Shown here in pieces: positions 1 to 64,000 of a DNA stretch of 64,000 nucleotides. The stretch covers positions 22,752 to 86,751 of IMG/VR virus record IMGVR_UViG_3300048921_000363, one strand, 5' to 3'. Numbering within the stretch: position 1 is the stretch's first letter; every line of letters begins with the position of its first letter. The notes beneath the pieces were generated by a model. It was not told the origin of the DNA. It did no database searches and was given only the letters and a program-made list of their open reading frames with translations. The position numbers and the translations under genes are program-made. Origin of the DNA: a virus.

Positions 1-1269
1 CGTGGCGGACGCCTGTGGGATATCGGTCAGTACGCCCCATTGCAGAATGAAGCCGCCCAGCCACGTCGGTAGCGCGACATAACCATTATCGCCGATCATC
101 ATCGAAACGCCGGCGCGCAGTTTTTTGGGGCTCACGGCCGTGCTGTCGTCCGTCCCCGTGTTGACTGCCAATTGGCTTGCGATGCGCACGAGCCCCAATA
201 TGCTTTCAGTGGCCTGTACCACCTTGGCGTTGATCGCCTGGAACACCCGCAACGCGCTCATGGGCTTGTTGGTGTCCGCACCGGTTTCCGCTTCGACCTG
301 ACTCGCGAAGGACACACCGTAGCCGGCCAGCGAGGTCGGCGTGGCGACTAGCGTTGACCAGTTCAGGGCCGAGAGGCCGCCACCGTTGCCATACAGCACG
401 CCCTCGACATAGACCCCGGTCGACGTGACGCGCACTCCGTTACCCGTACCGGAGGCCCACGGTGTCTGGCCCAATCCCATGTAGATGCAGTTGAGCGCGT
501 TGTTATTACCCCATGCACCCAGCCCGCCCAGAACAGGGCAAGCACCGGCATTGCTTCGCGCGTGAACGCCCCCCTCCCAAGACGGCACGGCGACGGCGAT
601 GACATCAAGACTGCTGCCGTTAAGCATGCGGATATTGCCGGCAACGTCACCGCCCGAAGTGGTCAACGCGTCGGTGATGCCATAACCGGCCAGCGTGGTG
701 GGACTGGAGCCGCTTTGCACAATGCCGCGCGCGTTGATCGTGACCTTGGTATAGGTGCCGGCCTCCTTGTTTAACGGCAGCACCTCCAGAATTGCCGCGT
801 CGACGAAGGCCCGGGTAGCCAGCACCACGGCCGGATCAATCTTGAGCTGAATATTGCCCGTGTTGCTGACAATAAAATTCATCCGCACGATCTGCGTCCG
901 GCCCGAGCCTTGCGACAGCAGGGGCTTGAAGCTCGGCGCGCAGTTGGCCACCGCGACCAGGTCGCCATCGGCGTCGTACAGGCCGATCTCGCGAATCCAC
1001 CGCCCGCCCTCGTCCGCCGGGATGACCTGCTCGGCAATCAGCACTGCCGGGTTGACCGGGTCGAGTAAAAGTCGATTGAGCGGCTTGCGCCGCCACTCGT
1101 TGATCAGCCTGGTCTGGCCCTCCGAGGGAATGACTGGGTCGACGTTGTTGGCATCACCCACGCCCATTTCGGTGATTTTCCAGGGTATGCCGAGCGCGTC
1201 GGCATTCGCCTGTTTGGCCATCCCCACCTTTGTGAGAATGGCGAAAAACTGCGTATTCGCATCAGTCAT
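1..1269 (-). CDS. Tail fibre protein (P2 gpH-like N-terminus), 3' end outside the window
   Basis: Not in the ORF track; hand translation from ATG 1269: MTDANTQFFAILTKVGMAKQANADALGIPW...WIREIGLYD...SFKPLLSQGSGR...TTLAGYGITDA; homologous to 42524..44002. Confidence 0.9.
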   Translation of the reverse strand, partial: MTDANTQFFAILTKVGMAKQANADALGIPWKITEMGVGDANNVDPVIPSEGQTRLINEWRRKPLNRLLLDPVNPAVLIAEQVIPADEGGRWIREIGLYDADGDLVAVANCAPSFKPLLSQGSGRTQIVRMNFIVSNTGNIQLKIDPAVVLATRAFVDAAILEVLPLNKEAGTYTKVTINARGIVQSGSSPTTLAGYGITDALTTSGGDVAGNIRMLNGSSLDVIAVAVPSWEGGVHARSNAGACPVLGGLGAWGNNNALNCIYMGLGQTPWASGTGNGVRVTSTGVYVEGVLYGNGGGLSALNWSTLVATPTSLAGYGVSFASQVEAETGADTNKPMSALRVFQAINAKVVQATESILGLVRIASQLAVNTGTDDSTAVSPKKLRAGVSMMIGDNGYVALPTWLGGFILQWGVLTDIPQASAT

Positions 1270-1871
1270 GGATAGATGTCCAGAGTGTCTATGGTGTGTT
1301 CGCGCCCAACCACGCCGAAGCTGCCCGTGACTTCGATGTCACGCATCACTGGTGGGTACACGTCGATCTCGTCGCCTTCGTAGAGGGACGCTGCAATGTT
1401 CAGATGACCTTGAGTTTCAAGGCTGATAGCCAGCCCGGTGAGCTGCCGACTGACCGGCTTGGCGTCATCGATCAAGCGTTCCAGCTCGAGGTACATTTCC
1501 TCGGTGATGCCTGTGTCGAGGACACCAACCTTTAGCGCGAAGGTGCCCGGCACGCCCTCCGGCTTGGTCTGCCACCATTCCAGCACCTCAATCAGGTAGC
1601 CAAGCGGTTCGACCACCCGGCGCAGCGCGCCGATGGTGCCCTTGTGCTTGTGGATATAGAACGATGCCTTGATCGCGGCGCGCTTGACCGGCTCCGGCCA
1701 CGCCGGATCCCAGCGGTCGACGGACCAGGCCCAAGCCAGGTGTGGCAGCAAATGCACGGGACAGGTGTCGGGGTTGTACAGCGTGCGTAACGGAATCAAC
1801 GTGGTCTCAGCGAAGGTCGCTTCGATACCCCGTTCCAATGGAGTGCTGTTGAGCGGCAAGAGACTGCGCAT
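1266..1871 (-). CDS. Phage tail protein I (P2 gpI-like)
   Basis: LLPLNSTPLE...LPHLAWAWSVDRWD...HKHKGTIGALRR; paralogous to 41908..42531. Confidence 0.92.
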   Translation of the reverse strand: MRSLLPLNSTPLERGIEATFAETTLIPLRTLYNPDTCPVHLLPHLAWAWSVDRWDPAWPEPVKRAAIKASFYIHKHKGTIGALRRVVEPLGYLIEVLEWWQTKPEGVPGTFALKVGVLDTGITEEMYLELERLIDDAKPVSRQLTGLAISLETQGHLNIAASLYEGDEIDVYPPVMRDIEVTGSFGVVGREHTIDTLDIYP

Positions 1872-2756
1872 TTAACCTCCCAGTACGACGGTGTAACCCG
1901 TGCAGTAAGCGGCCTGTGCCTTGGTGGGTTTCAAATCCTGCCAATCCTTGAGCTCGACCCGCCCGACGCCGGCGACATGCAGCTGCGCATCGACACCGGA
2001 CCGAGCCACCTCGACGCCCAGGCGGCGCCGAGGATTGATCCAGGCCTCCAACCGACGGATCGCCTCCGTGAGCGCGGCGTCGTTCTCCGGGCCGCTGCCC
2101 TTCATGTGCAGAACGGCATCCACGCGATAACGCAGGATCTCGGTGCCGCGCACGGTGACGCGGTCACCGACAGGGCGCACGTCATCGTCATTCACGGCCG
2201 CCGCGACCAAGGCCAGCAACTCCGGCCCGGCCGTCCCGTCGCCTTCCAGTCCCAGCACCGTGACGTCGACGCAGGCCGGCGCCGGACTTTCGGCCGTCGC
2301 ATCGGCCACCAGCGCCGAGGCGTTCCGAGCATGGAGGATGTAGCTGTTGCGCGGCCCGGCTGTGGTCAGTCCTTCGTAGGCCAGCTGCACCCGTTCACGC
2401 AGCGCATCGTGGGACTCCATCACCGCCTCCACCGGCGGCACGGCCAACGGGTCCGCCGCCTGGATAACCAAGCGTTTGAGGTTGACGTTGGCGGCCAGGT
2501 GATCCAGATCAGTGCCGGTGGCATAGGCCAACAACTGGGCCTTCGCCGCGTCGTTGACTCTCGCCCGATTGCCGAGCTTGATGTAGCTGCCGACCTCCAG
2601 CAGCTTGGTCACCGGATCGCTCTCCAGCGAGGCCGTCCAGTTCTGCCCCATGTGCCCACGAAACACGCCGAGCGCTTCGCTGTACGTATCTTCGAAATCC
2701 AGCGGCTCCAGCACGTCCGGCGCCGGCAGCTCCGACAGATCTACCAGGGTACTCAT
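1872..2756 (-). CDS. Baseplate J protein
   Basis: DLSELPAP, ESDPVTKLLE, LTTAGPRNSY, VRPVGDRVTV motifs; lies between W and I. Confidence 0.93.
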   Translation of the reverse strand: MSTLVDLSELPAPDVLEPLDFEDTYSEALGVFRGHMGQNWTASLESDPVTKLLEVGSYIKLGNRARVNDAAKAQLLAYATGTDLDHLAANVNLKRLVIQAADPLAVPPVEAVMESHDALRERVQLAYEGLTTAGPRNSYILHARNASALVADATAESPAPACVDVTVLGLEGDGTAGPELLALVAAAVNDDDVRPVGDRVTVRGTEILRYRVDAVLHMKGSGPENDAALTEAIRRLEAWINPRRRLGVEVARSGVDAQLHVAGVGRVELKDWQDLKPTKAQAAYCTGYTVVLGG

Positions 2757-3079
2757 ACCCACACCTCCAACGTGCCGCGTTCACCGAGGTACTCGCCGCT
2801 GATCTTGAAATTGATTTGACCGCCCAGGACGGAGACCACCACGACGCGCTCAAGCTTGAGCCGTGGCTCCCATTGGTTGAGCGCCCGCACAGCCTCAGCC
2901 TGCGCCGCGCTTTTCCAGCCTTCGTTGATGGGCAGGTCGACCATGCGCCGTAGCTTGCTGCCGTACTCCGGCCGTTCGCGACGGCTCAGCAGCGGTGTGC
3001 CGAGGATGTCCCCAACCGACTGACGTAAATGCTCGATACCGGAGATGGGCTGCCCGGTGTGGCGATCCATTCCGATCAT
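2753..3079 (-). CDS. Baseplate wedge W (gp25-like)
   Basis: GMDRHTG...HLRQSVGDILGTP...RPEYGS...WEPRL. Confidence 0.92.
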   Translation of the reverse strand: MIGMDRHTGQPISGIEHLRQSVGDILGTPLLSRRERPEYGSKLRRMVDLPINEGWKSAAQAEAVRALNQWEPRLKLERVVVVSVLGGQINFKISGEYLGERGTLEVWV

Positions 3080-3084
3080 CGGGT

Positions 3085-3348
3085 TTACTCCTTGAGCTGC
3101 TCGTATTCAGGGTGGGCCTTGAGACACTTCAGCGCGATGTCATCGCCCGCCTCGACCGAGACCAGGCTCTTGATCACGGGAAGCATGCGACCGTCCGGAA
3201 GGATCACCGTGCGTGAGCTGTAGAGGGTGTCGCGGAACTTGATAAACTGGTCAGAGGTTTGTCCGGGGAATCCCTGAGCAACAGGGACAAGCCCTGATAC
3301 TGGCTGGGCATCCACAATCGCCTCGACTTCAGGTTTGGCCTTAGTCAT
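3085..3348 (-). CDS. Hypothetical phage protein
   Basis: 87-aa ORF with GGAG RBS, co-oriented within the tail operon. Confidence 0.7.
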   Translation of the reverse strand: MTKAKPEVEAIVDAQPVSGLVPVAQGFPGQTSDQFIKFRDTLYSSRTVILPDGRMLPVIKSLVSVEAGDDIALKCLKAHPEYEQLKE

Positions 3349-3365
3349 AAATATCTCCAGGCATG

Positions 3366-3388
3366 AAAAAGCCCGCGCACGGCGGGCT
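3366..3388 (-). terminator. Intrinsic terminator-like hairpin inside the late operon
   Basis: GCCCGC/GCGGGC stem followed by a T-run on the minus strand. Confidence 0.6.
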
Positions 3389-3403
3389 GGGTGGATGGGG
3401 TGA

Positions 3404-3991
3404 TCAATGTTTGTGGTTGGCAGTGTTGCCGGTAGTGTCCAGGATTGCGCCGTCGCTGGTGATGTTCTGCGTGGCGTGCAGTGGCCCGTCGATATTGACC
3501 GGTCCCTTGATGTTCACTTTCCCTTCGAGTTCGATCGTTCCCGACTTCACGGTGACAGCGTTGTCGGTTACCTCGGCCTGGGTCGCCCCGACCTTGATGG
3601 TGACCGTGCCGGTCGGCAGGGTGATGCTGTAAATGCTGTCCTGCCAGTCGTAGACCAGACGCCCGCCATCCTCGAAATGCCAGACTTCGACGTGGTCGCG
3701 GTTGTCCGGTGGCGGGCCACCGTTACCATACAGGCCAGGAATGAATGTGCCCTGTGCCACGTCACCGCTAGCACTGATCAGGGTGCCCTGCTCGTTCAGG
3801 CTCGGCGCTCGCCAGTGACGCGCCTTGCCTGCAGCGACGCTGTGCCAGCGCACCCAGCCGCTGACCCATTCACCGTCCGACACGCGGCAGGCCGGTGGTG
3901 ATGAGGTAAGGTCGACTGCGACCACATAGCAGTCCTTGACCAATCCGGCGAGCATGCGGTCATGCTGCGCCGCGACGTAACTGGCACTCAT
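3404..3991 (-). CDS. Baseplate spike protein V
   Basis: SGWVRW...WRAPSLNEQG...FEDGGRLVYD...C-terminal HKH; start overlaps the upstream stop. Confidence 0.9.
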   Translation of the reverse strand: MSASYVAAQHDRMLAGLVKDCYVVAVDLTSSPPACRVSDGEWVSGWVRWHSVAAGKARHWRAPSLNEQGTLISASGDVAQGTFIPGLYGNGGPPPDNRDHVEVWHFEDGGRLVYDWQDSIYSITLPTGTVTIKVGATQAEVTDNAVTVKSGTIELEGKVNIKGPVNIDGPLHATQNITSDGAILDTTGNTANHKH

Positions 3992-4509
3992 GGCACGTCC
4001 TCCGGACGGAACGGACCATCGCCCGGTTCGATGTTCAGCATCAGGGTGCCCGGTGGCTGATCCGGCCATGGCCATTCGGCGTCACCGAGGTAAATCTGCT
4101 GTGTCCACTCCACCACCCAGACGGTGTAGCCGTCCAACTCGGGCTTAGTCCAGTCCGGTATGGCCTGCACGAACTCGGCCGGTTCGACCCGCACACCCCA
4201 GCTCTGCATGCGCAGCAGTGCGGCAAGGTGGCCGGCCAGAAACACCGCCTGCTGATGGTGATCCGGCTGGATAGGATCAGTGATGACCCGCGCCTCGAAC
4301 TTATAGGCCAAACCAGTTTCGCCCGTTCCCGGGTCAAGTCCCGGCTCCATCTCGGCCAGCTCAATCAGCACCGCCGGCAACGGTAGGCGATCCAGGTCAT
4401 TCGGCCACATGGTCACGGCCTGCAGACTCGGGAAGTGATCCTGAATGCGCCGCTCAATGGCGTGATACAACTGCTCAAGACTGAACGGCTCGTCGACTTG
4501 ATCCGTCAC
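3988..4509 (-). CDS. Phage tail completion/terminator-like protein
   Basis: 173 aa, between the gpZ-like and V genes; called from position only. Confidence 0.6.
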   Translation of the reverse strand: MTDQVDEPFSLEQLYHAIERRIQDHFPSLQAVTMWPNDLDRLPLPAVLIELAEMEPGLDPGTGETGLAYKFEARVITDPIQPDHHQQAVFLAGHLAALLRMQSWGVRVEPAEFVQAIPDWTKPELDGYTVWVVEWTQQIYLGDAEWPWPDQPPGTLMLNIEPGDGPFRPEDVP

Positions 4510-4510
4510 G

Positions 4511-5167
4511 TCATTTCCCCCTCAGATGCTTCTGCAACTCAAAGTTGAGTTCCTGCTGCAGGACGTGCAGCAACTGTTCGTCGGCCTTGCGGATCCAGCT
4601 CTCGAAATGTGGCCGTGCCTGCTCCAGCGACACCTTGGCTTTCGCCAGTGGAAAGCGGCTGCCGTGTTCGGCGATCCAACCCGAACTGGCCCCGCCTGCC
4701 CCGCTGACATCGCTGTCGGGGTAGTCACTGGCGTCGAAATGCTTGCTGGCTGTGCGGATCCAGACATCCGCACTGTTGCCGTAGACCTTCTTGAAGAACG
4801 CCCCCTGAAAGCGCCGACCGGCCACCGACACACCGGACCGACTCTGCCGAGGACGACCGATGCGGCTGGCCTCCATGGCGTTGAGGCCGAACCAAAGCTT
4901 GCCGCTGTTCGCGCCACCGCTGACCGGGTAAGCTCGCAGCCGCTGCCGCACAGCAGCCACCGCAATGCGCTCCTGTCGGCCAACGGCGCGGGCAATTTGC
5001 GTAGCGAGCCATCGCAGGGTTTTGTTGATGGCTCGCCGCTGTGCAGCAGCAGCGGCCTTGGGCACCAGGGCGGCGAAATCCTGAAAGGCTTTCAGGTCTG
5101 CCGCCGAAGTCTGCAAGGAGATCATCCCACCGCCGGTCGAGGGTTTGAAGTAGCTGCCCACGCTCAT
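4511..5167 (-). CDS. Minor tail protein, lambda gpZ-like
   Basis: Basic protein, RRAINKTLRW motif, follows the head-tail joining gene. Confidence 0.7.
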   Translation of the reverse strand: MSVGSYFKPSTGGGMISLQTSAADLKAFQDFAALVPKAAAAAQRRAINKTLRWLATQIARAVGRQERIAVAAVRQRLRAYPVSGGANSGKLWFGLNAMEASRIGRPRQSRSGVSVAGRRFQGAFFKKVYGNSADVWIRTASKHFDASDYPDSDVSGAGGASSGWIAEHGSRFPLAKAKVSLEQARPHFESWIRKADEQLLHVLQQELNFELQKHLRGK

Positions 5168-5484
5168 GGCCGTTTCCTCAGGATCAAGGCGACAAGTCCG
5201 TCACCGCCCGGTTCCAGCTGCAGCAGGTCGTAGTCGCCGCCACCGTCCAGCTCCGGCAGATCCACGCTGACCAGCAATCCCCTTTTCAGTCCGTGCGAAT
5301 CACGGACGCGGATCTCGAACTTCGGCTCACGCAACGCCGTTTTGAGGCTGCCCATCTTGGGTTGCATCCACGGCGCGGCGAACATGCCCAGCACCGGTTC
5401 GTCGCAGCCCTCGATCCGGGCCTTGTCGCCGAGCGTTTCGAACACCGTGTCATCGATGTCCTCCAGCAACTCGCGAAAAGACAT
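5164..5484 (-). CDS. Head-tail joining protein (gpFII-like)
   Basis: 106 aa immediately after the major capsid gene. Confidence 0.65.
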   Translation of the reverse strand: MSFRELLEDIDDTVFETLGDKARIEGCDEPVLGMFAAPWMQPKMGSLKTALREPKFEIRVRDSHGLKRGLLVSVDLPELDGGGDYDLLQLEPGGDGLVALILRKRP

Positions 5485-5486
5485 GA

Positions 5487-6482
5487 TCAGAGCTCCAGAA
5501 GAACCTGTGCACGAGGACGAGTGCACAGGTGCAGCGGGTTGGACTGGGCCTCACCGGCCACGCCCTTGTTGAATGGCAGAGGTTCGAGCTTGCTGTAATA
5601 AGGCAAACCTTCGGTGTTGACCGTTTCCATGTAGTCGGCCGGTGCGAAGGTGGAGATGTAAAGATCAGGCACGCCTTCCGGCACCAGCAGCGCCTTGTCA
5701 TCGTGGACGAACGAAACGCCCGCAACTTTGCCGCGATAGCGCTCCCAGACAATCCCGCCGAATTCAAAGCTTTCTCGCGCATCACCACGTAATGCGGCAG
5801 CCTGCAGAGTATTCAGATAGGTGTCTGTGACCGATTTGTGGGAGATCAGTTTGCTCCAGAAGTTTTTGCCGCAGAATGCGCGCGAGCCGGAGCTAGTCAC
5901 GCTGCCCAGGGCATCTTCCTGCATGTCCAACGCTTCGCCGGCACGCTCGCGCACATTCGTATCGAGATTGTTCAGGCCCATCGACATTTTCTGGCGGTTG
6001 ACGCCAAAGGATTTGTAGATGTCCAACAGCACCGTCTTACCATCGGCATCCAACACCTGGCCGTTCAATGCGCCCATGCGCTGAAATTCGTGGGTGGCGT
6101 CCAACTGCCGCCGCGCCTTTGCCAGACGCTTGTTGACCACATCCTGTACAGACTGAAGCTCAGTGCGCGTTCCGAACGCGCGGATACCTTGAATCTCGTC
6201 GGCCTTGATGGTGAAGCGTTCCGGCAGGTGCACAGTATTGAAGGGGATCAGCGTCCGCTTGCTTGCGCCGACCACCAGACCAGAGGTGCCGCGCTCCCCT
6301 GCTGGGACCAGTGCCAGGGTGTCACCGTCTTTCTCGATCTGCACGGTCAGGGTGGTGGTGCCTTCCTCGCGGAACAGGCCAAGGCTGCTGATGCGGCCCG
6401 GCAGGTATTCCTGCTCGTTGATCGCAGCGGTCAGCGAGGGGACGCTGAAAGCATCGTCTTCAAAAATGGCGATATCGGCCAT
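5487..6482 (-). CDS. Major capsid protein (lambda gpE family)
   Basis: DDAFSVPSLTAAIN...LGLF...EFQRMGALNG...EAQSNPLHLCTRP. Confidence 0.92.
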   Translation of the reverse strand: MADIAIFEDDAFSVPSLTAAINEQEYLPGRISSLGLFREEGTTTLTVQIEKDGDTLALVPAGERGTSGLVVGASKRTLIPFNTVHLPERFTIKADEIQGIRAFGTRTELQSVQDVVNKRLAKARRQLDATHEFQRMGALNGQVLDADGKTVLLDIYKSFGVNRQKMSMGLNNLDTNVRERAGEALDMQEDALGSVTSSGSRAFCGKNFWSKLISHKSVTDTYLNTLQAAALRGDARESFEFGGIVWERYRGKVAGVSFVHDDKALLVPEGVPDLYISTFAPADYMETVNTEGLPYYSKLEPLPFNKGVAGEAQSNPLHLCTRPRAQVLLEL

Positions 6483-6500
6483 GAGTATTCTCCAGAAACG

Positions 6501-6523
6501 AAAAATCCCGCACTCAGCGGGAT
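6501..6523 (-). terminator. Terminator-like hairpin between decoration and capsid genes
   Basis: ATCCCGC/GCGGGAT stem with a T-run on the minus strand. Confidence 0.5.
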
Positions 6524-6544
6524 GTATATAAGTGAGGGATCGAC

Positions 6545-6889
6545 TTAACGGACGATCACGAAATGAGTGGCGAGGGCCTTCTCGGCGGCCAGATCCAGGC
6601 CGGTCAGATGGGCTTCGCTGACCTCGGCCAGCCGCACCACCGCGCGACCGCGCCGCACGACATCGGACTCACCGAGCGGGCCGTAGAGAATGGCAACAGC
6701 GTTTTCCGTGCCGTCTTCTGCAGTCGGGCTGTACGGGGCGAATTCGCTGCTCGCAGTTACCAGTCCGAGGATCTGTCCGGGCTCCAGCGCCGGGCCTGCC
6801 GCGACGTTGATCGCTTCGCGGGAGATGTTGCCGGCGCCCTCGGACAGCAGGAATTCGCCTGCGTGCATCGGTTCCAGTTTGGAGGTCAT
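6545..6889 (-). CDS. Head decoration protein (lambda gpD-like)
   Basis: MTSKLEPMHAGEFLLSEGAGNISRE...GQILG; lies between protease and capsid; GGAG RBS. Confidence 0.85.
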   Translation of the reverse strand: MTSKLEPMHAGEFLLSEGAGNISREAINVAAGPALEPGQILGLVTASSEFAPYSPTAEDGTENAVAILYGPLGESDVVRRGRAVVRLAEVSEAHLTGLDLAAEKALATHFVIVR

Positions 6890-8028
6890 GGTCTTGCTCC
6901 TTTCGAGGTTGGGGACTGTGCGGCCTGACGGGCCGCCCAGATCGAGGACGGATCGGGTTGTTTGGCTTGAATTTTGAGCGGCGGGTCTTCGTTCTGCGGC
7001 AAGCTGTTGTCGATCTCGAAGCCCCCGCCTTTGCCCACGACTTTGTCGAAGAGCCGCGCACGCACGGCGCTGGCATCCAGTCCGGCCTGCACAAACTCCA
7101 CCGCGAACTCTGGCAACCGGGCGGCCACGCACAGATCGCGGATCGATTTGGCCTGAGTGATGGCGGCCTTCACCGTCGCCTCATCGACCAACTTGGTGGT
7201 GGCCAGCAGTGGCTCGATGAGGTTGCTCATTCCGCCCTGGTTACAAGACTTGCTGATCAGCAGAGCCAGCGCCGCTGCATCCGCACCTGGCTCCGTTGGT
7301 TCAGGATCGTCGATCACAGGTTCGGTCGGCTTCGCGGGTTCGTTGAGCAGATCCAGCAACGCCTGGGGAGTGTGCTGGTACTTCTGCATCACCGTGCCCT
7401 GCCCCAGGCACGCTTTGATCTGTACACCGTCGCCGACCTCGTCGGCCAACCCGAGGGCCACCGCTTCGCGGGCCGTCAGCCAGGTCTCTGCATTGACCAG
7501 ACGCCGCAGCTCGACTTCGTCGATGTTCGGAGCCTTGGCCTTGTAGGCCGTGATGATGAGTTCCAGCGCTTGATCCAGCGCGGTCGCGACCTTGCGCATG
7601 TCCTCGGCATCACCCGAGGCATACGTCCAGGGATTGTGGATCATCAGTGCGGCGTTTTCCGCGATTACCACGCGATGAGCGCCGCAAACTGCAACGCTCG
7701 CGGCACTGGCAGCCAAGGCATCGACGCGGCCGGTGCAGCGTTCGCCCAAACGCTTTAGGGCGTTATTAATGGCAAGACCGTCGAACAGGTCGCCGCCGAT
7801 GCTGTTGAACGCCACAACAATCGGTGATGTACCGTCATCCAGCTCGGCGAGATCGCGCACAAACTGATTGGCGGTGATGCCCCAAGTGCCGATCTCACCG
7901 TAGACGTACACCTCGATAGTGCTTTGTTCTGCTTCACCGCTGGCCCGGAGGCTGTACCAGTGTTTGTCTTGCATGGGCGGTTGCCCGTCCAGTTTGTTGA
8001 AGATCCGTAGTGGGAACGGCGGTTTCAT
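6886..8028 (-). CDS. ClpP-type head maturation protease with scaffold-like C-terminus
   Basis: YGEIG, NSIGGD, ALAASAAS, MIHNP, ETWLTAREA ClpP motifs. Confidence 0.92.
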   Translation of the reverse strand: MKPPFPLRIFNKLDGQPPMQDKHWYSLRASGEAEQSTIEVYVYGEIGTWGITANQFVRDLAELDDGTSPIVVAFNSIGGDLFDGLAINNALKRLGERCTGRVDALAASAASVAVCGAHRVVIAENAALMIHNPWTYASGDAEDMRKVATALDQALELIITAYKAKAPNIDEVELRRLVNAETWLTAREAVALGLADEVGDGVQIKACLGQGTVMQKYQHTPQALLDLLNEPAKPTEPVIDDPEPTEPGADAAALALLISKSCNQGGMSNLIEPLLATTKLVDEATVKAAITQAKSIRDLCVAARLPEFAVEFVQAGLDASAVRARLFDKVVGKGGGFEIDNSLPQNEDPPLKIQAKQPDPSSIWAARQAAQSPTSKGARP

Positions 8029-9509
8029 GGTTTCTCCTGGTCGTCAGGGTGAGTATCGACCTCGACGAGCGTTCGGTAATTGAGGCCCAGCTTGCGGGCA
8101 CGTTGGGCGTCGGCCGCGTTCTCCGCATCGACGGCTTCGGCGTCGTAGCCAGTGCGCAGGCACATCTCACTGCGCGAGGCGAATCCGGCATTGACCTCCA
8201 GCATTCGCGCTTGCACGTCCTGTACTGGTTGGATGTAGGCCCAGCCTTGCGGCACCCAGCGAGTGCGCAGAAATTCGCGGCGGCGACTGGCGTAGTCCGG
8301 TAGGTCAATCACCCCAGCCAGCACGGCCATGTCCAGCCACGCGGCGCGTACCGGCCGGCAGAGCTGGTGGATGTAGACGTTGAATTGCAGCTGTTCGAGG
8401 CGGCGTCGGAACTCGTTCAGCACCACTCGCAGCGCCCGGTCGTTGATGCCTTTCATGTCACCGGTGAGGATCTCGTAAGGCGTGTCGGTGCCGGCTGCTG
8501 CGGCCATCAGTTGCTGACGCATGAAGTCCGGGTAGTTGTTGCCGGCGTCCGGTGGATTGGAGAACTCGACCTCCTCACCGGCTCCCAGCTCCTGCATGGT
8601 GCCAGGCTCCAGCGCGACCATCGGCGTGAAGCCGTCGCGGTCGGCGGTGATCAACTGGCCGGTGACCGGGTCGCGAGGAACCTGCCCCATGTCCGGCGAT
8701 GGGCGCTTGATGAAGCCGGCAAACAGGTTGGAGACCTCCTGCCGGAACAGCACCGCGTCGTCGTAGTTGTCCAGGCTGCGCAGCCGCTTGAGAACCGGCG
8801 ACATGCGCGGCACACCGCGCAACTGACCCGGTTCCAACGGTTCGAAGATGTGCAGCACCTGGCTGGACGGTACACGCACCAGCTGGTTGTAGCCGCTGTT
8901 GAGCGACGACGCGTCTCGCGGGTGCGAGCGATACATCCAGTAGGCTACGCGCTTGCCGGCCGGGTTGAACTCGATCCCGGCGCGGATGATGTTGCCGTCG
9001 CGGGTGGTTTCGAATTTGTCGTGCGGAACAAATTCCGGTGCCAGGGTCTGCAGTTGCAGTGGCACGACCAGGCCTTCGTCGAGACCGCGCGGACGCAACC
9101 GGACAAAGCACTCACCCGCCGTTTCGACCGTGCGAGCCACCAGCGCCTGCTGCCCATAGAAGTCACAAAGGCCGTCCGCATCCGACTCGTCGGCCCAGTC
9201 GTCCCATAGTTCTTGCAGCAGCGTGCGCAGTTCTTCGTCCTTGACCTTCGGGCGCGGTGTGATGCCGGTGCCGATCAGGTTGCTGACGCGCTTGTTGATC
9301 GCGTTGGCCGCATACGGGTCATTGCGTACCGCTGCCCGCGACCGGGCTCGCAGGTTGCGTAGTGCCGGGGTGTTGATGCTGTTGATGCCGTTATCGGAAG
9401 CATCCCAACTGGCCGAACGACGGCCCTCTCCGGCGCCTTCGTAGCTGGCCTTGATGTTCGATGGCAGCAAAAATCCGCTACGCGTCAGTGCCGGAAATTG
9501 TCGAGACAT
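8025..9509 (-). CDS. Portal protein (lambda gpB family)
   Basis: LRARSR..VRNDPYA, GIEF, GQLRGVP, PYEILTGD motifs. Confidence 0.95.
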   Translation of the reverse strand: MSRQFPALTRSGFLLPSNIKASYEGAGEGRRSASWDASDNGINSINTPALRNLRARSRAAVRNDPYAANAINKRVSNLIGTGITPRPKVKDEELRTLLQELWDDWADESDADGLCDFYGQQALVARTVETAGECFVRLRPRGLDEGLVVPLQLQTLAPEFVPHDKFETTRDGNIIRAGIEFNPAGKRVAYWMYRSHPRDASSLNSGYNQLVRVPSSQVLHIFEPLEPGQLRGVPRMSPVLKRLRSLDNYDDAVLFRQEVSNLFAGFIKRPSPDMGQVPRDPVTGQLITADRDGFTPMVALEPGTMQELGAGEEVEFSNPPDAGNNYPDFMRQQLMAAAAGTDTPYEILTGDMKGINDRALRVVLNEFRRRLEQLQFNVYIHQLCRPVRAAWLDMAVLAGVIDLPDYASRRREFLRTRWVPQGWAYIQPVQDVQARMLEVNAGFASRSEMCLRTGYDAEAVDAENAADAQRARKLGLNYRTLVEVDTHPDDQEKP

Positions 9510-9715
9510 CAGATCCCCTTGCCTCCGTGACTGATCCGCACGACCCGCGAGCGCGGAGGGGCAGCACTGATAAGCGAGCTGCGGATTTCTTCACGAGCGC
9601 GGAGCAGTTCGTCGACGTCGCGGTATTCCACCGTTCGGTCGCTGTAACGCACGGTCTTTTCACCGCGTGCGATGGCGCGCTCGATGACATCGAGATGTTT
9701 TTGAGTAAAGGACAT
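9509..9715 (-). CDS. Head-tail joining protein (gpW-like)
   Basis: 68 aa, AIARGEKTVRYSDRTVEY, between terminase and portal. Confidence 0.88.
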   Translation of the reverse strand: MSFTQKHLDVIERAIARGEKTVRYSDRTVEYRDVDELLRAREEIRSSLISAAPPRSRVVRISHGGKGI

Positions 9716-9716
9716 A

Positions 9717-11744
9717 TCAGCGTCTCTTCAGATAACCGCTGGTGGAACTGCGGCGTTGAGGGGGTGCGGCTGGGCGTGTCTGCACGACCGGCGCGGCAGG
9801 TGGTGGTGGCGCGGCTTGAGCCTGTCGTACAGCAGCAGGCTCAGGCGTTTCCCCGTCGTCGACGCGCGCCCCCTGAACTGGCTTGATGCCGAGGGCATCG
9901 TCGAACAGACCAGACTGGGCCAGTGCCTGACGCACCCGGTCCCAGTCGTGTTCCTGGTAGCGGTTGATGCCGAGGTAATGGGCCATGGCCAGGCAGTACA
10001 CCATCAGGTCGAGCGCTTCGTTACGCTCGGCCTTACCCTTGACCCATTCGATGCGTTTGTGGCCGCGCACGTAGCGCACGACCTTGCGCTCGGCGACGCA
10101 CTGGGCAAAGAACTCGTCCGGCAGGTCATTGGCAAAGTGCAGCGATCCCGGGCCGTCCGGGAACGGATAGCGGTTGTAGATCCAGTCCTTTGCCGTGTCG
10201 GTGCCGACGAACCAGAGCTCGGCGCCGTTGCGTTCGGTCTGGCCTTTCCAGGTCACGTCGACCAGGGATGGGCGCTGTGCGATGACCGGCCTGCCCGGCT
10301 TGCTTGCGCCTTTGATGGCGAAAACGTTGCGCCAACGACGTACACGGCAGAACTGATAGACCTCGTCGGTGTGGTGACCGCCGGAGTCGACGCCAACGGC
10401 AAGGATGCCCAAGCCGACGCCGCAAGGATGCCGGTAGCGAGCCTTGAGTTTTTCGTCCAGTACGGACCAGGTGCGCTCGTCGGCTGGATCGCCCCAGATG
10501 ACCTGGTGATCGACCACCCAGCGCTCCATGCCGACGCCGAAGCCCATCACCATCATTTCCAGGCGGTTGGCCTGGACGTCGACGGCACCGGTCAGCATCA
10601 GCACACCGGCCGGCATCGCGCCGAGGGTGTAGGTCTCCTGCCGCGCCCGGGCGATCAGCACTTCCGCTTTGGTCTGTTCGAGCGCACTGTCCCAGACCTT
10701 GGCCAGACGGGTGTTGTAGAACACCTGCATCAAGCTCGTGTCGCCTTGGGCCTGGGCTTTTTTGGCGTCCTCGAATTCTTCGGCGAGCGAGGCCCAGTCC
10801 ATCCAGCCGGTCGGCGAGTAGAGGGAGTTGAGATGGAAGCCGACGGTCTTGCCGTCGCCGCTGCCATGGGCACGCCATTCACCTCGAGCAAGCATGTCGC
10901 TCTTGTGGTGTTCCTCGATCAGCACATCGCATTCAGGGCCTGCGCACTGGTAATGCACGGTGCTGTAGTCCTTGCTGTAGAGCAGGCGTTCCCATTCCAG
11001 CACCTGCATATGGCCGCAGGTGGGACATGGCACGTAGTAGTAACGCTGGTCACTGGAATCGAACAGGTCGGCGATTCGCGAGGCGCCCTTGATCGTCGGC
11101 GAGCTGGAGAAATAGATCTTGGCATTGCGACCGAAGTTGGTCGCCCGCGTCTCGGCCAGCTTGATGGGATCACCCTCCTGGCCGACATCATTCTCCCAAC
11201 GGTCAACTTCGTCGCCGTAGATGTAGCGTGCCGACAGCTCCGATAGGTTGGCCGCAGAACCGGCGGTGGTGACGTACAGCGCCCCCCCCTCGAATTCCTT
11301 GGTGTCCATCGTGTTGCGCGCATCCCGCGAACGGGTGGCCGCGACACGTTCGCGCAGAACAGGGGTGGCCTTGATAGTCTTGCTGATCCGCCCCGATACG
11401 CGCTTGGACAGGCCGAGGCTGGGCAGCAGCGCCAGGATGTTCGACGGCGCCATGTGGATCAGGCCGCCCATCCAGTTCAATGCGATCTGGGTTTTCATCA
11501 ACTGCGAGGCCACCATGGTGACCACGCGCCTGCAGGGATGAGCCGGCGACAGGCAACGCATTGGCTCGCGGGCGTAAGGTGTCCGTGAGGTGCGGTACTG
11601 GCCGGGCTCGGGGGCACCGGTGTCTCGCGGGATCCGCATGTACTCGTCGGCCCATTGATCGATCCAGAGATCTGGGTCGGGGCGCAGTCCACGGAAATAT
11701 GCCTCACGGTACACCTCTGCACCGTCAGGAAATTCCGTGTGCAT
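9717..11744 (-). CDS. Terminase large subunit (lambda gpA family)
   Basis: ASQLMKT, DEVD, SSPT, CPTC, VDVQ, VDSGG, RNEALD motifs. Confidence 0.96.
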   Translation of the reverse strand: MHTEFPDGAEVYREAYFRGLRPDPDLWIDQWADEYMRIPRDTGAPEPGQYRTSRTPYAREPMRCLSPAHPCRRVVTMVASQLMKTQIALNWMGGLIHMAPSNILALLPSLGLSKRVSGRISKTIKATPVLRERVAATRSRDARNTMDTKEFEGGALYVTTAGSAANLSELSARYIYGDEVDRWENDVGQEGDPIKLAETRATNFGRNAKIYFSSSPTIKGASRIADLFDSSDQRYYYVPCPTCGHMQVLEWERLLYSKDYSTVHYQCAGPECDVLIEEHHKSDMLARGEWRAHGSGDGKTVGFHLNSLYSPTGWMDWASLAEEFEDAKKAQAQGDTSLMQVFYNTRLAKVWDSALEQTKAEVLIARARQETYTLGAMPAGVLMLTGAVDVQANRLEMMVMGFGVGMERWVVDHQVIWGDPADERTWSVLDEKLKARYRHPCGVGLGILAVGVDSGGHHTDEVYQFCRVRRWRNVFAIKGASKPGRPVIAQRPSLVDVTWKGQTERNGAELWFVGTDTAKDWIYNRYPFPDGPGSLHFANDLPDEFFAQCVAERKVVRYVRGHKRIEWVKGKAERNEALDLMVYCLAMAHYLGINRYQEHDWDRVRQALAQSGLFDDALGIKPVQGARVDDGETPEPAAVRQAQAAPPPPAAPVVQTRPAAPPQRRSSTSGYLKRR

Positions 11745-11748
11745 GGGT

Positions 11749-12351
11749 TCAGTCCGTTGTCATGGCGTGTTCAAGGTCGGCTGAAGAGAGGCGCTCGGCT
11801 TCTTCCAGCGTTCGACGGAAGGTGGCCGTCAGGTGTTTTTCGATCAGCCAGGGATCGGTCATAGCCGCGAGATCGTGGGACAGTTGCGGCAACGGGCCGA
11901 ACAACTGGTCGCGCAGCAAACGGCCGGCGTTGTAGGCACCGGTCTCGACCGCTTCCTTGGAGACCAGTGCGCCCTGGGCTTTGCCCAGCTCAATCTCGGC
12001 CAGCTTGGCCATGTTGTGTTCGCGCAGGGCGCGGGCTTTCTGGAAGTCGGGCAGCTTGCCGTCGCCGGTGATCACCTGCGGCGGCGCAGCCGTGGAAGTC
12101 GGCTCGACGGAAGTGGACAGTTGGCTGTACACGTCGCGCTGAATCCGGTCTTGTTGGTGTCGCTCGGCGACGGCGGCTTTGCTTGGGTCAGCGGTGTCGC
12201 GAATCAGCGCTTCGCTGGCCGGCACGTCCACCAGTTTTCCGTCCGGCGACAGCACCAGGCGGTTGTTGTTCTTCAACCAGGTGATGTAGCTCGGCGCCCT
12301 GCCGATCCGCGCCGCGAAGGCGCTTTTCGACAGGTAAGTTGGTTCTGTCAT
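11749..12351 (-). CDS. Terminase small subunit (Nu1-like)
   Basis: N-terminal HTH-like SKSAFAARIG, FQKARALRE...GALV; directly upstream of the large subunit. Confidence 0.85.
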   Translation of the reverse strand: MTEPTYLSKSAFAARIGRAPSYITWLKNNNRLVLSPDGKLVDVPASEALIRDTADPSKAAVAERHQQDRIQRDVYSQLSTSVEPTSTAAPPQVITGDGKLPDFQKARALREHNMAKLAEIELGKAQGALVSKEAVETGAYNAGRLLRDQLFGPLPQLSHDLAAMTDPWLIEKHLTATFRRTLEEAERLSSADLEHAMTTD

Positions 12352-12359
12352 AAGCCCTC

Positions 12360-12510
12360 CTTTCAACGGCTTTTCAATGCAGACCTTTAAATTTCAATGG
12401 ATTGAATTTCAGTAAGCTGGGGGCGCTCCCGCTAACACTTTCCCGCGGGTTTCCGACCCCGTGTCCTTCAGATACCCCTAGGGTCCCCGGCGGTTTTCGG
12501 CGCACCAGAT
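12360..12510. other. Putative cos/packaging region of prophage 1
   Basis: Non-coding gap upstream of the small terminase gene with repeated TTTCAA (12361, 12372, 12392) and a GC-rich CCCCTAGGG(T)CCCC element; position matches lambda cos. Confidence 0.45.
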
Positions 12511-12517
12511 CGGTGCA

Positions 12518-12862
12518 TCACCCCTGCTCGCCCCCGGCCGGCGGGACTTCGCAGACGCCCAGCCGTTTGGCGGCCCAGCGTTCGTACAACCCGATGGCCA
12601 CATCGGCACCGGCCATTGCCGTCAGGCAACCCAAGGCGCCCGCCGTCCAGATCGACATGCCAGCGGCGATCATCAACATCATCGCCGACACCCCGCAGAC
12701 AATGCAGGCCCCGGACCGAAGCGCGAGGCGGCGCATCAACGCCCAGCCCCGCGCCCCATCCTTGTCGGCCCGCCACATCTCCCCCGATACGCCGCCGACT
12801 AAAGCCAGGACGATCACTAACCAGATCGGCATCTCTGCCAGCGCTTGTTGCTCGTTTGTCAT
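12518..12862 (-). CDS. Phage holin
   Basis: 114 aa with about three hydrophobic segments; first gene of the late operon. Confidence 0.75.
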   Translation of the reverse strand: MTNEQQALAEMPIWLVIVLALVGGVSGEMWRADKDGARGWALMRRLALRSGACIVCGVSAMMLMIAAGMSIWTAGALGCLTAMAGADVAIGLYERWAAKRLGVCEVPPAGGEQG

Positions 12863-12879
12863 CGCCAACCCCTAAACGC

Positions 12880-12905
12880 AAAAACCCGGCGCAATGGCCG
12901 GGTTT
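12880..12905 (-). terminator. Intrinsic terminator in the late leader
   Basis: AAACCCGGC/GCCGGGTTT stem with a T-run just before the holin start. Confidence 0.65.
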
Positions 12906-13094
12906 GGTGGTGTGGTGTCTGCCGCTCTCTGCGGTCGCACCTATCGAAGATGACTACTTTTTACAGGTCGATTCCGGTGGCAGCAACCCCGGTTTAATGC
13001 CACCCGGCGAATAAGTGGGTAACACCGGGTGAACGCCTAGCGAATGTCGGCGAATATCCCACCCCGGCATTCTGCTGTTTCGGCGGCGCCCCAT

Positions 13095-13365
13095 CTGTCC
13101 CACCATTCAGAATCGAAGTGGGACGTCTGAGAGCGCCTAAATCAGGGGCTTTGCCCCACTGTCCTACTTATCTCTCTCCTTTCTCGTGTAAAGGAAGAAT
13201 CTTAAAGAACACGCGTGCGCGTGAAACGCGCGTATTGCTGCCCGCTACGCTTACACGGGCGGGAGTCACTTTGTAGCGGGACGGTGGGACAGCCCAACAA
13301 CGACAAGGCCAGCACCTGTCCCACTGCATCAAAATGCAGCGGGACAAGACGGGCCAGCGGGACAT
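13095..13365. repeat. G(T/C)GGGAC iteron cluster, putative replication origin of prophage 1
   Basis: GTCCCAC at 13097 and 13318; GTGGGAC at 13118 and 13284; GCGGGAC at 13276, 13339 and 13357; downstream of the primase-helicase operon. Confidence 0.55.
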
Positions 13366-13389
13366 CAACAGCCGGACGAACGCCTGGGA

Positions 13390-13764
13390 TCACGCAGCCA
13401 ACCCCATCATCACGCCGAAGATCTGCAGGTGGGCGTCATGCAGACGCTGGTAGTACGTATCGCGGCCGCAACCGCAGTGCGCGTACCGCAAGCGCATATC
13501 AATATCGAGCGTGCAGTAATGTTCCCGCACAACCGTCACCAGCTCGGGCGCTAGATGCTTGGTCACGATCAACTCGATGTCGAGGGAACTCTCCAGCGGC
13601 GCACGAAAGGCCCGCCGCCCACGGATCAGTTGCCCATTGCTCTCCATCATCATGGCAACCATGTTCCCCCCAGCAAGCCCCCCTTTCGAATGTTCAGAAT
13701 GCAGCTCCTGCGCCCACAACCGAAGCAGCGAATCGATCTCCTTAATCAAAGCAAGGCTCCTCAA
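13390..13764 (-). CDS. Hypothetical protein, possible Q-like late antiterminator
   Basis: Lies between replication and late genes; LRLWA N-terminus and HTH-like C-terminus; the late operon contains internal terminators; start uncertain. Confidence 0.5.
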   Translation of the reverse strand: MRSLALIKEIDSLLRLWAQELHSEHSKGGLAGGNMVAMMMESNGQLIRGRRAFRAPLESSLDIELIVTKHLAPELVTVVREHYCTLDIDMRLRYAHCGCGRDTYYQRLHDAHLQIFGVMMGLAA

Positions 13765-15958
13765 TCGGTTCCCGCTTCAACGCCGAAGCACTGCCCCACC
13801 CTGCTGGCTTCTTATAAGCCCACGGCCGCTGACCACTCTTCACCAACGGCGGCAACCGAACACGACGCCATCCCAAGCGATGCATGATCGCTCCGACGCG
13901 CATCTGCTCCGGCTTGCCCCAATGCCCGAAGTCCAACTTCAACGCACTAGTCAGCACTTCGCTGCCGGTGGTGGTCTCGCCAATCTGCGACTCTTCCAGC
14001 CAGGTCAGAATCGGCCCTTCCCACTCGTCTACCACAAAGCGCTCGTCCTGCTCTTCGCCGAACATCGCCGCTTCATCCAGCGTCACCCACCAGATGTCGC
14101 CCGCGTCGTAACAGAACACTGCTTCAGCCCAGAGCTGATCGCGGATCGAACGCAACAGCTCCAAATCCACCTTGGTACACGCCACCGGCCAGTACCGTCG
14201 GTTACCGGTCGCGTCCTTCAGGTACTCGTCCTGGTTCGTCGTCCCCACGAACACGCACTGACGCGGCACATCCATCGTGCGACGGCCGTAGCTCTCGCGG
14301 TAGGTATCGGTCGACGCCGAGAAAAACTGCTTGGCCTTGGTACTCTCGGCCTTGTTGAAGCTGTCCAGCTCGCCCAGCTCGACGATCCACTTGCCCCGGA
14401 TCGCCTGAAAGCCATCCTTGTCGCCCAGGGCGAACGGCGTATCCATAAACCATTCGCCGCCGAGGATGCTCATCGCCGTGGACTTACCGGCGCCCTGCGC
14501 ACCCTCAAGAATCATCACCGAGTCAGCCTTGCAGCCCGGCTTCATCACCCGTGCCACGCCCGACAACATCCAGCGCTTACCGACCTTGCTCGAGTAATCG
14601 GTAGCATTCACGCCCATGACATCCGTGAGCCAGCTTTCCAGGCGCGGCACGCGATCCCACTCAAGCTTGCGCAGGTACTGCCGCACCGGATGAAACGCGT
14701 GATCATGCGCGACCACGCTCACCGCCTCGATCACATGCGATGCCTTCACCCGCAAGTTGTACTGCTGCGCGAGCCACTTCATTACCCGCACATCATCGAT
14801 GTCCGCCCAATCGCCCGTGCCGCCGCCATACGGCGCCGCACGCAGCTTCACGATCTTCGAACTGAACGCGCTGTAACTGATCACACCGGCCCAGCGTTCA
14901 TCATTGGCTAGGATCAGCTCGACGTTCTGCATGTGCGCAATCAACGCACCGCTTTCACTTCGAGCCAGCATGTCCTTCCAGCCACCAGCGGCCGGCGGCT
15001 TGACCACGGCCAGCACCTGACGGCGCACAGCCTCCAAACCTTCGGCAACATGCAGGTCGTTGAAGTCGGTCCACTTGATCTCCCGCTCACCGGAAAAGAT
15101 CGGCGCGACCACCTGGCCACCGACGATCAGCGCCGCGTTGCTAGCCTTCTCCTCACCAGGGTTCCAGGCATCGCCGTTCGGCTTCGTGGTCTTCCAGTCA
15201 TCGTCCCGACAGATGATCAACGGGCAGCCGGCGAACCGCTCGCGCATCGCCTTGCAAACCACCAGCAGGTTACCGGCGTCAAACGCGATGGACACGGTCA
15301 GCGACGTCGCCATATGCAGGCTAGCGCCGGTGGCGTAGCCTTCACACACCAGCACCGGCTCACCCGGATCCGGATGCGGCCCGATCAGATGAAAGGCGCC
15401 CTCCTTCGACATCCCATAGGGCCAGTACGTCTTGTCGCGACCGGTGTCTTCTTGTTTGGTTGGGTACACCACCTGCAGGCCGACAATCTCGTCGCGCACG
15501 TTGCACATCGGCACCAGGAACGCACCGGTGCGCGGCGCATACCGAACACCAATACCGACGATCTGCTTACGATCCAGATAGTCGCTCCGGCCCTTCTCCG
15601 GCATGCGCTTGAACATGCCCGCCGCACGCTTGGCCGCACGACGCGCTGCACTGGCAGCGATCTCGGCAGCCCGGCGCTTTGCCTCTTCCTGCCGAGCGCG
15701 CATGACCTCACGCTCTTCCGGCGACATCCGCCCGGCCTTGACCTTGATCTTCTGCGATTCACCCGAACGCCAGTCACCGAACGCGCCGAAAATCAGCGTC
15801 TCACCTTTCTCGGTGCGGTGCTCGTGGACGATGTACCAGCCGTTCTTTTCCTTGCCCTTGTCCTGCGCTGTTTTGCACCGGGTCAGCTTGCCAAACACCA
15901 GCGGCTGCGCAGGCTCCAGACCGTAATCCGCGAATTGCCCCAACACTTCATCGAGCAT
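13742..15958 (-). CDS. Primase-helicase (Toprim plus VapE/VirE helicase)
   Basis: Toprim CEGYATG, DDD, TDFND; Walker A GAQGAGKS; GTTN...GNRRYWPV. Confidence 0.92.
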   Translation of the reverse strand: MLDEVLGQFADYGLEPAQPLVFGKLTRCKTAQDKGKEKNGWYIVHEHRTEKGETLIFGAFGDWRSGESQKIKVKAGRMSPEEREVMRARQEEAKRRAAEIAASAARRAAKRAAGMFKRMPEKGRSDYLDRKQIVGIGVRYAPRTGAFLVPMCNVRDEIVGLQVVYPTKQEDTGRDKTYWPYGMSKEGAFHLIGPHPDPGEPVLVCEGYATGASLHMATSLTVSIAFDAGNLLVVCKAMRERFAGCPLIICRDDDWKTTKPNGDAWNPGEEKASNAALIVGGQVVAPIFSGEREIKWTDFNDLHVAEGLEAVRRQVLAVVKPPAAGGWKDMLARSESGALIAHMQNVELILANDERWAGVISYSAFSSKIVKLRAAPYGGGTGDWADIDDVRVMKWLAQQYNLRVKASHVIEAVSVVAHDHAFHPVRQYLRKLEWDRVPRLESWLTDVMGVNATDYSSKVGKRWMLSGVARVMKPGCKADSVMILEGAQGAGKSTAMSILGGEWFMDTPFALGDKDGFQAIRGKWIVELGELDSFNKAESTKAKQFFSASTDTYRESYGRRTMDVPRQCVFVGTTNQDEYLKDATGNRRYWPVACTKVDLELLRSIRDQLWAEAVFCYDAGDIWWVTLDEAAMFGEEQDERFVVDEWEGPILTWLEESQIGETTTGSEVLTSALKLDFGHWGKPEQMRVGAIMHRLGWRRVRLPPLVKSGQRPWAYKKPAGWGSASALKREPIEEPCFD

Positions 15959-16178
15959 GGCGAGCCCCTCTCAATTCCACGAGAGAAAGGCACCCAACGC
16001 ACTGCGTGCAGCCGGGTTGCGCCAAGCGACGAGCCTCAGAGATCGGGTCATCACACGTTTCGCAAAACAGAAACGAATGCGCCGCCAAGGCAGGCTTGGC
16101 GGAGAGAAGGCGTGCAGCAAGCGCTTGATCGATACGCTCTTGCACCAGGTCATTAGCAAAGTCAGCAATGTCAGCCAC
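15948..16178 (-). CDS. TraR/DksA C4 zinc-finger protein
   Basis: ADIADFAND...CETCDDPISEARRLAQPGCTQCVGC; GTG start at 16178. Confidence 0.9.
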   Translation of the reverse strand: MADIADFANDLVQERIDQALAARLLSAKPALAAHSFLFCETCDDPISEARRLAQPGCTQCVGCLSLVELRGARHAR

Positions 16179-16689
16179 GATCAACACCCCGCGTTGTCTG
16201 GTTGACATACGTGGCGCGGTTGAACATCCCCAGCAGCCCCTGAATCCCACGAAACACCTGCAGACGAATCGCGGCGAGTTCCTCATCAGTAACGACACCG
16301 TCACCAATGCTCTTAGCCCAGGTATCCGCCAGATCTGCCACCTGCCGGAAGTAATCCGCAATGCCGGTGGTCAATGTCTCGGGCATGTCATTGGTGTACG
16401 CCTCAGCCAGCTCCTGCCAGGTCGTGTCACCGACCAACGCATGCACCGCATCCAAAATGCGGCGATCCTTGGTCAACTCCAGAATCTCGCCGAACTCTTG
16501 AATGTTCACCGTATGGCTAGGGTGGGTTGGGGAAAGTTTGTGCTGCAGAGTGGTCGCATTCCGGCCGGTGGTGGCGGCGATGGCAGCTGCACCGCCGGGG
16601 TAGTCCCGGGCGGCATGGTAAAGCGCAAGATCGAGCGGCAAAACTTCCCGCTGCGCCCGGTCTAGAGAGCTCAGAATGATACGGCTCAT
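16171..16689 (-). CDS. Phage regulatory protein, CII-like
   Basis: YPGGAAAIA...TLQHKLSP...DGVVTDEE; downstream of cro. Confidence 0.8.
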   Translation of the reverse strand: MSRIILSSLDRAQREVLPLDLALYHAARDYPGGAAAIAATTGRNATTLQHKLSPTHPSHTVNIQEFGEILELTKDRRILDAVHALVGDTTWQELAEAYTNDMPETLTTGIADYFRQVADLADTWAKSIGDGVVTDEELAAIRLQVFRGIQGLLGMFNRATYVNQTTRGVDRG

Positions 16690-16734
16690 GGCATTAATCC
16701 TTGTAAGTTGCCAGTGCCGCGCGACATGCAGTGG

Positions 16735-16743
16735 TGATACATT
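16735..16743 (+). promoter_or_regulatory. Extended -10 promoter candidate
   Basis: TGATACATT matches TGnTAnnnT, pointing into the cII-cro gap. Confidence 0.5.
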
Positions 16744-16749
16744 TGCCGC

Positions 16750-17016
16750 GTGGCTTGAAAGGGCCCAAACGCCGGCTAGATCTTCGGGATCGATACCGGC
16801 ACCGTGCCGGGGCGAACAATCCGTTGCTCACCCCTGGCGCAACAGCTGCCCAATCTGTGGTGGAAAAGGCAGCAACACCAAGGCTTCCGAGCCTTGGAAA
16901 AGCGCGATAACGGGAGGTAGTTGCATGTGGTGTGCCCGCCTACCTTTATCGCGACCCGACAGCGCTGTGGTGGTGCGTGCCGGGAGGAACTGGGCGGCCC
17001 TTGGGTCGCCTTTTTT
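16750..17016 (+). ncRNA. Candidate multi-hairpin small RNA with three UGUGGUG loops
   Basis: About six consecutive stem-loops between an extended -10 and an intrinsic terminator; TGTGGTG at 16856, 16926 and 16966, each in a loop. Confidence 0.6.
16993..17016 (+). terminator. Intrinsic terminator
   Basis: GGCGGCC-CTTG-GGTCGCC followed by TTTTTT; the G-U pair and T-run define the + strand. Confidence 0.75.
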
Positions 17017-17020
17017 CTAT

Positions 17021-17293
17021 CTACGCTGCAGCTTTCTGAGGAGCTGATGAGTTCAACAGCCAAGCAGCTTGAAAAGCATTGCCTTTCCGCTCTGCGGCAC
17101 TAGCCAAAAGCTCAGCGTATTTGGTTTCACCGGTGTAATCCGTTCGCGGCAGGCATCCAGCCTGACGCCATTTGTTCAGAGCTTGATAGCTTCGATTGCA
17201 TATTTTGGCGGCGGCCCCAATGCCACCTACTGCTTCAAAGGCATACGCAATCGCGCTCGGAAAATCTGCGGGGTCCAACATGACAGCCTCCAT
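17021..17293 (-). CDS. Cro-like HTH regulator
   Basis: GGIGAAAKICNRSYQALNKW HTH; divergent from the repressor. Confidence 0.85.
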   Translation of the reverse strand: MEAVMLDPADFPSAIAYAFEAVGGIGAAAKICNRSYQALNKWRQAGCLPRTDYTGETKYAELLASAAERKGNAFQAAWLLNSSAPQKAAA

Positions 17294-17295
17294 TT

Positions 17296-17369
17296 ATCAA
17301 CTTACGGTTGATGTTATAGATCAACTGACTATTGCGCAACCTTTATGAGACTCTCAACTCATGGTTGAT
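17296..17369. promoter_or_regulatory. OR-like operators (ATCAAC-N5-GTTGAT)
   Basis: ATCAACTTACGGTTGAT 17296-17312; degenerate copy 17320-17336; CTCAACTCATGGTTGAT 17353-17369 spanning the cI start codon. Confidence 0.75.
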
Positions 17370-18092
17370 AAAAATTCTCTCCGCGCAGCTTTCAGCGAGC
17401 GCCTACACGAAGCTCTCGACGATTCCGACGTACGCAGCCGGGGTCGTGGAGTGGACATCCATCGACAGTTGAAAAGCATGGGAGTTGAGAAAACCACTCA
17501 AGCAATCAGCAAATGGCTAAACGGTGAGGCAATCGCAGAGGCCGACAGCATGTCCGCGCTTTGCTCTTGGTTGAAGGTTCGGCGCGAGTGGCTGGAGTAC
17601 GGAGTACTACCAAAACACCAGTCTGAAGAGAGCAATGTCCACAGGATAACCGCCGATGACAGAAGCAATGTAAGCGAGGTCAATCAGCGTTTTGGCAAGG
17701 TCCCGTTGATTTCGTGGGTCCAGGCAGGCGCGTGGTGTGAAGCGATTTCAAATTTTGAATCTTACGATGCGGATTCTTGGCTGTCTTGCCCTGTCCAGAT
17801 AAGCAGTCATGGGTATGCGTTGAAAGTCCTTGGTGACTCAATGACGAACCCCGGTTCGGGTCGTAGTTATCCAGCTGGATGCATAATCTTTGTTGATCCA
17901 GAGGCCGAAACTAGAACCGGGGACCGTGTGATTGCAAGTCTACCAAGAACCAATGAAGCAACATTTAAGGTCCTAGTAGAAGATGCCGGCTTTCAATATC
18001 TAAAACCGATAAATCCGCAGTATCCGATAATTGAAATTACGGAAGAGACACATATCTGCGGGAAAGTTGTCGGTGCTTTCATTCCGGAGTAA
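17361..18092 (+). CDS. CI-like repressor with S24 peptidase domain
   Basis: HTH TTQAISKWLNG; cleavage site VQAG; catalytic GDSM and TFK. Confidence 0.95.
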   Translation: MVDKNSLRAAFSERLHEALDDSDVRSRGRGVDIHRQLKSMGVEKTTQAISKWLNGEAIAEADSMSALCSWLKVRREWLEYGVLPKHQSEESNVHRITADDRSNVSEVNQRFGKVPLISWVQAGAWCEAISNFESYDADSWLSCPVQISSHGYALKVLGDSMTNPGSGRSYPAGCIIFVDPEAETRTGDRVIASLPRTNEATFKVLVEDAGFQYLKPINPQYPIIEITEETHICGKVVGAFIPE

Positions 18093-18096
18093 CTAT

Positions 18097-19896
18097 CTAA
18101 AGCTTTACACCATACATATTCTCAACCCTAATAGAGTTGAGTTTATTCTCACCCCCAACTTTCTTTAAAGCATCCACTACTGCGTGACTAATCGCCGCAT
18201 AGAGCTCCGCATCATCCGAATTTGTAGTCGATATATTTCGAAAAGAGAGCAACCCACTTCTAATCTTTGTAGTTATATTTTCGGGAGATGAGCGCATCCA
18301 CTGTACATAGTCATCTACAGTCAAGGTTGCGAGATATGCCACATCCTCCGGACTCCAAGACCGTTCAGTTGCGATCCGCCATGAGATATCATCAATATTA
18401 TAATTCTTACCCGACTTACCCGCCTCAATGACTTTTGACCGTAGCGATGCATTCTTAACGCGTTCCAAGGTCCAAGAAGACATGATGGCATCATCCTTGA
18501 AACTATCATAATGAATGGATATGTAATCATCTATATATGCGTTAACGGATTCACCCATTTCCTCCAACATCTCAATAGCAGAGGAAAAGTCAGATAATGA
18601 AATGCTTTTCAGCTCTCTATCAAGGATACTTTTAAGCTCAGACTTAAACTTCTCGGCGTCATCCCCAAAAGAATCATGGTAAATCTTCCACGCACTCTTT
18701 AGTTCAGCGTCAACATTACTCTTACGATAATGCTCTTCGACCTCTTTAAATACCCGTAAGACCGAGAGTTCATCAACATACCCACACTCTAGATAATTTC
18801 CGATTAGAGAGTCAAACTTTGATTCAGACATTTGCAGATCAATGTTTATGTTTTTGAATGCCAACTGACCTTCAGTCAAGCTTTCCGCACTTGCGGATAG
18901 GTACTTTGCCCATGACCCGCCTACTAAGCTGCTCCGAAGATCTGCATATTTTATAAAACTACTGCCCAGATAATAGGATGAACACAATACCGCCGCATGC
19001 AAATAAAACTCGCAAACCAAGCCATCCTCTTTATCTTTGAGAAATGAAGCATGCGCATGCAATAAAGCTCTTAATTTACGGAGTACCCTTACGTTCTTTA
19101 CACCTATCCTAAGCACCACCGACTTCAAATATTCAACTTGATTTAATTCGGTTGTAAAGACATGAGAAAAGTTTGTGTCGCAAGACGGGTTATATAACAA
19201 CTCAGCGTCAACTACTTTTTCCCGGTACGACTCAAACTGTTCTAAGTCTTTGCTGTCTTTATCAAAAGATTTTTCATTAAAAATCAGTACAACCTTACAT
19301 GACTTGCGTTGAGCCAATTCATCTGCCAGCCCCATCAACTCTTTGATGCTTAGCGAACTTCCCTTCCGCTCTATATCATCAAAACAAACGACGTAGTTAT
19401 TTACCACACTGTATTCAACACTGGACAACAGGCTAGAAAACTTGTCAAGCACCGGAATTTTTTTTGCCGTACCACTGATCCAACCCAGCCAGGGCAGCTT
19501 ATTTTTTGCAAACTGGAGAGTAGACTTAACTTTTGGAAACTTTGAATAAAGCGTATTAGATTTTTCCAGCTCTATTTCAAATGAACGGATAACCGCATCA
19601 TCAGAAGCGATAGCTCTTCCACTTTGAAATACACTAGCCTTAATATCTGCGAGAGAATTCTTTCCAAACAGGGAAACATAGCTATATGCAATTTGCTTCA
19701 GATCTTTTTTCTGGATTCGGCTGTTTATATATTCTTCCCAGAAAAAAGTTTTTCCGACACCCCAATCTCCCCTTATTACTACAACTCCAGAGTTCGACTC
19801 GAAAAAGACATCAAAAGATTTTTTCAAATACTCCATATTCTCAAAGTCCTTTTTTCTGTGAATAGACCGCATCATATCAATGAGCCACACCTTCAT
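18097..19896 (-). CDS. KAP-family P-loop NTPase (AT-rich moron)
   Basis: Walker A GDWGVGKT, YVSLFG, Walker B CFDDIER, YREKVVD; start uncertain. Confidence 0.85.
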   Translation of the reverse strand: MKVWLIDMMRSIHRKKDFENMEYLKKSFDVFFESNSGVVVIRGDWGVGKTFFWEEYINSRIQKKDLKQIAYSYVSLFGKNSLADIKASVFQSGRAIASDDAVIRSFEIELEKSNTLYSKFPKVKSTLQFAKNKLPWLGWISGTAKKIPVLDKFSSLLSSVEYSVVNNYVVCFDDIERKGSSLSIKELMGLADELAQRKSCKVVLIFNEKSFDKDSKDLEQFESYREKVVDAELLYNPSCDTNFSHVFTTELNQVEYLKSVVLRIGVKNVRVLRKLRALLHAHASFLKDKEDGLVCEFYLHAAVLCSSYYLGSSFIKYADLRSSLVGGSWAKYLSASAESLTEGQLAFKNINIDLQMSESKFDSLIGNYLECGYVDELSVLRVFKEVEEHYRKSNVDAELKSAWKIYHDSFGDDAEKFKSELKSILDRELKSISLSDFSSAIEMLEEMGESVNAYIDDYISIHYDSFKDDAIMSSWTLERVKNASLRSKVIEAGKSGKNYNIDDISWRIATERSWSPEDVAYLATLTVDDYVQWMRSSPENITTKIRSGLLSFRNISTTNSDDAELYAAISHAVVDALKKVGGENKLNSIRVENMYGVKL

Positions 19897-19925
19897 CGCA
19901 AGCCTTTCACGATGCAGTCGTAATA

Positions 19926-19969
19926 ATCAACCATGGGTTGTTGACAAAAAACAACCACTGGTTGATATT
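19926..19969 (+). promoter_or_regulatory. OL-like operators and pL-like promoter
   Basis: ATCAACCATGGGTTGTT 19926-19942; AACAACCACTGGTTGAT 19950-19966; TTGACA 19941-19946, 17-bp spacer, GATATT 19964-19969. Confidence 0.8.
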
Positions 19970-20004
19970 CATCTCACTCTTCCACCACAGAGCGAGGCAA
20001 TACC

Positions 20005-20181
20005 ATGCACACCACAGCAACCCTGCACGTCCACCCGGCCGCTGCTGACCCCTTCCGAATCTTCGAGATCCGCCGCCTAGCCCGCGAGTGCGGCTGCGCG
20101 TTTGTCACCACCAAACTGAAGCAGCAAACGCGCACAGCCCCCGCCCCATTCGACCCGAACGGCGGAGGGCATGCTGCATGA
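20005..20181 (+). CDS. Small hypothetical protein, first gene of the pL-like operon
   Basis: Not in the ORF track; GAGG RBS; MHTTATLHVHPAAADPFRIFEIRRLARECGC...GHAA; ATGA overlap with the next gene. Confidence 0.7.
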   Translation: MHTTATLHVHPAAADPFRIFEIRRLARECGCAFVTTKLKQQTRTAPAPFDPNGGGHAA

Positions 20182-20768
20182 TCAAGTACAGAATCGACAA
20201 CCGCACCCTGCAGTTGCTGAACGCCCAGGTCAACCTGACCGAGACCTTCAACCACGTCCTCCGGACAGCGCCCAAGCGTGAATGCCTGGCGTTCCGTCTC
20301 AAGGTCGAACGAGGCACAACAGAGAGCACCTTCGTCGTCGAGCTGGGCAGCGAACGCCACACGCTGACCCTGCAGAACGACAAGAAAACGCACCTCAAGC
20401 TGGCCGACTTTATCGAAGAGATTGCCAACGGCCCATTCGACGCGAGCAACACCAGCGACCTGGTGCACCGCCCGCATGCCAGTCGCAAATACGGCCGCTT
20501 CGAAGTCTCCGACAAACAACGCGTATTCGAGCTGGTACGCACCGGCGGCGTGCTGAGCCTCGACATGGGCTTCGACTCCCCCCTGCAGGTCGCGCTGCAC
20601 CGCACCCAATCACGCTCGGGTGTCACTACCATCCTGAGCATCGGCAACACAAACCCGCACACCCGGTGCTTCACCGTATACGGCACCGATGTCGAGATCT
20701 ACGGCAAGGTCACCGAGTCCATCAACCACCTCGCTGCAGCGGCCACCCCAGCCGCGCACGCGGCATGA
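20178..20768 (+). CDS. Hypothetical phage protein
   Basis: MIKYRIDNRT...; translationally coupled, phage-like codon usage. Confidence 0.75.
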   Translation: MIKYRIDNRTLQLLNAQVNLTETFNHVLRTAPKRECLAFRLKVERGTTESTFVVELGSERHTLTLQNDKKTHLKLADFIEEIANGPFDASNTSDLVHRPHASRKYGRFEVSDKQRVFELVRTGGVLSLDMGFDSPLQVALHRTQSRSGVTTILSIGNTNPHTRCFTVYGTDVEIYGKVTESINHLAAAATPAAHAA

Positions 20769-20778
20769 GGGGGACGCT

Positions 20779-21063
20779 ATGGAACGTACCCTCGCCCAAG
20801 CCGCAACCAAACTCGGCCTCACTCGGCCAAAACTCATCGCTCGCATGCGGGAAAAAGGTCTGCTCAACGAGAAGAACCTACCGGCCTACCCCAACCGTGA
20901 CCGCGATTACCTGCGCATCAATAACGGTCAGTGGTACCACGACCAGTTCGGCATGCAGTACAGCCAGTCGACCAGGGTGAAACAACCCGGCATCCGCTGG
21001 CTGGCCGAACAGTTGGGCATCGACCTGCCTGCCATCCCGGCAGACAGCCGTGACGTGGCCTAG
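20779..21063 (+). CDS. Antirepressor KilAC-domain-like protein
   Basis: AATKLGLTRPKLIARMREKGLL...NLP...TRVKQPGIRWL pattern. Confidence 0.7.
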   Translation: MERTLAQAATKLGLTRPKLIARMREKGLLNEKNLPAYPNRDRDYLRINNGQWYHDQFGMQYSQSTRVKQPGIRWLAEQLGIDLPAIPADSRDVA

Positions 21064-21229
21064 GAAATACGCCCGCCAGATCATCGCCATGCGGACACGA
21101 GAGGAGCGCAACGCCGCGCTCCTGGAAGTGCCCGAACATCTGCGCGAGCTGACCAGAACCCACTGCCTGAACGCCTGGAACCACCCGGCCCGAAAACAAC
21201 GCAAGGAGGCCCAACAGAGCCATGAGTAA
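21050..21229 (+). CDS. Small hypothetical protein
   Basis: Hand translation from GTG: TWPRKYARQIIAMRTREERNAALLEVPEHLRELTRTH...; fills the operon gap. Confidence 0.55.
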   Translation: MTWPRKYARQIIAMRTREERNAALLEVPEHLRELTRTHCLNAWNHPARKQRKEAQQSHE

Positions 21230-21539
21230 CACAGCACAAAACCCGCTGCGCCTGCACCCGGCACCGGAGTCAGCCACCGTCGAACTGCTCTACCGCATCT
21301 TCGGCGACGTCCTGATCCCGCTCGACAAAGTGCGCGAACAGTACTTCCGCAACCTCAACGAGCAATCGTTCGTGGCCGAGATCAGCAGCGGCCGTATCCA
21401 GCTGCCCATCACCACGCTGGACACCAGCCGCAAGGCACCCAAGTACGCCCACATCCGGCACGTCGCCTCACTGATCGACATCCGCGCCTACAAGGCCGAC
21501 GAAGACATGCAGCGGCAGCAGGAAGAAACAAACGAGTAA
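21222..21539 (+). CDS. Pyocin activator PrtN-family protein
   Basis: LLYRIFGDVLIPLDKVREQYF...IQLPI...SRKA...HIRHVASLID. Confidence 0.8.
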   Translation: MSNTAQNPLRLHPAPESATVELLYRIFGDVLIPLDKVREQYFRNLNEQSFVAEISSGRIQLPITTLDTSRKAPKYAHIRHVASLIDIRAYKADEDMQRQQEETNE

Positions 21540-21595
21540 CCCCAAAACCGAACGGCTGCAACCACCAGCCAATGACATCACCAGGAGCACACCAC

Positions 21596-22075
21596 ATGAC
21601 AGAAGTTCAGATCTACGCACTGATAGCAATCATCCTAATGATTGCCGCCATCTGCTGGCTCGCCTACCGGAATGGCTACAGCAACGGCCATGCCGATGGC
21701 CAATCACAAGGCTACAGCGAAGGCTATGACGTCGGCGGCTGCGTTGGGTATCGCGATGGCGTCGACGAGGGGAAAGCGATTCAGCGCTCTGACGACTCGG
21801 TGGAGATCCGCAACCTGACGCACTCCCTCGAACAGGCTCAAGAACACCGCAAGAAACTGTTCGCACATTACGAACGCGCCTTGTCGGCATCGAAGCTCGG
21901 AGAGCCTGCACGCCAGACCCTACTGGAAATCGCCGAAAAACTGCGCATCGCTTCCGAAACATTCGCCGCCTTCCGCACCGGAAAAAAACTCGAACGCGAC
22001 ACACGCACCCTTCGCGACCAGGCACTCGCCATAGCAGCCCTGCTGGAACCAGCAGACCAGGAGAGGGCCGCATGA
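21596..22075 (+). CDS. Membrane-anchored hypothetical protein with GxxxG repeats
   Basis: AGGAG RBS; N-terminal TM segment followed by GYSNGHADGQSQGYSEGYDVGGCVGYRDG. Confidence 0.75.
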   Translation: MTEVQIYALIAIILMIAAICWLAYRNGYSNGHADGQSQGYSEGYDVGGCVGYRDGVDEGKAIQRSDDSVEIRNLTHSLEQAQEHRKKLFAHYERALSASKLGEPARQTLLEIAEKLRIASETFAAFRTGKKLERDTRTLRDQALAIAALLEPADQERAA

Positions 22076-22680
22076 GCCAGACCTGCCCCCAATCCAAAAC
22101 CCACCGCAACCCGGCCTACACCCAAGTAGCGGCAGATGAACCAACGCGCAATCGAACTTCGGAGGAAAGCGGCATGCAAAAGGACCAGAACGACAACCAA
22201 CCCACGACCGCTTTGCTCCGCAAGGAAACCAGCGTCGACGCATTAGAAACAAGCAGCCTCTGCTGCGCAGCAGCAGGCATTATTGCATCTTCCAGCAGCA
22301 CCGCTGAGGCACTTATACCCCACGAAAAGCTGCGCGAGGCAGCCACACCCAATGCAACGCTAACCGCTCAAAATCGCCCGCCCGCGCAGCTTGCTGTGGG
22401 GTATCCGCCCCCTGACAGCAACTCTGATAGTCCATCACAAGAAGCCGTCGACGAAGTGCAGATCGACGAGCGCGTCGAGTTCGAGAAAGAGTTCCCGATC
22501 CCTGAGGGCCTGAAGCACTGCGCCCAGCGAGGCACCTACATCACCGCACCAGGTACGGAGACATCCGACTCTTTCGCCCGTGAGCATTACGCGTACCGGG
22601 CCGGCTTCGTAGCATGGAAGCGCAGAGCCTGGAAGCACGCCGCACTCGTTGGCCAACAAGCCGAAGGAGTCCGCACGTGA
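22072..22680 (+). CDS. Hypothetical phage protein
   Basis: ATGA/GTGA overlaps with both neighbours. Confidence 0.65.
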   Translation: MSQTCPQSKTHRNPAYTQVAADEPTRNRTSEESGMQKDQNDNQPTTALLRKETSVDALETSSLCCAAAGIIASSSSTAEALIPHEKLREAATPNATLTAQNRPPAQLAVGYPPPDSNSDSPSQEAVDEVQIDERVEFEKEFPIPEGLKHCAQRGTYITAPGTETSDSFAREHYAYRAGFVAWKRRAWKHAALVGQQAEGVRT

Positions 22681-24668
22681 TCAAGCGCACTTTCAAACAC
22701 TTCCACATGTGCTGCGGGCTGGGCAGTGGTGCCGCAGGTTTTAGTGACTCCAAGCCTGCATTGGGTTCAGTACAAGCCGAATGGCGATGCTTGGGCGGTG
22801 TTGACGTCGACTCTGCTGGACTACGCGACTTTCAAATGATGACTGGCGTGCCAGGGACGTTGATGGATCTGTTTACCCGCGAGCAGTTCACTGCATTCCA
22901 CGGTCAGGAACCGCCGTCTCACTGGAAAGAGGCCACCGCTGAAGATCTGCGCCGCGCTGCCGGCAACGAAGATCCGGACGCCGTGTTCATAAGCAGTCCG
23001 TGCAAAGGCGCCTCGGGGTTGTTGTCCGAGACGATGAGTCAGACGCCAAAGTACCAAGCCCTGAACGAACTGACGCTCCGCTGCGTGTGGCTGATGTGTG
23101 AGGCATGGAAGCATAACCCCGTCTCGCTGATCATCTTCGAGAACGTGCCACGCTTGGCCACTCGCGGCCGACACCTTCTAGATCAGATCAACAAGCTGCT
23201 CAGTTTCTATGGATACGCGGTCGCTGAAACCACCCACGACTGCGGTGAGATCGGTGGCCTGGCACAGAGCCGCAAGCGGTTCTTGCTGGTCGCAAGGCAC
23301 GTCGAGAAAGTCCCAGCGTTCCTTTATCAGCCTGAAAAACGCAGCCTGCGAGCCGTCGGCGATGTGCTCAGCCGCATGCCGCTGGCGGGAGACATCGAAC
23401 AGGCCGGACCGATGCATCGTGTGCCGGCACTGCAATGGAAGACATGGGTTCGACTGGCACTGGTAGAGGCCGGCAAAGATTGGCGCAGCCTTAGCCGATT
23501 CGCGATAGAGGATGGCCATCTACGCGACTTCGTGATCGTGCCCGAATATCGCGCCGGCTATCTGGGAATAAACACCTGGACCGAAAACGCCGGCACCGTA
23601 GCCGGCAGATCCACACCTACCAATGGCAAGTTCTCAGTCGCCGACCCAAGGCCTACCAGCAAATTCGAATACACCCAATACGGCGTGCTGCCCTTCGATC
23701 GCCACTGCGGCGTCGTAACAGGGCAGCGAAGCCCAGGGCAAGGCACATTCAGCGTGGCCGACCCACGCATGACCGGTGGAAGTCACACCAATGTATTCCG
23801 CGTGATTAACAACGATCAAGCCGCTGGCACCGTAACCACCAGTCACGGTCCGAGCTCCGGTGGACAGGCAGTGGCAGACCCTCGACAGCCAACCAAGGGC
23901 TTCGGCAAATACCTAGTAACTGACTACACCAAACCAGCAGGCACCGTCATCGCCGGGAGCACCACCGGGCAAGGCGCTTTTGCCGTAGCAGATCCTGCTT
24001 ACAAGAACTGGCATAAAGGCGCCAGCACCCAAAAGTTACGCGTCACGCCATGGGGCAAATCAGCCAGGACAGTGACCGGCTCGCAGCAGGTCGCCAGCGG
24101 TGCCCTCTCTATCGCGGACCCACGCCCAGGCATGTCTCGCAGCAAAGGCGACGCATACCTCACCGGTGGGCATTACGGCGTGGTCGATTGGAAAGATCCA
24201 GCCGGCGCCGTATCCGCCAGTGCATGCCATGACAATGGCAGATGGTCCGTTGCAGACCATCGAATGCCAGCCGCCAATGACCGACTCACCTGCATGATCG
24301 CCAGCCTCGACGGTACCTGGCATCGGCCTTTTACAACGCTGGAACTGGCCGCGCTGCAGTCGTTGTTTGATCCAGAGGAACATTGGTCTACTGATGCGCA
24401 GACAGTTCGTGACATTCAGATGATGCAGCACGCCCGCAAGATCGAGAACGCGAGGTTCTTTCAACTGGACGGTATCAACGATGGCAGCCATCGCGAACGC
24501 ATCGGCAACGCAGTGCCGCGTGCGGCAGCAAAAGCCATGGCCGACGTGTTCGGTATGACACTGCTACTGTCAGACGCTGGCGAGACGTTCATGCTCAGCA
24601 ACGTATCAATCTGGGTTCAGCCGGTAGCCGTTGCCCTAAGCGCTTCCATTCGGGAGGTTCAGGCATGA
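22677..24668 (+). CDS. DNA cytosine-5 methyltransferase with six internal ADPR-type repeats
   Basis: Motif I CCGLGSG, IV SSPCKG, VI ENV, VIII QSRKR, X RIGNAV; AAGGAG RBS before GTG. Confidence 0.88.
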   Translation: MIKRTFKHFHMCCGLGSGAAGFSDSKPALGSVQAEWRCLGGVDVDSAGLRDFQMMTGVPGTLMDLFTREQFTAFHGQEPPSHWKEATAEDLRRAAGNEDPDAVFISSPCKGASGLLSETMSQTPKYQALNELTLRCVWLMCEAWKHNPVSLIIFENVPRLATRGRHLLDQINKLLSFYGYAVAETTHDCGEIGGLAQSRKRFLLVARHVEKVPAFLYQPEKRSLRAVGDVLSRMPLAGDIEQAGPMHRVPALQWKTWVRLALVEAGKDWRSLSRFAIEDGHLRDFVIVPEYRAGYLGINTWTENAGTVAGRSTPTNGKFSVADPRPTSKFEYTQYGVLPFDRHCGVVTGQRSPGQGTFSVADPRMTGGSHTNVFRVINNDQAAGTVTTSHGPSSGGQAVADPRQPTKGFGKYLVTDYTKPAGTVIAGSTTGQGAFAVADPAYKNWHKGASTQKLRVTPWGKSARTVTGSQQVASGALSIADPRPGMSRSKGDAYLTGGHYGVVDWKDPAGAVSASACHDNGRWSVADHRMPAANDRLTCMIASLDGTWHRPFTTLELAALQSLFDPEEHWSTDAQTVRDIQMMQHARKIENARFFQLDGINDGSHRERIGNAVPRAAAKAMADVFGMTLLLSDAGETFMLSNVSIWVQPVAVALSASIREVQA

Positions 24669-24934
24669 ACACTTTGTTCTTACTCATGGCTCAATACGAC
24701 GGACAGGCAGTTATCCCACTTGATCGCGTCTGCGCGGATTACATGCATTTAACAGTGGAAAAATTTAAGCGCAAACAACTAGATGGCGAAATAGATATAC
24801 CCGTTGTTCGCTTGGGCGCTAACAGTCAAAAGGCAGCGTTAGGAATTCACCTTAAGGATCTGGCGGACTACATAGATAGACAAAGGGAAAAAGCAGCCAA
24901 AGAGCAAAATTTACTAATGGGCCGTGCTGCATGA
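24665..24934 (+). CDS. PrtN-family DNA-binding protein (possible excisionase)
   Basis: MNTLFLLMAQYDGQAVIPL..VC.DY...SQKA...HLKDLADYID; next to the integrase. Confidence 0.8.
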   Translation: MNTLFLLMAQYDGQAVIPLDRVCADYMHLTVEKFKRKQLDGEIDIPVVRLGANSQKAALGIHLKDLADYIDRQREKAAKEQNLLMGRAA

Positions 24935-24960
24935 AAAAAGGGGCTGACGCCCCTTTTTTT
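24934..24960. terminator. Bidirectional intrinsic terminator
   Basis: AAAAAAGGGGC-TGAC-GCCCCTTTTTTT between convergent genes. Confidence 0.85.
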
Positions 24961-25270
24961 AAAGTTTGAATTCTTTCAACTCGCCCAAATTGTCTTTGAC
25001 CTGACCATTACGGTCGGTCGAAAGAAAACTCTCTCCGACCACATGAATACGCTCCCCACCGTTCCACACTTTCGTATCTGTATTCCACACAGCAGTTCGA
25101 AAATTCGCGGTTTCCGTCGTAATCAAATTCGCAACGAACTCTCTGCTGCTGACCATAGCGGCCCCGACTGTCAACTCAGCGCGATTCCGATGGCGCACAT
25201 GCACATGGGTAATGTGGGATTTTTTTTCATCGTATCGAACTGCGGTTACATAATAATCCGTCATTTCCAT
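24959..25270 (-). CDS. DUF3892-like protein (moron)
   Basis: YYVTAVRY...ITHV...FLSTDRNGQVKDNLGEL pattern; AT-rich. Confidence 0.7.
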   Translation of the reverse strand: MEMTDYYVTAVRYDEKKSHITHVHVRHRNRAELTVGAAMVSSREFVANLITTETANFRTAVWNTDTKVWNGGERIHVVGESFLSTDRNGQVKDNLGELKEFKL

Positions 25271-25327
25271 TCCCTAAATTTAAGAACAACACGGCGATTT
25301 GATAGTAGTGGCGATGTAAAATCAACC

Positions 25328-26446
25328 CTAAGTGCCATCACCTATCAATTCCCTAAATTCATTTAACCTCAGCATCCACAACCAGCCACTATACCGATCT
25401 CCTCGCCCGCGGAGATGCGTATACCTCCGCAGCGAGTTCCAGTCCCGGTGTCCTGAGACACTAGACACTCTAGGAATGTCCCAGTCCATTTCGAAAAGCC
25501 GGCTAACCCCCTCGTGTCTAAGGTCATGGAAGTGTAAATCCTCAATACCAAGCATCGGGCACGCCCGCGTGAAAGCAGCCGAAACCGACCTAGCGTTGTA
25601 AGGGAAGATCTCCCGCTCGACCTTGGGCATGCTCTGCAGAATGGCCCAAGCCTCATCAGGCAGATAACACCACACATCATTACCAATCTTTTGCCCGGGG
25701 TTCTTCATATCGCGCACCAGGACCGACTGCCGAGACTCATCGAGATCATCCCAACGGATACGCGTAATTTCCTCCTGTCGGCGCGTCGAAAAAAGCGCAA
25801 AGGCGATCACCTTCGGCATGTCGATCTGAGCTTTACGACGTTCCTGCATTTCGAAGAAATGCGCCATGAGCTTGTCCAGCTCATCAAGCGTCGGCCGGCG
25901 ATTACGCTCTCTGCTCTTGCTCACCATACCTAGCTTGCGCAACACCTTCCTGGCATCAGACATGGCCAGCGGATCCACCTCATAGCCCCAAGCTGGACGC
26001 GCCACAGACAACACCGCCCCCAAGTGTGAGAGATCATTTCCGACCGTTTGCGCCTGAACGCCGCCGCCCTCTTTACTCATCCGCCATTGTGCGAACTCCA
26101 CCAGCTTCTGGCTGGTCAGAGCCGAGTCCTCAAGGTCGCCCAGCCAAGTATGCTTGATCGCTTTCAAGGTGGCGTTCTTGGTCTTGCCCAGCGGCCGGAT
26201 TTTCTCGTACTCGTCCAGGTACTGCTCGATCATCTTCCTGATCGTCACACCCTTACGGTTTGCGCGCTCAATCGCACCAGGCTCAGCCAGCTCCGTCTCA
26301 CGCCGTTTGATCCAAGCCTGGGCGACCTGCTTTCGGTCGAAGGTTTGGCTTTCCTGATAAACTGAGCGCCCGTCCCGATTGATCCGTATCTGCGCTGTGT
26401 AGGCCGTAGAGTTGTCCTTGCGCTTGCGTGATGTGATCGTGCCCAT
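25328..26446 (-). CDS. int: Tyrosine integrase, dusA-associated type
   Basis: STRR, DMKNP, HFHDLRH, SGH, LRRY catalytic residues; adjacent to a dusA fragment. Confidence 0.95.
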   Translation of the reverse strand: MGTITSRKRKDNSTAYTAQIRINRDGRSVYQESQTFDRKQVAQAWIKRRETELAEPGAIERANRKGVTIRKMIEQYLDEYEKIRPLGKTKNATLKAIKHTWLGDLEDSALTSQKLVEFAQWRMSKEGGGVQAQTVGNDLSHLGAVLSVARPAWGYEVDPLAMSDARKVLRKLGMVSKSRERNRRPTLDELDKLMAHFFEMQERRKAQIDMPKVIAFALFSTRRQEEITRIRWDDLDESRQSVLVRDMKNPGQKIGNDVWCYLPDEAWAILQSMPKVEREIFPYNARSVSAAFTRACPMLGIEDLHFHDLRHEGVSRLFEMDWDIPRVSSVSGHRDWNSLRRYTHLRGRGDRYSGWLWMLRLNEFRELIGDGT

Positions 26447-26452
26447 TTCCAG

Positions 26453-26490
26453 TTGCTACATTGCCGAATTCGCTTGCTACATTGTAGCAA
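26453..26490. repeat. Integrase arm-type repeats of prophage 1
   Basis: TTGCTACA at 26453 and 26474, inverted TGTAGCAA at 26483. Confidence 0.65.
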
Positions 26491-26527
26491 CCGACTTCAG
26501 AAAACAAGGGAAAATGGGTAAAAACCG

Positions 26528-26543
26528 CTGTATAAAAGATCAG
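26528..26543. promoter_or_regulatory. LexA (SOS) box candidate
   Basis: CTGTATAAAAGATCAG = CTG-N10-CAG, between the int start and the dusA-fragment start. Confidence 0.65.
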
Positions 26544-26548
26544 TATTA

Positions 26549-26650
26549 ATGAATTTCGAAAAACCTGAAGCGCCCGCAAATACTAGCCCTGCCCGTTCCG
26601 AGCCGTCTCGCCGCTTCAGTGTGGCCCCGATGATGGATTGGCACGGCTAA
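26549..26650 (+). pseudogene. dusA: Displaced dusA 5' fragment supplied by prophage 1
   Basis: [33 protein letters not shown]-stop; shares [12 protein letters not shown] with the intact dusA. Confidence 0.9.
26630..26641 (+). repeat. att core, junction of prophages 1 and 2
   Basis: ATGATGGATTGG, identical to 63863-63874. Confidence 0.88.
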
Positions 26651-26899
26651 TCCTGTAGGCCGCTAAACCTCTGGCCTCCAGCCTCATCAAGAAGCGCGCG
26701 TACCATTTTCGTACCACCCCCACTCTCTTTTTTCTGCCCAGGCGGGAAGCGGCGCTCCTCTCGCATCGTCGTTACGCTCGCCTGTCGCTCCAATCCAAAG
26801 CACTTCCTACAAGCGTTTCCGTCGCGGGCAAAACGATCTGCGTCCAAGTGTCTCTTCGTCATCTGCATGAGTGAGTGGCGAGGCGATCGGCTGTACCGC

Positions 26900-27220
26900 C
26901 TGATAGGTAATGTTCTTTTTTCGGGAAAGGCATCGGAAAAAGGTAATTTTGGTAAGTCGAACGGTCAATCTGGCTGAGAGCCTTGATTTTACTGGGCTGC
27001 AAAGGATTGGCATGAAGTAATTTTTGAGTAATGTAGAAGTAAGGTAATTACCTTTTAAGGAAGTAATATTTGTTTTTTTGCATCGCTTATAAATCAACCA
27101 CTTACAGCCACATTACCTTTTTCATTACTCAAAATTACCTTCTGAAGTAACCCGGCAAAGCCAATGAATCCGGGGCTTTCACCGGTGTTCCAATATTCGA
27201 ATTACCACATTACTTTTTTC
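26900..27220. repeat. AT-rich (G/A)GTAA iteron cluster, putative origin of prophage 2
   Basis: Many GGTAA/AGTAA copies on the left and TTACC/TTACT on the right, non-coding. Confidence 0.55.
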
Positions 27221-27418
27221 CGATGGCGTTCCTGAAAAAGACGCACCGAATAGTTTCATCTACCTGCCTTCCGCTTCACCTGATCCGCCCTGTCAGACAC
27301 CCGCCCTTCGCAGGGATCCGCAGGCTTTTTCACCTTCGACGTCACTGCTACAGCGCCCGGCTGTGGGGGCGCTTGGCTAGGTGCAGGACTGCGGAAAAAA
27401 AGACCCATTTAGCCCGCA

Positions 27419-27437
27419 GGCGAGGTGGGGGGACGAC
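27419..27437 (+). other. P2-type cos site
   Basis: GGCGAGGTGGGGGGACGAC resembles P2 cos GGCGAGGCGGGGAAAGCAC; lies beyond the 3' end of the portal gene as in P2. Confidence 0.75.
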
Positions 27438-27549
27438 GGCGCGCGCCAGGTGAGAACGGGCATCTTTTAAATGGCTTGTAGCACGCCAAAGCCCCGCATC
27501 GAGTAGCAGCTCGTCGCCTCCTGCTCGCGTCTATTTTTCAGCTCACTTA

Positions 27550-27565
27550 CTGTACAAACATCCAG
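27550..27565. promoter_or_regulatory. LexA (SOS) box
   Basis: (TA)CTGTACAAACATCCAG(TA) directly upstream of the hypothetical-SRAP pair. Confidence 0.85.
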
Positions 27566-27579
27566 TACATGTACAGCGA

Positions 27580-28314
27580 TTGAAATATATGAACTTCAAC
27601 CAGGCCAAGGTGCTAAGACTCAAGGGTTGGCGCGCCACGCTAGACGACCAGGACTTTCGTATGCAGAACCCGGAGGCACACCGGGAAACGCTTCATCAAA
27701 TGGCTGCTGCCCTGCATAACGAGGGATTGATCGACCAGCTTGAGCAGTTCGATATGAACGAGATGGCGGATGCCGCCTACTGGCATTCTGTCGAGGAGCT
27801 TCAAAACTCGCCGGGCCAGTACCGCGGAGCTTCGACCTACGATGTCGTGCAAGTCGACAACGGAAGGCTGCTTGGCAATATCAGCAGGTCGATCTTCAAC
27901 TTCGAAAGCGACGAACCACGCGGCGCCTCCTTTCCTTACGACGGCAAGGTTTACTCTGGCGCGGACGGGGTGCGGCTGACCTTGGAGCTTTCTCGGAAGA
28001 TTGGGACTATCTCGGGCCTGATGCTGGAACTGAATGGGCGCCGGTACCAACTGGTTGAAACCGAACGGGTCGTTCGTGGGGTTGATTACAAGCCAATGGA
28101 TGATCCAGACGCTTACCGCGCTCTCGTTGATGCGGCTCAAGTAGCCCAGGAAGAGCGCGACCTGCACGCATTTGAAAGGGTGCGCCCTCACATCGAATCG
28201 GCAGCTTTCTGTATGTGTCCGACCTGCCTCGATCGCTTCGATGCGCGTGAGGACTGCCCAACCTGCATCGGAAAAGGTTTTGTGACGAAGCCGGCGCCAG
28301 CGGGTCTACGCTGA
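27580..28314 (+). CDS. Hypothetical protein with C-terminal CxxC-CxxC zinc ribbon
   Basis: CPTC...CPTCIGKG; ATG at 27589 is the likely start. Confidence 0.75.
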   Translation: MKYMNFNQAKVLRLKGWRATLDDQDFRMQNPEAHRETLHQMAAALHNEGLIDQLEQFDMNEMADAAYWHSVEELQNSPGQYRGASTYDVVQVDNGRLLGNISRSIFNFESDEPRGASFPYDGKVYSGADGVRLTLELSRKIGTISGLMLELNGRRYQLVETERVVRGVDYKPMDDPDAYRALVDAAQVAQEERDLHAFERVRPHIESAAFCMCPTCLDRFDAREDCPTCIGKGFVTKPAPAGLR

Positions 28315-28336
28315 AAGCTCACGCGAGGAACGGGCA

Positions 28337-29050
28337 ATGTGTGGACGACTCTCCCAATACAGCGGCATTCACGACTTCGTGGCGGCGCTGAGTATGCCGA
28401 ATGCCCTGATCAACTCGACCGGGGAGCAGCCTTTCGAGCAGTACAACGCCGCGCCGACTGCCCAACTCGCCCTTTTTCACCAGGAAGGCCAATTCCTGTA
28501 CGCCGACAGGGTTCGGTGGGGATGGCGCCCCCACTGGGCAAAAGATCGGGCTGCACCGATCAACGCCAGGGTCGAGAAAGTCGCCCACGGCCCATTCTTC
28601 CGCACGATCTGGCCGCACCGGGCGATCATCGCGATCAACAACTGGTTCGAGTGGGTCGACGAAGGCGGGCCGAAGAAGCAGCCCTATCTGATCAGGCATT
28701 GCGACCAATCACCGATCCTGTGTGCCGCAATTGGCCAATACCCGAATGAGGAACACGGCCCGAGCGAGCATGACGGCTTCGTGATCATCACCGCGGACAG
28801 CGCTGGTGGCATGGTTGATATCCATGATCGGCGGCCGGTCTCTTTATCGCCTGAACTCGCCCGAGAATGGCTGGATCCGGCCACACCGAAAGAACGCGCC
28901 GAGCAGATCGCGCTTCATCAGGGGGAGGTGACAGAAGCCTTCGAGTGGTTCAAGGTTGATCGGGCAGTGGGAAATGTCAGAAATCAAGGGCCTGACTTGA
29001 TCAGTCCTTTTGGTACGATTGAAACTGGGGACGAGAAAAGCAGTGGATGA
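28337..29050 (+). CDS. SOS response-associated peptidase (SRAP/YedK/HMCES family)
   Basis: N-terminal MCGR, YNAAPT, RWGW, INARVE, WFEW, IHDRRP. Confidence 0.95.
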   Translation: MCGRLSQYSGIHDFVAALSMPNALINSTGEQPFEQYNAAPTAQLALFHQEGQFLYADRVRWGWRPHWAKDRAAPINARVEKVAHGPFFRTIWPHRAIIAINNWFEWVDEGGPKKQPYLIRHCDQSPILCAAIGQYPNEEHGPSEHDGFVIITADSAGGMVDIHDRRPVSLSPELAREWLDPATPKERAEQIALHQGEVTEAFEWFKVDRAVGNVRNQGPDLISPFGTIETGDEKSSG

Positions 29051-29172
29051 TAGCTCCAATTGCTTTGTCGTTAGCCCGACTCGAACAAGCGTTGATCTTG
29101 ACCTGGCACAGGGAAGAAGCGTGAAAGTAGAGTCACTATGTAGGCTATGAGTGCCACTTAAGGAGAAGAAAG

Positions 29173-29556
29173 ATGGGCCAGGAAAATTTTCACGCCAGCG
29201 TTCAGTACGGTGATTTTAAAGGTACAGCAGCTGCTGATCGCCGCGATCAAGACAGCATTTCTCGGTACCTTGAAAAAGAAGGCTTGATAAACCAAGGGGA
29301 ATTCTTGGTTGGGATTGAGGCATACACCTCAGAGGTGTCGGGCAAGCCCCAAGTCACCGACGTAAGCGTTACTGCTCTTGTAACAAAGTACGAAGGGTAT
29401 GATGATGTGCAGGCGGCTGTGGATTCCGGTAATCCACTCAAAGTTCGCAAAATTGAATTTGATCTGCCTCTGGTAGATTTCTTCAGCCTCTTCAAACGAT
29501 TTCATATCACTATCTCTAGTCATGGAATGATTGATCAACGCGACATCATTTTTTGA
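29173..29556 (+). CDS. Hypothetical protein (AT-rich moron)
   Basis: AGGAG RBS, 127 aa, convergent on the portal gene. Confidence 0.75.
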   Translation: MGQENFHASVQYGDFKGTAAADRRDQDSISRYLEKEGLINQGEFLVGIEAYTSEVSGKPQVTDVSVTALVTKYEGYDDVQAAVDSGNPLKVRKIEFDLPLVDFFSLFKRFHITISSHGMIDQRDIIF

Positions 29557-29586
29557 CGACTGAGAGCAAAGGTATTGTGCCCCGAG

Positions 29587-30609
29587 CTAACTAGTCGGGG
29601 CCAATTCGTACGGTCTGAATCTCATAACTTCTTCACCCAGCCAGTCGTTCAGCTGAGTCATCCGCGTCTGAATCGGCTCCAGCTCATTGGCCGCATAGAT
29701 TTGCGCTGCCTCCCGAATCGACCCAAACCCACCCGCGTTCTGCGGGACAATCCCCATCAATTGCGGTGGAATTCGCAAGCTCGCCAACACGTCATCCCTG
29801 GTCTGATTCTTGATCGCGTTGAATTCATCCTTCGCCGCCACCTCGCTCACCGGGATCAGCTGAATCCCGTCCTTCTTGCCGGTCGGCGAGTAAACAAACA
29901 AATTCCGGAAATTCCCCGGCCCTTTCGATTCCTTCAGCGCCTTACGCAACGCATCAATATCCGCTTCAGTCTGCGCTGCATCTGTCATGTACAAGATGAA
30001 CCCGGCATGGCTCCCGTTCTCGTAATACTTGCGCCGAAATAAAGTCGCCGACTCGTTCAACAGCGCCGACTGCAACGCGCTGATCCACTCCGGCAACCCA
30101 TAAATCTCCTGATGCAGATCCGCCTCACGCAGGTGAAAAATGCTGTCCGGCTCAAACTCATGCTCATCCTTCCATCCCCGCACCTGGTAAAACTGCCCAT
30201 CCGGCCCCGCACGCATGTACTTGGCCAACGGCGTTTCCAATTTTCGAACCCCGCCCAACCGCGAACGGCGCCCCTCAAGGTAGCCATTGCCCAGGCAGAG
30301 AAAGTCCAAAGCAAACTGCTCAAACGAGGCCCGCGACAGCAGCGGATGCGGGATAAAAGTCTTGCTCAACAAATTGCGCTTGAACATCAACCCGGAATGC
30401 AGATGCACGCTCGCCCCCACCGACCGGGCCAGCCCGTCAAGCGACAGCGGCGGCTCATACCACCGCCCGTTAAACCAGCACTCCAGGTAATCGAAAACCT
30501 CCCGCCCCCCCAGCACCGGCGTCGGCTCGCCGAAGGAAAACACCTGAGTCCCCGCGCCAGTGGCGGGTGTCGTCGCGGGCAACGTCTGGTTGGCCATTTG
30601 TTCGGTCAT
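29587..30609 (-). CDS. Portal protein (P2 gpQ/PBSX family)
   Basis: FSFGEP, WYEPP, QEIYGLPE, FRRKYYENGSHAG. Confidence 0.95.
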   Translation of the reverse strand: MTEQMANQTLPATTPATGAGTQVFSFGEPTPVLGGREVFDYLECWFNGRWYEPPLSLDGLARSVGASVHLHSGLMFKRNLLSKTFIPHPLLSRASFEQFALDFLCLGNGYLEGRRSRLGGVRKLETPLAKYMRAGPDGQFYQVRGWKDEHEFEPDSIFHLREADLHQEIYGLPEWISALQSALLNESATLFRRKYYENGSHAGFILYMTDAAQTEADIDALRKALKESKGPGNFRNLFVYSPTGKKDGIQLIPVSEVAAKDEFNAIKNQTRDDVLASLRIPPQLMGIVPQNAGGFGSIREAAQIYAANELEPIQTRMTQLNDWLGEEVMRFRPYELAPTS

Positions 30610-32366
30610 CAGTAAATCTCCATGCGCCCGGTGTTGGCAGTGGTCTGCCCCTCAAGCGGTTCGTGGTGCAATGCGTGAAAGAGCGCCCATGCCAGGTCGG
30701 CGTGGCCGGTGTTGTCGTTGCGGCCGGCGGTGTAGGTGTACTGGCGCCCGCCGGCGGTGACGGTTTTGCGGATCGCCATCAGCGACTGGGCCATGTCAGT
30801 CCAGCCGGCATCGAATTCGAGCCGGCCCTTGTGAATCACGTCGTAGGCCTTGAGCACCAGGCGGGTTTTGACTTCAGGCGAGTAGCTGAACGTGGTCACC
30901 GCAGGGAAGAACTGGCGCACCAGCTGGGCCACGCCACTGCCCAGACCGGTAACGTCGATCCCGATGTAGGTCACCCAGTAGCGGTCGCATACGCTCTTGA
31001 TGAACGCGGCCTGCGCGGCGAAGTCCATGCCCCGGAACTGGTGACGCTCAAGGATGCGGAACTTGCCGCCGGGCACCAGGGGCGGCGCGACTACCACCAA
31101 GCCAGAACAGTCGCCCGTCTCGGCCGGGTCGTAGCCAATCCATACCTGACGGTCGCCGAACGGGCGCATGGCGAAAGGTTTGTAGTCCTCAGCCCACTCG
31201 ACCCAGCTGTCCACCATGCACGACTGCAACAGGGTCAGCGGGAAGATGCTCGCGCCGTCATCGACGAACTCGCACATCAGCAGGTTGGCGAACGCCTCGG
31301 GGCTGTATTCGCGGCGCAGTTCCTCTATGTCGAACAGATCGCAACCACCCCGCTCCGCGTCCAGAATCGTGACGATCTGCCGCCACAACCGGTCCTCACA
31401 GAACCGGCCCTGCTGGAGCGCGCCGTGGGACACATCCACTTTCGTATGCTGCGCAGCGGGCTTGCCTTTGTTGAAGCGCTCGCCAGTCCAGAAGGTGTAC
31501 GCCTCATGGGCCATGCTCGACGGCGTCGAGAAGTAGGTCTTTCGCCACTTCTTGTGCATCGCCATGCCCGAGGCGACCTTGTTCAGTTCCTCGAACTTGA
31601 ACGTCCAGAAAAATTCGTCGAAGTAGAAATTACCGTGATAGCCCTGGGCGGTACGCGCGTTGGTACCGAGGAAAAACAACTCCGCGCCGTTGGGCAACAC
31701 AATGGGGTCGCCGGTAAGTTCGACGCCGATCACCTCGCGGCAGAACGCCTGAATGTAGCCCCGGAACAGATAGGCCTGGTTCTTCGAGGCCGACAGGAAA
31801 ATCTGGTTGCGCCCGGTGTCGAGTGCATCGATGAACGCCTCGCGGGCGAAGTAGTACGTCGCGCCGATCTGCCGGCTCTTTAGGATGACGCGGGTGCGCT
31901 GGTTGCCAGCCCGGTACCAATCCTTCTGATAGTCAAAACAGCCATCGATGAAGGCCTCGCGCAGCAGCTCGATCTGGTCTTCGTCAATCTCGTTTTTGAC
32001 GGCCTTTTTCTTCGGCTCGGCGTTGCGTTTGGCCAGGTTCGGGTTGAGGTCGGTTTCGGTACCGCCACCCTGAAAGCGCTGGATACGTGCCTGCCGTTCG
32101 AGCTGGCGGTGCAGCAGATCAATCTCCTTGAAATCGCCGCCGCTTTTCCCATCCTTGAGGATCAACTGCACCAACCGCGCTTCCAGCGCCCCGCCGATGC
32201 GCTCGACGTTGTCGGCCCGGTCCCACTCGTCGCGGGCCTTCCAGCTGTGTAGCGTTTTTTCCTTTTCGCCCGTAGCCTCGGCAATCTCGCAGATGCGCCA
32301 ACCCATCCAGTACAGGAACTTGGATTGGCGGCGGGGATCGATGGGCAACAGTGCGGTCGTAGTCAT
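30609..32366 (-). CDS. Terminase ATPase subunit (P2 gpP)
   Basis: LKSRQIGAT, YFDEFFW, GYDP, GHADLAWA. Confidence 0.96.
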   Translation of the reverse strand: MTTTALLPIDPRRQSKFLYWMGWRICEIAEATGEKEKTLHSWKARDEWDRADNVERIGGALEARLVQLILKDGKSGGDFKEIDLLHRQLERQARIQRFQGGGTETDLNPNLAKRNAEPKKKAVKNEIDEDQIELLREAFIDGCFDYQKDWYRAGNQRTRVILKSRQIGATYYFAREAFIDALDTGRNQIFLSASKNQAYLFRGYIQAFCREVIGVELTGDPIVLPNGAELFFLGTNARTAQGYHGNFYFDEFFWTFKFEELNKVASGMAMHKKWRKTYFSTPSSMAHEAYTFWTGERFNKGKPAAQHTKVDVSHGALQQGRFCEDRLWRQIVTILDAERGGCDLFDIEELRREYSPEAFANLLMCEFVDDGASIFPLTLLQSCMVDSWVEWAEDYKPFAMRPFGDRQVWIGYDPAETGDCSGLVVVAPPLVPGGKFRILERHQFRGMDFAAQAAFIKSVCDRYWVTYIGIDVTGLGSGVAQLVRQFFPAVTTFSYSPEVKTRLVLKAYDVIHKGRLEFDAGWTDMAQSLMAIRKTVTAGGRQYTYTAGRNDNTGHADLAWALFHALHHEPLEGQTTANTGRMEIY

Positions 32367-32413
32367 GGCCGCGATGCTGCCGCCCACGCTCGCGACTCAA
32401 TAGTGCCGCCCCT

Positions 32414-32432
32414 TGTAGCCCCCTTCCCTACA
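32414..32432. promoter_or_regulatory. Ogr-type late-promoter activator site (divergent P/O promoters)
   Basis: TGTA-N11-TACA dyad, also present at 40021 and 44458. Confidence 0.7.
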
Positions 32433-32520
32433 GTCCCGCCTCGTTGCCGCAACTCGCGCGCGTCACGACCATGCCCCTCATCGCAACGCTTTCAGCGCCC
32501 ACGCATTGAGGATTCCCGGC

Positions 32521-33348
32521 ATGAAGAAATTTCGCAGCAACTGGTTCCGTGTCGCCGTCGAGGGCGCTACCTCGGACAAGCGGACCATCAAACGCAGTTG
32601 GCTGGAACAGGCCGCGAAGAACTTCAACCCGGCCACCTACGGCGCACGCATCTGGCTGGAGCACTTCCGCAGCCTGCTGCCCGACAGCCCCTTCAGGGCC
32701 TACGGCGACGTGCTGGCCGTGAAGACCGAAGAAGTGGACGTGAACGGCCAAAAGAAACTGGCGCTGTTCGCCCAGGTCGAGCCGACTGCCGACCTGATCG
32801 CCATGAACAAGGCGAAACAGAAGATCTACACGTCTATCGAAATCGACGACAGCTTCGCCGACACCGGCGAGGCCTACATCGTCGGTTTGGCGGTCACCGA
32901 CTCACCGGCCAGCCTCGGCACCGACGTCCTGGCGTTCTCCGCCCAGAAACCTGACGTCAGCCCCTTCAAGGATCGCCACTACTCCGCGACCTCGATGTTC
33001 ACCGAAGCGGTCGAAACCGAACTCACGTTTGAAGAGATCGAGGAGAAGCCAAGCATCGGCGCCCAGCTGTTCAGCAAGGTGCAGAATTTGCTCAAGGGCA
33101 AGCAAGCCAAGGATGACAGCGAGTTTTCGCAGATCAGCGATGCCGTCGAAGCCGTGGCCGATCACGTCAAGGATCTGCCCGACCAACTCGCCGCCGAGAA
33201 GAAATTCTCCGCAGGCCTAAAGACCCAGCTCGATCAACTGAGCAAGGACTTCACCGAGATGAAGCACAAGCTCTCCACCACCCAGGACCACAGCCAAAAG
33301 ACCCGCCCTCCGGTAACCGGTGGCGACAAGGTCATGACCGACTGCTGA
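32521..33348 (+). CDS. Capsid scaffolding protein (P2 gpO)
   Basis: WFRVAVEGATSD.R.I, YGARIWLEH, GLAVTDSPASLGT. Confidence 0.95.
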   Translation: MKKFRSNWFRVAVEGATSDKRTIKRSWLEQAAKNFNPATYGARIWLEHFRSLLPDSPFRAYGDVLAVKTEEVDVNGQKKLALFAQVEPTADLIAMNKAKQKIYTSIEIDDSFADTGEAYIVGLAVTDSPASLGTDVLAFSAQKPDVSPFKDRHYSATSMFTEAVETELTFEEIEEKPSIGAQLFSKVQNLLKGKQAKDDSEFSQISDAVEAVADHVKDLPDQLAAEKKFSAGLKTQLDQLSKDFTEMKHKLSTTQDHSQKTRPPVTGGDKVMTDC

Positions 33349-33391
33349 CAGCCGGCCCACCCACAGCCCCGAACCACGAAGGACGACTTTC

Positions 33392-34411
33392 ATGCGTAAC
33401 GATACCCGCGAACACTTCAACGCCTACCTGAGCCAGGTGGCGCGCCTCAATGGCGTGTCATCGACCGCCAACACCTTCGCCGTCGATCCGACGGTTCAGC
33501 AGACGCTGGAAACCCGCATGCAGGAATCCAGCGAATTCCTCGGCCAGATCGGCATCATCGGCGTCGATGAACTGCAAGGCGAAAAGGTTGGCTTGGGTGT
33601 CAGCAGCACCATCGCCGGCCGCACCGACACCACCGGCAACGGCGTGCGCCAGCCGCGCGACGTGTCGTCGCTGGACAAAAAGGGCTACAAGGCCGAACAC
33701 ACCGACTTCGACACCGCCATCCGCTACGCACAGCTCGATGCCTGGGCAAAATTCCCAGACTTCCAGGCACGTCTGCGCGACGCAATCCTCAAGCGCCAAG
33801 CCCTCGACCGGATCATGGTCGGCTTCAACGGCGTCAGTGTGGCCGCCACCACTGACCGTCAGGCAAATCCGCTGTTGCAGGACGTCAACATCGGCTGGCT
33901 CCAGCAGTACCGCACCAATGCCCCGGCGCGCGTCCTCAAGGACGGCAAGGCCACCGGCAAAATTGTCATCGGCACTGGTGCGGAGGCTGACTACAACAAC
34001 CTCGACGCCCTGGTGTTCGACGCCGTTGCCAACCTCATCGACCCGTGGCACCGCAAGGATCCGGGCATCGTGGTCATCCTCGGCAGCAACCTGGTTCACG
34101 ACAAATACTTCCCGCTGATCAACAAGGAACAGCCCGCGTCCGAAAAGCTGGCCACCGACATGATCCTTTCGCAAAAGCGCATGGGCGGTAAGCAACCGGT
34201 TGAAGTCCCGTACGTGCCGGACGGTGCCGCGCTGGTCACCTCGCTGGCCAACCTCGCCATCTACTGGCAGATCGGCGGACGCCGCCGCTACGTGAAGGAG
34301 GCGCCAGAAAAGAACCGCATCGAGAATTACGAATCCAGCAACGACGCTTACGTCGTCGAGGATTACGGTCTCGGATGCCTGATCGAAAACATCGAGCTTG
34401 AGGGGGCGTAA
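33392..34411 (+). CDS. Major capsid protein (P2 gpN)
   Basis: MRNDTR, QESSEFL, LDAWAKF, NPLLQDVNIGW. Confidence 0.96.
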   Translation: MRNDTREHFNAYLSQVARLNGVSSTANTFAVDPTVQQTLETRMQESSEFLGQIGIIGVDELQGEKVGLGVSSTIAGRTDTTGNGVRQPRDVSSLDKKGYKAEHTDFDTAIRYAQLDAWAKFPDFQARLRDAILKRQALDRIMVGFNGVSVAATTDRQANPLLQDVNIGWLQQYRTNAPARVLKDGKATGKIVIGTGAEADYNNLDALVFDAVANLIDPWHRKDPGIVVILGSNLVHDKYFPLINKEQPASEKLATDMILSQKRMGGKQPVEVPYVPDGAALVTSLANLAIYWQIGGRRRYVKEAPEKNRIENYESSNDAYVVEDYGLGCLIENIELEGA

Positions 34412-34414
34412 GCC

Positions 34415-35116
34415 ATGGCCAGCAGCCTCGCCAAGCAGCACTTCCAACGGGTCACTGCCGCCCTTGAGGCGGCAGCGACCGAGCCGACCCAAACCATGGC
34501 AGGCGCCACAGCTTACGAGCACCAGCTCAACCAGTTGCTGCAAGACCGCCTGCGCCTGAAACAGGTGCAATCGAACCAGGGTAAAGCCGAACTCAAACGC
34601 CAACTGCTGCCCGAGTACATCCCCTATGTGCAAGGCGTGCTGGACGCCGGCCAAGGCGCCCAAGACGAAGTGCTGACCACCATCATGGTATGGCGCTTCG
34701 ATGCCGGCGACTTCACCGGCGGCCTCGACATCGCCCAGTACGTGCTGCAACACAAGATGGTCATGCCGGACCGCTTCGCCCGCACGCTGGGCTGTCTGGT
34801 CGCCGAAGAAGTCGCGACCGCCGCGTTCAAAGCGCAGAAAGTCGGCGAACCGTTCGACCTGGCCATCCTGCACCGCACCGCTGAGCTGACCGACGCCGAA
34901 GACATGCCGGATCAGGCACGCGCCAAGCTGTTTCTCGCCATGGGCCGCGCAACCTTGGAAGGCATCACCGATGAAACGCCCGGCCAACCCGGCCAGGTGC
35001 AGGCCGGCATCGACCTGCTGAAAAAAGCCATCGACCTGCACGACGCCTGTGGTGGCAAAAAGGATCTGGAGCGGGCCGAACGTCTGCTCAACAAACTCGC
35101 TGCCGCTGGCAGCTAA
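34415..35116 (+). CDS. Terminase endonuclease subunit (P2 gpM)
   Basis: KRQLLPEY.PYV.G, QDEVL...MVW..DAG, MPDQARAKL. Confidence 0.92.
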   Translation: MASSLAKQHFQRVTAALEAAATEPTQTMAGATAYEHQLNQLLQDRLRLKQVQSNQGKAELKRQLLPEYIPYVQGVLDAGQGAQDEVLTTIMVWRFDAGDFTGGLDIAQYVLQHKMVMPDRFARTLGCLVAEEVATAAFKAQKVGEPFDLAILHRTAELTDAEDMPDQARAKLFLAMGRATLEGITDETPGQPGQVQAGIDLLKKAIDLHDACGGKKDLERAERLLNKLAAAGS

Positions 35117-35220
35117 CCGAGCGTCCCCACGCACCCCGCCGGCTCGGGGCGGATCGGCCAGGCCGCTCCTCCTGAACGTGAAGCCCCGACCACCGGCGAC
35201 CTACAACAGAGCGCAGATTC

Positions 35221-35691
35221 ATGAGCGGATTCGTAGCGGGCGGCAGCACTACTCCGGCCCCCAGCGGCCACATCAACACCGACCCCTTCTGGCCATCGAT
35301 CGACCTCGACGACGTGCGCGGCACTTTGCGCATCGACTCCAGCGTCACGCCGATCCGTCTGGAAACCGCGACCATCGCCGCTGCTATCGGTGTGAACCGC
35401 GAGTTTGCCGCATGGCGCCGCGCCAAACAGGCCGAAGGCTATGCCACCCTCACAGACGTACCGGCCGAGCAGATCGAGGACAAATCTGAACTCGTTCACC
35501 TCTACCAGCGAGCGATCTATGCCGCGACCGGCGCGGAAATTTGCGAGCGCTACCGCTCCTACGACAGCACCAACAGCGGCAGCCAGAACGCCGAAGAACT
35601 GACCCCGAGCATCGATGAACTGCGCCGCGACCAGCGCTGGGCCGTGCGCGACTTCCTCGGCCTCGGCCGCACCACCGTGGAGCTGATCTGA
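35221..35691 (+). CDS. Head completion protein (P2 gpL)
   Basis: FWPSIDL, ERYRSYDST, C-terminal TVELI. Confidence 0.92.
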   Translation: MSGFVAGGSTTPAPSGHINTDPFWPSIDLDDVRGTLRIDSSVTPIRLETATIAAAIGVNREFAAWRRAKQAEGYATLTDVPAEQIEDKSELVHLYQRAIYAATGAEICERYRSYDSTNSGSQNAEELTPSIDELRRDQRWAVRDFLGLGRTTVELI

Positions 35692-35903
35692 TGGCCATCA
35701 GCATGCGTGCCCAGCAGGGCGACACCGTGGATTCCCTGTGCTGGCGTCACTACGGCCGCACCGCCGGCGTGACCGAAGCAGTACTCGACGCCAACCCCGG
35801 ACTCGCCGACCACGGCCCAATCTTGCCGCAAGGCCTTCTGGTGCAGATGCCCGAAGCCCAAGCCGCCGCCCCGCAACGGCAGATGGTGCAGCTATGGGAC
35901 TGA
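35691..35903 (+). CDS. Tail protein X
   Basis: AQQGDTVDSLCWRHYGRT.GVTE.VL.ANPGLA...VQLWD. Confidence 0.93.
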   Translation: MAISMRAQQGDTVDSLCWRHYGRTAGVTEAVLDANPGLADHGPILPQGLLVQMPEAQAAAPQRQMVQLWD

Positions 35904-35948
35904 AACGCCCGCACCGCGCCCTTGAACCCAACCACTCTGGATCATGGA

Positions 35949-36272
35949 ATGAAACGCATGCCTGACCGTCCCGATACCTGGGCCTGGCTCGCCGCCTGGC
36001 TCGAACAGAACTGGCCCACCCTATACGCCGGCTTGTTGGCCCTGGTCATCGCGGGGCTTCGCGTCATTTACGGTGGTGGCACCTGGCGCCGAATGCTCAT
36101 CGAAGCGCCGCTGTGCGGTGCCCTCGCCGTTTCCGTCAGCCATGGGCTGTCGCTGCTGGGGATACCCGTCTCCACCGCGCCATTCTTTGGCGGCGCCATC
36201 GGCCTGCTGGGCGTCGAAGGTACCCGCGCCGCAGCAAGGAAGTTTTTTACCCGCAAGGTAGAACAGCTCTGA
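35949..36272 (+). CDS. Holin (lambda S-like), possible dual start
   Basis: About three TM segments, basic C-terminus; in-frame ATGs at 35949 and 35958. Confidence 0.85.
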   Translation: MKRMPDRPDTWAWLAAWLEQNWPTLYAGLLALVIAGLRVIYGGGTWRRMLIEAPLCGALAVSVSHGLSLLGIPVSTAPFFGGAIGLLGVEGTRAAARKFFTRKVEQL

Positions 36273-36297
36273 CCGCCCAATTTCCCAAGGAGGCAGC

Positions 36298-36657
36298 ATG
36301 AAAAGCACACACGTAGCGCTTGTACAACGAGTCGAGCAGCTTGAGAAATTCCGAGCAGAAGTTCTGACAATTTGCGAGAGCGGCAAACATCGAATCAAGC
36401 ACACACAGTTACAGATGTGCAGCTTTCTCGATCGCCTTAAGAGCCTGGCGCTTGAAGCAGAACGCTCCAACTGCCCAGACAACTCAGAAGTGCTGCAGAT
36501 CGAAGCCGACGCCCGCCGCATCTATGAGAGTTGGGCAGACAAACCGGGGTTCGTTCCTTGGGAGGTCGGTGGAAATTCGACCATGCAGGAAGTCGCGAGA
36601 GCCGAGGCTCGGCGGCTTTGTTCCGAGGCATCCAGCAATAACCCACCCACCTGCTGA
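36298..36657 (+). CDS. Hypothetical protein inside the lysis cassette
   Basis: AAGGAGG RBS, 119 aa, between holin and endolysin. Confidence 0.75.
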   Translation: MKSTHVALVQRVEQLEKFRAEVLTICESGKHRIKHTQLQMCSFLDRLKSLALEAERSNCPDNSEVLQIEADARRIYESWADKPGFVPWEVGGNSTMQEVARAEARRLCSEASSNNPPTC

Positions 36658-36667
36658 GGGCCAACGC

Positions 36668-37513
36668 ATGACTACCACCTTACGTCATGGGGATCGCTCG
36701 CAAGCGGTGCGTAGCCTGCAAAAGAACCTCAACCAACACGGCGCCAAGCTGGAAATCGACGGTGATTACCGCGATGCCACAGAGGCCGCCGTGCGTGCTT
36801 ATCAGCTCAAAGTCGGTTTGGTCGTCGACGGAGTCGCGGGCAACAAAACGCAGGCCGCGCTCGCCGGTAATGACTGCCAGCAGTTGCTGAGAAACGCCGA
36901 TCTGGTCAGTGCTGCCGAGCGCTTGGGCGTGCCGCTGGCCAGCGTCTATGCCGTCAATGAAGTCGAGTCCAAGGGCAATGGCTTCCTCGACAATGGCAAG
37001 CCGGTGATTCTGTTCGAACGCCACATCATGTACCGCCAACTGTCGAAGGTTCGGCATGATGGCGACGATCCCACGGCGCTCAAACTACACGCTGACCAGT
37101 TGGCGGCGACCAACCCTGCAATCGTCAATCCAAAATCGGGTGGCTATGCCGGCGGCAGCGCCGAACACCAGCGCCTGGCAACCGCTCGCTTGATCGATGA
37201 CACCGCCGCACTGGAGTCCGCCTCTTGGGGTGCTTTCCAGATCATGGGCTTTCACTGGCAGCGCCTGGGCTATAGCAGCGTACAGGCTTTTGCCGCTGCC
37301 ATGAGCGCTGGCGAGTCGCAGCAGTTCGATGCGTTCGTCCGGTTCATCGAGACCGACCCGGTGCTGCACAAGGCGCTGAAAGGCCGCAAATGGGCCGAAT
37401 TCGCCAAGCTCTACAACGGGCCTGACTACCAGCGAAATCTGTACGACATCAAACTCCAGCGCGCCTACGAGCGGCACGACGACTGCGGATGTGGTCAGGC
37501 GGTGGCCGCATGA
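36668..37513 (+). CDS. Endolysin: PG-binding domain plus N-acetylmuramidase (DUF3380-like)
   Basis: LRHGDRS..V..LQ, DG..G.KT; EVES, ILFERH, SWGAFQIMGFHW, YNGP. Confidence 0.92.
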   Translation: MTTTLRHGDRSQAVRSLQKNLNQHGAKLEIDGDYRDATEAAVRAYQLKVGLVVDGVAGNKTQAALAGNDCQQLLRNADLVSAAERLGVPLASVYAVNEVESKGNGFLDNGKPVILFERHIMYRQLSKVRHDGDDPTALKLHADQLAATNPAIVNPKSGGYAGGSAEHQRLATARLIDDTAALESASWGAFQIMGFHWQRLGYSSVQAFAAAMSAGESQQFDAFVRFIETDPVLHKALKGRKWAEFAKLYNGPDYQRNLYDIKLQRAYERHDDCGCGQAVAA

Positions 37514-37716
37514 TCGACTTCGACGCGGTTCAGCTGCTGAATGTGCAAGACGGTGATCTGCTGGTGGTACCAGAGGACAGTGATCAGCAAGACATGGTGC
37601 AGCTGCGCGACGCGCTCCGCATTCAGGATCCTCGCCGCAAAGTCATCATCATTCGCGGCCCGGTCCAGCACATGGACATTGGCGACATGAACCAACTCGG
37701 TTGGTACCGGGCGTGA
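37510..37716 (+). CDS. Small hypothetical protein
   Basis: ATGA-coupled to the endolysin; 68 aa. Confidence 0.65.
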   Translation: MIDFDAVQLLNVQDGDLLVVPEDSDQQDMVQLRDALRIQDPRRKVIIIRGPVQHMDIGDMNQLGWYRA

Positions 37717-38156
37717 GTACCCTGCGGCAAGCCTTGCTTGGTATTGCGCTGCTGGCAGCTCTTGGATTGCTGATCTGGTGCCAGGAGCTGCGTATCAGCG
37801 GCGCGAACAAGGACACCCAATTGGCCGAGCAGGACGCCAGCCATGCGCGCGAACAAGCCGAACGCAACCTCGCGAACGCCAATGCGTTGCGCGACACCCT
37901 GCAACACGAACGCAACGCCCAGACCACCCTGCGCACGCAACAGGATCAACTGCGCCAAGGCCTGGCAAAGCGCGAACTCACCATTGAGGCTTTGAAACGT
38001 GAAAATGCCGAATTACGCGATTGGGCTACCCAGCCTATGCCTGATGCTGCTCGCCGGCTGCGCAAGCGCCCCGCCCTCACCGGCGCCGACGCTTATCGTC
38101 AGTGGCTGTCCAGCCGTAGTTCACTGCACTCTACCGGCGACCAGCCCGCGCAATAA
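37713..38156 (+). CDS. i-spanin (LysB/Rz-like)
   Basis: N-terminal TM, coiled coil, ENAELRDWA. Confidence 0.88.
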   Translation: MSTLRQALLGIALLAALGLLIWCQELRISGANKDTQLAEQDASHAREQAERNLANANALRDTLQHERNAQTTLRTQQDQLRQGLAKRELTIEALKRENAELRDWATQPMPDAARRLRKRPALTGADAYRQWLSSRSSLHSTGDQPAQ

Positions 38157-38256
38157 CGGCGATCAACTGACTGATCAGGATCGAGTCGAAGCCGCTTGGG
38201 CAGAATGCGCAAGCCAGGTGGACATGATTTATCAACACCAGCAGGCCCGACGATGA
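38005..38256 (+). CDS. o-spanin lipoprotein (LysC/Rz1-like)
   Basis: Lipobox LLAGC, Pro-rich, overlaps the i-spanin out of frame. Confidence 0.88.
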   Translation: MPNYAIGLPSLCLMLLAGCASAPPSPAPTLIVSGCPAVVHCTLPATSPRNNGDQLTDQDRVEAAWAECASQVDMIYQHQQARR

Positions 38257-38729
38257 ACAAGCCCGACAGCCTGAAAGCCCACCTGCTCGCCACTGTGGCC
38301 GAACTCAAACACAACCCCGACCGACTGTTAATCTTCATAGACAACGGCAAGATCCGCTGCACGGCCGCGCAGACGCTTTCTTTCGAATACAGCTTCGACC
38401 TGCAGGTCATCCTCACCGACTTCGCCGGCCACCCCGACAGCGTTATGTTGCCGCTGCTCGGTTGGTTGAGCGTTCACCAGTCCGAACTGCTGGAGAACCT
38501 GAGCAAAGCCTCAGACGGCATCCAGTTCGAGGCCGACATCCTCGACAACAGCAAGGTCGATATGAGCCTGACGCTGCCCCTGACCGAGCGTGTCGTGGTG
38601 GGCAAGGACGATCAGGGCAACACCACCATTCGCCATCCTGGCGAGCCGCAGCGGGCTGCTGACTTTCTAAATCCGAACTGGATACCCGGCGCGCAAGGCA
38701 CCGGCAGTGAATGGGTACTACCGCAATGA
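38253..38729 (+). CDS. Tail completion protein (P2 gpR)
   Basis: MNKPDSLKAHL, LSFEY, LPLTERV. Confidence 0.9.
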   Translation: MNKPDSLKAHLLATVAELKHNPDRLLIFIDNGKIRCTAAQTLSFEYSFDLQVILTDFAGHPDSVMLPLLGWLSVHQSELLENLSKASDGIQFEADILDNSKVDMSLTLPLTERVVVGKDDQGNTTIRHPGEPQRAADFLNPNWIPGAQGTGSEWVLPQ

Positions 38730-39190
38730 CCAACCGGCTGGAAGCGCTGGAGGACTGGGCGGCGGGATTGCTTGGGCAGCTTGAGCCGGCATCGCGCAAC
38801 AAGCTGGCTCGCAGTCTCGGTCAGGCGGTGCGTCGTAGCCAGCAGCAGCGAATCATTGCCCAGCAGAACCCGGATGGCAGCAAGTACACGCCGCGCAAGC
38901 AACGCAACCTGCGCCGTAAACAGGGTCGGGTGAAGCGTAAGGTGAAGATGTTTCGGAAGCTGCGCACGGCGAGCTTTTTTAAGGTTCAGGGCGACAGTAA
39001 CGCTATCAGTGTCGGATTCGCGGGCCGAGTCGCCCGCATTGCCAGGGTTCATCAGTACGGACTAAAAGATCGAGCTGCACCCGCGGCGCCTGAAGTGAAA
39101 TTCGAGCAGAGAGCAATCCTTGGCTTTACCGATGCCGAACTGGATCTTATTAGGGACCAGATGCTTATTTACTTTGCTTCTCGAATGTAA
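38726..39190 (+). CDS. Virion morphogenesis protein (P2 gpS)
   Basis: QQNPDGS.Y.PRK, IARVHQYG, RAILG. Confidence 0.92.
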   Translation: MTNRLEALEDWAAGLLGQLEPASRNKLARSLGQAVRRSQQQRIIAQQNPDGSKYTPRKQRNLRRKQGRVKRKVKMFRKLRTASFFKVQGDSNAISVGFAGRVARIARVHQYGLKDRAAPAAPEVKFEQRAILGFTDAELDLIRDQMLIYFASRM

Positions 39191-39288
39191 TTATTTCCCT
39201 TCAAGCGTTTTTATTTCAGTCGAAAACCGGTAAAAACCATCTGAGCGGGGTAAAAGGAAACCATCGTAGCAAGGGAGCAGGTTAAAAG

Positions 39289-40011
39289 ATGAAAAAGACT
39301 TTCAAGGCACATTGCCCTCGTTGCGACGGGGAAAGGATCTGCTGGATACACGGTGAGTTTGAAAAACCATGGGATTGGGACGACGGCCAGCACTCCATGT
39401 GGGGGCAGAGTGACTATAAGTTAGCTCAGTGCTGTGGTTGCGAGGAAGTTTTCTTTCATGAAAGCAGCTGGGATTCGGAGGATCGAGATTACGAGTACGA
39501 TCCAAGAACAAGCCAGGAAGTCGCCGTATTTCCGCGCACTATTACTACATTTCCTGCACCGAAAAAGGAAAGCAAACAACCTGACTGGGTTTGGGATATC
39601 GCAAAAATCGACCCACAGCTGTTTACAATTTTGAGCGAAATGTATCAAGCATATGAGCATGGCGCATTCATTCTTGCATCAGTTGGTTTGAGGACGGCTT
39701 TTGACCGTACAACCGAAGTGCTTAAGATCGATCCAGAACTGACATTGAAAGAAAAGGTCGCCCTACTTCTTAACGACGGATATATAGGCGATACCGAATC
39801 CCAAACACTGGGAGTAGTCACAGATGCTGGAAGCGCCGCCGCACACCGAGCTTGGGCGCCTACACAAAAAGAGTTTGAAACGTTATTGAAAACACTCGAG
39901 CTTTTCATTCAGCACACGGTAGTTAGTGGCAAGTCGGCTTTGAATGTTGCAGATAGCATTCCAAAGCGCCCTCCCAAAAAACAAAAACCGAATAAAAAAC
40001 CTAACGAGTAA
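39289..40011 (+). CDS. DUF4145/HEPN-like protein with N-terminal Cys cluster (moron)
   Basis: CPRC...CCGC; ASVGLRTAFD, LKEKV..L, GSAAAH; AT-rich. Confidence 0.7.
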   Translation: MKKTFKAHCPRCDGERICWIHGEFEKPWDWDDGQHSMWGQSDYKLAQCCGCEEVFFHESSWDSEDRDYEYDPRTSQEVAVFPRTITTFPAPKKESKQPDWVWDIAKIDPQLFTILSEMYQAYEHGAFILASVGLRTAFDRTTEVLKIDPELTLKEKVALLLNDGYIGDTESQTLGVVTDAGSAAAHRAWAPTQKEFETLLKTLELFIQHTVVSGKSALNVADSIPKRPPKKQKPNKKPNE

Positions 40012-40020
40012 CCCTAATCT

Positions 40021-40039
40021 TGTAGGACTTGGACCTACA
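40021..40039 (+). promoter_or_regulatory. Ogr-type activator site (V promoter)
   Basis: TGTAGGACTTGGACCTACA dyad upstream of V. Confidence 0.7.
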
Positions 40040-40086
40040 ACACTTCGAAGCTGCGTTGTCGCCCGCATGGCGCCACCATCGGCGCC

Positions 40087-40659
40087 ATGAACGACTTAGC
40101 CACCCTCGCCCGCCTGATCGAAAATCTCATCCGCCTCGGCACCATCGCTGCCGTCCAGATGAGCCCCCCTCGTGCGCAGGTCAAAACCGGAACCCTCACC
40201 ACCGGCTGGCTCCCATGGATTGCCGCCCGGGCCGGTGCCGACCGCGAGTGGAATCCTCCAACCGAAGGCGAGCAGGTCATCCTCTTCAGCCCCTCCGGCC
40301 AACTCGGTAACGGCATCATTCTGACAGGCCTGTTCAGCGACAACATCCCGGCCAACGGCGGCCGCGAAGGCCTTCACCGCCGCACCTACCGCGACGGAAC
40401 CGTCATCGAATACGACAGCGTCGCGCACCATCTCAACGCCACGCTGGCCGAAGGCGGCACAACCAACCTGATTAGCACCGGCGGTATCCACATCGTCGGC
40501 CCGATCACTCATGAAGGCGACTACACCCAGACCGGCAACCAAAATATCACCGGGATGGTCACCGTTTCCGAAGACGTCATCGCGGCCAGCATCAGTCTTG
40601 TGAAGCACCTGCACGGCGGCGTCATGCCTGGCGGCGCCAAGACAGGGAAACCGGAATGA
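40087..40659 (+). CDS. Baseplate spike V
   Basis: NLIRLGTI, TGWLPW, PTEGEQV, DGTVIEYD, HLH. Confidence 0.93.
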   Translation: MNDLATLARLIENLIRLGTIAAVQMSPPRAQVKTGTLTTGWLPWIAARAGADREWNPPTEGEQVILFSPSGQLGNGIILTGLFSDNIPANGGREGLHRRTYRDGTVIEYDSVAHHLNATLAEGGTTNLISTGGIHIVGPITHEGDYTQTGNQNITGMVTVSEDVIAASISLVKHLHGGVMPGGAKTGKPE

Positions 40660-41000
40660 ACCGAGAAACCGGCGCAGCCCTCGGCCTAGTCGAGCACATC
40701 GCCCAGTCCATCACCGACATCCTGACTACCCGCATCGGCACCCGCGTCATGCGCCGCGAATACGGCAGTCTCCTGCCCGAACTGGTAGATCAGCCGTTCA
40801 ACGACTTCACTCGCCTGCAGGTCTACGCGGCCACCGTCATGGCCCTGATGCGCTGGGAAACCCGCATCAGCCTTAGCCGTATCCAGTTCATCGGTGCGAA
40901 CCTTCAGGGTCAAGCGTCTTTAGAGTTTGAAGGCACCATCGTCGACAATAATCAGCCGCTGAGCCTGAGCGTTCCTCTGCAACTGGGTGCCAGCGTATGA
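40656..41000 (+). CDS. Baseplate W
   Basis: HIAQSITDILTT..GTRVMRREYGS. Confidence 0.93.
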   Translation: MNRETGAALGLVEHIAQSITDILTTRIGTRVMRREYGSLLPELVDQPFNDFTRLQVYAATVMALMRWETRISLSRIQFIGANLQGQASLEFEGTIVDNNQPLSLSVPLQLGASV

Positions 41001-41908
41001 ACAACTTCACGGCGATCGACCTCAGCCAACTGCCCGCGCCGCAAGTCGTCGAACAGATCGATTACGAACAGATCCTCGCCGAGCGCAAGGCCTACGCCGT
41101 CAGCCTCTGGCCCGCCGAGGAGCAAGCCGAGATCGCTGCACGTCTCAACATGGAGTCGGAACCGCTCACCAAACTACTCGAGGAAAACGCCTACCGCGAA
41201 ACCGTCTGGCGTCAGCGCGTCAATGAAGCATCCGTGGCCAATATGCTCGCCCTGGCCAAAGGCACCGACCTCGAACAGCTAGCCGCCAATTTCAACGTCA
41301 AGCGTCTGGTGATTCAGGCTGCCAATCCGACAGCCGTGCCGCCACTTCCCAAGCTGATGGAAAGTGACGATAGCCTGCGCGAACGCGCGCAAATGGCCTG
41401 GGAAGGCCTCAGCACCGCCGGCCCGCGCAATGCCTACATTTTCCACGCCCGTTCCGCTGACGGTCAGGTCGCCGACGCCACCGCCGAAAGTCCGGCGCCG
41501 GCCGAGGCGGTGGTTACCGTGCAATCGGTGCTGGGGGACGGTACACCCACGCAAGCACTTCTCGACAGAGTCGAGGCCTATCTCAGTGATGACGACCGGC
41601 GACCAGTCGCGGATCGCCTGACCGTGCAAGGCGCGGAAATCGTCAACTACCGGGTCAAAGCCAAGATCTATCCGCTGACCAGCGGCCCGGAAAACGAACT
41701 CGTACTCGCCGCAGCCGAGGCCCAATTGCTCAAGTTCGTGCACCAACGGCGACGCCTGGCACTGGAGGTTTCCGAATCAATCGTGCACGCCGCGCTGCAC
41801 GTAGAGGGTGTGCGCAAGGTTGTACTGGAAGACTGGGAAGACATCGTCGCCACCAAATACCAGGCACCGTATTGCACGAGCGTCGAACTGTTGCTGGGGG
41901 TTGAGTGA
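40997..41908 (+). CDS. Baseplate J
   Basis: IDLSQLPAP, ESEPLTKLLE, LSTAGP. Confidence 0.94.
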   Translation: MNNFTAIDLSQLPAPQVVEQIDYEQILAERKAYAVSLWPAEEQAEIAARLNMESEPLTKLLEENAYRETVWRQRVNEASVANMLALAKGTDLEQLAANFNVKRLVIQAANPTAVPPLPKLMESDDSLRERAQMAWEGLSTAGPRNAYIFHARSADGQVADATAESPAPAEAVVTVQSVLGDGTPTQALLDRVEAYLSDDDRRPVADRLTVQGAEIVNYRVKAKIYPLTSGPENELVLAAAEAQLLKFVHQRRRLALEVSESIVHAALHVEGVRKVVLEDWEDIVATKYQAPYCTSVELLLGVE

Positions 41909-42531
41909 TGACCTGTCAGCCACTGTTGCCTGGCAACTCGACCCCTCTGGAACGCCAAGCCGCGCAGGCATTGGCAGAAATTCAACGCGTACCGATTCCG
42001 CTGCGTACGCTCTACAACCCTGACCAGTGTCCGATGCCCTTGCTGCCGTATCTGGCTTGGGCGTTCTCGGTTGATCGCTGGGACAGCAAGTGGCCGGAAT
42101 CCGCCAAACGTGCAGCGATTCGCGCGGCCTACTACATCCACTCACGCAAGGGCACTATCGGCGCCTTGCGCAGGGTGGTCGAGCCGCTGGGGTATCTGAT
42201 CGAAGTAGCGGAGTGGTGGCAAACCCCTTCACCCGGCACGCCCGGGACCTTTGCCTTGCGCATCGGTGTACTCGACTCCGGCATCACCGAAGCGATGTAC
42301 CAGGAACTTGTCTGGCTCATCGACGACGCTAAACCCCTCACCCGCCACCTGACCGGCCTCGACATCGTCCTTGAAACCCGACTCGACGCGTTCGTTGGAT
42401 TCGCCGTTTACGACGGCGACGAAATTGACGTGTACCCCTGGAACAACCCGGACATCGATGTTGCGATCCAGGGCTACAGCGGCGTGAGCCTTTACACCCT
42501 CGACGAACTGGATGTGTACACCCATGGTTGA
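41908..42531 (+). CDS. Tail protein I
   Basis: LLPGNSTPLE, LPYLAWAFSVDRWD. Confidence 0.93.
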   Translation: MTCQPLLPGNSTPLERQAAQALAEIQRVPIPLRTLYNPDQCPMPLLPYLAWAFSVDRWDSKWPESAKRAAIRAAYYIHSRKGTIGALRRVVEPLGYLIEVAEWWQTPSPGTPGTFALRIGVLDSGITEAMYQELVWLIDDAKPLTRHLTGLDIVLETRLDAFVGFAVYDGDEIDVYPWNNPDIDVAIQGYSGVSLYTLDELDVYTHG

Positions 42532-44002
42532 TCAAAACTCTATTTTCGGCGGCATGATGACGACGCTGGGCGCCGCCAAGAAAACCAACTGCGATGCCCT
42601 CGGCATTCCGTGGGAACCGCGCTACATGCTAATCGGTGACGCCAACGACACCGACCCGGTGCCCAGTCCGACACAGACCAAGTTGATCAACCAACGCTAC
42701 CGCGCCCAGCTCAATCAGTTGCGTGTATCACCGACGGACGCCAATGTCCTGATCGCCGAACTGGTACTACCACCGGACGTGGGCGGCTGGTGGATTCGCG
42801 AGCTGGCCCTCGAAGACAAAGACGGCGTTTTCAGCGCGGTGGCCAATGCGGCGCCGAGCTACAAGCCGTTGCTGGCGCAAGGCTCGGGGCGTAATCAGGT
42901 GGTGCGGATGCACATCATCACTAGTGGGACGTCGAACATTCAGTTGAAGATTGACCCGTCGGTGGTGCTGGCCACACGGAGCTATGTCGACGCGCAGATT
43001 TTGGGGGTTCTCCCGCCAGACAAGGTTGCCGGTACCTATACCAAAGTCACGATCAACGCTCGCGGCGTTGTGCAAAGCGGCTCTAATCCAACCACGCTGG
43101 CCGGTTATGGCATTACTGATGCGTTGACCACTTCGGGTGGCGACGTGACCGGCAATATCCGCATGTTTAACGGCAGCAGCCTTGATGTCATCGCAGCAGC
43201 CGTGCCGTCCTGGGAAGGTGGTGTGCATGCGCGAAGCAACGCCAGTGACAGCCCTGTTTTGGGAGGGCTGGGCGCATGGGGTAATAACAACTCTCTCAAC
43301 TGCGTCTACATGGGCCTGGGCCAGACACCGTGGGCCACCGGTACGGGTAACGGGGTGCGGGTCACGTCGGCCGGGGTCTATGTCGAGGGCGTGCTGTATG
43401 GCAATGGTGGCGGGCTGTCGGCCCTGAACTGGTCAACGCTGGTCGCCACACCGACCTCGTTGGCCGGTTACGGGATCGGCATAGCCAGTCAGACAGAGGC
43501 CGAGACTGGAGCAGACACCAACAAGCCCATGACGGCCTTGAGGGTGTTCCAGGCGATCAACGCCAAAGTTGTACAGGCCTCTGAAAGCATATTGGGGCTT
43601 GTTCGCATCGCGTCCCAGTTGGCAGTCAATACAGGGACGGATGACAGCACGGCCGTGAGTCCCAAAAAGCTGCGTGCGGGCGTTTCGATGTTGATCGGCG
43701 TAAACGGCTACATCGCGCTTCCGACGTGGCTGGGTGGCTTGATTCTGCAATGGGGCGTATTGACCGATATTCCTCAAGCTTCAGCGGGCCTCAGTGACGT
43801 AGGGCCTGTTCGCGATGTGTCCTTCCCTGTGTCCTTTCCGAACGCGGCCTTGCGTGTGTTTGCCTGTATGGACTTCACGACCATGTCGACGACAGGCGCG
43901 TTCGCACCGGGAGCGCTCATCATTTCCAAGTCGGTACTGAGGCTGCAAAACAACTACACCGCTTCACCGGGCCGAATCTCCTGGTGGGCCATCGGAAACT
44001 GA
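42524..44002 (+). CDS. Tail fibre protein (gpH-like)
   Basis: GGWWIRE, YKPLL.QGSGR, TTLAGYGITDA, GLILQWG...FPNA...WWAIG. Confidence 0.93.
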   Translation: MVDQNSIFGGMMTTLGAAKKTNCDALGIPWEPRYMLIGDANDTDPVPSPTQTKLINQRYRAQLNQLRVSPTDANVLIAELVLPPDVGGWWIRELALEDKDGVFSAVANAAPSYKPLLAQGSGRNQVVRMHIITSGTSNIQLKIDPSVVLATRSYVDAQILGVLPPDKVAGTYTKVTINARGVVQSGSNPTTLAGYGITDALTTSGGDVTGNIRMFNGSSLDVIAAAVPSWEGGVHARSNASDSPVLGGLGAWGNNNSLNCVYMGLGQTPWATGTGNGVRVTSAGVYVEGVLYGNGGGLSALNWSTLVATPTSLAGYGIGIASQTEAETGADTNKPMTALRVFQAINAKVVQASESILGLVRIASQLAVNTGTDDSTAVSPKKLRAGVSMLIGVNGYIALPTWLGGLILQWGVLTDIPQASAGLSDVGPVRDVSFPVSFPNAALRVFACMDFTTMSTTGAFAPGALIISKSVLRLQNNYTASPGRISWWAIGN

Positions 44003-44010
44003 GGGCAATC

Positions 44011-44442
44011 ATGTCAATTTTTTATCACGCGGCAACCCGCAGCTTTTTCAACACCGTCACCCACTCAGTCAAAAGCATTCCGGCAGATGCCGTGGAAATC
44101 TCTCGAGACCTGCACGCTTACCTGCTGGAAGGTGAAGCAGCCGGTAAAACAATCCGAATCAACGTGGATGGACAACCCGAACTGGTTGAAACAGAAGTTG
44201 ATCCGCAAGCGAAGTTGATGCTGGAACGAGCATGGCGAGACGCTGAAATTGTCCGGGTGACCTGGTTACGTGATCGCCACAGAGATGAAATCGAGCTGGG
44301 CGCACCGACGACAATTACCGGCGAGCAATATTCCGAACTGCTGGCTTACATCCAGGCACTGCGAGATTGGCCGGCCCATTCGGACTTCCCCGATACGCTG
44401 ACTCGGCCTGCCGCCCCGACGTGGATAGCTGGCGCCTTCTGA
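44011..44442 (+). CDS. Tail fibre assembly chaperone
   Basis: IPADAVEI, ERAWRD, YIQALRDWP...FP...RP. Confidence 0.88.
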   Translation: MSIFYHAATRSFFNTVTHSVKSIPADAVEISRDLHAYLLEGEAAGKTIRINVDGQPELVETEVDPQAKLMLERAWRDAEIVRVTWLRDRHRDEIELGAPTTITGEQYSELLAYIQALRDWPAHSDFPDTLTRPAAPTWIAGAF

Positions 44443-44457
44443 ATCCCCGCCCAACCC

Positions 44458-44476
44458 TGTACTGACCCCGCCTACA
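44458..44476 (+). promoter_or_regulatory. Ogr-type activator site (F promoter)
   Basis: TGTACTGACCCCGCCTACA upstream of the sheath gene. Confidence 0.65.
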
Positions 44477-44552
44477 ACCCTGCGCGCTCGCCCATCCGGC
44501 GCGCGCGCGGCAGCCTGTGCACTGTCATCCCATTTACTGCGCAGGCAAAACC

Positions 44553-45722
44553 ATGGCCGATTATCTTCACGGCGTGCGGGTGCTCGAACTCAACGACGGC
44601 ACCCGCCCCATTCGCACCATCCCTACCGCTGTCATTGGCCTGGTCTGCACAGCCGACGACGCCGATGCAGCAGCTTTCCCACTGGACACCCCGGTACTGC
44701 TGACCAATGTGCAGACCGCCATCGCGAAGGCTGGCGTGAAAGGTACTCTCGCGGTCAGCCTGCAAGCCATCGCTGACCAGACCAAACCCTACACCATCGT
44801 CGTACGCGTGAAGGAAGGCGCTACAGAGGCAGAAACGACGTCAGCCCTGATCGGCTCCACCACCGCCGATGGCAAATACACCGGTATGAAAGCGTTACTC
44901 GCTGCCAAGGCCAGAGTCGGCATGGTGCCGCGCATCCTCGGTGTGCCAGGCCTCGACAGCCAGCCGGTAGCCACCGCCTTGGTCAGCATCGGCCAACAGT
45001 TACGCGCCTTCAACTATGTCAGTGCCTGGGACTGCAAAACCAAAGAAGAAGCAGTCGCCTATCGCGAGAACTTCGGTGCCCGTGAAGTGATGGTGATCTG
45101 GCCAGACTTCCAGAACTGGGATACCACGACCGACAAAACCGTGAAGGCTTCTGCCGTCGCCCGTGCCCTTGGATTACGCGCCAAGATTGACCAGGAAGTG
45201 GGCTGGCACAAAACCCTTTCCAACGTCGCCGTGAACGGCGTCACCGGGATCAGCGCTGACGTGTTCTGGGATCTGCAAAACCCGGCCACCGATGCCAACT
45301 ACCTCAACGGCAACGAAGTCACCACCCTGATCAACGAAAGCGGCTTCCGGTTCTGGGGCAGTCGCACGTGCAGCGACGATCCACTATTCGCCTTCGAGAA
45401 CTACACGCGTACAGCGCAGATCCTCGCCGACACCATGGCGGAAGCGCAGATGTGGGCCATCGACAAGCCCATGAACCCTTCCCTGGTGCGCGACATCATC
45501 GAGAGCAACAACGCCAAATTCCGCGAGCTAACGGCCAACGGCTACCTGCTCGGTGGCAGTTGCTGGTACCCGGAAGACGTCAACGACAAAGACACCCTCA
45601 AGGCCGGCAAGCTGTACATCGACTACGACTACACGCCTGTACCACCGCTGGAAGATCTCACGCTGCGGCAGCGCATCACTGACCGCTATCTCATCAACTT
45701 CGCCGCCAAAGTAAACAGCTGA
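44553..45722 (+). CDS. Tail sheath protein (gpFI)
   Basis: YLHGVRV, PRILGVPG, GWHKTLSN, GFRFWGSRT. Confidence 0.96.
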   Translation: MADYLHGVRVLELNDGTRPIRTIPTAVIGLVCTADDADAAAFPLDTPVLLTNVQTAIAKAGVKGTLAVSLQAIADQTKPYTIVVRVKEGATEAETTSALIGSTTADGKYTGMKALLAAKARVGMVPRILGVPGLDSQPVATALVSIGQQLRAFNYVSAWDCKTKEEAVAYRENFGAREVMVIWPDFQNWDTTTDKTVKASAVARALGLRAKIDQEVGWHKTLSNVAVNGVTGISADVFWDLQNPATDANYLNGNEVTTLINESGFRFWGSRTCSDDPLFAFENYTRTAQILADTMAEAQMWAIDKPMNPSLVRDIIESNNAKFRELTANGYLLGGSCWYPEDVNDKDTLKAGKLYIDYDYTPVPPLEDLTLRQRITDRYLINFAAKVNS

Positions 45723-45776
45723 GCCGGAACTCCCCGAGGGGAGTCAACCCGTGCCTGAGTACCGGAGAACACCGCC

Positions 45777-46292
45777 ATGGCCATGCCACGCAAGCTCAAA
45801 AACCTGAACCTCTTCAACGACGCCAACAACTACGTGGGCGTGGTCAAGTCGGTCACCCTGCCCCCGCTCGGCCGCAAGATGGAAGCCTATCGCGGGGGCG
45901 GCATGAACGGTCCAGTCAAGGCTGACCTAGGCTTCTCCGACGACGGCATCCAGTTCGAATGGAAAACAGGCGGCCTGGATCTGATTTCCCTGAAACAGTT
46001 TGGCGCGGTCAATGCTTCGGGTGTTGCCCTGCGTTTCTCTGGACCTTTCCAGCAGGACGATACTGGCGAAACCAGTACGGTTGAAGTCGTCATGCGCGGG
46101 CGTCACGAAACCATCGAGATGGGTGACGCTCAGCCAGGTGAGGACACCGAGCACAGCATGACCACCACCTGCAGCTACTACAAATTGACCGTCGACGGCG
46201 AAGAGATCATCGAGATTGATCTGCTCAACTTCATCGAGAAGGTCAACGGCGTGGACATGCTGGAGAAACAGCGCACCGCGATGGGCCTGTAA
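45777..46292 (+). CDS. Tail tube protein (gpFII)
   Basis: MPRKLK, YRGGGM.GPV, YYKL...IEID. Confidence 0.95.
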   Translation: MAMPRKLKNLNLFNDANNYVGVVKSVTLPPLGRKMEAYRGGGMNGPVKADLGFSDDGIQFEWKTGGLDLISLKQFGAVNASGVALRFSGPFQQDDTGETSTVEVVMRGRHETIEMGDAQPGEDTEHSMTTTCSYYKLTVDGEEIIEIDLLNFIEKVNGVDMLEKQRTAMGL

Positions 46293-46344
46293 TTAACCTC
46301 TGCCCTCGATCGAGGGCGGTTCACCCTGCAATTTGGAGCAACAC

Positions 46345-46674
46345 ATGAAACCTGAAGAAACCACCGAAGTTTTGCCGGCCGTCGAAGACAACACCGTCAC
46401 CCTCGACACACCAATCAAACGGGGCAATACCACCATCGACACCATCACCTTGCGCAAGCCTGCCTCGGGCGAGCTGCGTGGCGTTCACCTGGTAGATCTG
46501 CTGAACCTTGATGTCGGCGCCCTGCTCAAGGTTCTGCCACGCATTACCTCGCCCAGCATCACCACACCAGAAGCTGCCGCCATGGACCCGGCCGACCTGC
46601 TCGCCTGCGGCAACAAGGTCGCGCATTTTTTGTTGCAGAAGTCGGTGAGGACGGACGCCTCCCTCGTTGCGTAG
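46345..46674 (+). CDS. Tail assembly chaperone gpE
   Basis: LDTPIKRG...LRKP..GELRG...LPRIT. Confidence 0.92.
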   Translation: MKPEETTEVLPAVEDNTVTLDTPIKRGNTTIDTITLRKPASGELRGVHLVDLLNLDVGALLKVLPRITSPSITTPEAAAMDPADLLACGNKVAHFLLQKSVRTDASLVA

Positions 46675-46802
46675 AGGACGCCATGGCCGATCTGGCCGTG
46701 GTTTTTCACTGGGCACCGGCTGACATGGACCAGCTGGGCCTGCAAGAGCTGATGGACTGGCGTGAGCGCGCCAGGGTGCGGAGTTCCACCGATGGCGAAT
46801 GA
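46626..46802 (+). CDS. gpE' extension via a -1 frameshift
   Basis: Slippery TTTTTTG at 46626-46632; -1 frame open through MADLAVVFHWAP...WRERAR to TGA 46802, as in P2 E/E'. Confidence 0.85.
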   Translation, partial: FFVAEVGEDGRLPRCVEDAMADLAVVFHWAPADMDQLGLQELMDWRERARVRSSTDGE

Positions 46803-49515
46803 TCTGAAACTTCAGGTACTGCTCAACGCGATTGATCGGGCGAGCGGTCCCCTGAAGGCCATCGACAAGGGCAGCATTGGTGCTGCCCGGGCACTCAAGG
46901 AAGCGCGCGACAGGCTCAAGGAACTCAACGCCCAGCAGAAAGACGTCAGCGCCTGGCGCACCCAGCGCGCCGCCGCTGAACAGACCGAAACTGCGCTTAC
47001 CTCGGCCCGTGATAAGGTCCGTGCACTCAGCCAACAGTTTGCCGCCACTGGCGTTCCGACCAAGGCTCTGGCCAAGGACTTCCGCACGGCCGTGCGCGAG
47101 GCTCAGCGGCTCAAGGAACAGCACCAGCAACAGTCGGAACAGTTGCAGGCGCTACGCTCGAAACTGTACGGCGCCGGGATCAGCACCAAGGACCTCGGCA
47201 CGCACGAGCGTCAGCTGCGCGAGCAGATCGGCGCTACCAATGCGAGCATCAGTGAACAGGGCAATCGGCTGGCAGCATTGAATGCGCAGCAGAAGCGCAT
47301 GGCGATCGAGCGCAACAGGCTGGCGAAGACTCAAAGTCTGGCCAGCGATATGGCAGTCAACGGTGCCGCCGGTTTAGGGGCAGGCTATGCGATCAGCCGC
47401 CCGTTGAAACAAGCAGTGGATGCATTCGCGCCGAACGAGGATTCGGCTACTCAGCTGAAGGTGTCGATGATGGACGACACCGGCAAGGTCGCTGAGGACT
47501 TTCAAAAAATCACCGACCTCGCGACGAAACTGGGCGACCGCCTGCCAGGCACTACCGCCGACTTTCAGGAAATGATGACGATGCTGCGCCGCCAAGGCCT
47601 CAGCGCGCAGAGCATCCTTGGAGGTACCGGCGAAGCGGCGGCATACCTGGGCGTGCAGTTGAAGATGCCGGTGACTGAGGCCGCCGAGTTCGCGGCGAAG
47701 ATGCAGGACGCCACCCGCACGTCTGAGAAGGACATGATGGCGCTGATGGACACCATACAGCGTGGTTTCTACTCGGGCGTCGACTCGACCAACATGCTGC
47801 AGGGCTTCAGCAAGATTGCCCCGGTGATGGATACGATCAAGAAATCCGGGATTGACGCCGCTAATGAGCTGGCACCGTTGCTGATCATGATGGATCAAGC
47901 CGGAATGGAAGGTGGTTCGGCCGGTAACGCGTTCCGCAAAATCTTCCAAGCGGGCTTGGACAAAGATAACGTCGGCAAAGCCAACAACATCGCCAAGGCA
48001 ACCGGCAAGGACGTGTCGTTCAAATTCACGGACGACAAAGGCAACTTCGCGGGCCTTGAAAATCTCTACGCTCAGGTTGAAAAACTGAAAGCGTTCAACG
48101 ATGAAGACCGTGGCGCCATCATCAAAAAGCTGTTCGGTGACGACGCCGAGACACTGACCACTCTCAACACCATGATGAACAAAGGGCTGGCCGGTTATCG
48201 CGAGGTTCAGCAAAAGCTCCAGAGCCAGGCCGACCTGCGTACTCGGGTCAACGAGCAACTCGGCACGCTGACCAACGTTATGGAAGCTGCCGAGGGCAGT
48301 TTTACCAACGCCATGGCCGAGTTCGGCGCCGCCGTCGCGCCCGAACTCAAGGAACTGATCAACACCCTGGGCGAAGTTGCAAACAAGGTCGGTGCTTGGG
48401 CACGGGAGAATCCGAAACTCGCCGGCGGGCTGGTCAAAGTCGTAGCCCTGGTGGCCGGCCTCTCGATCGTATTCGGTGGCTTGGCAATTGGCATGGCCAG
48501 CTTGCTCGGCCCCTTCGCCGTGATTCGCTATGGCATGGCAATGTTTGGCATGCAGGGTGGTGGCACGCTACGAATCATGCAGAAGCTGATGCCCACCATC
48601 ACCGGTCTGGCCCGCAATGCACTCCCGATGCTGGGCCAGGGTGTTCGATTGCTCGCCAGCATTTTCAGCGGCGCACTGGTGACCGCCCTGCGAACCGTCA
48701 GCATTGCGCTCTGGGGTTTGGCCGCCAACCCGGTGGTGCTGGCCATCGCGGCGATTGTCGCAGTACTCGCCGGTGCGGCTTATCTGATCTACACCAACTG
48801 GGACGCGGTGAAACTCTACTTCGCCAACGCTTGGACTGAGATCAAAGCCGGGTTCAGCGGAGGCATTGGCGGCATCATCACAACCCTCGCCAACTTCAGC
48901 CCCATTGGACTGATTTACCAGGCTTTCGCCGGGGTGCTGAGTTACCTCGGTGTGGATCTACCAAGTCGCTTTACCGAGTTCGGCAACATGATCGTCAACG
49001 GCCTGGTCAACGGGTTGCTGGCGGGATTGGGGCAGATCAAGAACGCTGTCAGTTCGGTCGCTGATTCGGCGATCAACATGTTCAAGGAAAAGCTCGACAT
49101 CCACAGCCCTTCCCGCGTGTTCACCGCGCTCGGCGGCTTTACCATGGCCGGCCTGACCCAAGGTCTGGAAGGTGGCCAGGATGGCCCACTGGGCGCAATC
49201 ACCGACATGGGCAAGCAAATTGTATCTGCCGGGCAACGTGCGCTCGGCGCCGTGGCTGGCCCGCTCGGCGCCATTGGACTGCCGCAGTTGCCGACTGGCG
49301 CCGCCGCATCCTCTTCAGTGTCGATCGACAATCGCGCGCCCATCAGTCCGGCACCGGCCGCAGCCTACGACAGTCACGACACCTACGAAATCAACATCCA
49401 CACCACGCCCGGCATGGACGAGCGCGCCATCGCCCGCGCCGTGCGCGCCGAGCTGGCCCGCGTCTCCAGCGAAAAGAGCGCCCGCCAGCGCAGCCGACTG
49501 TCCGACCTGGAGTAA
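46792..49515 (+). CDS. Tail tape measure protein
   Basis: About 907 aa, Ala/Gly-rich, IHSPSRVF. Confidence 0.95.
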   Translation: MANDLKLQVLLNAIDRASGPLKAIDKGSIGAARALKEARDRLKELNAQQKDVSAWRTQRAAAEQTETALTSARDKVRALSQQFAATGVPTKALAKDFRTAVREAQRLKEQHQQQSEQLQALRSKLYGAGISTKDLGTHERQLREQIGATNASISEQGNRLAALNAQQKRMAIERNRLAKTQSLASDMAVNGAAGLGAGYAISRPLKQAVDAFAPNEDSATQLKVSMMDDTGKVAEDFQKITDLATKLGDRLPGTTADFQEMMTMLRRQGLSAQSILGGTGEAAAYLGVQLKMPVTEAAEFAAKMQDATRTSEKDMMALMDTIQRGFYSGVDSTNMLQGFSKIAPVMDTIKKSGIDAANELAPLLIMMDQAGMEGGSAGNAFRKIFQAGLDKDNVGKANNIAKATGKDVSFKFTDDKGNFAGLENLYAQVEKLKAFNDEDRGAIIKKLFGDDAETLTTLNTMMNKGLAGYREVQQKLQSQADLRTRVNEQLGTLTNVMEAAEGSFTNAMAEFGAAVAPELKELINTLGEVANKVGAWARENPKLAGGLVKVVALVAGLSIVFGGLAIGMASLLGPFAVIRYGMAMFGMQGGGTLRIMQKLMPTITGLARNALPMLGQGVRLLASIFSGALVTALRTVSIALWGLAANPVVLAIAAIVAVLAGAAYLIYTNWDAVKLYFANAWTEIKAGFSGGIGGIITTLANFSPIGLIYQAFAGVLSYLGVDLPSRFTEFGNMIVNGLVNGLLAGLGQIKNAVSSVADSAINMFKEKLDIHSPSRVFTALGGFTMAGLTQGLEGGQDGPLGAITDMGKQIVSAGQRALGAVAGPLGAIGLPQLPTGAAASSSVSIDNRAPISPAPAAAYDSHDTYEINIHTTPGMDERAIARAVRAELARVSSEKSARQRSRLSDLE

Positions 49516-49521
49516 CACGCC

Positions 49522-49962
49522 ATGATGCTTGCCCTGGGCATGTTCGTTTTCAGCCTCTCCACCGCCGCCTACCAAGAACTGCAGCGCCAAACCGAATGGC
49601 GCCACGCGAGCAGCAACCGCGTCGGCGCCGCGCCGGCTCGCCAGTTCGTCGGCCGTGGTGATGACTCCATCACCCTACCCGGCATCATCCTGCCGGAACT
49701 CGCCGGCAGCGCCCTCAGCCTCGACGCTTTGCGCCTGATGGCCAACACCGGCAGGGCGTGGCCAATGGTCGAAGGCAGCGGCCGGATCTACGGCCTATGG
49801 ATCATCGAAAGCCTGAGCGAAACCAAGACGATCTTCTTCCGAGACGGCACGCCACGCCGCATCGAGTTCACCCTCAGCCTCAAGCGCATCGATGACGACC
49901 GTATCGACCTGATCGGCGCCGGTACCAGCGCCGGAGTCAGCATCATGAGGACGCTGCTGTGA
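49522..49962 (+). CDS. Tail protein U
   Basis: MMLALGMFVF, QFVG.G...ITLPG, IEFTLSL. Confidence 0.93.
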   Translation: MMLALGMFVFSLSTAAYQELQRQTEWRHASSNRVGAAPARQFVGRGDDSITLPGIILPELAGSALSLDALRLMANTGRAWPMVEGSGRIYGLWIIESLSETKTIFFRDGTPRRIEFTLSLKRIDDDRIDLIGAGTSAGVSIMRTLL

Positions 49963-51212
49963 TCGATGCCGCCCTCTCCCGCGTCACCGGTTTTCTGGAC
50001 AAGACTATCGAGCGCTACAAGCGCGACGCGGCTTATCCGGTACCGGCGTTTCGTATTACCGTCGATGGCAACGACATCGCCCAACTGATCAGCCCCCGCC
50101 TGATGAGCTTGGACCTGACCGACAACCGTGGCATCGAGGCGGATCAACTCAGCATCACCCTCAGCGACCATGACGGGCTGCTGGCGATCCCACCCAAGGG
50201 CGCGGTGGTTCGATTGTGGCTGGGCTGGAGCGATACAGGACTTGTCGACAAAGGCACCTACACAGTCGATGAAACCGAACACTCCGGCGCGCCTGACGTG
50301 CTGAGCATTCGCGCGCGCTCCGCCGATCTGCGCAAAGGCCTGAAGACCAAGCGCGAACGCAGTTGGAGCAACACCACGCTCGGCGACGTGCTGGGCGATA
50401 TCGCCCTGGGCAACGGCCTGACCTCGACCATTGCCGGCGCCCTCGACGGCTTGCCGATTCTGCAACTGGACCAGGCCAACGAATCCGACGCCAACCTGAT
50501 CAGCCGCATCGGTGAAGAATTCGACGCGGTGGTCAGCGTCAAGGCCGGCTGCCTGCTGTGCCTGCCCGCCGGCGGGGGCAAGACCGCCAGCGGCGCCGAG
50601 CTGCCCCACATCACCCTCACCCGCGCCGACGGCGATCAGCACCGCTACCTGCAAGCCGACCGCGACAGCTACGACGGCGTGCGGGCCTACTTCTACGACG
50701 TGAACAGCGCCAAGAAACAGGAAGCCATTGCCGGCGGTGGCGAGAATCTTAAGGACCTGCGGCATACCTACAGTGACCGGCAATCTGCCCTGCGTGCTGC
50801 ACGGGCCGAGTTCAACCGCCTGCAACGCGGTAGCGCGACGCTCAGCTATACACTGGCCATGGGCCGGCCGGATCTGATACCTGAGCTGACCTATACGCTT
50901 GAGGGGGTGAAGCCGGAGATTGACGAGATTGTTTGGTACGGGGGGAATGTTCAGCACACGCTCAGTGCTGACAACGGCTACACCGTCAGCCTTGAGTTGG
51001 AGAGCAAGTTACCGGAGGACACCGTTGAGGATTTGACGGAGGAGAGCAAGGAAGACTTCACGGGGATCATCGCTTACTACCGCGAAGAAAGTACCGGGAA
51101 GGAAAAGATGGTGACGGCTGGAGATCAGAGTAAGCCGCGACGATTGCGCTGGTTGTATGCTACGGAGAAGACGGCCAAGCGGGCCGTCGTTCGCGAATGG
51201 ACGCGGTTATAA
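49959..51212 (+). CDS. Late control/tail protein D
   Basis: LTDNRG.EADQL, QANESD; follows U. Confidence 0.92.
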   Translation: MIDAALSRVTGFLDKTIERYKRDAAYPVPAFRITVDGNDIAQLISPRLMSLDLTDNRGIEADQLSITLSDHDGLLAIPPKGAVVRLWLGWSDTGLVDKGTYTVDETEHSGAPDVLSIRARSADLRKGLKTKRERSWSNTTLGDVLGDIALGNGLTSTIAGALDGLPILQLDQANESDANLISRIGEEFDAVVSVKAGCLLCLPAGGGKTASGAELPHITLTRADGDQHRYLQADRDSYDGVRAYFYDVNSAKKQEAIAGGGENLKDLRHTYSDRQSALRAARAEFNRLQRGSATLSYTLAMGRPDLIPELTYTLEGVKPEIDEIVWYGGNVQHTLSADNGYTVSLELESKLPEDTVEDLTEESKEDFTGIIAYYREESTGKEKMVTAGDQSKPRRLRWLYATEKTAKRAVVREWTRL

Positions 51213-51258
51213 GGAATTCAACAGGGTGAGGAAGAGGCTAACCTCCTCCCCCAATAAT

Positions 51259-53121
51259 CTATTTCTTGAAGCTATCGATATGCTTTAGTGCGGCGTCCAC
51301 AGCTTGACACCCCTCCGAAAACTGAACCCGCCTGAATCCAAAACCTGTACCCGCCTCAAACATTAGTTTCAACTTCAAAAGAACATCGCGCTCTTCTAGG
51401 ATAACCAACACAGCGCCACCAATTGAAAACCTTCTACGAACTATCGAGTTAAACTTCTGCAAAGTTGCACCACTCGCAGAACTTAAAAACAACTCCAACT
51501 CATCAACCTTAACATACTTAAACAATGGCATTTGAAAACTAAGAGCCATCTCCCGAAGCACTGTAAGCTCTTTATCATCACTCCATCCACTCAAGCGCTG
51601 AATAAAGTCTTTTTCAGACTCATACTTCCTGACAGCAGTGTCAAACTCCGTCAATAGCTCATCAAGCTCAGGAGAATACGACCTCCCCTGTCTCACATAA
51701 AATTCTTCTCCTGTCACTTCAAAGGCATACCCATCTGCCCCCAAGAATTTTCGCCACTTAACAACAGATTCTTTAAAAATCTCCAACATCTTATCTAACG
51801 GGACTGGAGTCCCCCCCATACTTGAATCATAAGCAAACTCATAAATGATGGTTGCAAGTTTTTTAATATCGCAGACACCCGGCACTGGCTTTCGAACAGC
51901 ATCAACAACCTCATCAAAATATGCGAGATAATCGACCTCACTCATTTCTGTCCGTTCAAGCAATCGTTCGTACACCTCACAAATGGGGCGATTCGAGTAG
52001 TCGACATGACCATCAGTAATCACGAGCGACCTCTTGAGATCATCAACTTCTAGTTTATCAAACAAAATATAGTCAAGCACAAAGCCATTTCTTGAAGAGC
52101 CATTACAAACAAACGAAGGTATAGACTGAACAAAAACATCCTCATCGGACAATGCAACTGAGTTTCTATCTTTCATCACTATATCTAGTTGCCGATCATA
52201 ACAACCATTGCAAATACTTTTCAAAGTTGCTCTTTGTTCTGCAGTCTTTTTGCCACGTATCTTAGATGTTAGAGAAGCAAGAAAAACAACTTGATAAAGC
52301 ATAGCCAAGAACTGCGAACTAATAACATCCTCAGATCCAATTGACACTTTATACAAATGGATTCGCCTAAGTAACTCAAGTGACGTAGAAATAGTCCTCA
52401 CATTTTTGATTTCGAAAAAATTAACGACCGGCATCAAATGCGTTTCTACAATGGCAGACAATTCCTCAGCCAAATCAGTGCAAACAATTTCTAGCGAAAG
52501 TTTCAGAGCATCTGCACAGGACATCCTGATTGGCACATCTCTCCATATATTCTTTTCGTAAATAGCGGCGTGAACTGACCCTTGGACTATCTTTGCCTCG
52601 TCCAAAAGCATAATTACTTTACGAGACTTATACTCTGAAAAGTAATTGATTTCCGACCATGCCTTGAGAAAATTCGAATCAGACAATCTGTCTAGATCAT
52701 CAAAACACAATATATAACCTTCCAGAGCATCAATTATTCTTTTTTTGACTGCCCCTCCAACTGCCATTACCGCTGCGCCTATCACACCAGCGCTTTTTGG
52801 ATCAGAAGTAATACTCGTAAACAATCCAGTCAGCAGCGCACCTGCACCGCTCTTCGAGTTATCATCAACGTCTTTGATACCAGACAACTCTTCTATTAGA
52901 AAATCGTCCAACCCTTTACCTGAAACCCCATATGAGTACAGAGAAACATACAAACACTTCCTCCCTCCACCTTCAATTATTTTTCTTATGGTATTTTTGA
53001 ACAAATGGGTTTTCCCGCTCCCCCACTCCCCGGTAATAGCCAGAGCACCACTTCTCTTTGAGTTGAAATACTCCCCTAAAACCTCAGACCAATAACAACT
53101 TACATCGTCAAAATCATTCAT
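51259..53121 (-). CDS. KAP-family P-loop NTPase (AT-rich moron)
   Basis: GEWGSGKT, YVSLY, hydrophobic segments, LCFDDLDR, YEK. Confidence 0.85.
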   Translation of the reverse strand: MNDFDDVSCYWSEVLGEYFNSKRSGALAITGEWGSGKTHLFKNTIRKIIEGGGRKCLYVSLYSYGVSGKGLDDFLIEELSGIKDVDDNSKSGAGALLTGLFTSITSDPKSAGVIGAAVMAVGGAVKKRIIDALEGYILCFDDLDRLSDSNFLKAWSEINYFSEYKSRKVIMLLDEAKIVQGSVHAAIYEKNIWRDVPIRMSCADALKLSLEIVCTDLAEELSAIVETHLMPVVNFFEIKNVRTISTSLELLRRIHLYKVSIGSEDVISSQFLAMLYQVVFLASLTSKIRGKKTAEQRATLKSICNGCYDRQLDIVMKDRNSVALSDEDVFVQSIPSFVCNGSSRNGFVLDYILFDKLEVDDLKRSLVITDGHVDYSNRPICEVYERLLERTEMSEVDYLAYFDEVVDAVRKPVPGVCDIKKLATIIYEFAYDSSMGGTPVPLDKMLEIFKESVVKWRKFLGADGYAFEVTGEEFYVRQGRSYSPELDELLTEFDTAVRKYESEKDFIQRLSGWSDDKELTVLREMALSFQMPLFKYVKVDELELFLSSASGATLQKFNSIVRRRFSIGGAVLVILEERDVLLKLKLMFEAGTGFGFRRVQFSEGCQAVDAALKHIDSFKK

Positions 53122-53202
53122 TTTCTGCCACCAAAATTATAAATTAAGCGGTAACAATCAACCTTTGCACTCAAAAATCAGTAAAAAAAGAGAGCAAATA
53201 TC

Positions 53203-53232
53203 AAAAACAGCTCCGGAATGATTGCCGGAGCC
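53203..53232 (-). terminator. Intrinsic terminator candidate
   Basis: GCTCCGG/CCGGAGC stem followed by TGTTTTT on the minus strand. Confidence 0.55.
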
Positions 53233-53246
53233 ACTTCCAAACTCGC

Positions 53247-53363
53247 TTACTTTGATGACTGCGCAAACGCCTCCATGATTCTCAGCACATCCTGAAGCTG
53301 CTGGTCATCCAGCTTTGCCAGAAGGTGCAAAAAAAGATGCTCCAAAGGGGTAAGGTTTTCCAT
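53247..53363 (-). CDS. Small 38-aa helical peptide
   Basis: GGAG RBS; MENLTPLEHLFLHLLAKLDDQQLQDVLRIMEAFAQSSK; below the ORF-track cutoff. Confidence 0.5.
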   Translation of the reverse strand: MENLTPLEHLFLHLLAKLDDQQLQDVLRIMEAFAQSSK

Positions 53364-53567
53364 CGTGCGTACTCCATTTCCTTGTGATGGGCGGGGTACT
53401 TTCGCAGCACCTGAACCGCCCGGGAGTCACCTATTCTCAGCACGTTTTTCTGTGCCACCAGCCCCACCAAATCATTTAGGACTGGACCGAATGGGTGTCG
53501 CTACCGAGATGGTCACTCCCCAAGCTACGCACCACGTTGGAAATGTAAGTAGCAGTATCACCAGCCT

Positions 53568-54338
53568 TTACAGTGTCGGTGGCAACGTCAGGTATACGCC
53601 GTTTTCTCCCCACCCTTGCAGGTTCCCCTTGGCGTCAACAACGTAGTACTCGCCGAAGTCGTTCCCGGGCTCATCCAGGCGCAACCCACCATCAGGTAGC
53701 TTCTTTGCCTGGTAGCTATTGGTGTTTTTTCCGCCGCTTGGAAAAATCGAATCGATCGTGTATTTCCCGTTGCGCTTGTACAGAACCATCAGGTGGCCGA
53801 GGGCACCGTCACGCAGCCAACTTCCGATTTTGTCCGGATACCCGGCAAGGTCCAACGTCTTCAACGCTTGGTAATCTTTTGCGCTTAAGCCAATGAGAGA
53901 ACTCTTATAGTCCGGGTCAAAACTGGCATTGGCCCAGTAGGCCTTGTCGGTCTGCCCCTCGACTCTGAAGCCGATGAAAGTCGCTTTGGCCTTAAATTTT
54001 GTATCTGCGCGGACCGCCTTAGCCACGTCTGCCAGCTCCGCATCACTCAAGCGCTTTGGCAGCAGGATTTCGACTTTACGGGGGCGTCCCTCTTGGAATT
54101 CGTCCTTCGTAATCGAATACGATTTCGGCGCAACGCTCTGCGTGACCTTCTCGACGGGCTTGTCTTCGTTACTGCCCGAACACATCGTAACTGTCACACC
54201 GATGATGACGACCAGAAAGACAAACCCGGCAACTCGTCCCAGAAGAGTGATCCCTGGATCAACAACACCACAGCTCGGGCAAACTTTCGCGGTGGCATCA
54301 ACGTTGTGTTTGCAAGACTTACAAGGCTTCAAAGCCAT
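53568..54338 (-). CDS. Zn-ribbon plus single-TM membrane protein (moron)
   Basis: CKSC...CPSCG, TM segment, soluble C-terminal domain; AAGGAG RBS. Confidence 0.8.
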   Translation of the reverse strand: MALKPCKSCKHNVDATAKVCPSCGVVDPGITLLGRVAGFVFLVVIIGVTVTMCSGSNEDKPVEKVTQSVAPKSYSITKDEFQEGRPRKVEILLPKRLSDAELADVAKAVRADTKFKAKATFIGFRVEGQTDKAYWANASFDPDYKSSLIGLSAKDYQALKTLDLAGYPDKIGSWLRDGALGHLMVLYKRNGKYTIDSIFPSGGKNTNSYQAKKLPDGGLRLDEPGNDFGEYYVVDAKGNLQGWGENGVYLTLPPTL

Positions 54339-54442
54339 TCGTACAGCTCCTTTCTATATCCATGAAAAAGCCGGCCATCGTGGCCGGCGTGCTGCATCCA
54401 CTCACCTGACAATGATTTACCAGGACAGTCGTTTTCCCTTTT

Positions 54443-54772
54443 TCACACCACGCTTGCAGCCTTCGCGAAGGCCGAGGCCATACGTAACAACACGTCGCGA
54501 TCTTGCTCACCAATGTGTTGGTACACCTCAAGAAACTCTGCTGCTTGGGTACTGATGCTGCCGGCAGGAGTCGGTTTGCGTTCTCCGGTCACAACGTACA
54601 GAACATCAACTCCCAACTCCGCAGCCGCGGCCAAGTACTTGGCGTCGGGGCTACCAGACCCTTTTTCATAATTTATTTGGGTGGTTTTACCGACACCGCC
54701 AGCAGCACCTAAATCAGTCTGGCTGAGGCCTAGACGCGACCTTTCTTCCTTCAGCCGATCACCGATGGTCAT
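54443..54772 (-). CDS. XRE-family immunity repressor (no peptidase domain)
   Basis: IGDRLKEER.RLGLSQ...TQINYEKG...GVDVLYVVTG. Confidence 0.9.
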   Translation of the reverse strand: MTIGDRLKEERSRLGLSQTDLGAAGGVGKTTQINYEKGSGSPDAKYLAAAAELGVDVLYVVTGERKPTPAGSISTQAAEFLEVYQHIGEQDRDVLLRMASAFAKAASVV

Positions 54773-54820
54773 ATTTTTTGAACCTCAAGCGTTGACAGGT
54801 TCAATTTACTGAACCAATAT
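54767..54820. promoter_or_regulatory. Operator dyads and early promoter
   Basis: GGTTCA-ATTTAC-TGAACC 54798-54815, partial copy 54767-54784; TTGACA at 54792. Confidence 0.6.
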
Positions 54821-54857
54821 CATCAAACCATTACGCGAAATCACACGAATTTGAACT

Positions 54858-55070
54858 ATGCACGCCACCTACGCACCCGAGCAAGCTTGCCAGGCCGCTA
54901 GAACGCGCTTGGAGCTTCAGGGCATTTCCGTCAAGGACTTTGCCCTTCAGAACGATCTGCACCCCTCAACCGTTTACGCGGTATTGAACGGCCAGAAGAA
55001 GTGCCTGCGGGGCGAAGCCCACCGCGCCGCAGTACTTCTCGGTATCAAAGACCGCGTGATTGAAAACTAA
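54858..55070 (+). CDS. Small HTH DNA-binding protein (Cro/Ner-like)
   Basis: GISVKDFA...TVYAVLNG...RGEAHRAAVLLGIK; divergent from the repressor. Confidence 0.85.
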   Translation: MHATYAPEQACQAARTRLELQGISVKDFALQNDLHPSTVYAVLNGQKKCLRGEAHRAAVLLGIKDRVIEN

Positions 55071-55099
55071 GCCTGTTGGCTCAGGGAGGAAACCAGAAG

Positions 55100-55573
55100 A
55101 TGAAGCGCCCAGTTCTAGCCAACAGGAAAGACGTAGTCAGCGCAGTGATCGGTGCTTATCAGGGAGGCCGCATCTATGCCGCTGCCGACTTGGGGATGCC
55201 GCTGAAAAAGTTCGACAACCAGGCCTATGAAAACGCTGGTAGTCGGCCACTGAGCGACGACCACATCCACCGACTCGAACAGGCCGCAGGAACAACCTTC
55301 CTGCCGGATTACATCGCAGCCAAGTACGGCGGTATGTTCGTGCCGCTGACAGCCTCTGCAGATCTGGACAACGTCGAGTTGTACAGCCGGTCAGTCAAGG
55401 CCGCCGCCAAGCGCGGCATGGTTGACCAGATCATTGCCAAGGCATTGGATGACGGCGTCATTGAATCCTGCGAAGCGCAGGCAATCATCAACGCCCTCAT
55501 GCACTACATGTCCGCACGCTACGCCGAAGTTCTGGCCACCATTCAACTGCACGGTCGAGGGGTCGTCGGGTGA
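55100..55573 (+). CDS. CII/YmfL-like regulatory protein
   Basis: YQGG...AA.LGM...FDN..YE; ALDDGVI. Confidence 0.7.
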   Translation: MKRPVLANRKDVVSAVIGAYQGGRIYAAADLGMPLKKFDNQAYENAGSRPLSDDHIHRLEQAAGTTFLPDYIAAKYGGMFVPLTASADLDNVELYSRSVKAAAKRGMVDQIIAKALDDGVIESCEAQAIINALMHYMSARYAEVLATIQLHGRGVVG

Positions 55574-55860
55574 GTACTTACAAACTTGTCTGCCCGCACT
55601 GCCAGGGCCGCATGCGAATCCGCACCAGCGAAGGCACCCATATATTCCTGCGGGTGGCCTACCTGCAATGCACCAACGAAGCCTGCGGCTGGTCGGTGCG
55701 CGCTGAGTTCGAGATGACTCACGAAATGAGTCCCAGCGGCATGGCCAACCCATCGGTGCGTTTGCCCATTGCCGACATCGCCCTGCGCCGCGCCGCGATG
55801 AAGACCGCCAACGATCAACCCGACCTGCTCGACCAAATGGAAATGGAGTGTGCGCAATGA
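55570..55860 (+). CDS. Ogr/Delta-like zinc-finger late activator
   Basis: CPHC...RIRTS...YLQCTNEACG...SPS. Confidence 0.88.
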   Translation: MSTYKLVCPHCQGRMRIRTSEGTHIFLRVAYLQCTNEACGWSVRAEFEMTHEMSPSGMANPSVRLPIADIALRRAAMKTANDQPDLLDQMEMECAQ

Positions 55861-56228
55861 ACCACGATCAGTTGACCCACGACTACCGCAGCAGCATGCA
55901 ACGTGCCGCGTTCGCTTACCTGCAACGGCACGAAGCGCAATACCTGATGGACTCGGACCTGCTCTATGAAAACTGTGTCCGCCACTTGGCCACGTCGCTG
56001 GAGGTGCCTGTCTTCATGGCCGAGCGGCTGGTGCACAACGCCTGGACTGAATTGCAGGTGATCAATCAACGCAAGTGGATCGGCGTGGACTGGGGCAACA
56101 CCCCCGGCTGCACGGTGGTGCATTTGATCGACACCCGCGCCGATCTGCGCTACCCGGTACCGGTGAGGCTGCTGCCGCAGACCCTGCTCGCCCAGCGCGA
56201 TTCCGCGCACAAGCACCACTCCCAGTAA
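55857..56228 (+). CDS. Hypothetical protein
   Basis: ATGA overlap within the early operon. Confidence 0.7.
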   Translation: MNHDQLTHDYRSSMQRAAFAYLQRHEAQYLMDSDLLYENCVRHLATSLEVPVFMAERLVHNAWTELQVINQRKWIGVDWGNTPGCTVVHLIDTRADLRYPVPVRLLPQTLLAQRDSAHKHHSQ

Positions 56229-56304
56229 TCCCTTTTTAAACACCCCGCCCCTGCCCCGCTTCCCGTGGGTTTGGGTGAGCTTTGCCTGAAATCCGAGGTG
56301 GATC

Positions 56305-56538
56305 ATGGAAATCGACATCGCCATCAACGCAAAACTGCCCCGTGCACAGGCCGAAGCCCTGCTCCAGGCACTGCGCGCTCAGTACTCGATGCAGTTCAAC
56401 GAGCACTGGTATGACGATCGCTTTCGCATGATCCCCGAGGGTTTACGGCACGGCTCGCTGCTGTCGGCCTTCCCGGTGATGGCCGCGCAAAAACGCCTGA
56501 TTGGCGCCCTTAAACACAGTCTCGGCGAAGTGAAGTAA
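56305..56538 (+). CDS. Hypothetical protein
   Basis: GAGG RBS; directly before the primase gene. Confidence 0.7.
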   Translation: MEIDIAINAKLPRAQAEALLQALRAQYSMQFNEHWYDDRFRMIPEGLRHGSLLSAFPVMAAQKRLIGALKHSLGEVK

Positions 56539-56544
56539 GCCCCG

Positions 56545-59259
56545 ATGAACATGAAACACGATTTGCGCGCCGATATCCTGCAACGCCTTGAGTCCGACTA
56601 CGGCCTAAAGCACAAGGCCGGTAAATACATGCGCCAGGGCGAATGCCCGGCGTGCAAGAAAAAGGAGCTGTACGCCTTCCACGATGACCCGTGGATGATC
56701 CGCTGCGGTCGGGGCAAGTGCGGCCAGACCTGGCACGTCAAAGAAATCTACGAAGATCTGTTCGAAGACTGGAGCAAGCGCGCCCCAGCCAGCGAGCAAC
56801 ACCCCAGCGCCACCGCCCGTGCGTATCTGGAATTTGCCCGTGGTTTTCGGCTTGATCTGATTCAAGGCTGGTTTACGCAGGAAACGTATTTTTCCGGCGA
56901 GCTGAATGCCGGCAGCGCGACGGTGCGCTTTGCACTGGAGAAAGGCGGTTACTGGGAACGCCTGATCGACCGGCCGCACCGGTTCGGCAAGATGAAAGCG
57001 CGGTTCAAGCCAGGCGATAGCCCGCGTGGGTACTGGTGGTGCCCGCCATGTGTCGAGCTGCTGGACGTCAAAGTGCTGTGGATTGTCGAGGGCATCTTCG
57101 ACGCCATCGCTCTGGTGCATAACGGCATTGCAGCGGTGTCGGCCATGTCATCGGCCTTCTTCCCTGAAGAGTCGTTGAAAGAGCTGGCTCGGCAGCGTGG
57201 CGGCAAATTGCCCAAGCTCATTTGGGCACTGGACAACGAACCCGGGGCGCACAAATACACCAAGCGTTGGGTGCGTCAGGCGCGTGCCCTGGGTTACGAG
57301 TGCGAAGCAGCGCAGATCCCGCAATCGGACAGCCGCAAGGTCGATTGGAACGATCTGCATCAGCGCTGGGCATTCATTGACGACGATAGCGAACGTGCCG
57401 AGCAGATCGAAAAGGATCTGGCCACGGCTCGCTATCACGGCTCCTTGCTGATCGCCGAAAGCGCGTCTGAGAAAGGCGTGCTGATGTACGAGTGGCGTGA
57501 GCGCCACGAGTTTCACTTCGGCTTCGACAGCCGGCTCTACTGGTTCAAGATGGACCTGGAGAAATTCAACAAGGCCATGCAGGCGCTGGAGTCATCCGAG
57601 CGCCACGAAGACCAATTGCTGAACGAAAAGCAGCGTCGCGAAAAGGCCTTGCGCCAATGCGGTGGCGTGGTGGAAATCGCCAACTGCTACCCGCAGGCGC
57701 TGTACTTCCAGCGCAACGAAGTCACCGACGAATCCTGGTACTACTTCCGCGTCGACTTCCCGCACGACAGCGGCAGCGTGAAGAACACTTTCACCGGTGG
57801 CCAGGTCGCCGCCGCCAGCGAGTTCAAAAAGCGTCTGCTCAGCATGGCCGCCGGCGCCGTATTTACCGGCAGCGGGCAGCAGCTCGACAAGATCATGAAG
57901 GATCAGCTGTTCGGCCTGAAGACTGTCGAGACCATCGACTTCATTGGCTACAGCAAGCTGCACGGCTGCTACGTCTTTGGCGACCTCGCGGTACGCGGCG
58001 GCATCGTCAGCGTGGTCAACAAGGAGGACTTTTTCGAGTTCGGCAAGCTGCGGCTCAAGACACTGCAAAAGTCGATCGCCATGCACATTCAGCGCGACAG
58101 TAAGCAGTACCGCACTGACTGGCTCCCAATGCTGTGGCTGTGCTTCGGCGCCAAGGGCATTGTTGCCTTGGCGTTCTGGTTCGGCTCGCTCTTCGCGGAG
58201 CAGATCCGCGCGCAGTACAAGTCCTTTCCGTTCCTTGAGGTCACCGGTGAAGCCGGCGCTGGCAAGACCACGCTGCTCACTTTCCTGTGGAAACTGCTCG
58301 GCCGTGAGCATGAAGGTTTTGATCCGTCGAAATCGACCCGTGCCGGTCGGCAGCGCGCCATGGGCCAGGTCTCCAACATGCCCGTCGTGCTGATCGAGGG
58401 CGACCGCAACGAGCCAGATAAAGCGCACGCCAAGGGCTTCGACTGGGACGAACTGAAAGACTTCTACGGCGGCGGCACGCTCGGCACCAAGGGCATGAAG
58501 ACCAGTGGCAACGAGACTTACGAACCGCCGTTTCGGGGCGCGATTGCGATCAGCCAGAACGCCGATGTCAGCGCGTCAGAAGCGATCCTGACCCGGATTA
58601 TCAAATCCCACTTTGCGCGTCCGGAAGTTACCACTGAAAGCCGTGCCGCCGCTGACAACCTGAACCTGATCCCGGTCGAGCAACTGAGCCACTTCCTGTT
58701 GCTGGCCGTTCGTGCCGAGGCCCAGGTGATGGCCAAGTTCGCCGAGCGCGTGCTGGTTCATGAACAGCAACTGCGCAGGCTCAAAGAAATCCGCGTGGAG
58801 CGGATCATCAAGAACCACAGCCAGTTGATGGCTCTGGTGGATTGCCTGCGCCTGGTGTGCCCGCTCGATGACAACCACGTCGCCACGACACACCAGGCAC
58901 TGATGGTCATGGCTTTGGAGCGACAGGCTGCGATCAGCGCCGACCACCCGTTGGTTGCCGAATTCTGGGAAGTCTTCGAATACCTCGAAAGCCTGGGCGA
59001 AGGCCCGCAGGTCAACCACAGCACCGACCCGAAACTCGTCGCGATCAACCTCAACGAGTTCGCTGAAAAAGCCAGCGAGCATCGGCAGAACCTCGCCGAC
59101 CTCAAGACCTTGCGCGGGCTGCTGGTCAACAGCCGCAGCCACAAATGGCTGGAATCCAACAAGGCCGTTTACAGCGCCGTGCGCGCTTCACAGGCGGCCG
59201 GCAACGCGATGTTCAACAAACCCACCACTGTGCGCTGCTGGATTTTTCAGAGCGCGTAA
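56545..59259 (+). CDS. Zn-finger/Toprim primase fused to a P-loop helicase
   Basis: CPAC...CGRGKCG; VEGIFDAI, ALDNE, DWND; Walker A GEAGAGKT. Confidence 0.88.
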   Translation: MNMKHDLRADILQRLESDYGLKHKAGKYMRQGECPACKKKELYAFHDDPWMIRCGRGKCGQTWHVKEIYEDLFEDWSKRAPASEQHPSATARAYLEFARGFRLDLIQGWFTQETYFSGELNAGSATVRFALEKGGYWERLIDRPHRFGKMKARFKPGDSPRGYWWCPPCVELLDVKVLWIVEGIFDAIALVHNGIAAVSAMSSAFFPEESLKELARQRGGKLPKLIWALDNEPGAHKYTKRWVRQARALGYECEAAQIPQSDSRKVDWNDLHQRWAFIDDDSERAEQIEKDLATARYHGSLLIAESASEKGVLMYEWRERHEFHFGFDSRLYWFKMDLEKFNKAMQALESSERHEDQLLNEKQRREKALRQCGGVVEIANCYPQALYFQRNEVTDESWYYFRVDFPHDSGSVKNTFTGGQVAAASEFKKRLLSMAAGAVFTGSGQQLDKIMKDQLFGLKTVETIDFIGYSKLHGCYVFGDLAVRGGIVSVVNKEDFFEFGKLRLKTLQKSIAMHIQRDSKQYRTDWLPMLWLCFGAKGIVALAFWFGSLFAEQIRAQYKSFPFLEVTGEAGAGKTTLLTFLWKLLGREHEGFDPSKSTRAGRQRAMGQVSNMPVVLIEGDRNEPDKAHAKGFDWDELKDFYGGGTLGTKGMKTSGNETYEPPFRGAIAISQNADVSASEAILTRIIKSHFARPEVTTESRAAADNLNLIPVEQLSHFLLLAVRAEAQVMAKFAERVLVHEQQLRRLKEIRVERIIKNHSQLMALVDCLRLVCPLDDNHVATTHQALMVMALERQAAISADHPLVAEFWEVFEYLESLGEGPQVNHSTDPKLVAINLNEFAEKASEHRQNLADLKTLRGLLVNSRSHKWLESNKAVYSAVRASQAAGNAMFNKPTTVRCWIFQSA

Positions 59260-59307
59260 ACCGCAACCAGCGCTGCAACGCTGGGCACATTCCAAAGGAG
59301 AGGCACC

Positions 59308-59604
59308 ATGCAAGTACACGTGATCACCGGCGACGCCGGCACGGGAAAAACGACGAAGCTGAGATCGATCGAAGCCCAGCAACTGGCTGAAGGCAAACAG
59401 GCCGGGATCATTCATGCGGATGCGTATTCGCATCACGGCCTGCTCGGAATCATGGAAGTCAGGCTAGAGCGCGGTGAGCGGACGCTGCTTGTCGATGACT
59501 GCTCGATCAAACAAATCGATGAGGTTCTGCAGTGGCAGAAGGAGGCCGCTGGAAACGAGCAGCTTGAAGGCTTAGCGATTCACCTGGTTCGCCGCGCCGG
59601 CTAA
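59308..59604 (+). CDS. Small P-loop protein
   Basis: ITGDAGTGKTT and LLVDD within 98 aa. Confidence 0.75.
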   Translation: MQVHVITGDAGTGKTTKLRSIEAQQLAEGKQAGIIHADAYSHHGLLGIMEVRLERGERTLLVDDCSIKQIDEVLQWQKEAAGNEQLEGLAIHLVRRAG

Positions 59605-59682
59605 ACAACGAGTTCATTCGGAAAGAAGTGGTGCCGAGGGGCTGCAACCCCTCGACACCGACCACCCCAAAGGAGAAGCACC

Positions 59683-59946
59683 ATGCAAGCACAAAACCCA
59701 AGTGGCAGCGGCACAGAGGCTACCACGAACGCCTTCAACGTCGGTGATGACGTGACTTTCGTGGCCGCACGCAGCACTGGGCGCAGCGTCAGTCTCAGCG
59801 TTCGCGAAGGAAAAATTGCCGGGATCAACAGCGGTATTGCGACCGTCAAGCTTCGCAATGGCCGCACCAGTATGCAGCCATTGAACAAACTCACCCGCAA
59901 GGGCGAACGCAACGCCCTAACCCGCGCATTACTGGGGGATGCCTAA
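59683..59946 (+). CDS. Hypothetical protein (small beta-barrel-like)
   Basis: AAGGAG RBS; FNVGDDVTF. Confidence 0.7.
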   Translation: MQAQNPSGSGTEATTNAFNVGDDVTFVAARSTGRSVSLSVREGKIAGINSGIATVKLRNGRTSMQPLNKLTRKGERNALTRALLGDA

Positions 59947-60167
59947 TGCAACCCTCCACCAATTCTGTTGCACGCACACGCCCGCCCATGGCCAGCCATC
60001 GGCTTGACCTCCCCAGTTGCTGCGACATCTGCGGCAAAGCCCGATCCACCCGAAAGCACCAGGCCTGTAGCCGGATCCGACAGCAGCGCAGGTCTGCCGA
60101 GTGGGCTGAGCTGATGGCGGTACGGGCAGAAGCGAAGCAGAACAAGCCACGGCGCTACGCGCGCTGA
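59946..60167 (+). CDS. Hypothetical Cys/His basic protein
   Basis: CDICG..R....H..CS. Confidence 0.7.
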   Translation: MQPSTNSVARTRPPMASHRLDLPSCCDICGKARSTRKHQACSRIRQQRRSAEWAELMAVRAEAKQNKPRRYAR

Positions 60168-60227
60168 TTTGGATTACGGGGCGATGGGGAGCTGCAACTC
60201 CCCATCGCCAGCAAAGGAAGAAGCACC

Positions 60228-62030
60228 ATGCTCAAGCGAACACTCAAACACTTTCATTTCTGCTGCGGCCTCGGTGGCGGCGCCAAAGGTTTCAACAAAT
60301 CCAAGCCCATCGTGGGCAACATTCAAGCGCAATGGCAATGCATCGGCGGCATCGATATTGATGCGGCCGGGCTGGCCGACTTCGAGCGTTTGAGCGGAGT
60401 CAAGGGCACGCTGCTGGATCTGTTTACCCGAGATCAGTACATACGCTTCCACGGGAAAGAGCCGCCACCTGGTTGGCGTGAGGCGACAGTCGAAGATGTT
60501 CGACGTGCAGCCAACTACCAACGGCCCGACGCAGTGTTCATTTCCAGTCCGTGCAAAGGCGCGTCGGGCCTGCTGTCCGAAAAGATGAGTCTGACCCCAA
60601 AATATCAGGCGCTGAACGAACTCACGCTACGCTGCATCTGGCTGTTCGGTGAAGCCTGGAAAGACGATGCTGTTCCGCTTTTGGTCTTCGAAAACGTCCC
60701 TCGGCTGGCAACCCGTGGCCGGCACTTGCTCGACCAGATCAACAAGGTGCTGTCTCACTTCGGCTATGCCGTGGCTGAAACCACTCACGACTGCGGTGTA
60801 ATCGGCGGCTTGGCCCAGAGTCGAAAACGGTTCTTGCTGGTGGCGCGCCACATCGAGAAGGTACCGCCCTTCCTGTATGAGCCAGAAAAGAAAACCCTCA
60901 AGTCTGTCGGCTCAATCCTCGGCCGCATGCCGCTCGCCGGCGATATCGAAGCCGCCGGTCCCATGCACCGGGTTCCAGCTCTCCAATGGAAAACGTGGGT
61001 GCGTCTTGCCCTCGTCACCGCCGGCAAGGACTGGCGCAGCCTGAATGACTTAGCGATCGAGGACGGTTATCTGCGTGATCTGGTGATCGTGCCCGAGTAT
61101 CGCGCCGGCTACCTCGGCGTGCACGACTGGCAAGACACCGCCGGCACCGTCGCTGGGCGCAGCAACCCAACAAACGGCGCATTCTCGGTTGCTGATCCAC
61201 GCGCCAAAGCCGGTGCTCTGCAATATCAGCAGTACGGTGTCCGTCGCTGGGAAGAGACCAGTGGCGCGGTGATCGGCGTCAAGTCGCCCGGACAGGGAAC
61301 ATTCAGCGTTGCGGATCCTCGCCGGCCGGGCGATGGGTTCGGAAAGTACTTGGTAACGCAGTTCGACAAGGCCGCCGGAACAGTCATCGCCGGCAGCACC
61401 ACGGGGCAAGGCGCTTTTGCTGTGCAGGATCCCCGATACCATAACTGGCACCCGGCAGCGAGTAGCCGGAAGCTGGGCGTTTGCCCGTGGGATAAAACGG
61501 CTGGGACTGTTACCGGATCGCAGCAGGTTGCCAGTGGTGCATTGTCGATCGCAGATCCCCGCCCTGGCATGAAGCGCGTCAAGGGTGATGCCTACCTGAC
61601 TGGTGGCCACTATGGCGTTGTCGGCTGGAATGAACAGTGCGGTGCTGTTTCAGCCAGTGCAAAGCAGGACAACGGGCGCTGGTCGGTAGCTGACCCGCGT
61701 ATGCCGGAAGCGAACGACCGGTTGACCTGCGTGATTGAAAGTCTCGACGGCACTTGGCACCGCCCATTCACCACGCTGGAGCTGGCCGCGCTGCAAAGCC
61801 TGGTCGAACCCGAAGAACAGTTCGAGCTGGATGGACTGAGTGATCAGGCGTGGCGTGAGCGTATCGGTAACGCCGTACCACCTGACGCCGCCGAAGCCAT
61901 CGCCGATGTGATGGGTACCACGCTGTTACTCGCCGCATCTGGAGAAACCTTCATGCTCAATAGCATGCCGATCTGGGTTCGCCCGATAGCGGTAGGCCTG
62001 AGCGTGGCGCATCGGGAGACTGCGCTATGA
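60228..62030 (+). CDS. DNA cytosine-5 methyltransferase with five internal ADPR-type repeats
   Basis: FCCGLGGG, SSPCKG, ENV, QSRKR, RIGNAV; close paralogue of 22677..24668. Confidence 0.88.
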   Translation: MLKRTLKHFHFCCGLGGGAKGFNKSKPIVGNIQAQWQCIGGIDIDAAGLADFERLSGVKGTLLDLFTRDQYIRFHGKEPPPGWREATVEDVRRAANYQRPDAVFISSPCKGASGLLSEKMSLTPKYQALNELTLRCIWLFGEAWKDDAVPLLVFENVPRLATRGRHLLDQINKVLSHFGYAVAETTHDCGVIGGLAQSRKRFLLVARHIEKVPPFLYEPEKKTLKSVGSILGRMPLAGDIEAAGPMHRVPALQWKTWVRLALVTAGKDWRSLNDLAIEDGYLRDLVIVPEYRAGYLGVHDWQDTAGTVAGRSNPTNGAFSVADPRAKAGALQYQQYGVRRWEETSGAVIGVKSPGQGTFSVADPRRPGDGFGKYLVTQFDKAAGTVIAGSTTGQGAFAVQDPRYHNWHPAASSRKLGVCPWDKTAGTVTGSQQVASGALSIADPRPGMKRVKGDAYLTGGHYGVVGWNEQCGAVSASAKQDNGRWSVADPRMPEANDRLTCVIESLDGTWHRPFTTLELAALQSLVEPEEQFELDGLSDQAWRERIGNAVPPDAAEAIADVMGTTLLLAASGETFMLNSMPIWVRPIAVGLSVAHRETAL

Positions 62031-62275
62031 CTGTTTTCCTGCTGCTTTATCTGTGCACGGATGCAACCCGGACAGATTGCCAGGTGTTGCCGGCTCAACG
62101 CTGGAAGGGAGATACCGCCTACGAACAATGCCTCGACGCTATCCCCGCCCTCACCCAAGCACTGACAGTGACCAATCGGAAGCGGCACCGGTTTGTCTGC
62201 GAAGTCCAGACAGATGACGCAGGACCAACGGAAGAAGCCTCGCCGAGGTTCATTCATCAATCGTTTCGGATGTGA
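62027..62275 (+). CDS. Hypothetical protein
   Basis: ATGA overlap, four Cys. Confidence 0.65.
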   Translation: MTVFLLLYLCTDATRTDCQVLPAQRWKGDTAYEQCLDAIPALTQALTVTNRKRHRFVCEVQTDDAGPTEEASPRFIHQSFRM

Positions 62276-62285
62276 GGGGAACATC

Positions 62286-62561
62286 ATGAACACAGCTTTC
62301 ATTCTGATGGCCCAGTACGACGGCCAGGCGATTATCTCGCTTGATCGGGTGTGTCGTGACTACTTCACTCACCTGACGCCCGACATGTTCCAGCGCAAGG
62401 TGTTGAGTGGTCAGATCAAGATCCCCATCACCCGGCTGGAGCCGAGCCAGAAGTCCGCCAAGGGCGTTCACATCGGTGACCTAGCGGCTTACCTCGATCT
62501 CCAGCGCGCCGCCGCGGTGAAAGAAAACAATCAGCTCAACGGCTTAAAACCCGCCTGTTGA
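62286..62561 (+). CDS. PrtN-family DNA-binding protein (possible excisionase)
   Basis: MNTAFILMAQYDGQAII; homologous to 24665..24934; 3' end overlaps the int 3' end. Confidence 0.8.
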   Translation: MNTAFILMAQYDGQAIISLDRVCRDYFTHLTPDMFQRKVLSGQIKIPITRLEPSQKSAKGVHIGDLAAYLDLQRAAAVKENNQLNGLKPAC

Positions 62562-63687
62562 GCCACTTCATTGATGCGGCGCCCAGTTGGACGGGCGCCC
62601 TCAATATCTTCTCGTGCCATTCCCACCCCACATACCGATCACCTTTACCGCGCAGGTGGGTGTAACGTCGCAGCGAATTCCAGTCTCTGTGCCCCGACAC
62701 ACTCGCCACGCGGGGGATGTCCCAGTCCATTTCAAACAGGCGGCTGACGCCCTCGTGGCGAAGGTCGTGAAAGTGCAGGTCAGCAATTTCCAGAAACTTG
62801 CAGGCCTTCGCCCAGGAAGTGGAAATAGATTCGGGGCTGTACGGGAAAATGTCGTCGCCGGCCTTGGGCATCGTTTGGAGTATCTGCCACGCCTCGTCCG
62901 GCAAGTCACACCACACGTCGTTGCCGATCTTCTGCCCGGGGTTCTTCATGTCCCGGACCAGGACTCGCTGGCCAGCCTCGTCCACGTCCGCCCAGCGAAT
63001 GCGGGTGATCTCATCGAGACGGCGAGTTGAGAATAAGGCGAAGCCGACGACCTTCAACATGTTGGTGATACTCCGACGCCGGGCCTGCATGTCCTCATAG
63101 TGCGTCATGATCTTGCCCAACTCATCCAGGGTCGGACGCCGGTCCCGCTCGCGGCTCTTGAGGTTGTAGCCGAGTTTGCGCAGCACCCGCCGGGCGCCGG
63201 CCATGGCCAGAGGATCGACTTGATAGCCCCACGCGTCCTTGGCAATGGAAAGCACAGCGCCAAGGTGCGCGAGATCATTGCCGGCGGTTTGCGCCTGGAC
63301 GCTTCCCCCTTCGCTACTCATCCGCCACAGGGCGAAGTCCACCAGGCACTGCGTATTGATATCGGTATCATTGAGCTTGCCGAAGTAGCTGGCACCGATG
63401 GCCGTAAGCGTGGCCTTTTTGGTTTTCCCCAGCGGACGCGCCTTTTCGACTTCGCGCAGGTACTGATCAATCATCTCTTTGGCAGTGGCGCCCTTGCGGC
63501 TCGCCCGCTCGATCGCACCTGGTTCATCCAGTTCCGATTCGCGCTTACGCGCCCACGCCTGCGCAGCCTGTTTCCGGGCGAAGGTCTGGCTCTCTTGGTA
63601 GACTTGCACTCCATCACGCTTGATGCGGATCTGAGCGGTGTAGCTCACAGACCCATCCGCCAGTTTTCTTGCCCTGATAGCTGCCAT
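62536..63687 (-). CDS. int: Tyrosine integrase, dusA-associated type
   Basis: STRR, DMKNP, HFHDLRH, SGH, LRRY; start MAAIRARK aligns with the prophage 1 integrase. Confidence 0.95.
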   Translation of the reverse strand: MAAIRARKLADGSVSYTAQIRIKRDGVQVYQESQTFARKQAAQAWARKRESELDEPGAIERASRKGATAKEMIDQYLREVEKARPLGKTKKATLTAIGASYFGKLNDTDINTQCLVDFALWRMSSEGGSVQAQTAGNDLAHLGAVLSIAKDAWGYQVDPLAMAGARRVLRKLGYNLKSRERDRRPTLDELGKIMTHYEDMQARRRSITNMLKVVGFALFSTRRLDEITRIRWADVDEAGQRVLVRDMKNPGQKIGNDVWCDLPDEAWQILQTMPKAGDDIFPYSPESISTSWAKACKFLEIADLHFHDLRHEGVSRLFEMDWDIPRVASVSGHRDWNSLRRYTHLRGKGDRYVGWEWHEKILRAPVQLGAASMKWLNRRVLSR

Positions 63688-63695
63688 ATCGAAAG

Positions 63696-63781
63696 TGGTA
63701 CGCGTCGGTTTTGAAGTGGTACATCGTACCACCGAGACCTGAAAAACGCCTGAAAACGCCCTAAAACACGCCGAAAACACG
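63696..63781. repeat. Integrase arm-type repeats and phased A-tract repeats of prophage 2
   Basis: TGGTAC at 63696 and 63717, inverted CGTACCA at 63725 (also 26699, 26710); four CC..AAAA..CG units at 63738-63781. Confidence 0.65.
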
Positions 63782-63790
63782 TTGAGTAAA

Positions 63791-64000
63791 ATGGTACAGA
63801 ATCATAGCCTTAGCCCAGTAAAACCAATGCCTACGCTGTCTCGGCGCTTTAGTGTTGCACCCATGATGGATTGGACTGACCGCCACTGCCGGTACTTCCT
63901 GCGCATCCTGTCGAAAAACGCCCTGCTCTACACCGAAATGGTCACCACCGGCGCTCTGCTGAACGGCGATCACGAACGTTTCCTCCGTCACAACGAAGCC
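63791..64000 (+). CDS. dusA: tRNA-dihydrouridine synthase A, 5' part
   Basis: Not in the ORF track; [57 protein letters not shown]. Confidence 0.96.
63863..63874 (+). repeat. att core at the right end of prophage 2
   Basis: ATGATGGATTGG within dusA codons MMDW. Confidence 0.88.

Follow-up and report, generated by a model that had tools for sequence, protein, structure and literature searches.

The window analysed here, i.e., the whole 64,000-nt stretch of viral DNA, contains a 331-nt non-coding gap (16690–17020) between a cro-like repressor gene and cII, followed on the other side of an exchangeable immunity cassette by a pL-like promoter and the early-left operon. The genes and early-left features needed below are the following (SD, Shine-Dalgarno sequence):

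16171–16689, − strand: cII, Phage_CP76 family (Pfam PF06892, E = 4.4e-21), always inherited with the gap RNA
17021–17293, − strand: cro-like repressor gene, within the exchangeable immunity cassette (phrog_35 transcriptional repressor, E = 2.2e-06)
17361–18092, + strand: cI-like repressor, S24 peptidase (PF00717, E = 3.2e-24)
19941–19969, + strand: pL-like promoter, TTGACA-17-GATATT, flanked by operators (10/12 matches)
19973–19997, + strand: 5′ hairpin of the early-left mRNA, CUCACUCU-UCCACCAC-AGAGCGAG (fold −7.6 kcal/mol)
20005–20181, + strand: first early-left gene (58 aa, phrog_35204), ATGA-coupled to a 196-aa gene
21587–21598, + strand: site 3, the SD spacer and AUG of a gene encoding a 159-aa membrane protein (21596–22075, phrog_28176)

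The gap sequence is kept at 76–98% in about 200 Pseudomonas prophage loci (86–98% identity in 70 viral loci and 76–95% in 57 Pseudomonas species genomes), and the module comprising cII and the gap RNA (16110–17019) is inherited as one block in 57 of 58 genome loci. A distant blastn search of phage isolate genomes yielded no match to the gap element, which has so far been seen only in prophages and viral contigs. Rfam cmscan of 12000–26000 on both strands (E up to 10), a check proposed in an initial sequence-only reading of this DNA, returned three matches in all, each unrelated and below threshold; none was in the gap, so the element does not correspond to a known RNA family, and a tRNA/tmRNA search found none. 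Literature searches by topic and by loop and site strings, which did not extend to supplementary lists of Pseudomonas sRNAs, found no description of the gap element, the string matches being unrelated primers and sequences. A reading of the gap as small ORFs was dropped, as reading frames are not kept among relatives; the gap ORFs of the window are open and in frame in 33, 75, 41, and 4 of 150 sequences, and those not kept include a 34-codon − strand ORF beginning at an AUG inside loop 2 (see below).

The extended −10, the hairpins, and the + strand terminator that the sequence-only reading had placed in the gap are all present, and the hairpins are backed by a structure alignment with 75 pairs in 11 helices and 98.5% of cells paired. 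The predicted features are the following:

16735–16743, + strand: candidate extended −10, TGaTACATT, with a predicted start near 16750
16750–17016, + strand: predicted primary small RNA of ~267 nt, with ends and strand deduced from the promoter-like motif and the terminator
16752–16765, + strand: 5′ hairpin with a GAAA loop (helix 1, 5 pairs, 100% of cells paired)
16771–16800, + strand: helix around a small variable hairpin at 16779–16791 (helices 2 and 3)
16804–16840, + strand: hairpin Hb (helix 4, 14 pairs, 4 of them changed on both sides, e.g., GC in 37 and AU in 27)
16845–16873, + strand: hairpin H1 with the 17-nt loop 1, pairing core TCTGTGGTGGAA at 16854–16865 (helix 5)
16878–16897, + strand: hairpin H2 with a UCCG loop (helix 6; pair 196:202 is UA in 53 and AU in 14)
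16903–16953, + strand: long hairpin H3 with apical loop 2 (UGUGGUG at 16926–16932, GCA/UGC closure) and pairing segment 16919–16935 (helices 7–9)
16955–16984, + strand: hairpin H4 with loop 3, CUGUGGUGGUG (helix 10, 99.5% of cells paired)
16992–17016, + strand: intrinsic terminator, 8-bp stem (16992–17011) and conserved T6

Among 150 distinct sequences, the TG, the TACA, and the final T of the −10 motif are invariant, and the position after TG is A, G, or T; in a diverged lineage (type III below) the motif reads TGGTACAGT or TGATACAGT at an unchanged spacing to the cII start. No −35 element matching the motif was found, and the consensus promoter scan did not list the site. Changes on both sides of a pair were found for 16 of the 75 pairs, compared to 8.7 ± 1.4 in shuffles (none of 500 reached 16) and to 1–8 pairs in a control with slid partners; these counts used local helices, RNAalifold on the 150 sequences having given spurious long-range pairs. 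Both-side changes affect six pairs in helices 7–9 of H3, and H4 shows GC to AU changes at 274:293 and 278:288. Pair 91:101 in the region of helices 2 and 3 is AU in 59 sequences and GC in 9; in one group of relatives the inner hairpin of this region is deleted (15 nt) and the outer CCGG/CCGG pairing is retained. Across the 150 sequences the loops are invariant and the stems variable; in loop 1, TCTGTGGT, a G, and an A are invariant.

Evidence for the strand comes from the terminator, where pair 311:321 is GU in 41 sequences, AU in 24, and GC in 3 and can thus pair on the + strand only; G.U cells in the terminator number 165 on the + strand versus 0 on the − strand. The terminator abuts the immunity cassette, and similarity between phages stops 2–3 nt past its T run, 5 nt before the cro stop codon. 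Outside the terminator, strand assignment by G.U versus A.C counts and by consensus fold energy was ambiguous and was set aside; in helices predicted on both strands the G.U cells lean slightly to the − strand (39 versus 13), and the consensus fold energies are nearly equal (−119.1 on the + strand versus −113.1 on the − strand), indicating that the − strand copy within the pR mRNA is structured too.

Soil metatranscriptome contigs within 16796–16973 have a depth 12–100x that of flanking contigs (in library X5, 25000 for each gap contig versus 975.6 over cII and 567.1 over cro–cI; in library X14, 463–469 versus 22–38 for flanking contigs), which hints at an abundant RNA from the gap; contig depth shows neither strand nor ends and cannot rank parts of a gene, the limits of the high depth (left of 16796 and right of 16973) are not readable as RNA ends, and the depth could in part represent conserved k-mers collapsed from relatives with flanks under the 88% threshold. 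Library word shares (0.2–0.34 in 24 runs) were dropped as evidence for expression or habitat, as they may reflect the conserved part of relatives. Both X5 and X14 also contain a joint of 16904 to 16981 (76 nt skipped), which may represent a natural variant without H3 and loops 2–3.

At the start of the early-left operon, the operators of the pL region differ among loci; the downstream transcript is conserved. The leader core ACCACAGAGCGAGG is nearly invariant (66 of 96 are identical over 24 nt), and the leader hairpin shows compensatory stem changes in three loci (L055, L064, and L065). Three sites complementary to the gap RNA are found in this operon. Site 1 (19980–19991) lies in the loop and 3′ arm of the 5′ hairpin, with the SD sequence GAGG next to it; site 2 (20007–20021) covers codons 2–6 of the first gene; and site 3 is the internal SD spacer and AUG listed above. 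Sites 1, 2, and 3 lie at −25 to −14, +3 to +17, and −9 to +3, respectively, relative to the start codons, all three within the ribosome footprint.

The pairings noticed in the sequence-only reading were recovered in full. UGUGGUG (CACCACA on the − strand) is present in three loops, at 16856–16862, 16926–16932, and 16966–16972. Loop 1 (TCTGTGGTGGAA, 16854–16865) is the exact reverse complement of site 1 and loop 2 (CATGTGGTGTGC, 16924–16935) that of site 3, over the start of the 21596 gene; in addition, 16919–16935 pairs with site 2, at the first codons of the first pL gene, with one bulged A (−26.3 kcal/mol), and loop 3 pairs with CCACCACAG at 19982–19990 (duplex −21.2). When duplexes of loop-only oligos were ranked over 42,408 window positions on both strands (a scan including the stems was swamped by GC-rich spurious duplexes), the best duplex of loop 1 was with site 1 (−22.0 versus −19.8 for the next) and that of loop 2 with site 3, the latter by a margin of only 0.1 kcal/mol; loop 3 had no top-ranked target, site 1 being outside its top 10 duplexes, and site 2 is variable and poorly conserved in relatives. 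Motif counts and 12-mer complementarity were both discarded as evidence, being at chance level: CACCACA occurs 14 times in the window versus 9.4 expected (11 of 100 shuffles reach 14), and the RNA and the window share four exact complementary 12-mers versus 2.6 expected in 200 shuffles, 70% of which contain at least two, so that the 12-mer matches alone are not significant. The evidence above chance lies in the location of the matches (loops and start regions) and most of all in the way they co-vary among relatives.

The covariation of loops and targets, which the sequence-only reading had named as a check, is clearest for loop 2 and site 3, where 131 distinct loci are concordant for one of three matched alleles and no cross-type combination was found:

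Allele I: loop 2 CATGTGGTGTGC with site 3 GCACACCACATG, 110 distinct loci
Allele II: loop 2 CATTTGGTTTGC with site 3 GCAAACCAAATG, 14 distinct loci
Allele III: loop 2 CATGTGGTTTGC with site 3 GCAAACCACATG, 7 distinct loci

The three alleles are clades and therefore represent about two evolutionary events rather than 131 independent ones. Alleles I and II do not differ in loops 1 and 3 or in site 1. Type III loci carry CUCUGUGGUAG as loop 1, and in 4 of 11 of these loci site 1 is CUACCACAGAG, which complements this loop exactly. Compensatory co-variation of seed and target, as expected of a base-pairing sRNA, is thus present in these relatives. Exceptions to concordance are L063, L138, and L159; L159 has a G-to-A change in loop 2 with an unchanged site 3, giving an A.C mismatch, and an A-to-T change in one variant of site 3 is incompatible with wobble pairing. 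Single substitutions in sites 1 and 3 were also tested for wobble compatibility; five of six interior changes were C-to-U or A-to-G, but this result was given no weight, because all transitions in a site made up of only C and A are of that kind. Pattern scans for further loop 2 alleles, which left out combinations with A or C first and T second, gave 154 stretches, of which 15 were real relatives and the rest chance 14-base matches. On the cro side, 22 different clusters were found among 170 loci, and clusters 2, 3, 4, and 6 are common to different loop 2 alleles, indicating that the immunity cassette was exchanged while both arms stayed matched.

Given the complementarity, the covariation of both the structure and the loop–target pairs, the + strand-specific terminator, and the conservation of the promoter-like motif, we consider it probable that the gap encodes a conserved + strand multi-hairpin sRNA of ~220–267 nt that pairs in trans with the start regions of the early-left mRNA. 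This sRNA would be transcribed on the + strand, antisense to the pR (cro–cII) transcript, starting from the conserved extended −10 promoter near 16750 and ending at the intrinsic terminator at 17016, and its hairpin loops, with (U)GUGGU(G) cores and different flanks, would pair in trans with the pL mRNA. The 5′ hairpin loop just before the SD sequence of the first gene would be the partner of loop 1 and, with a poorer fit, of loop 3. Loop 2 would have two partners, codons 2–6 of the same gene and the SD spacer and AUG of the gene for the 159-aa membrane protein; the expected outcome would be blocked ribosome binding and lowered early-left gene expression. As its sequence matches the entire cro–cII spacer in antisense, the sRNA must in addition serve as a cis-antisense RNA on the pR mRNA. 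A possible role of the sRNA may be to damp leaky or incoming early-left expression in lysogens, including that of heteroimmune relatives sharing the leader. The co-evolution of the loops with ribosome-binding regions of the other early operon suggests an RNA layer in the lysis–lysogeny switch. The proposal of a multi-loop RNA acting on the early-left operon as a second immunity layer thus stands as far as the complementarity-based link to start regions is concerned (the three alleles and the type III loop 1 match), but not as immunity specificity in the classical sense, since both the RNA and its targets lie outside the cassette and are common to phages with different operators.

More tentatively, the sRNA and its sites may represent a specificity pair that brackets the exchangeable cassette, with the RNA and cII on one side, the early-left leader and genes on the other, and at least three loop 2/site 3 specificities. 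The RNA might then be among the most abundant soil Pseudomonas phage transcripts, provide a second control of the lytic early-left operon, possibly from a CII-dependent promoter, and exert RNA-level cross-immunity or incompatibility on heteroimmune superinfecting relatives with the same allele, which it could reach because it is located outside the immunity cassette.

It is also conceivable, if unlikely, that a + strand RNA acts locally only, as an OOP-like cis-antisense RNA to the cro–cII mRNA or as the terminated leader, or attenuator, of an establishment transcript that CII would activate and that would be directed towards cI, the pL matches having no regulatory role. The RNA is, by position, perfectly complementary to the pR mRNA spacer; the promoter-like motif is ~49 nt from the cII start and directed at cro and cI, which is the location of lambda pRE; cII belongs to the CP76 activator family; and the terminator could serve as an attenuator. 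A purely local RNA, however, leaves unexplained why loop 2 and site 3 form three matched alleles on either side of an exchangeable cassette of 1.1–4.7 kb, why loop 1 and site 1 match in type III loci, and why the loops are invariant beside variable stems. Local and trans action are compatible in one RNA.

Less can be said for the alternative raised in the sequence-only reading, namely that CACCACA forms nut-like sites. The − strand would here be the functional one, within the pR transcript, and a single factor of phage or host origin, e.g., an antiterminator, would recognise nut- or put-like CACCACA boxes present in sense orientation in both early mRNAs; we give this reading little weight. Lambda nutL/nutR and HK022 putL/putR are paired RNA elements outside the immunity region, one just downstream of pL and the other just downstream of cro; through a single conserved structure, they act on RNA polymerase in cis. 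Similarly, in the phage described here both early transcripts carry CACCACA in sense orientation, downstream of pL and of cro and just outside the immunity cassette on each side, and the cro–cII gap occupies the classic nutR/tR1 position; the pL copy lies in a hairpin loop, G.U counts in helices common to both strands favour the − strand slightly as described above, and a third CA-rich box, conserved in aligned loci, precedes a − strand terminator at ~12880–12930. However, the boxes do not change together: loop 2 and site 3 switch among three alleles, with loops 1 and 3 and site 1 fixed between alleles I and II, and one box-reading protein fails as an explanation because one loop–site pair changes allele while the other loops stay. 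The elements in the gap and leader also appear to differ in geometry (loops of 7, 9, and 17 nt in the gap versus 8 nt in the leader), their identities span 12–16 nt with loop-specific flanks, and site 3 is an internal SD–AUG rather than part of a leader. Furthermore, no − strand terminator was listed in the gap by a simple consensus scan of 16000–20300, a method that may overlook weak sites; the conserved terminator there is on the opposite strand and is left unexplained by nut-like elements, and the first pL protein has neither a recognised family nor an arginine-rich N-terminus. 

Titration, by the repeated loop motifs of an abundant gap RNA, of an RNA-binding protein that would also bind the same motif in the early-left start regions appears highly improbable. 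RsmY and RsmZ act as sponges of RsmA in this manner, and CrcZ as a sponge of Hfq/Crc; here, too, a motif is repeated in three to four loops and the apparent abundance is high. Nevertheless, the loop motif UGUGGUG is neither GGA nor an A-rich CA box, the Rfam search at E up to 10, which included the Rsm and Crc sponges, gave no match, the loops of a + strand sponge would be complementary rather than identical to the mRNA sites, and the allele-specific covariation is limited to one loop, which argues against a single protein specificity. A gap without dedicated function, kept only as the cII 5′ UTR or as a recombination boundary and with matches that are chance or duplication leftovers, would agree with the chance level of raw 12-mer matches and the constant inheritance of the gap with cII, but is scarcely credible in view of the structure covariation and terminator specific to the + strand, the invariant loops versus variable stems, and the three matched alleles with zero mismatched combinations.

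The gap RNA, read as a trans-acting + strand sRNA, belongs with the phage antisense regulators of the c4, CI, and OOP type. The P1/P7 c4, P4 CI, and N15 CA RNAs are antisense RNAs of ~70–90 nt that are cut from the leader of the operon they control; they supplement or replace a protein repressor at the RNA level, and their targets are lytic or antirepressor operons. As in these RNAs (Rfam C4, RF01695), the loops of the gap RNA are complementary to sites at target ribosome-binding regions; unlike them, the gap RNA is ~220–267 nt in length, carries a promoter-like motif and a terminator of its own, runs antisense to the pR transcript, and is separated from its targets by 1.1–4.7 kb, across the immunity cassette. 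It is not encoded in or processed from the leader of the operon it would repress (RNA at 16750–17016, targets at 19980–20021 and 21587–21598), and the RF01695 covariance model gave no match (cmscan, E up to 10). Lambda OOP is a 77-nt RNA that runs antisense to the cII message over the 3′ end of the gene and ends at an intrinsic terminator; it is not known to have trans targets. Like OOP, the gap RNA is antisense to the pR operon beside cII and ends at a terminator; unlike OOP, it is located upstream of the cII start rather than overlapping the cII 3′ end (cII is at 16171–16689 on the − strand), folds into several hairpins, and is matched by co-varying trans sites within the pL operon. The RNAIII of Staphylococcus aureus is a 514-nt chromosomal quorum-sensing effector with C-rich loops that pair with SD sequences. 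Loops of RNAIII that share a short motif bind several mRNA starts, and sometimes two distant regions of one mRNA, according to a published study (PMC2837412). The gap RNA is likewise a multi-hairpin RNA with a short motif common to several loops, but is unrelated to RNAIII in sequence and context.

Antisense RNA regulation in temperate phages is represented by a few enterobacterial models (c4, CI, CA, OOP, and sar), in which the RNA lies inside or next to the operon that it controls. In the prophages described here, a much larger multi-loop RNA appears to reach over the immunity region to the other early operon, and the natural loop/site alleles behave as ready-made compensatory mutants. If confirmed, this RNA would represent a new regulatory RNA family, absent from Rfam, in widespread soil- and plant-associated Pseudomonas prophages (57 species genomes), would account for cassette recombination boundaries located exactly at the RNA terminator and at the pL transcript start, and would provide a testable model of specificity groups set by RNA, independently of repressor immunity.

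The stretch comes from an IMG/VR virus record, and the spacer between its cro-like and cII genes lies among the following features:

13742-15958, - strand: VapE-type primase gene
15948-16361, - strand: DksA/TraR zinc-finger gene
16171-16689, - strand: cII gene, Phage_CP76 family
16690-17020: cro-cII gap, 331 nt
17021-17293, - strand: cro-like gene
between the cro-like gene and cI: divergent operators
17361-18092, + strand: cI gene with S24 peptidase domain
18097-19896, - strand: KAP NTPase gene
19941-19969: pL-like promoter TTGACA-17-GATATT, upstream of the + strand early-left operon
early-left operon, + strand: 58-aa gene (phrog_35204), then a translationally coupled 196-aa gene
early-left operon, further genes: KilAC/Ant C-terminus-like gene, excisionase gene, gene for a 159-aa membrane protein

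Because the pR transcript crosses the gap on the - strand, a + strand RNA from the gap (the gap RNA, predicted at about 16750-17016) would be antisense to it. The hairpins, loops and complementary sites placed by the sequence-only reading were all found at their coordinates when the sequence was re-read. Searches of viral contigs with cII protein queries returned 498 and 462 related stretches (80 kept from each), and a pattern of the loop 1 hairpin matched 58 stretches of species-representative genomes: 57 belong to Pseudomonas (fluorescens and syringae groups), and the 58th, inside a Verrucomicrobia coding region, is a chance match. Gap and cII always travel together in these loci, with 76-98% gap identity to the window; of the 57 genome loci, 26 lose similarity 2-3 nt past the terminator T run, where a different cro starts. 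The window's open reading frames across the gap are unconserved, being open and in frame in 33, 75, 41, and 4 of 150 distinct sequences. Local helices are paired in 98.5% of cells (68 distinct sequences), and both sides have changed in 16 of 75 pairs, compared to 8.7 ± 1.4 in shuffles (0 of 500 reached 16) and 1-8 in slid controls; loop cores are invariant while stems vary (150 sequences). These alignments mark the gap as a structured, conserved element that does not code for protein. Recombination boundaries are sharp: they delimit a cII-plus-RNA module near 16110 and 17019 and an early-left module that starts at the pL transcript start (19973-19981). The cro-cI-operator cassette between the modules measures 1.1-4.7 kb in relatives and includes the KAP NTPase gene in the window.

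Assignment of the gap RNA to the + strand is indirect. The terminator (16992-17016) shows G.U pairing on the + strand only (165 cells vs. 0 on the - strand), with GU 41, AU 24, and GC 3 at pair 311:321 and a conserved T6. In the extended -10, TGnTACAnT, the specified bases show little or no variation, unlike the "n" after TG, and a diverged lineage carrying the third allele of loop 2 (type III) retains this motif at equal distance from its own cII-like gene despite differing surroundings. Against a clear strand call, G.U-type intermediates lean to the - strand (39 vs. 13 cells, in helices predicted on both strands), and consensus energies are nearly equal (-119.1 for + and -113.1 for -), as would be expected if the pR mRNA's mirror-image hairpins have a role as well.

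The pL side is a counterpart of the RNA side: promoter and operator vary between loci (at least three operator types), but similarity resumes at the transcript start. The leader is predicted to begin with a 5′ hairpin, CUCACUCU-UCCACCAC-AGAGCGAG (-7.6 kcal/mol), whose stem presents compensatory changes in three loci (L055, L064, and L065). The core of site 1 (19980-19991), nearly invariant in relatives, sits in the loop of this hairpin, immediately 5′ of the SD; site 2 (20007-20021), variable in relatives, corresponds to codons 2-6 of the first early-left gene, and site 3 (21587-21598) spans the SD spacer and AUG of the 159-aa gene. Judged by number alone, the complementarity is unremarkable: a 267-nt RNA shares four exact complementary 12-mers with the 64-kb window (2.6 expected), two of them at irrelevant places, and CACCACA occurs 14 times in the window (9.4 expected). 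When loop-only oligos were scanned against the window, the best duplex of loop 1 was with the pL leader (-22.0, vs. -19.8 for the runner-up) and that of loop 2 with the start region of the 21596 gene, by a margin of just 0.1 kcal/mol; for loop 3, also paired with the leader in the sequence-only reading, the leader was absent from the top ten partners.

The decisive result, at the level of sequence comparison, is that loop and target covary. There are three main alleles of loop 2, each accompanied by its exact reverse complement further downstream in the locus:

Loop 2 alleles and matching site 3 sequences
Allele I: loop 2 CATGTGGTGTGC, site 3 GCACACCACATG; 110 distinct loci
Allele II: loop 2 CATTTGGTTTGC, site 3 GCAAACCAAATG; 14 distinct loci, plus 1 with a further loop change
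Allele III: loop 2 CATGTGGTTTGC, site 3 GCAAACCACATG; 7 distinct loci

No locus presented a cross-type combination; site 3 was not found in 50 further loci, 46 of them with <5 kb of downstream DNA available. The exceptions are two site changes compatible with wobble pairing (C-to-U in L063, with G.U; A-to-G in L138, with U.G), a loop G-to-A change with unchanged site in L159, leaving an A.C mismatch, and an A-to-T change in one site. Site 2 tracks the first of the two changes (ATGCACACC to ATGCAAACC); loop 1, loop 3, and the core of site 1 stay the same from allele I to allele II. In the type III lineage the 5′ half has diverged, loop 1 is CUCUGUGGUAG, and there is an extra CCGUGGUGGG loop; in 4 of 11 type III loci site 1 is CUACCACAGAG, the exact complement of type III loop 1. 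This diverged version (L354, 5699-6030, and 11 similar loci) neighbours another CII-like gene (169 aa) and carries four GUGGU-type loops rather than three; its folding energy is clearly lower than that of shuffled controls (z = -3.41). In these loci a 272-aa protein follows the first early-left gene, and its labelling as Bro-N/KilAC-like is a guess by eye from the N-terminus. Since the alleles are clades, about two to three evolutionary events, not 131, lie behind the 131 matched loci. Across 170 loci the cro-side sequence forms 22 clusters, four of which (2, 3, 4, and 6) occur with different loop 2 alleles, indicating that the cassette between RNA and targets has been exchanged with the arms still matched. 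Even without selection, the arms could stay together if the cassette is exchanged by double crossover in the conserved flanks; the matched arms support, but do not prove, a functional linkage.

On the - strand the loops have the sequence of the pL sites, so covariation by itself fits antisense pairing and sense boxes read by one factor alike. Four points favour pairing: the identities extend over 12-16 nt with flanks particular to each loop, one loop-site pair changes allele independently of the others, site 3 is an internal SD-AUG, and the presenting hairpins differ in geometry. The sole simple reader of such allele-specific 12-mers would be a complementary nucleic acid, and the predicted + strand RNA of the gap, with its promoter-like motif and terminator, matches that reader exactly.

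Public RNA libraries were available as contigs only, showing neither strand nor ends. In one soil metatranscriptome (X5), the interval 16796-16900 contains four short contigs, each with a depth of 25000, compared to 975.6 for the cII contig (16180-16825) and 567.1 for the cro-cI contig; in a second soil run (X14), contigs over 16821-16973 had depths of 276-469 vs. 22-38 in the flanks. This pattern is compatible with a discrete, very abundant RNA, as a hint only, because contigs of this kind cannot rank gene parts by depth and because conserved k-mers from relatives with flanks below the 88% threshold could inflate the core. Contigs from both runs join 16904 directly to 16981, omitting 76 nt (the loop 2 hairpin and most of the loop 3 hairpin), which may represent a natural short RNA variant with loop 1 only. 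At the start of a 670-nt X5 contig, 24 nt of Illumina adapter are fused to position 16180, which lies 9 nt within the 3′ end of cII; this junction suggests many fragments ending exactly there and, on a contig without strand, may mark a discrete RNA terminus close to the cII stop.

The gap RNA would be functionally similar to the c4/CI/CA antisense RNAs and OOP but differs from them in position, size, and its own transcription signals; unlike c4/CI/CA, it matches no Rfam model. A literature search found no paper on it. Elsewhere, the replication genes are separated from the following gene block by a conserved intergenic element (12880-12960, - strand) that aligned across 188 related loci. It contains a small hairpin (CCGC-AGAGA-GCGG), a CA-rich run, CACCACACCACCAAA, with small indels, and a strong - strand intrinsic terminator (CCCGGCC-ATTG-CGCCGGG-TTTTT). 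It looks like a terminated, pR′-tR′-like late-operon leader, and predicted duplexes of 7-8 nt could join its CA run to loops 2 and 3 of the gap RNA (-16.7 and -18.5 kcal/mol). Similarity of 24871-25040 (+ strand) to the Rfam Pseudomonadales-1 RNA is sub-threshold (18.3 bits vs. a gathering score of 68, E 1.3) and probably due to chance.

The sequence-only reading had proposed antisense silencing of the early-left operon; the sequence relations behind it, loop-target complementarity and covariation, are shown, and from them we infer transcription, pairing, and repression. The gap RNA would be transcribed rightwards from about 16750, ending at 17016, and possibly trimmed to a stable core beginning near 16796; it may be constitutive in lysogens or made from a CII-dependent promoter during establishment. 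It would necessarily base-pair with the pR mRNA as well, along the cro-cII spacer. Loop 1 would kiss the leader hairpin loop and loop 2 would cover codons 2-6 of the first early-left gene as well as the SD-AUG of the 159-aa gene, so that translation initiation would be blocked and the early-left mRNA probably destabilised.
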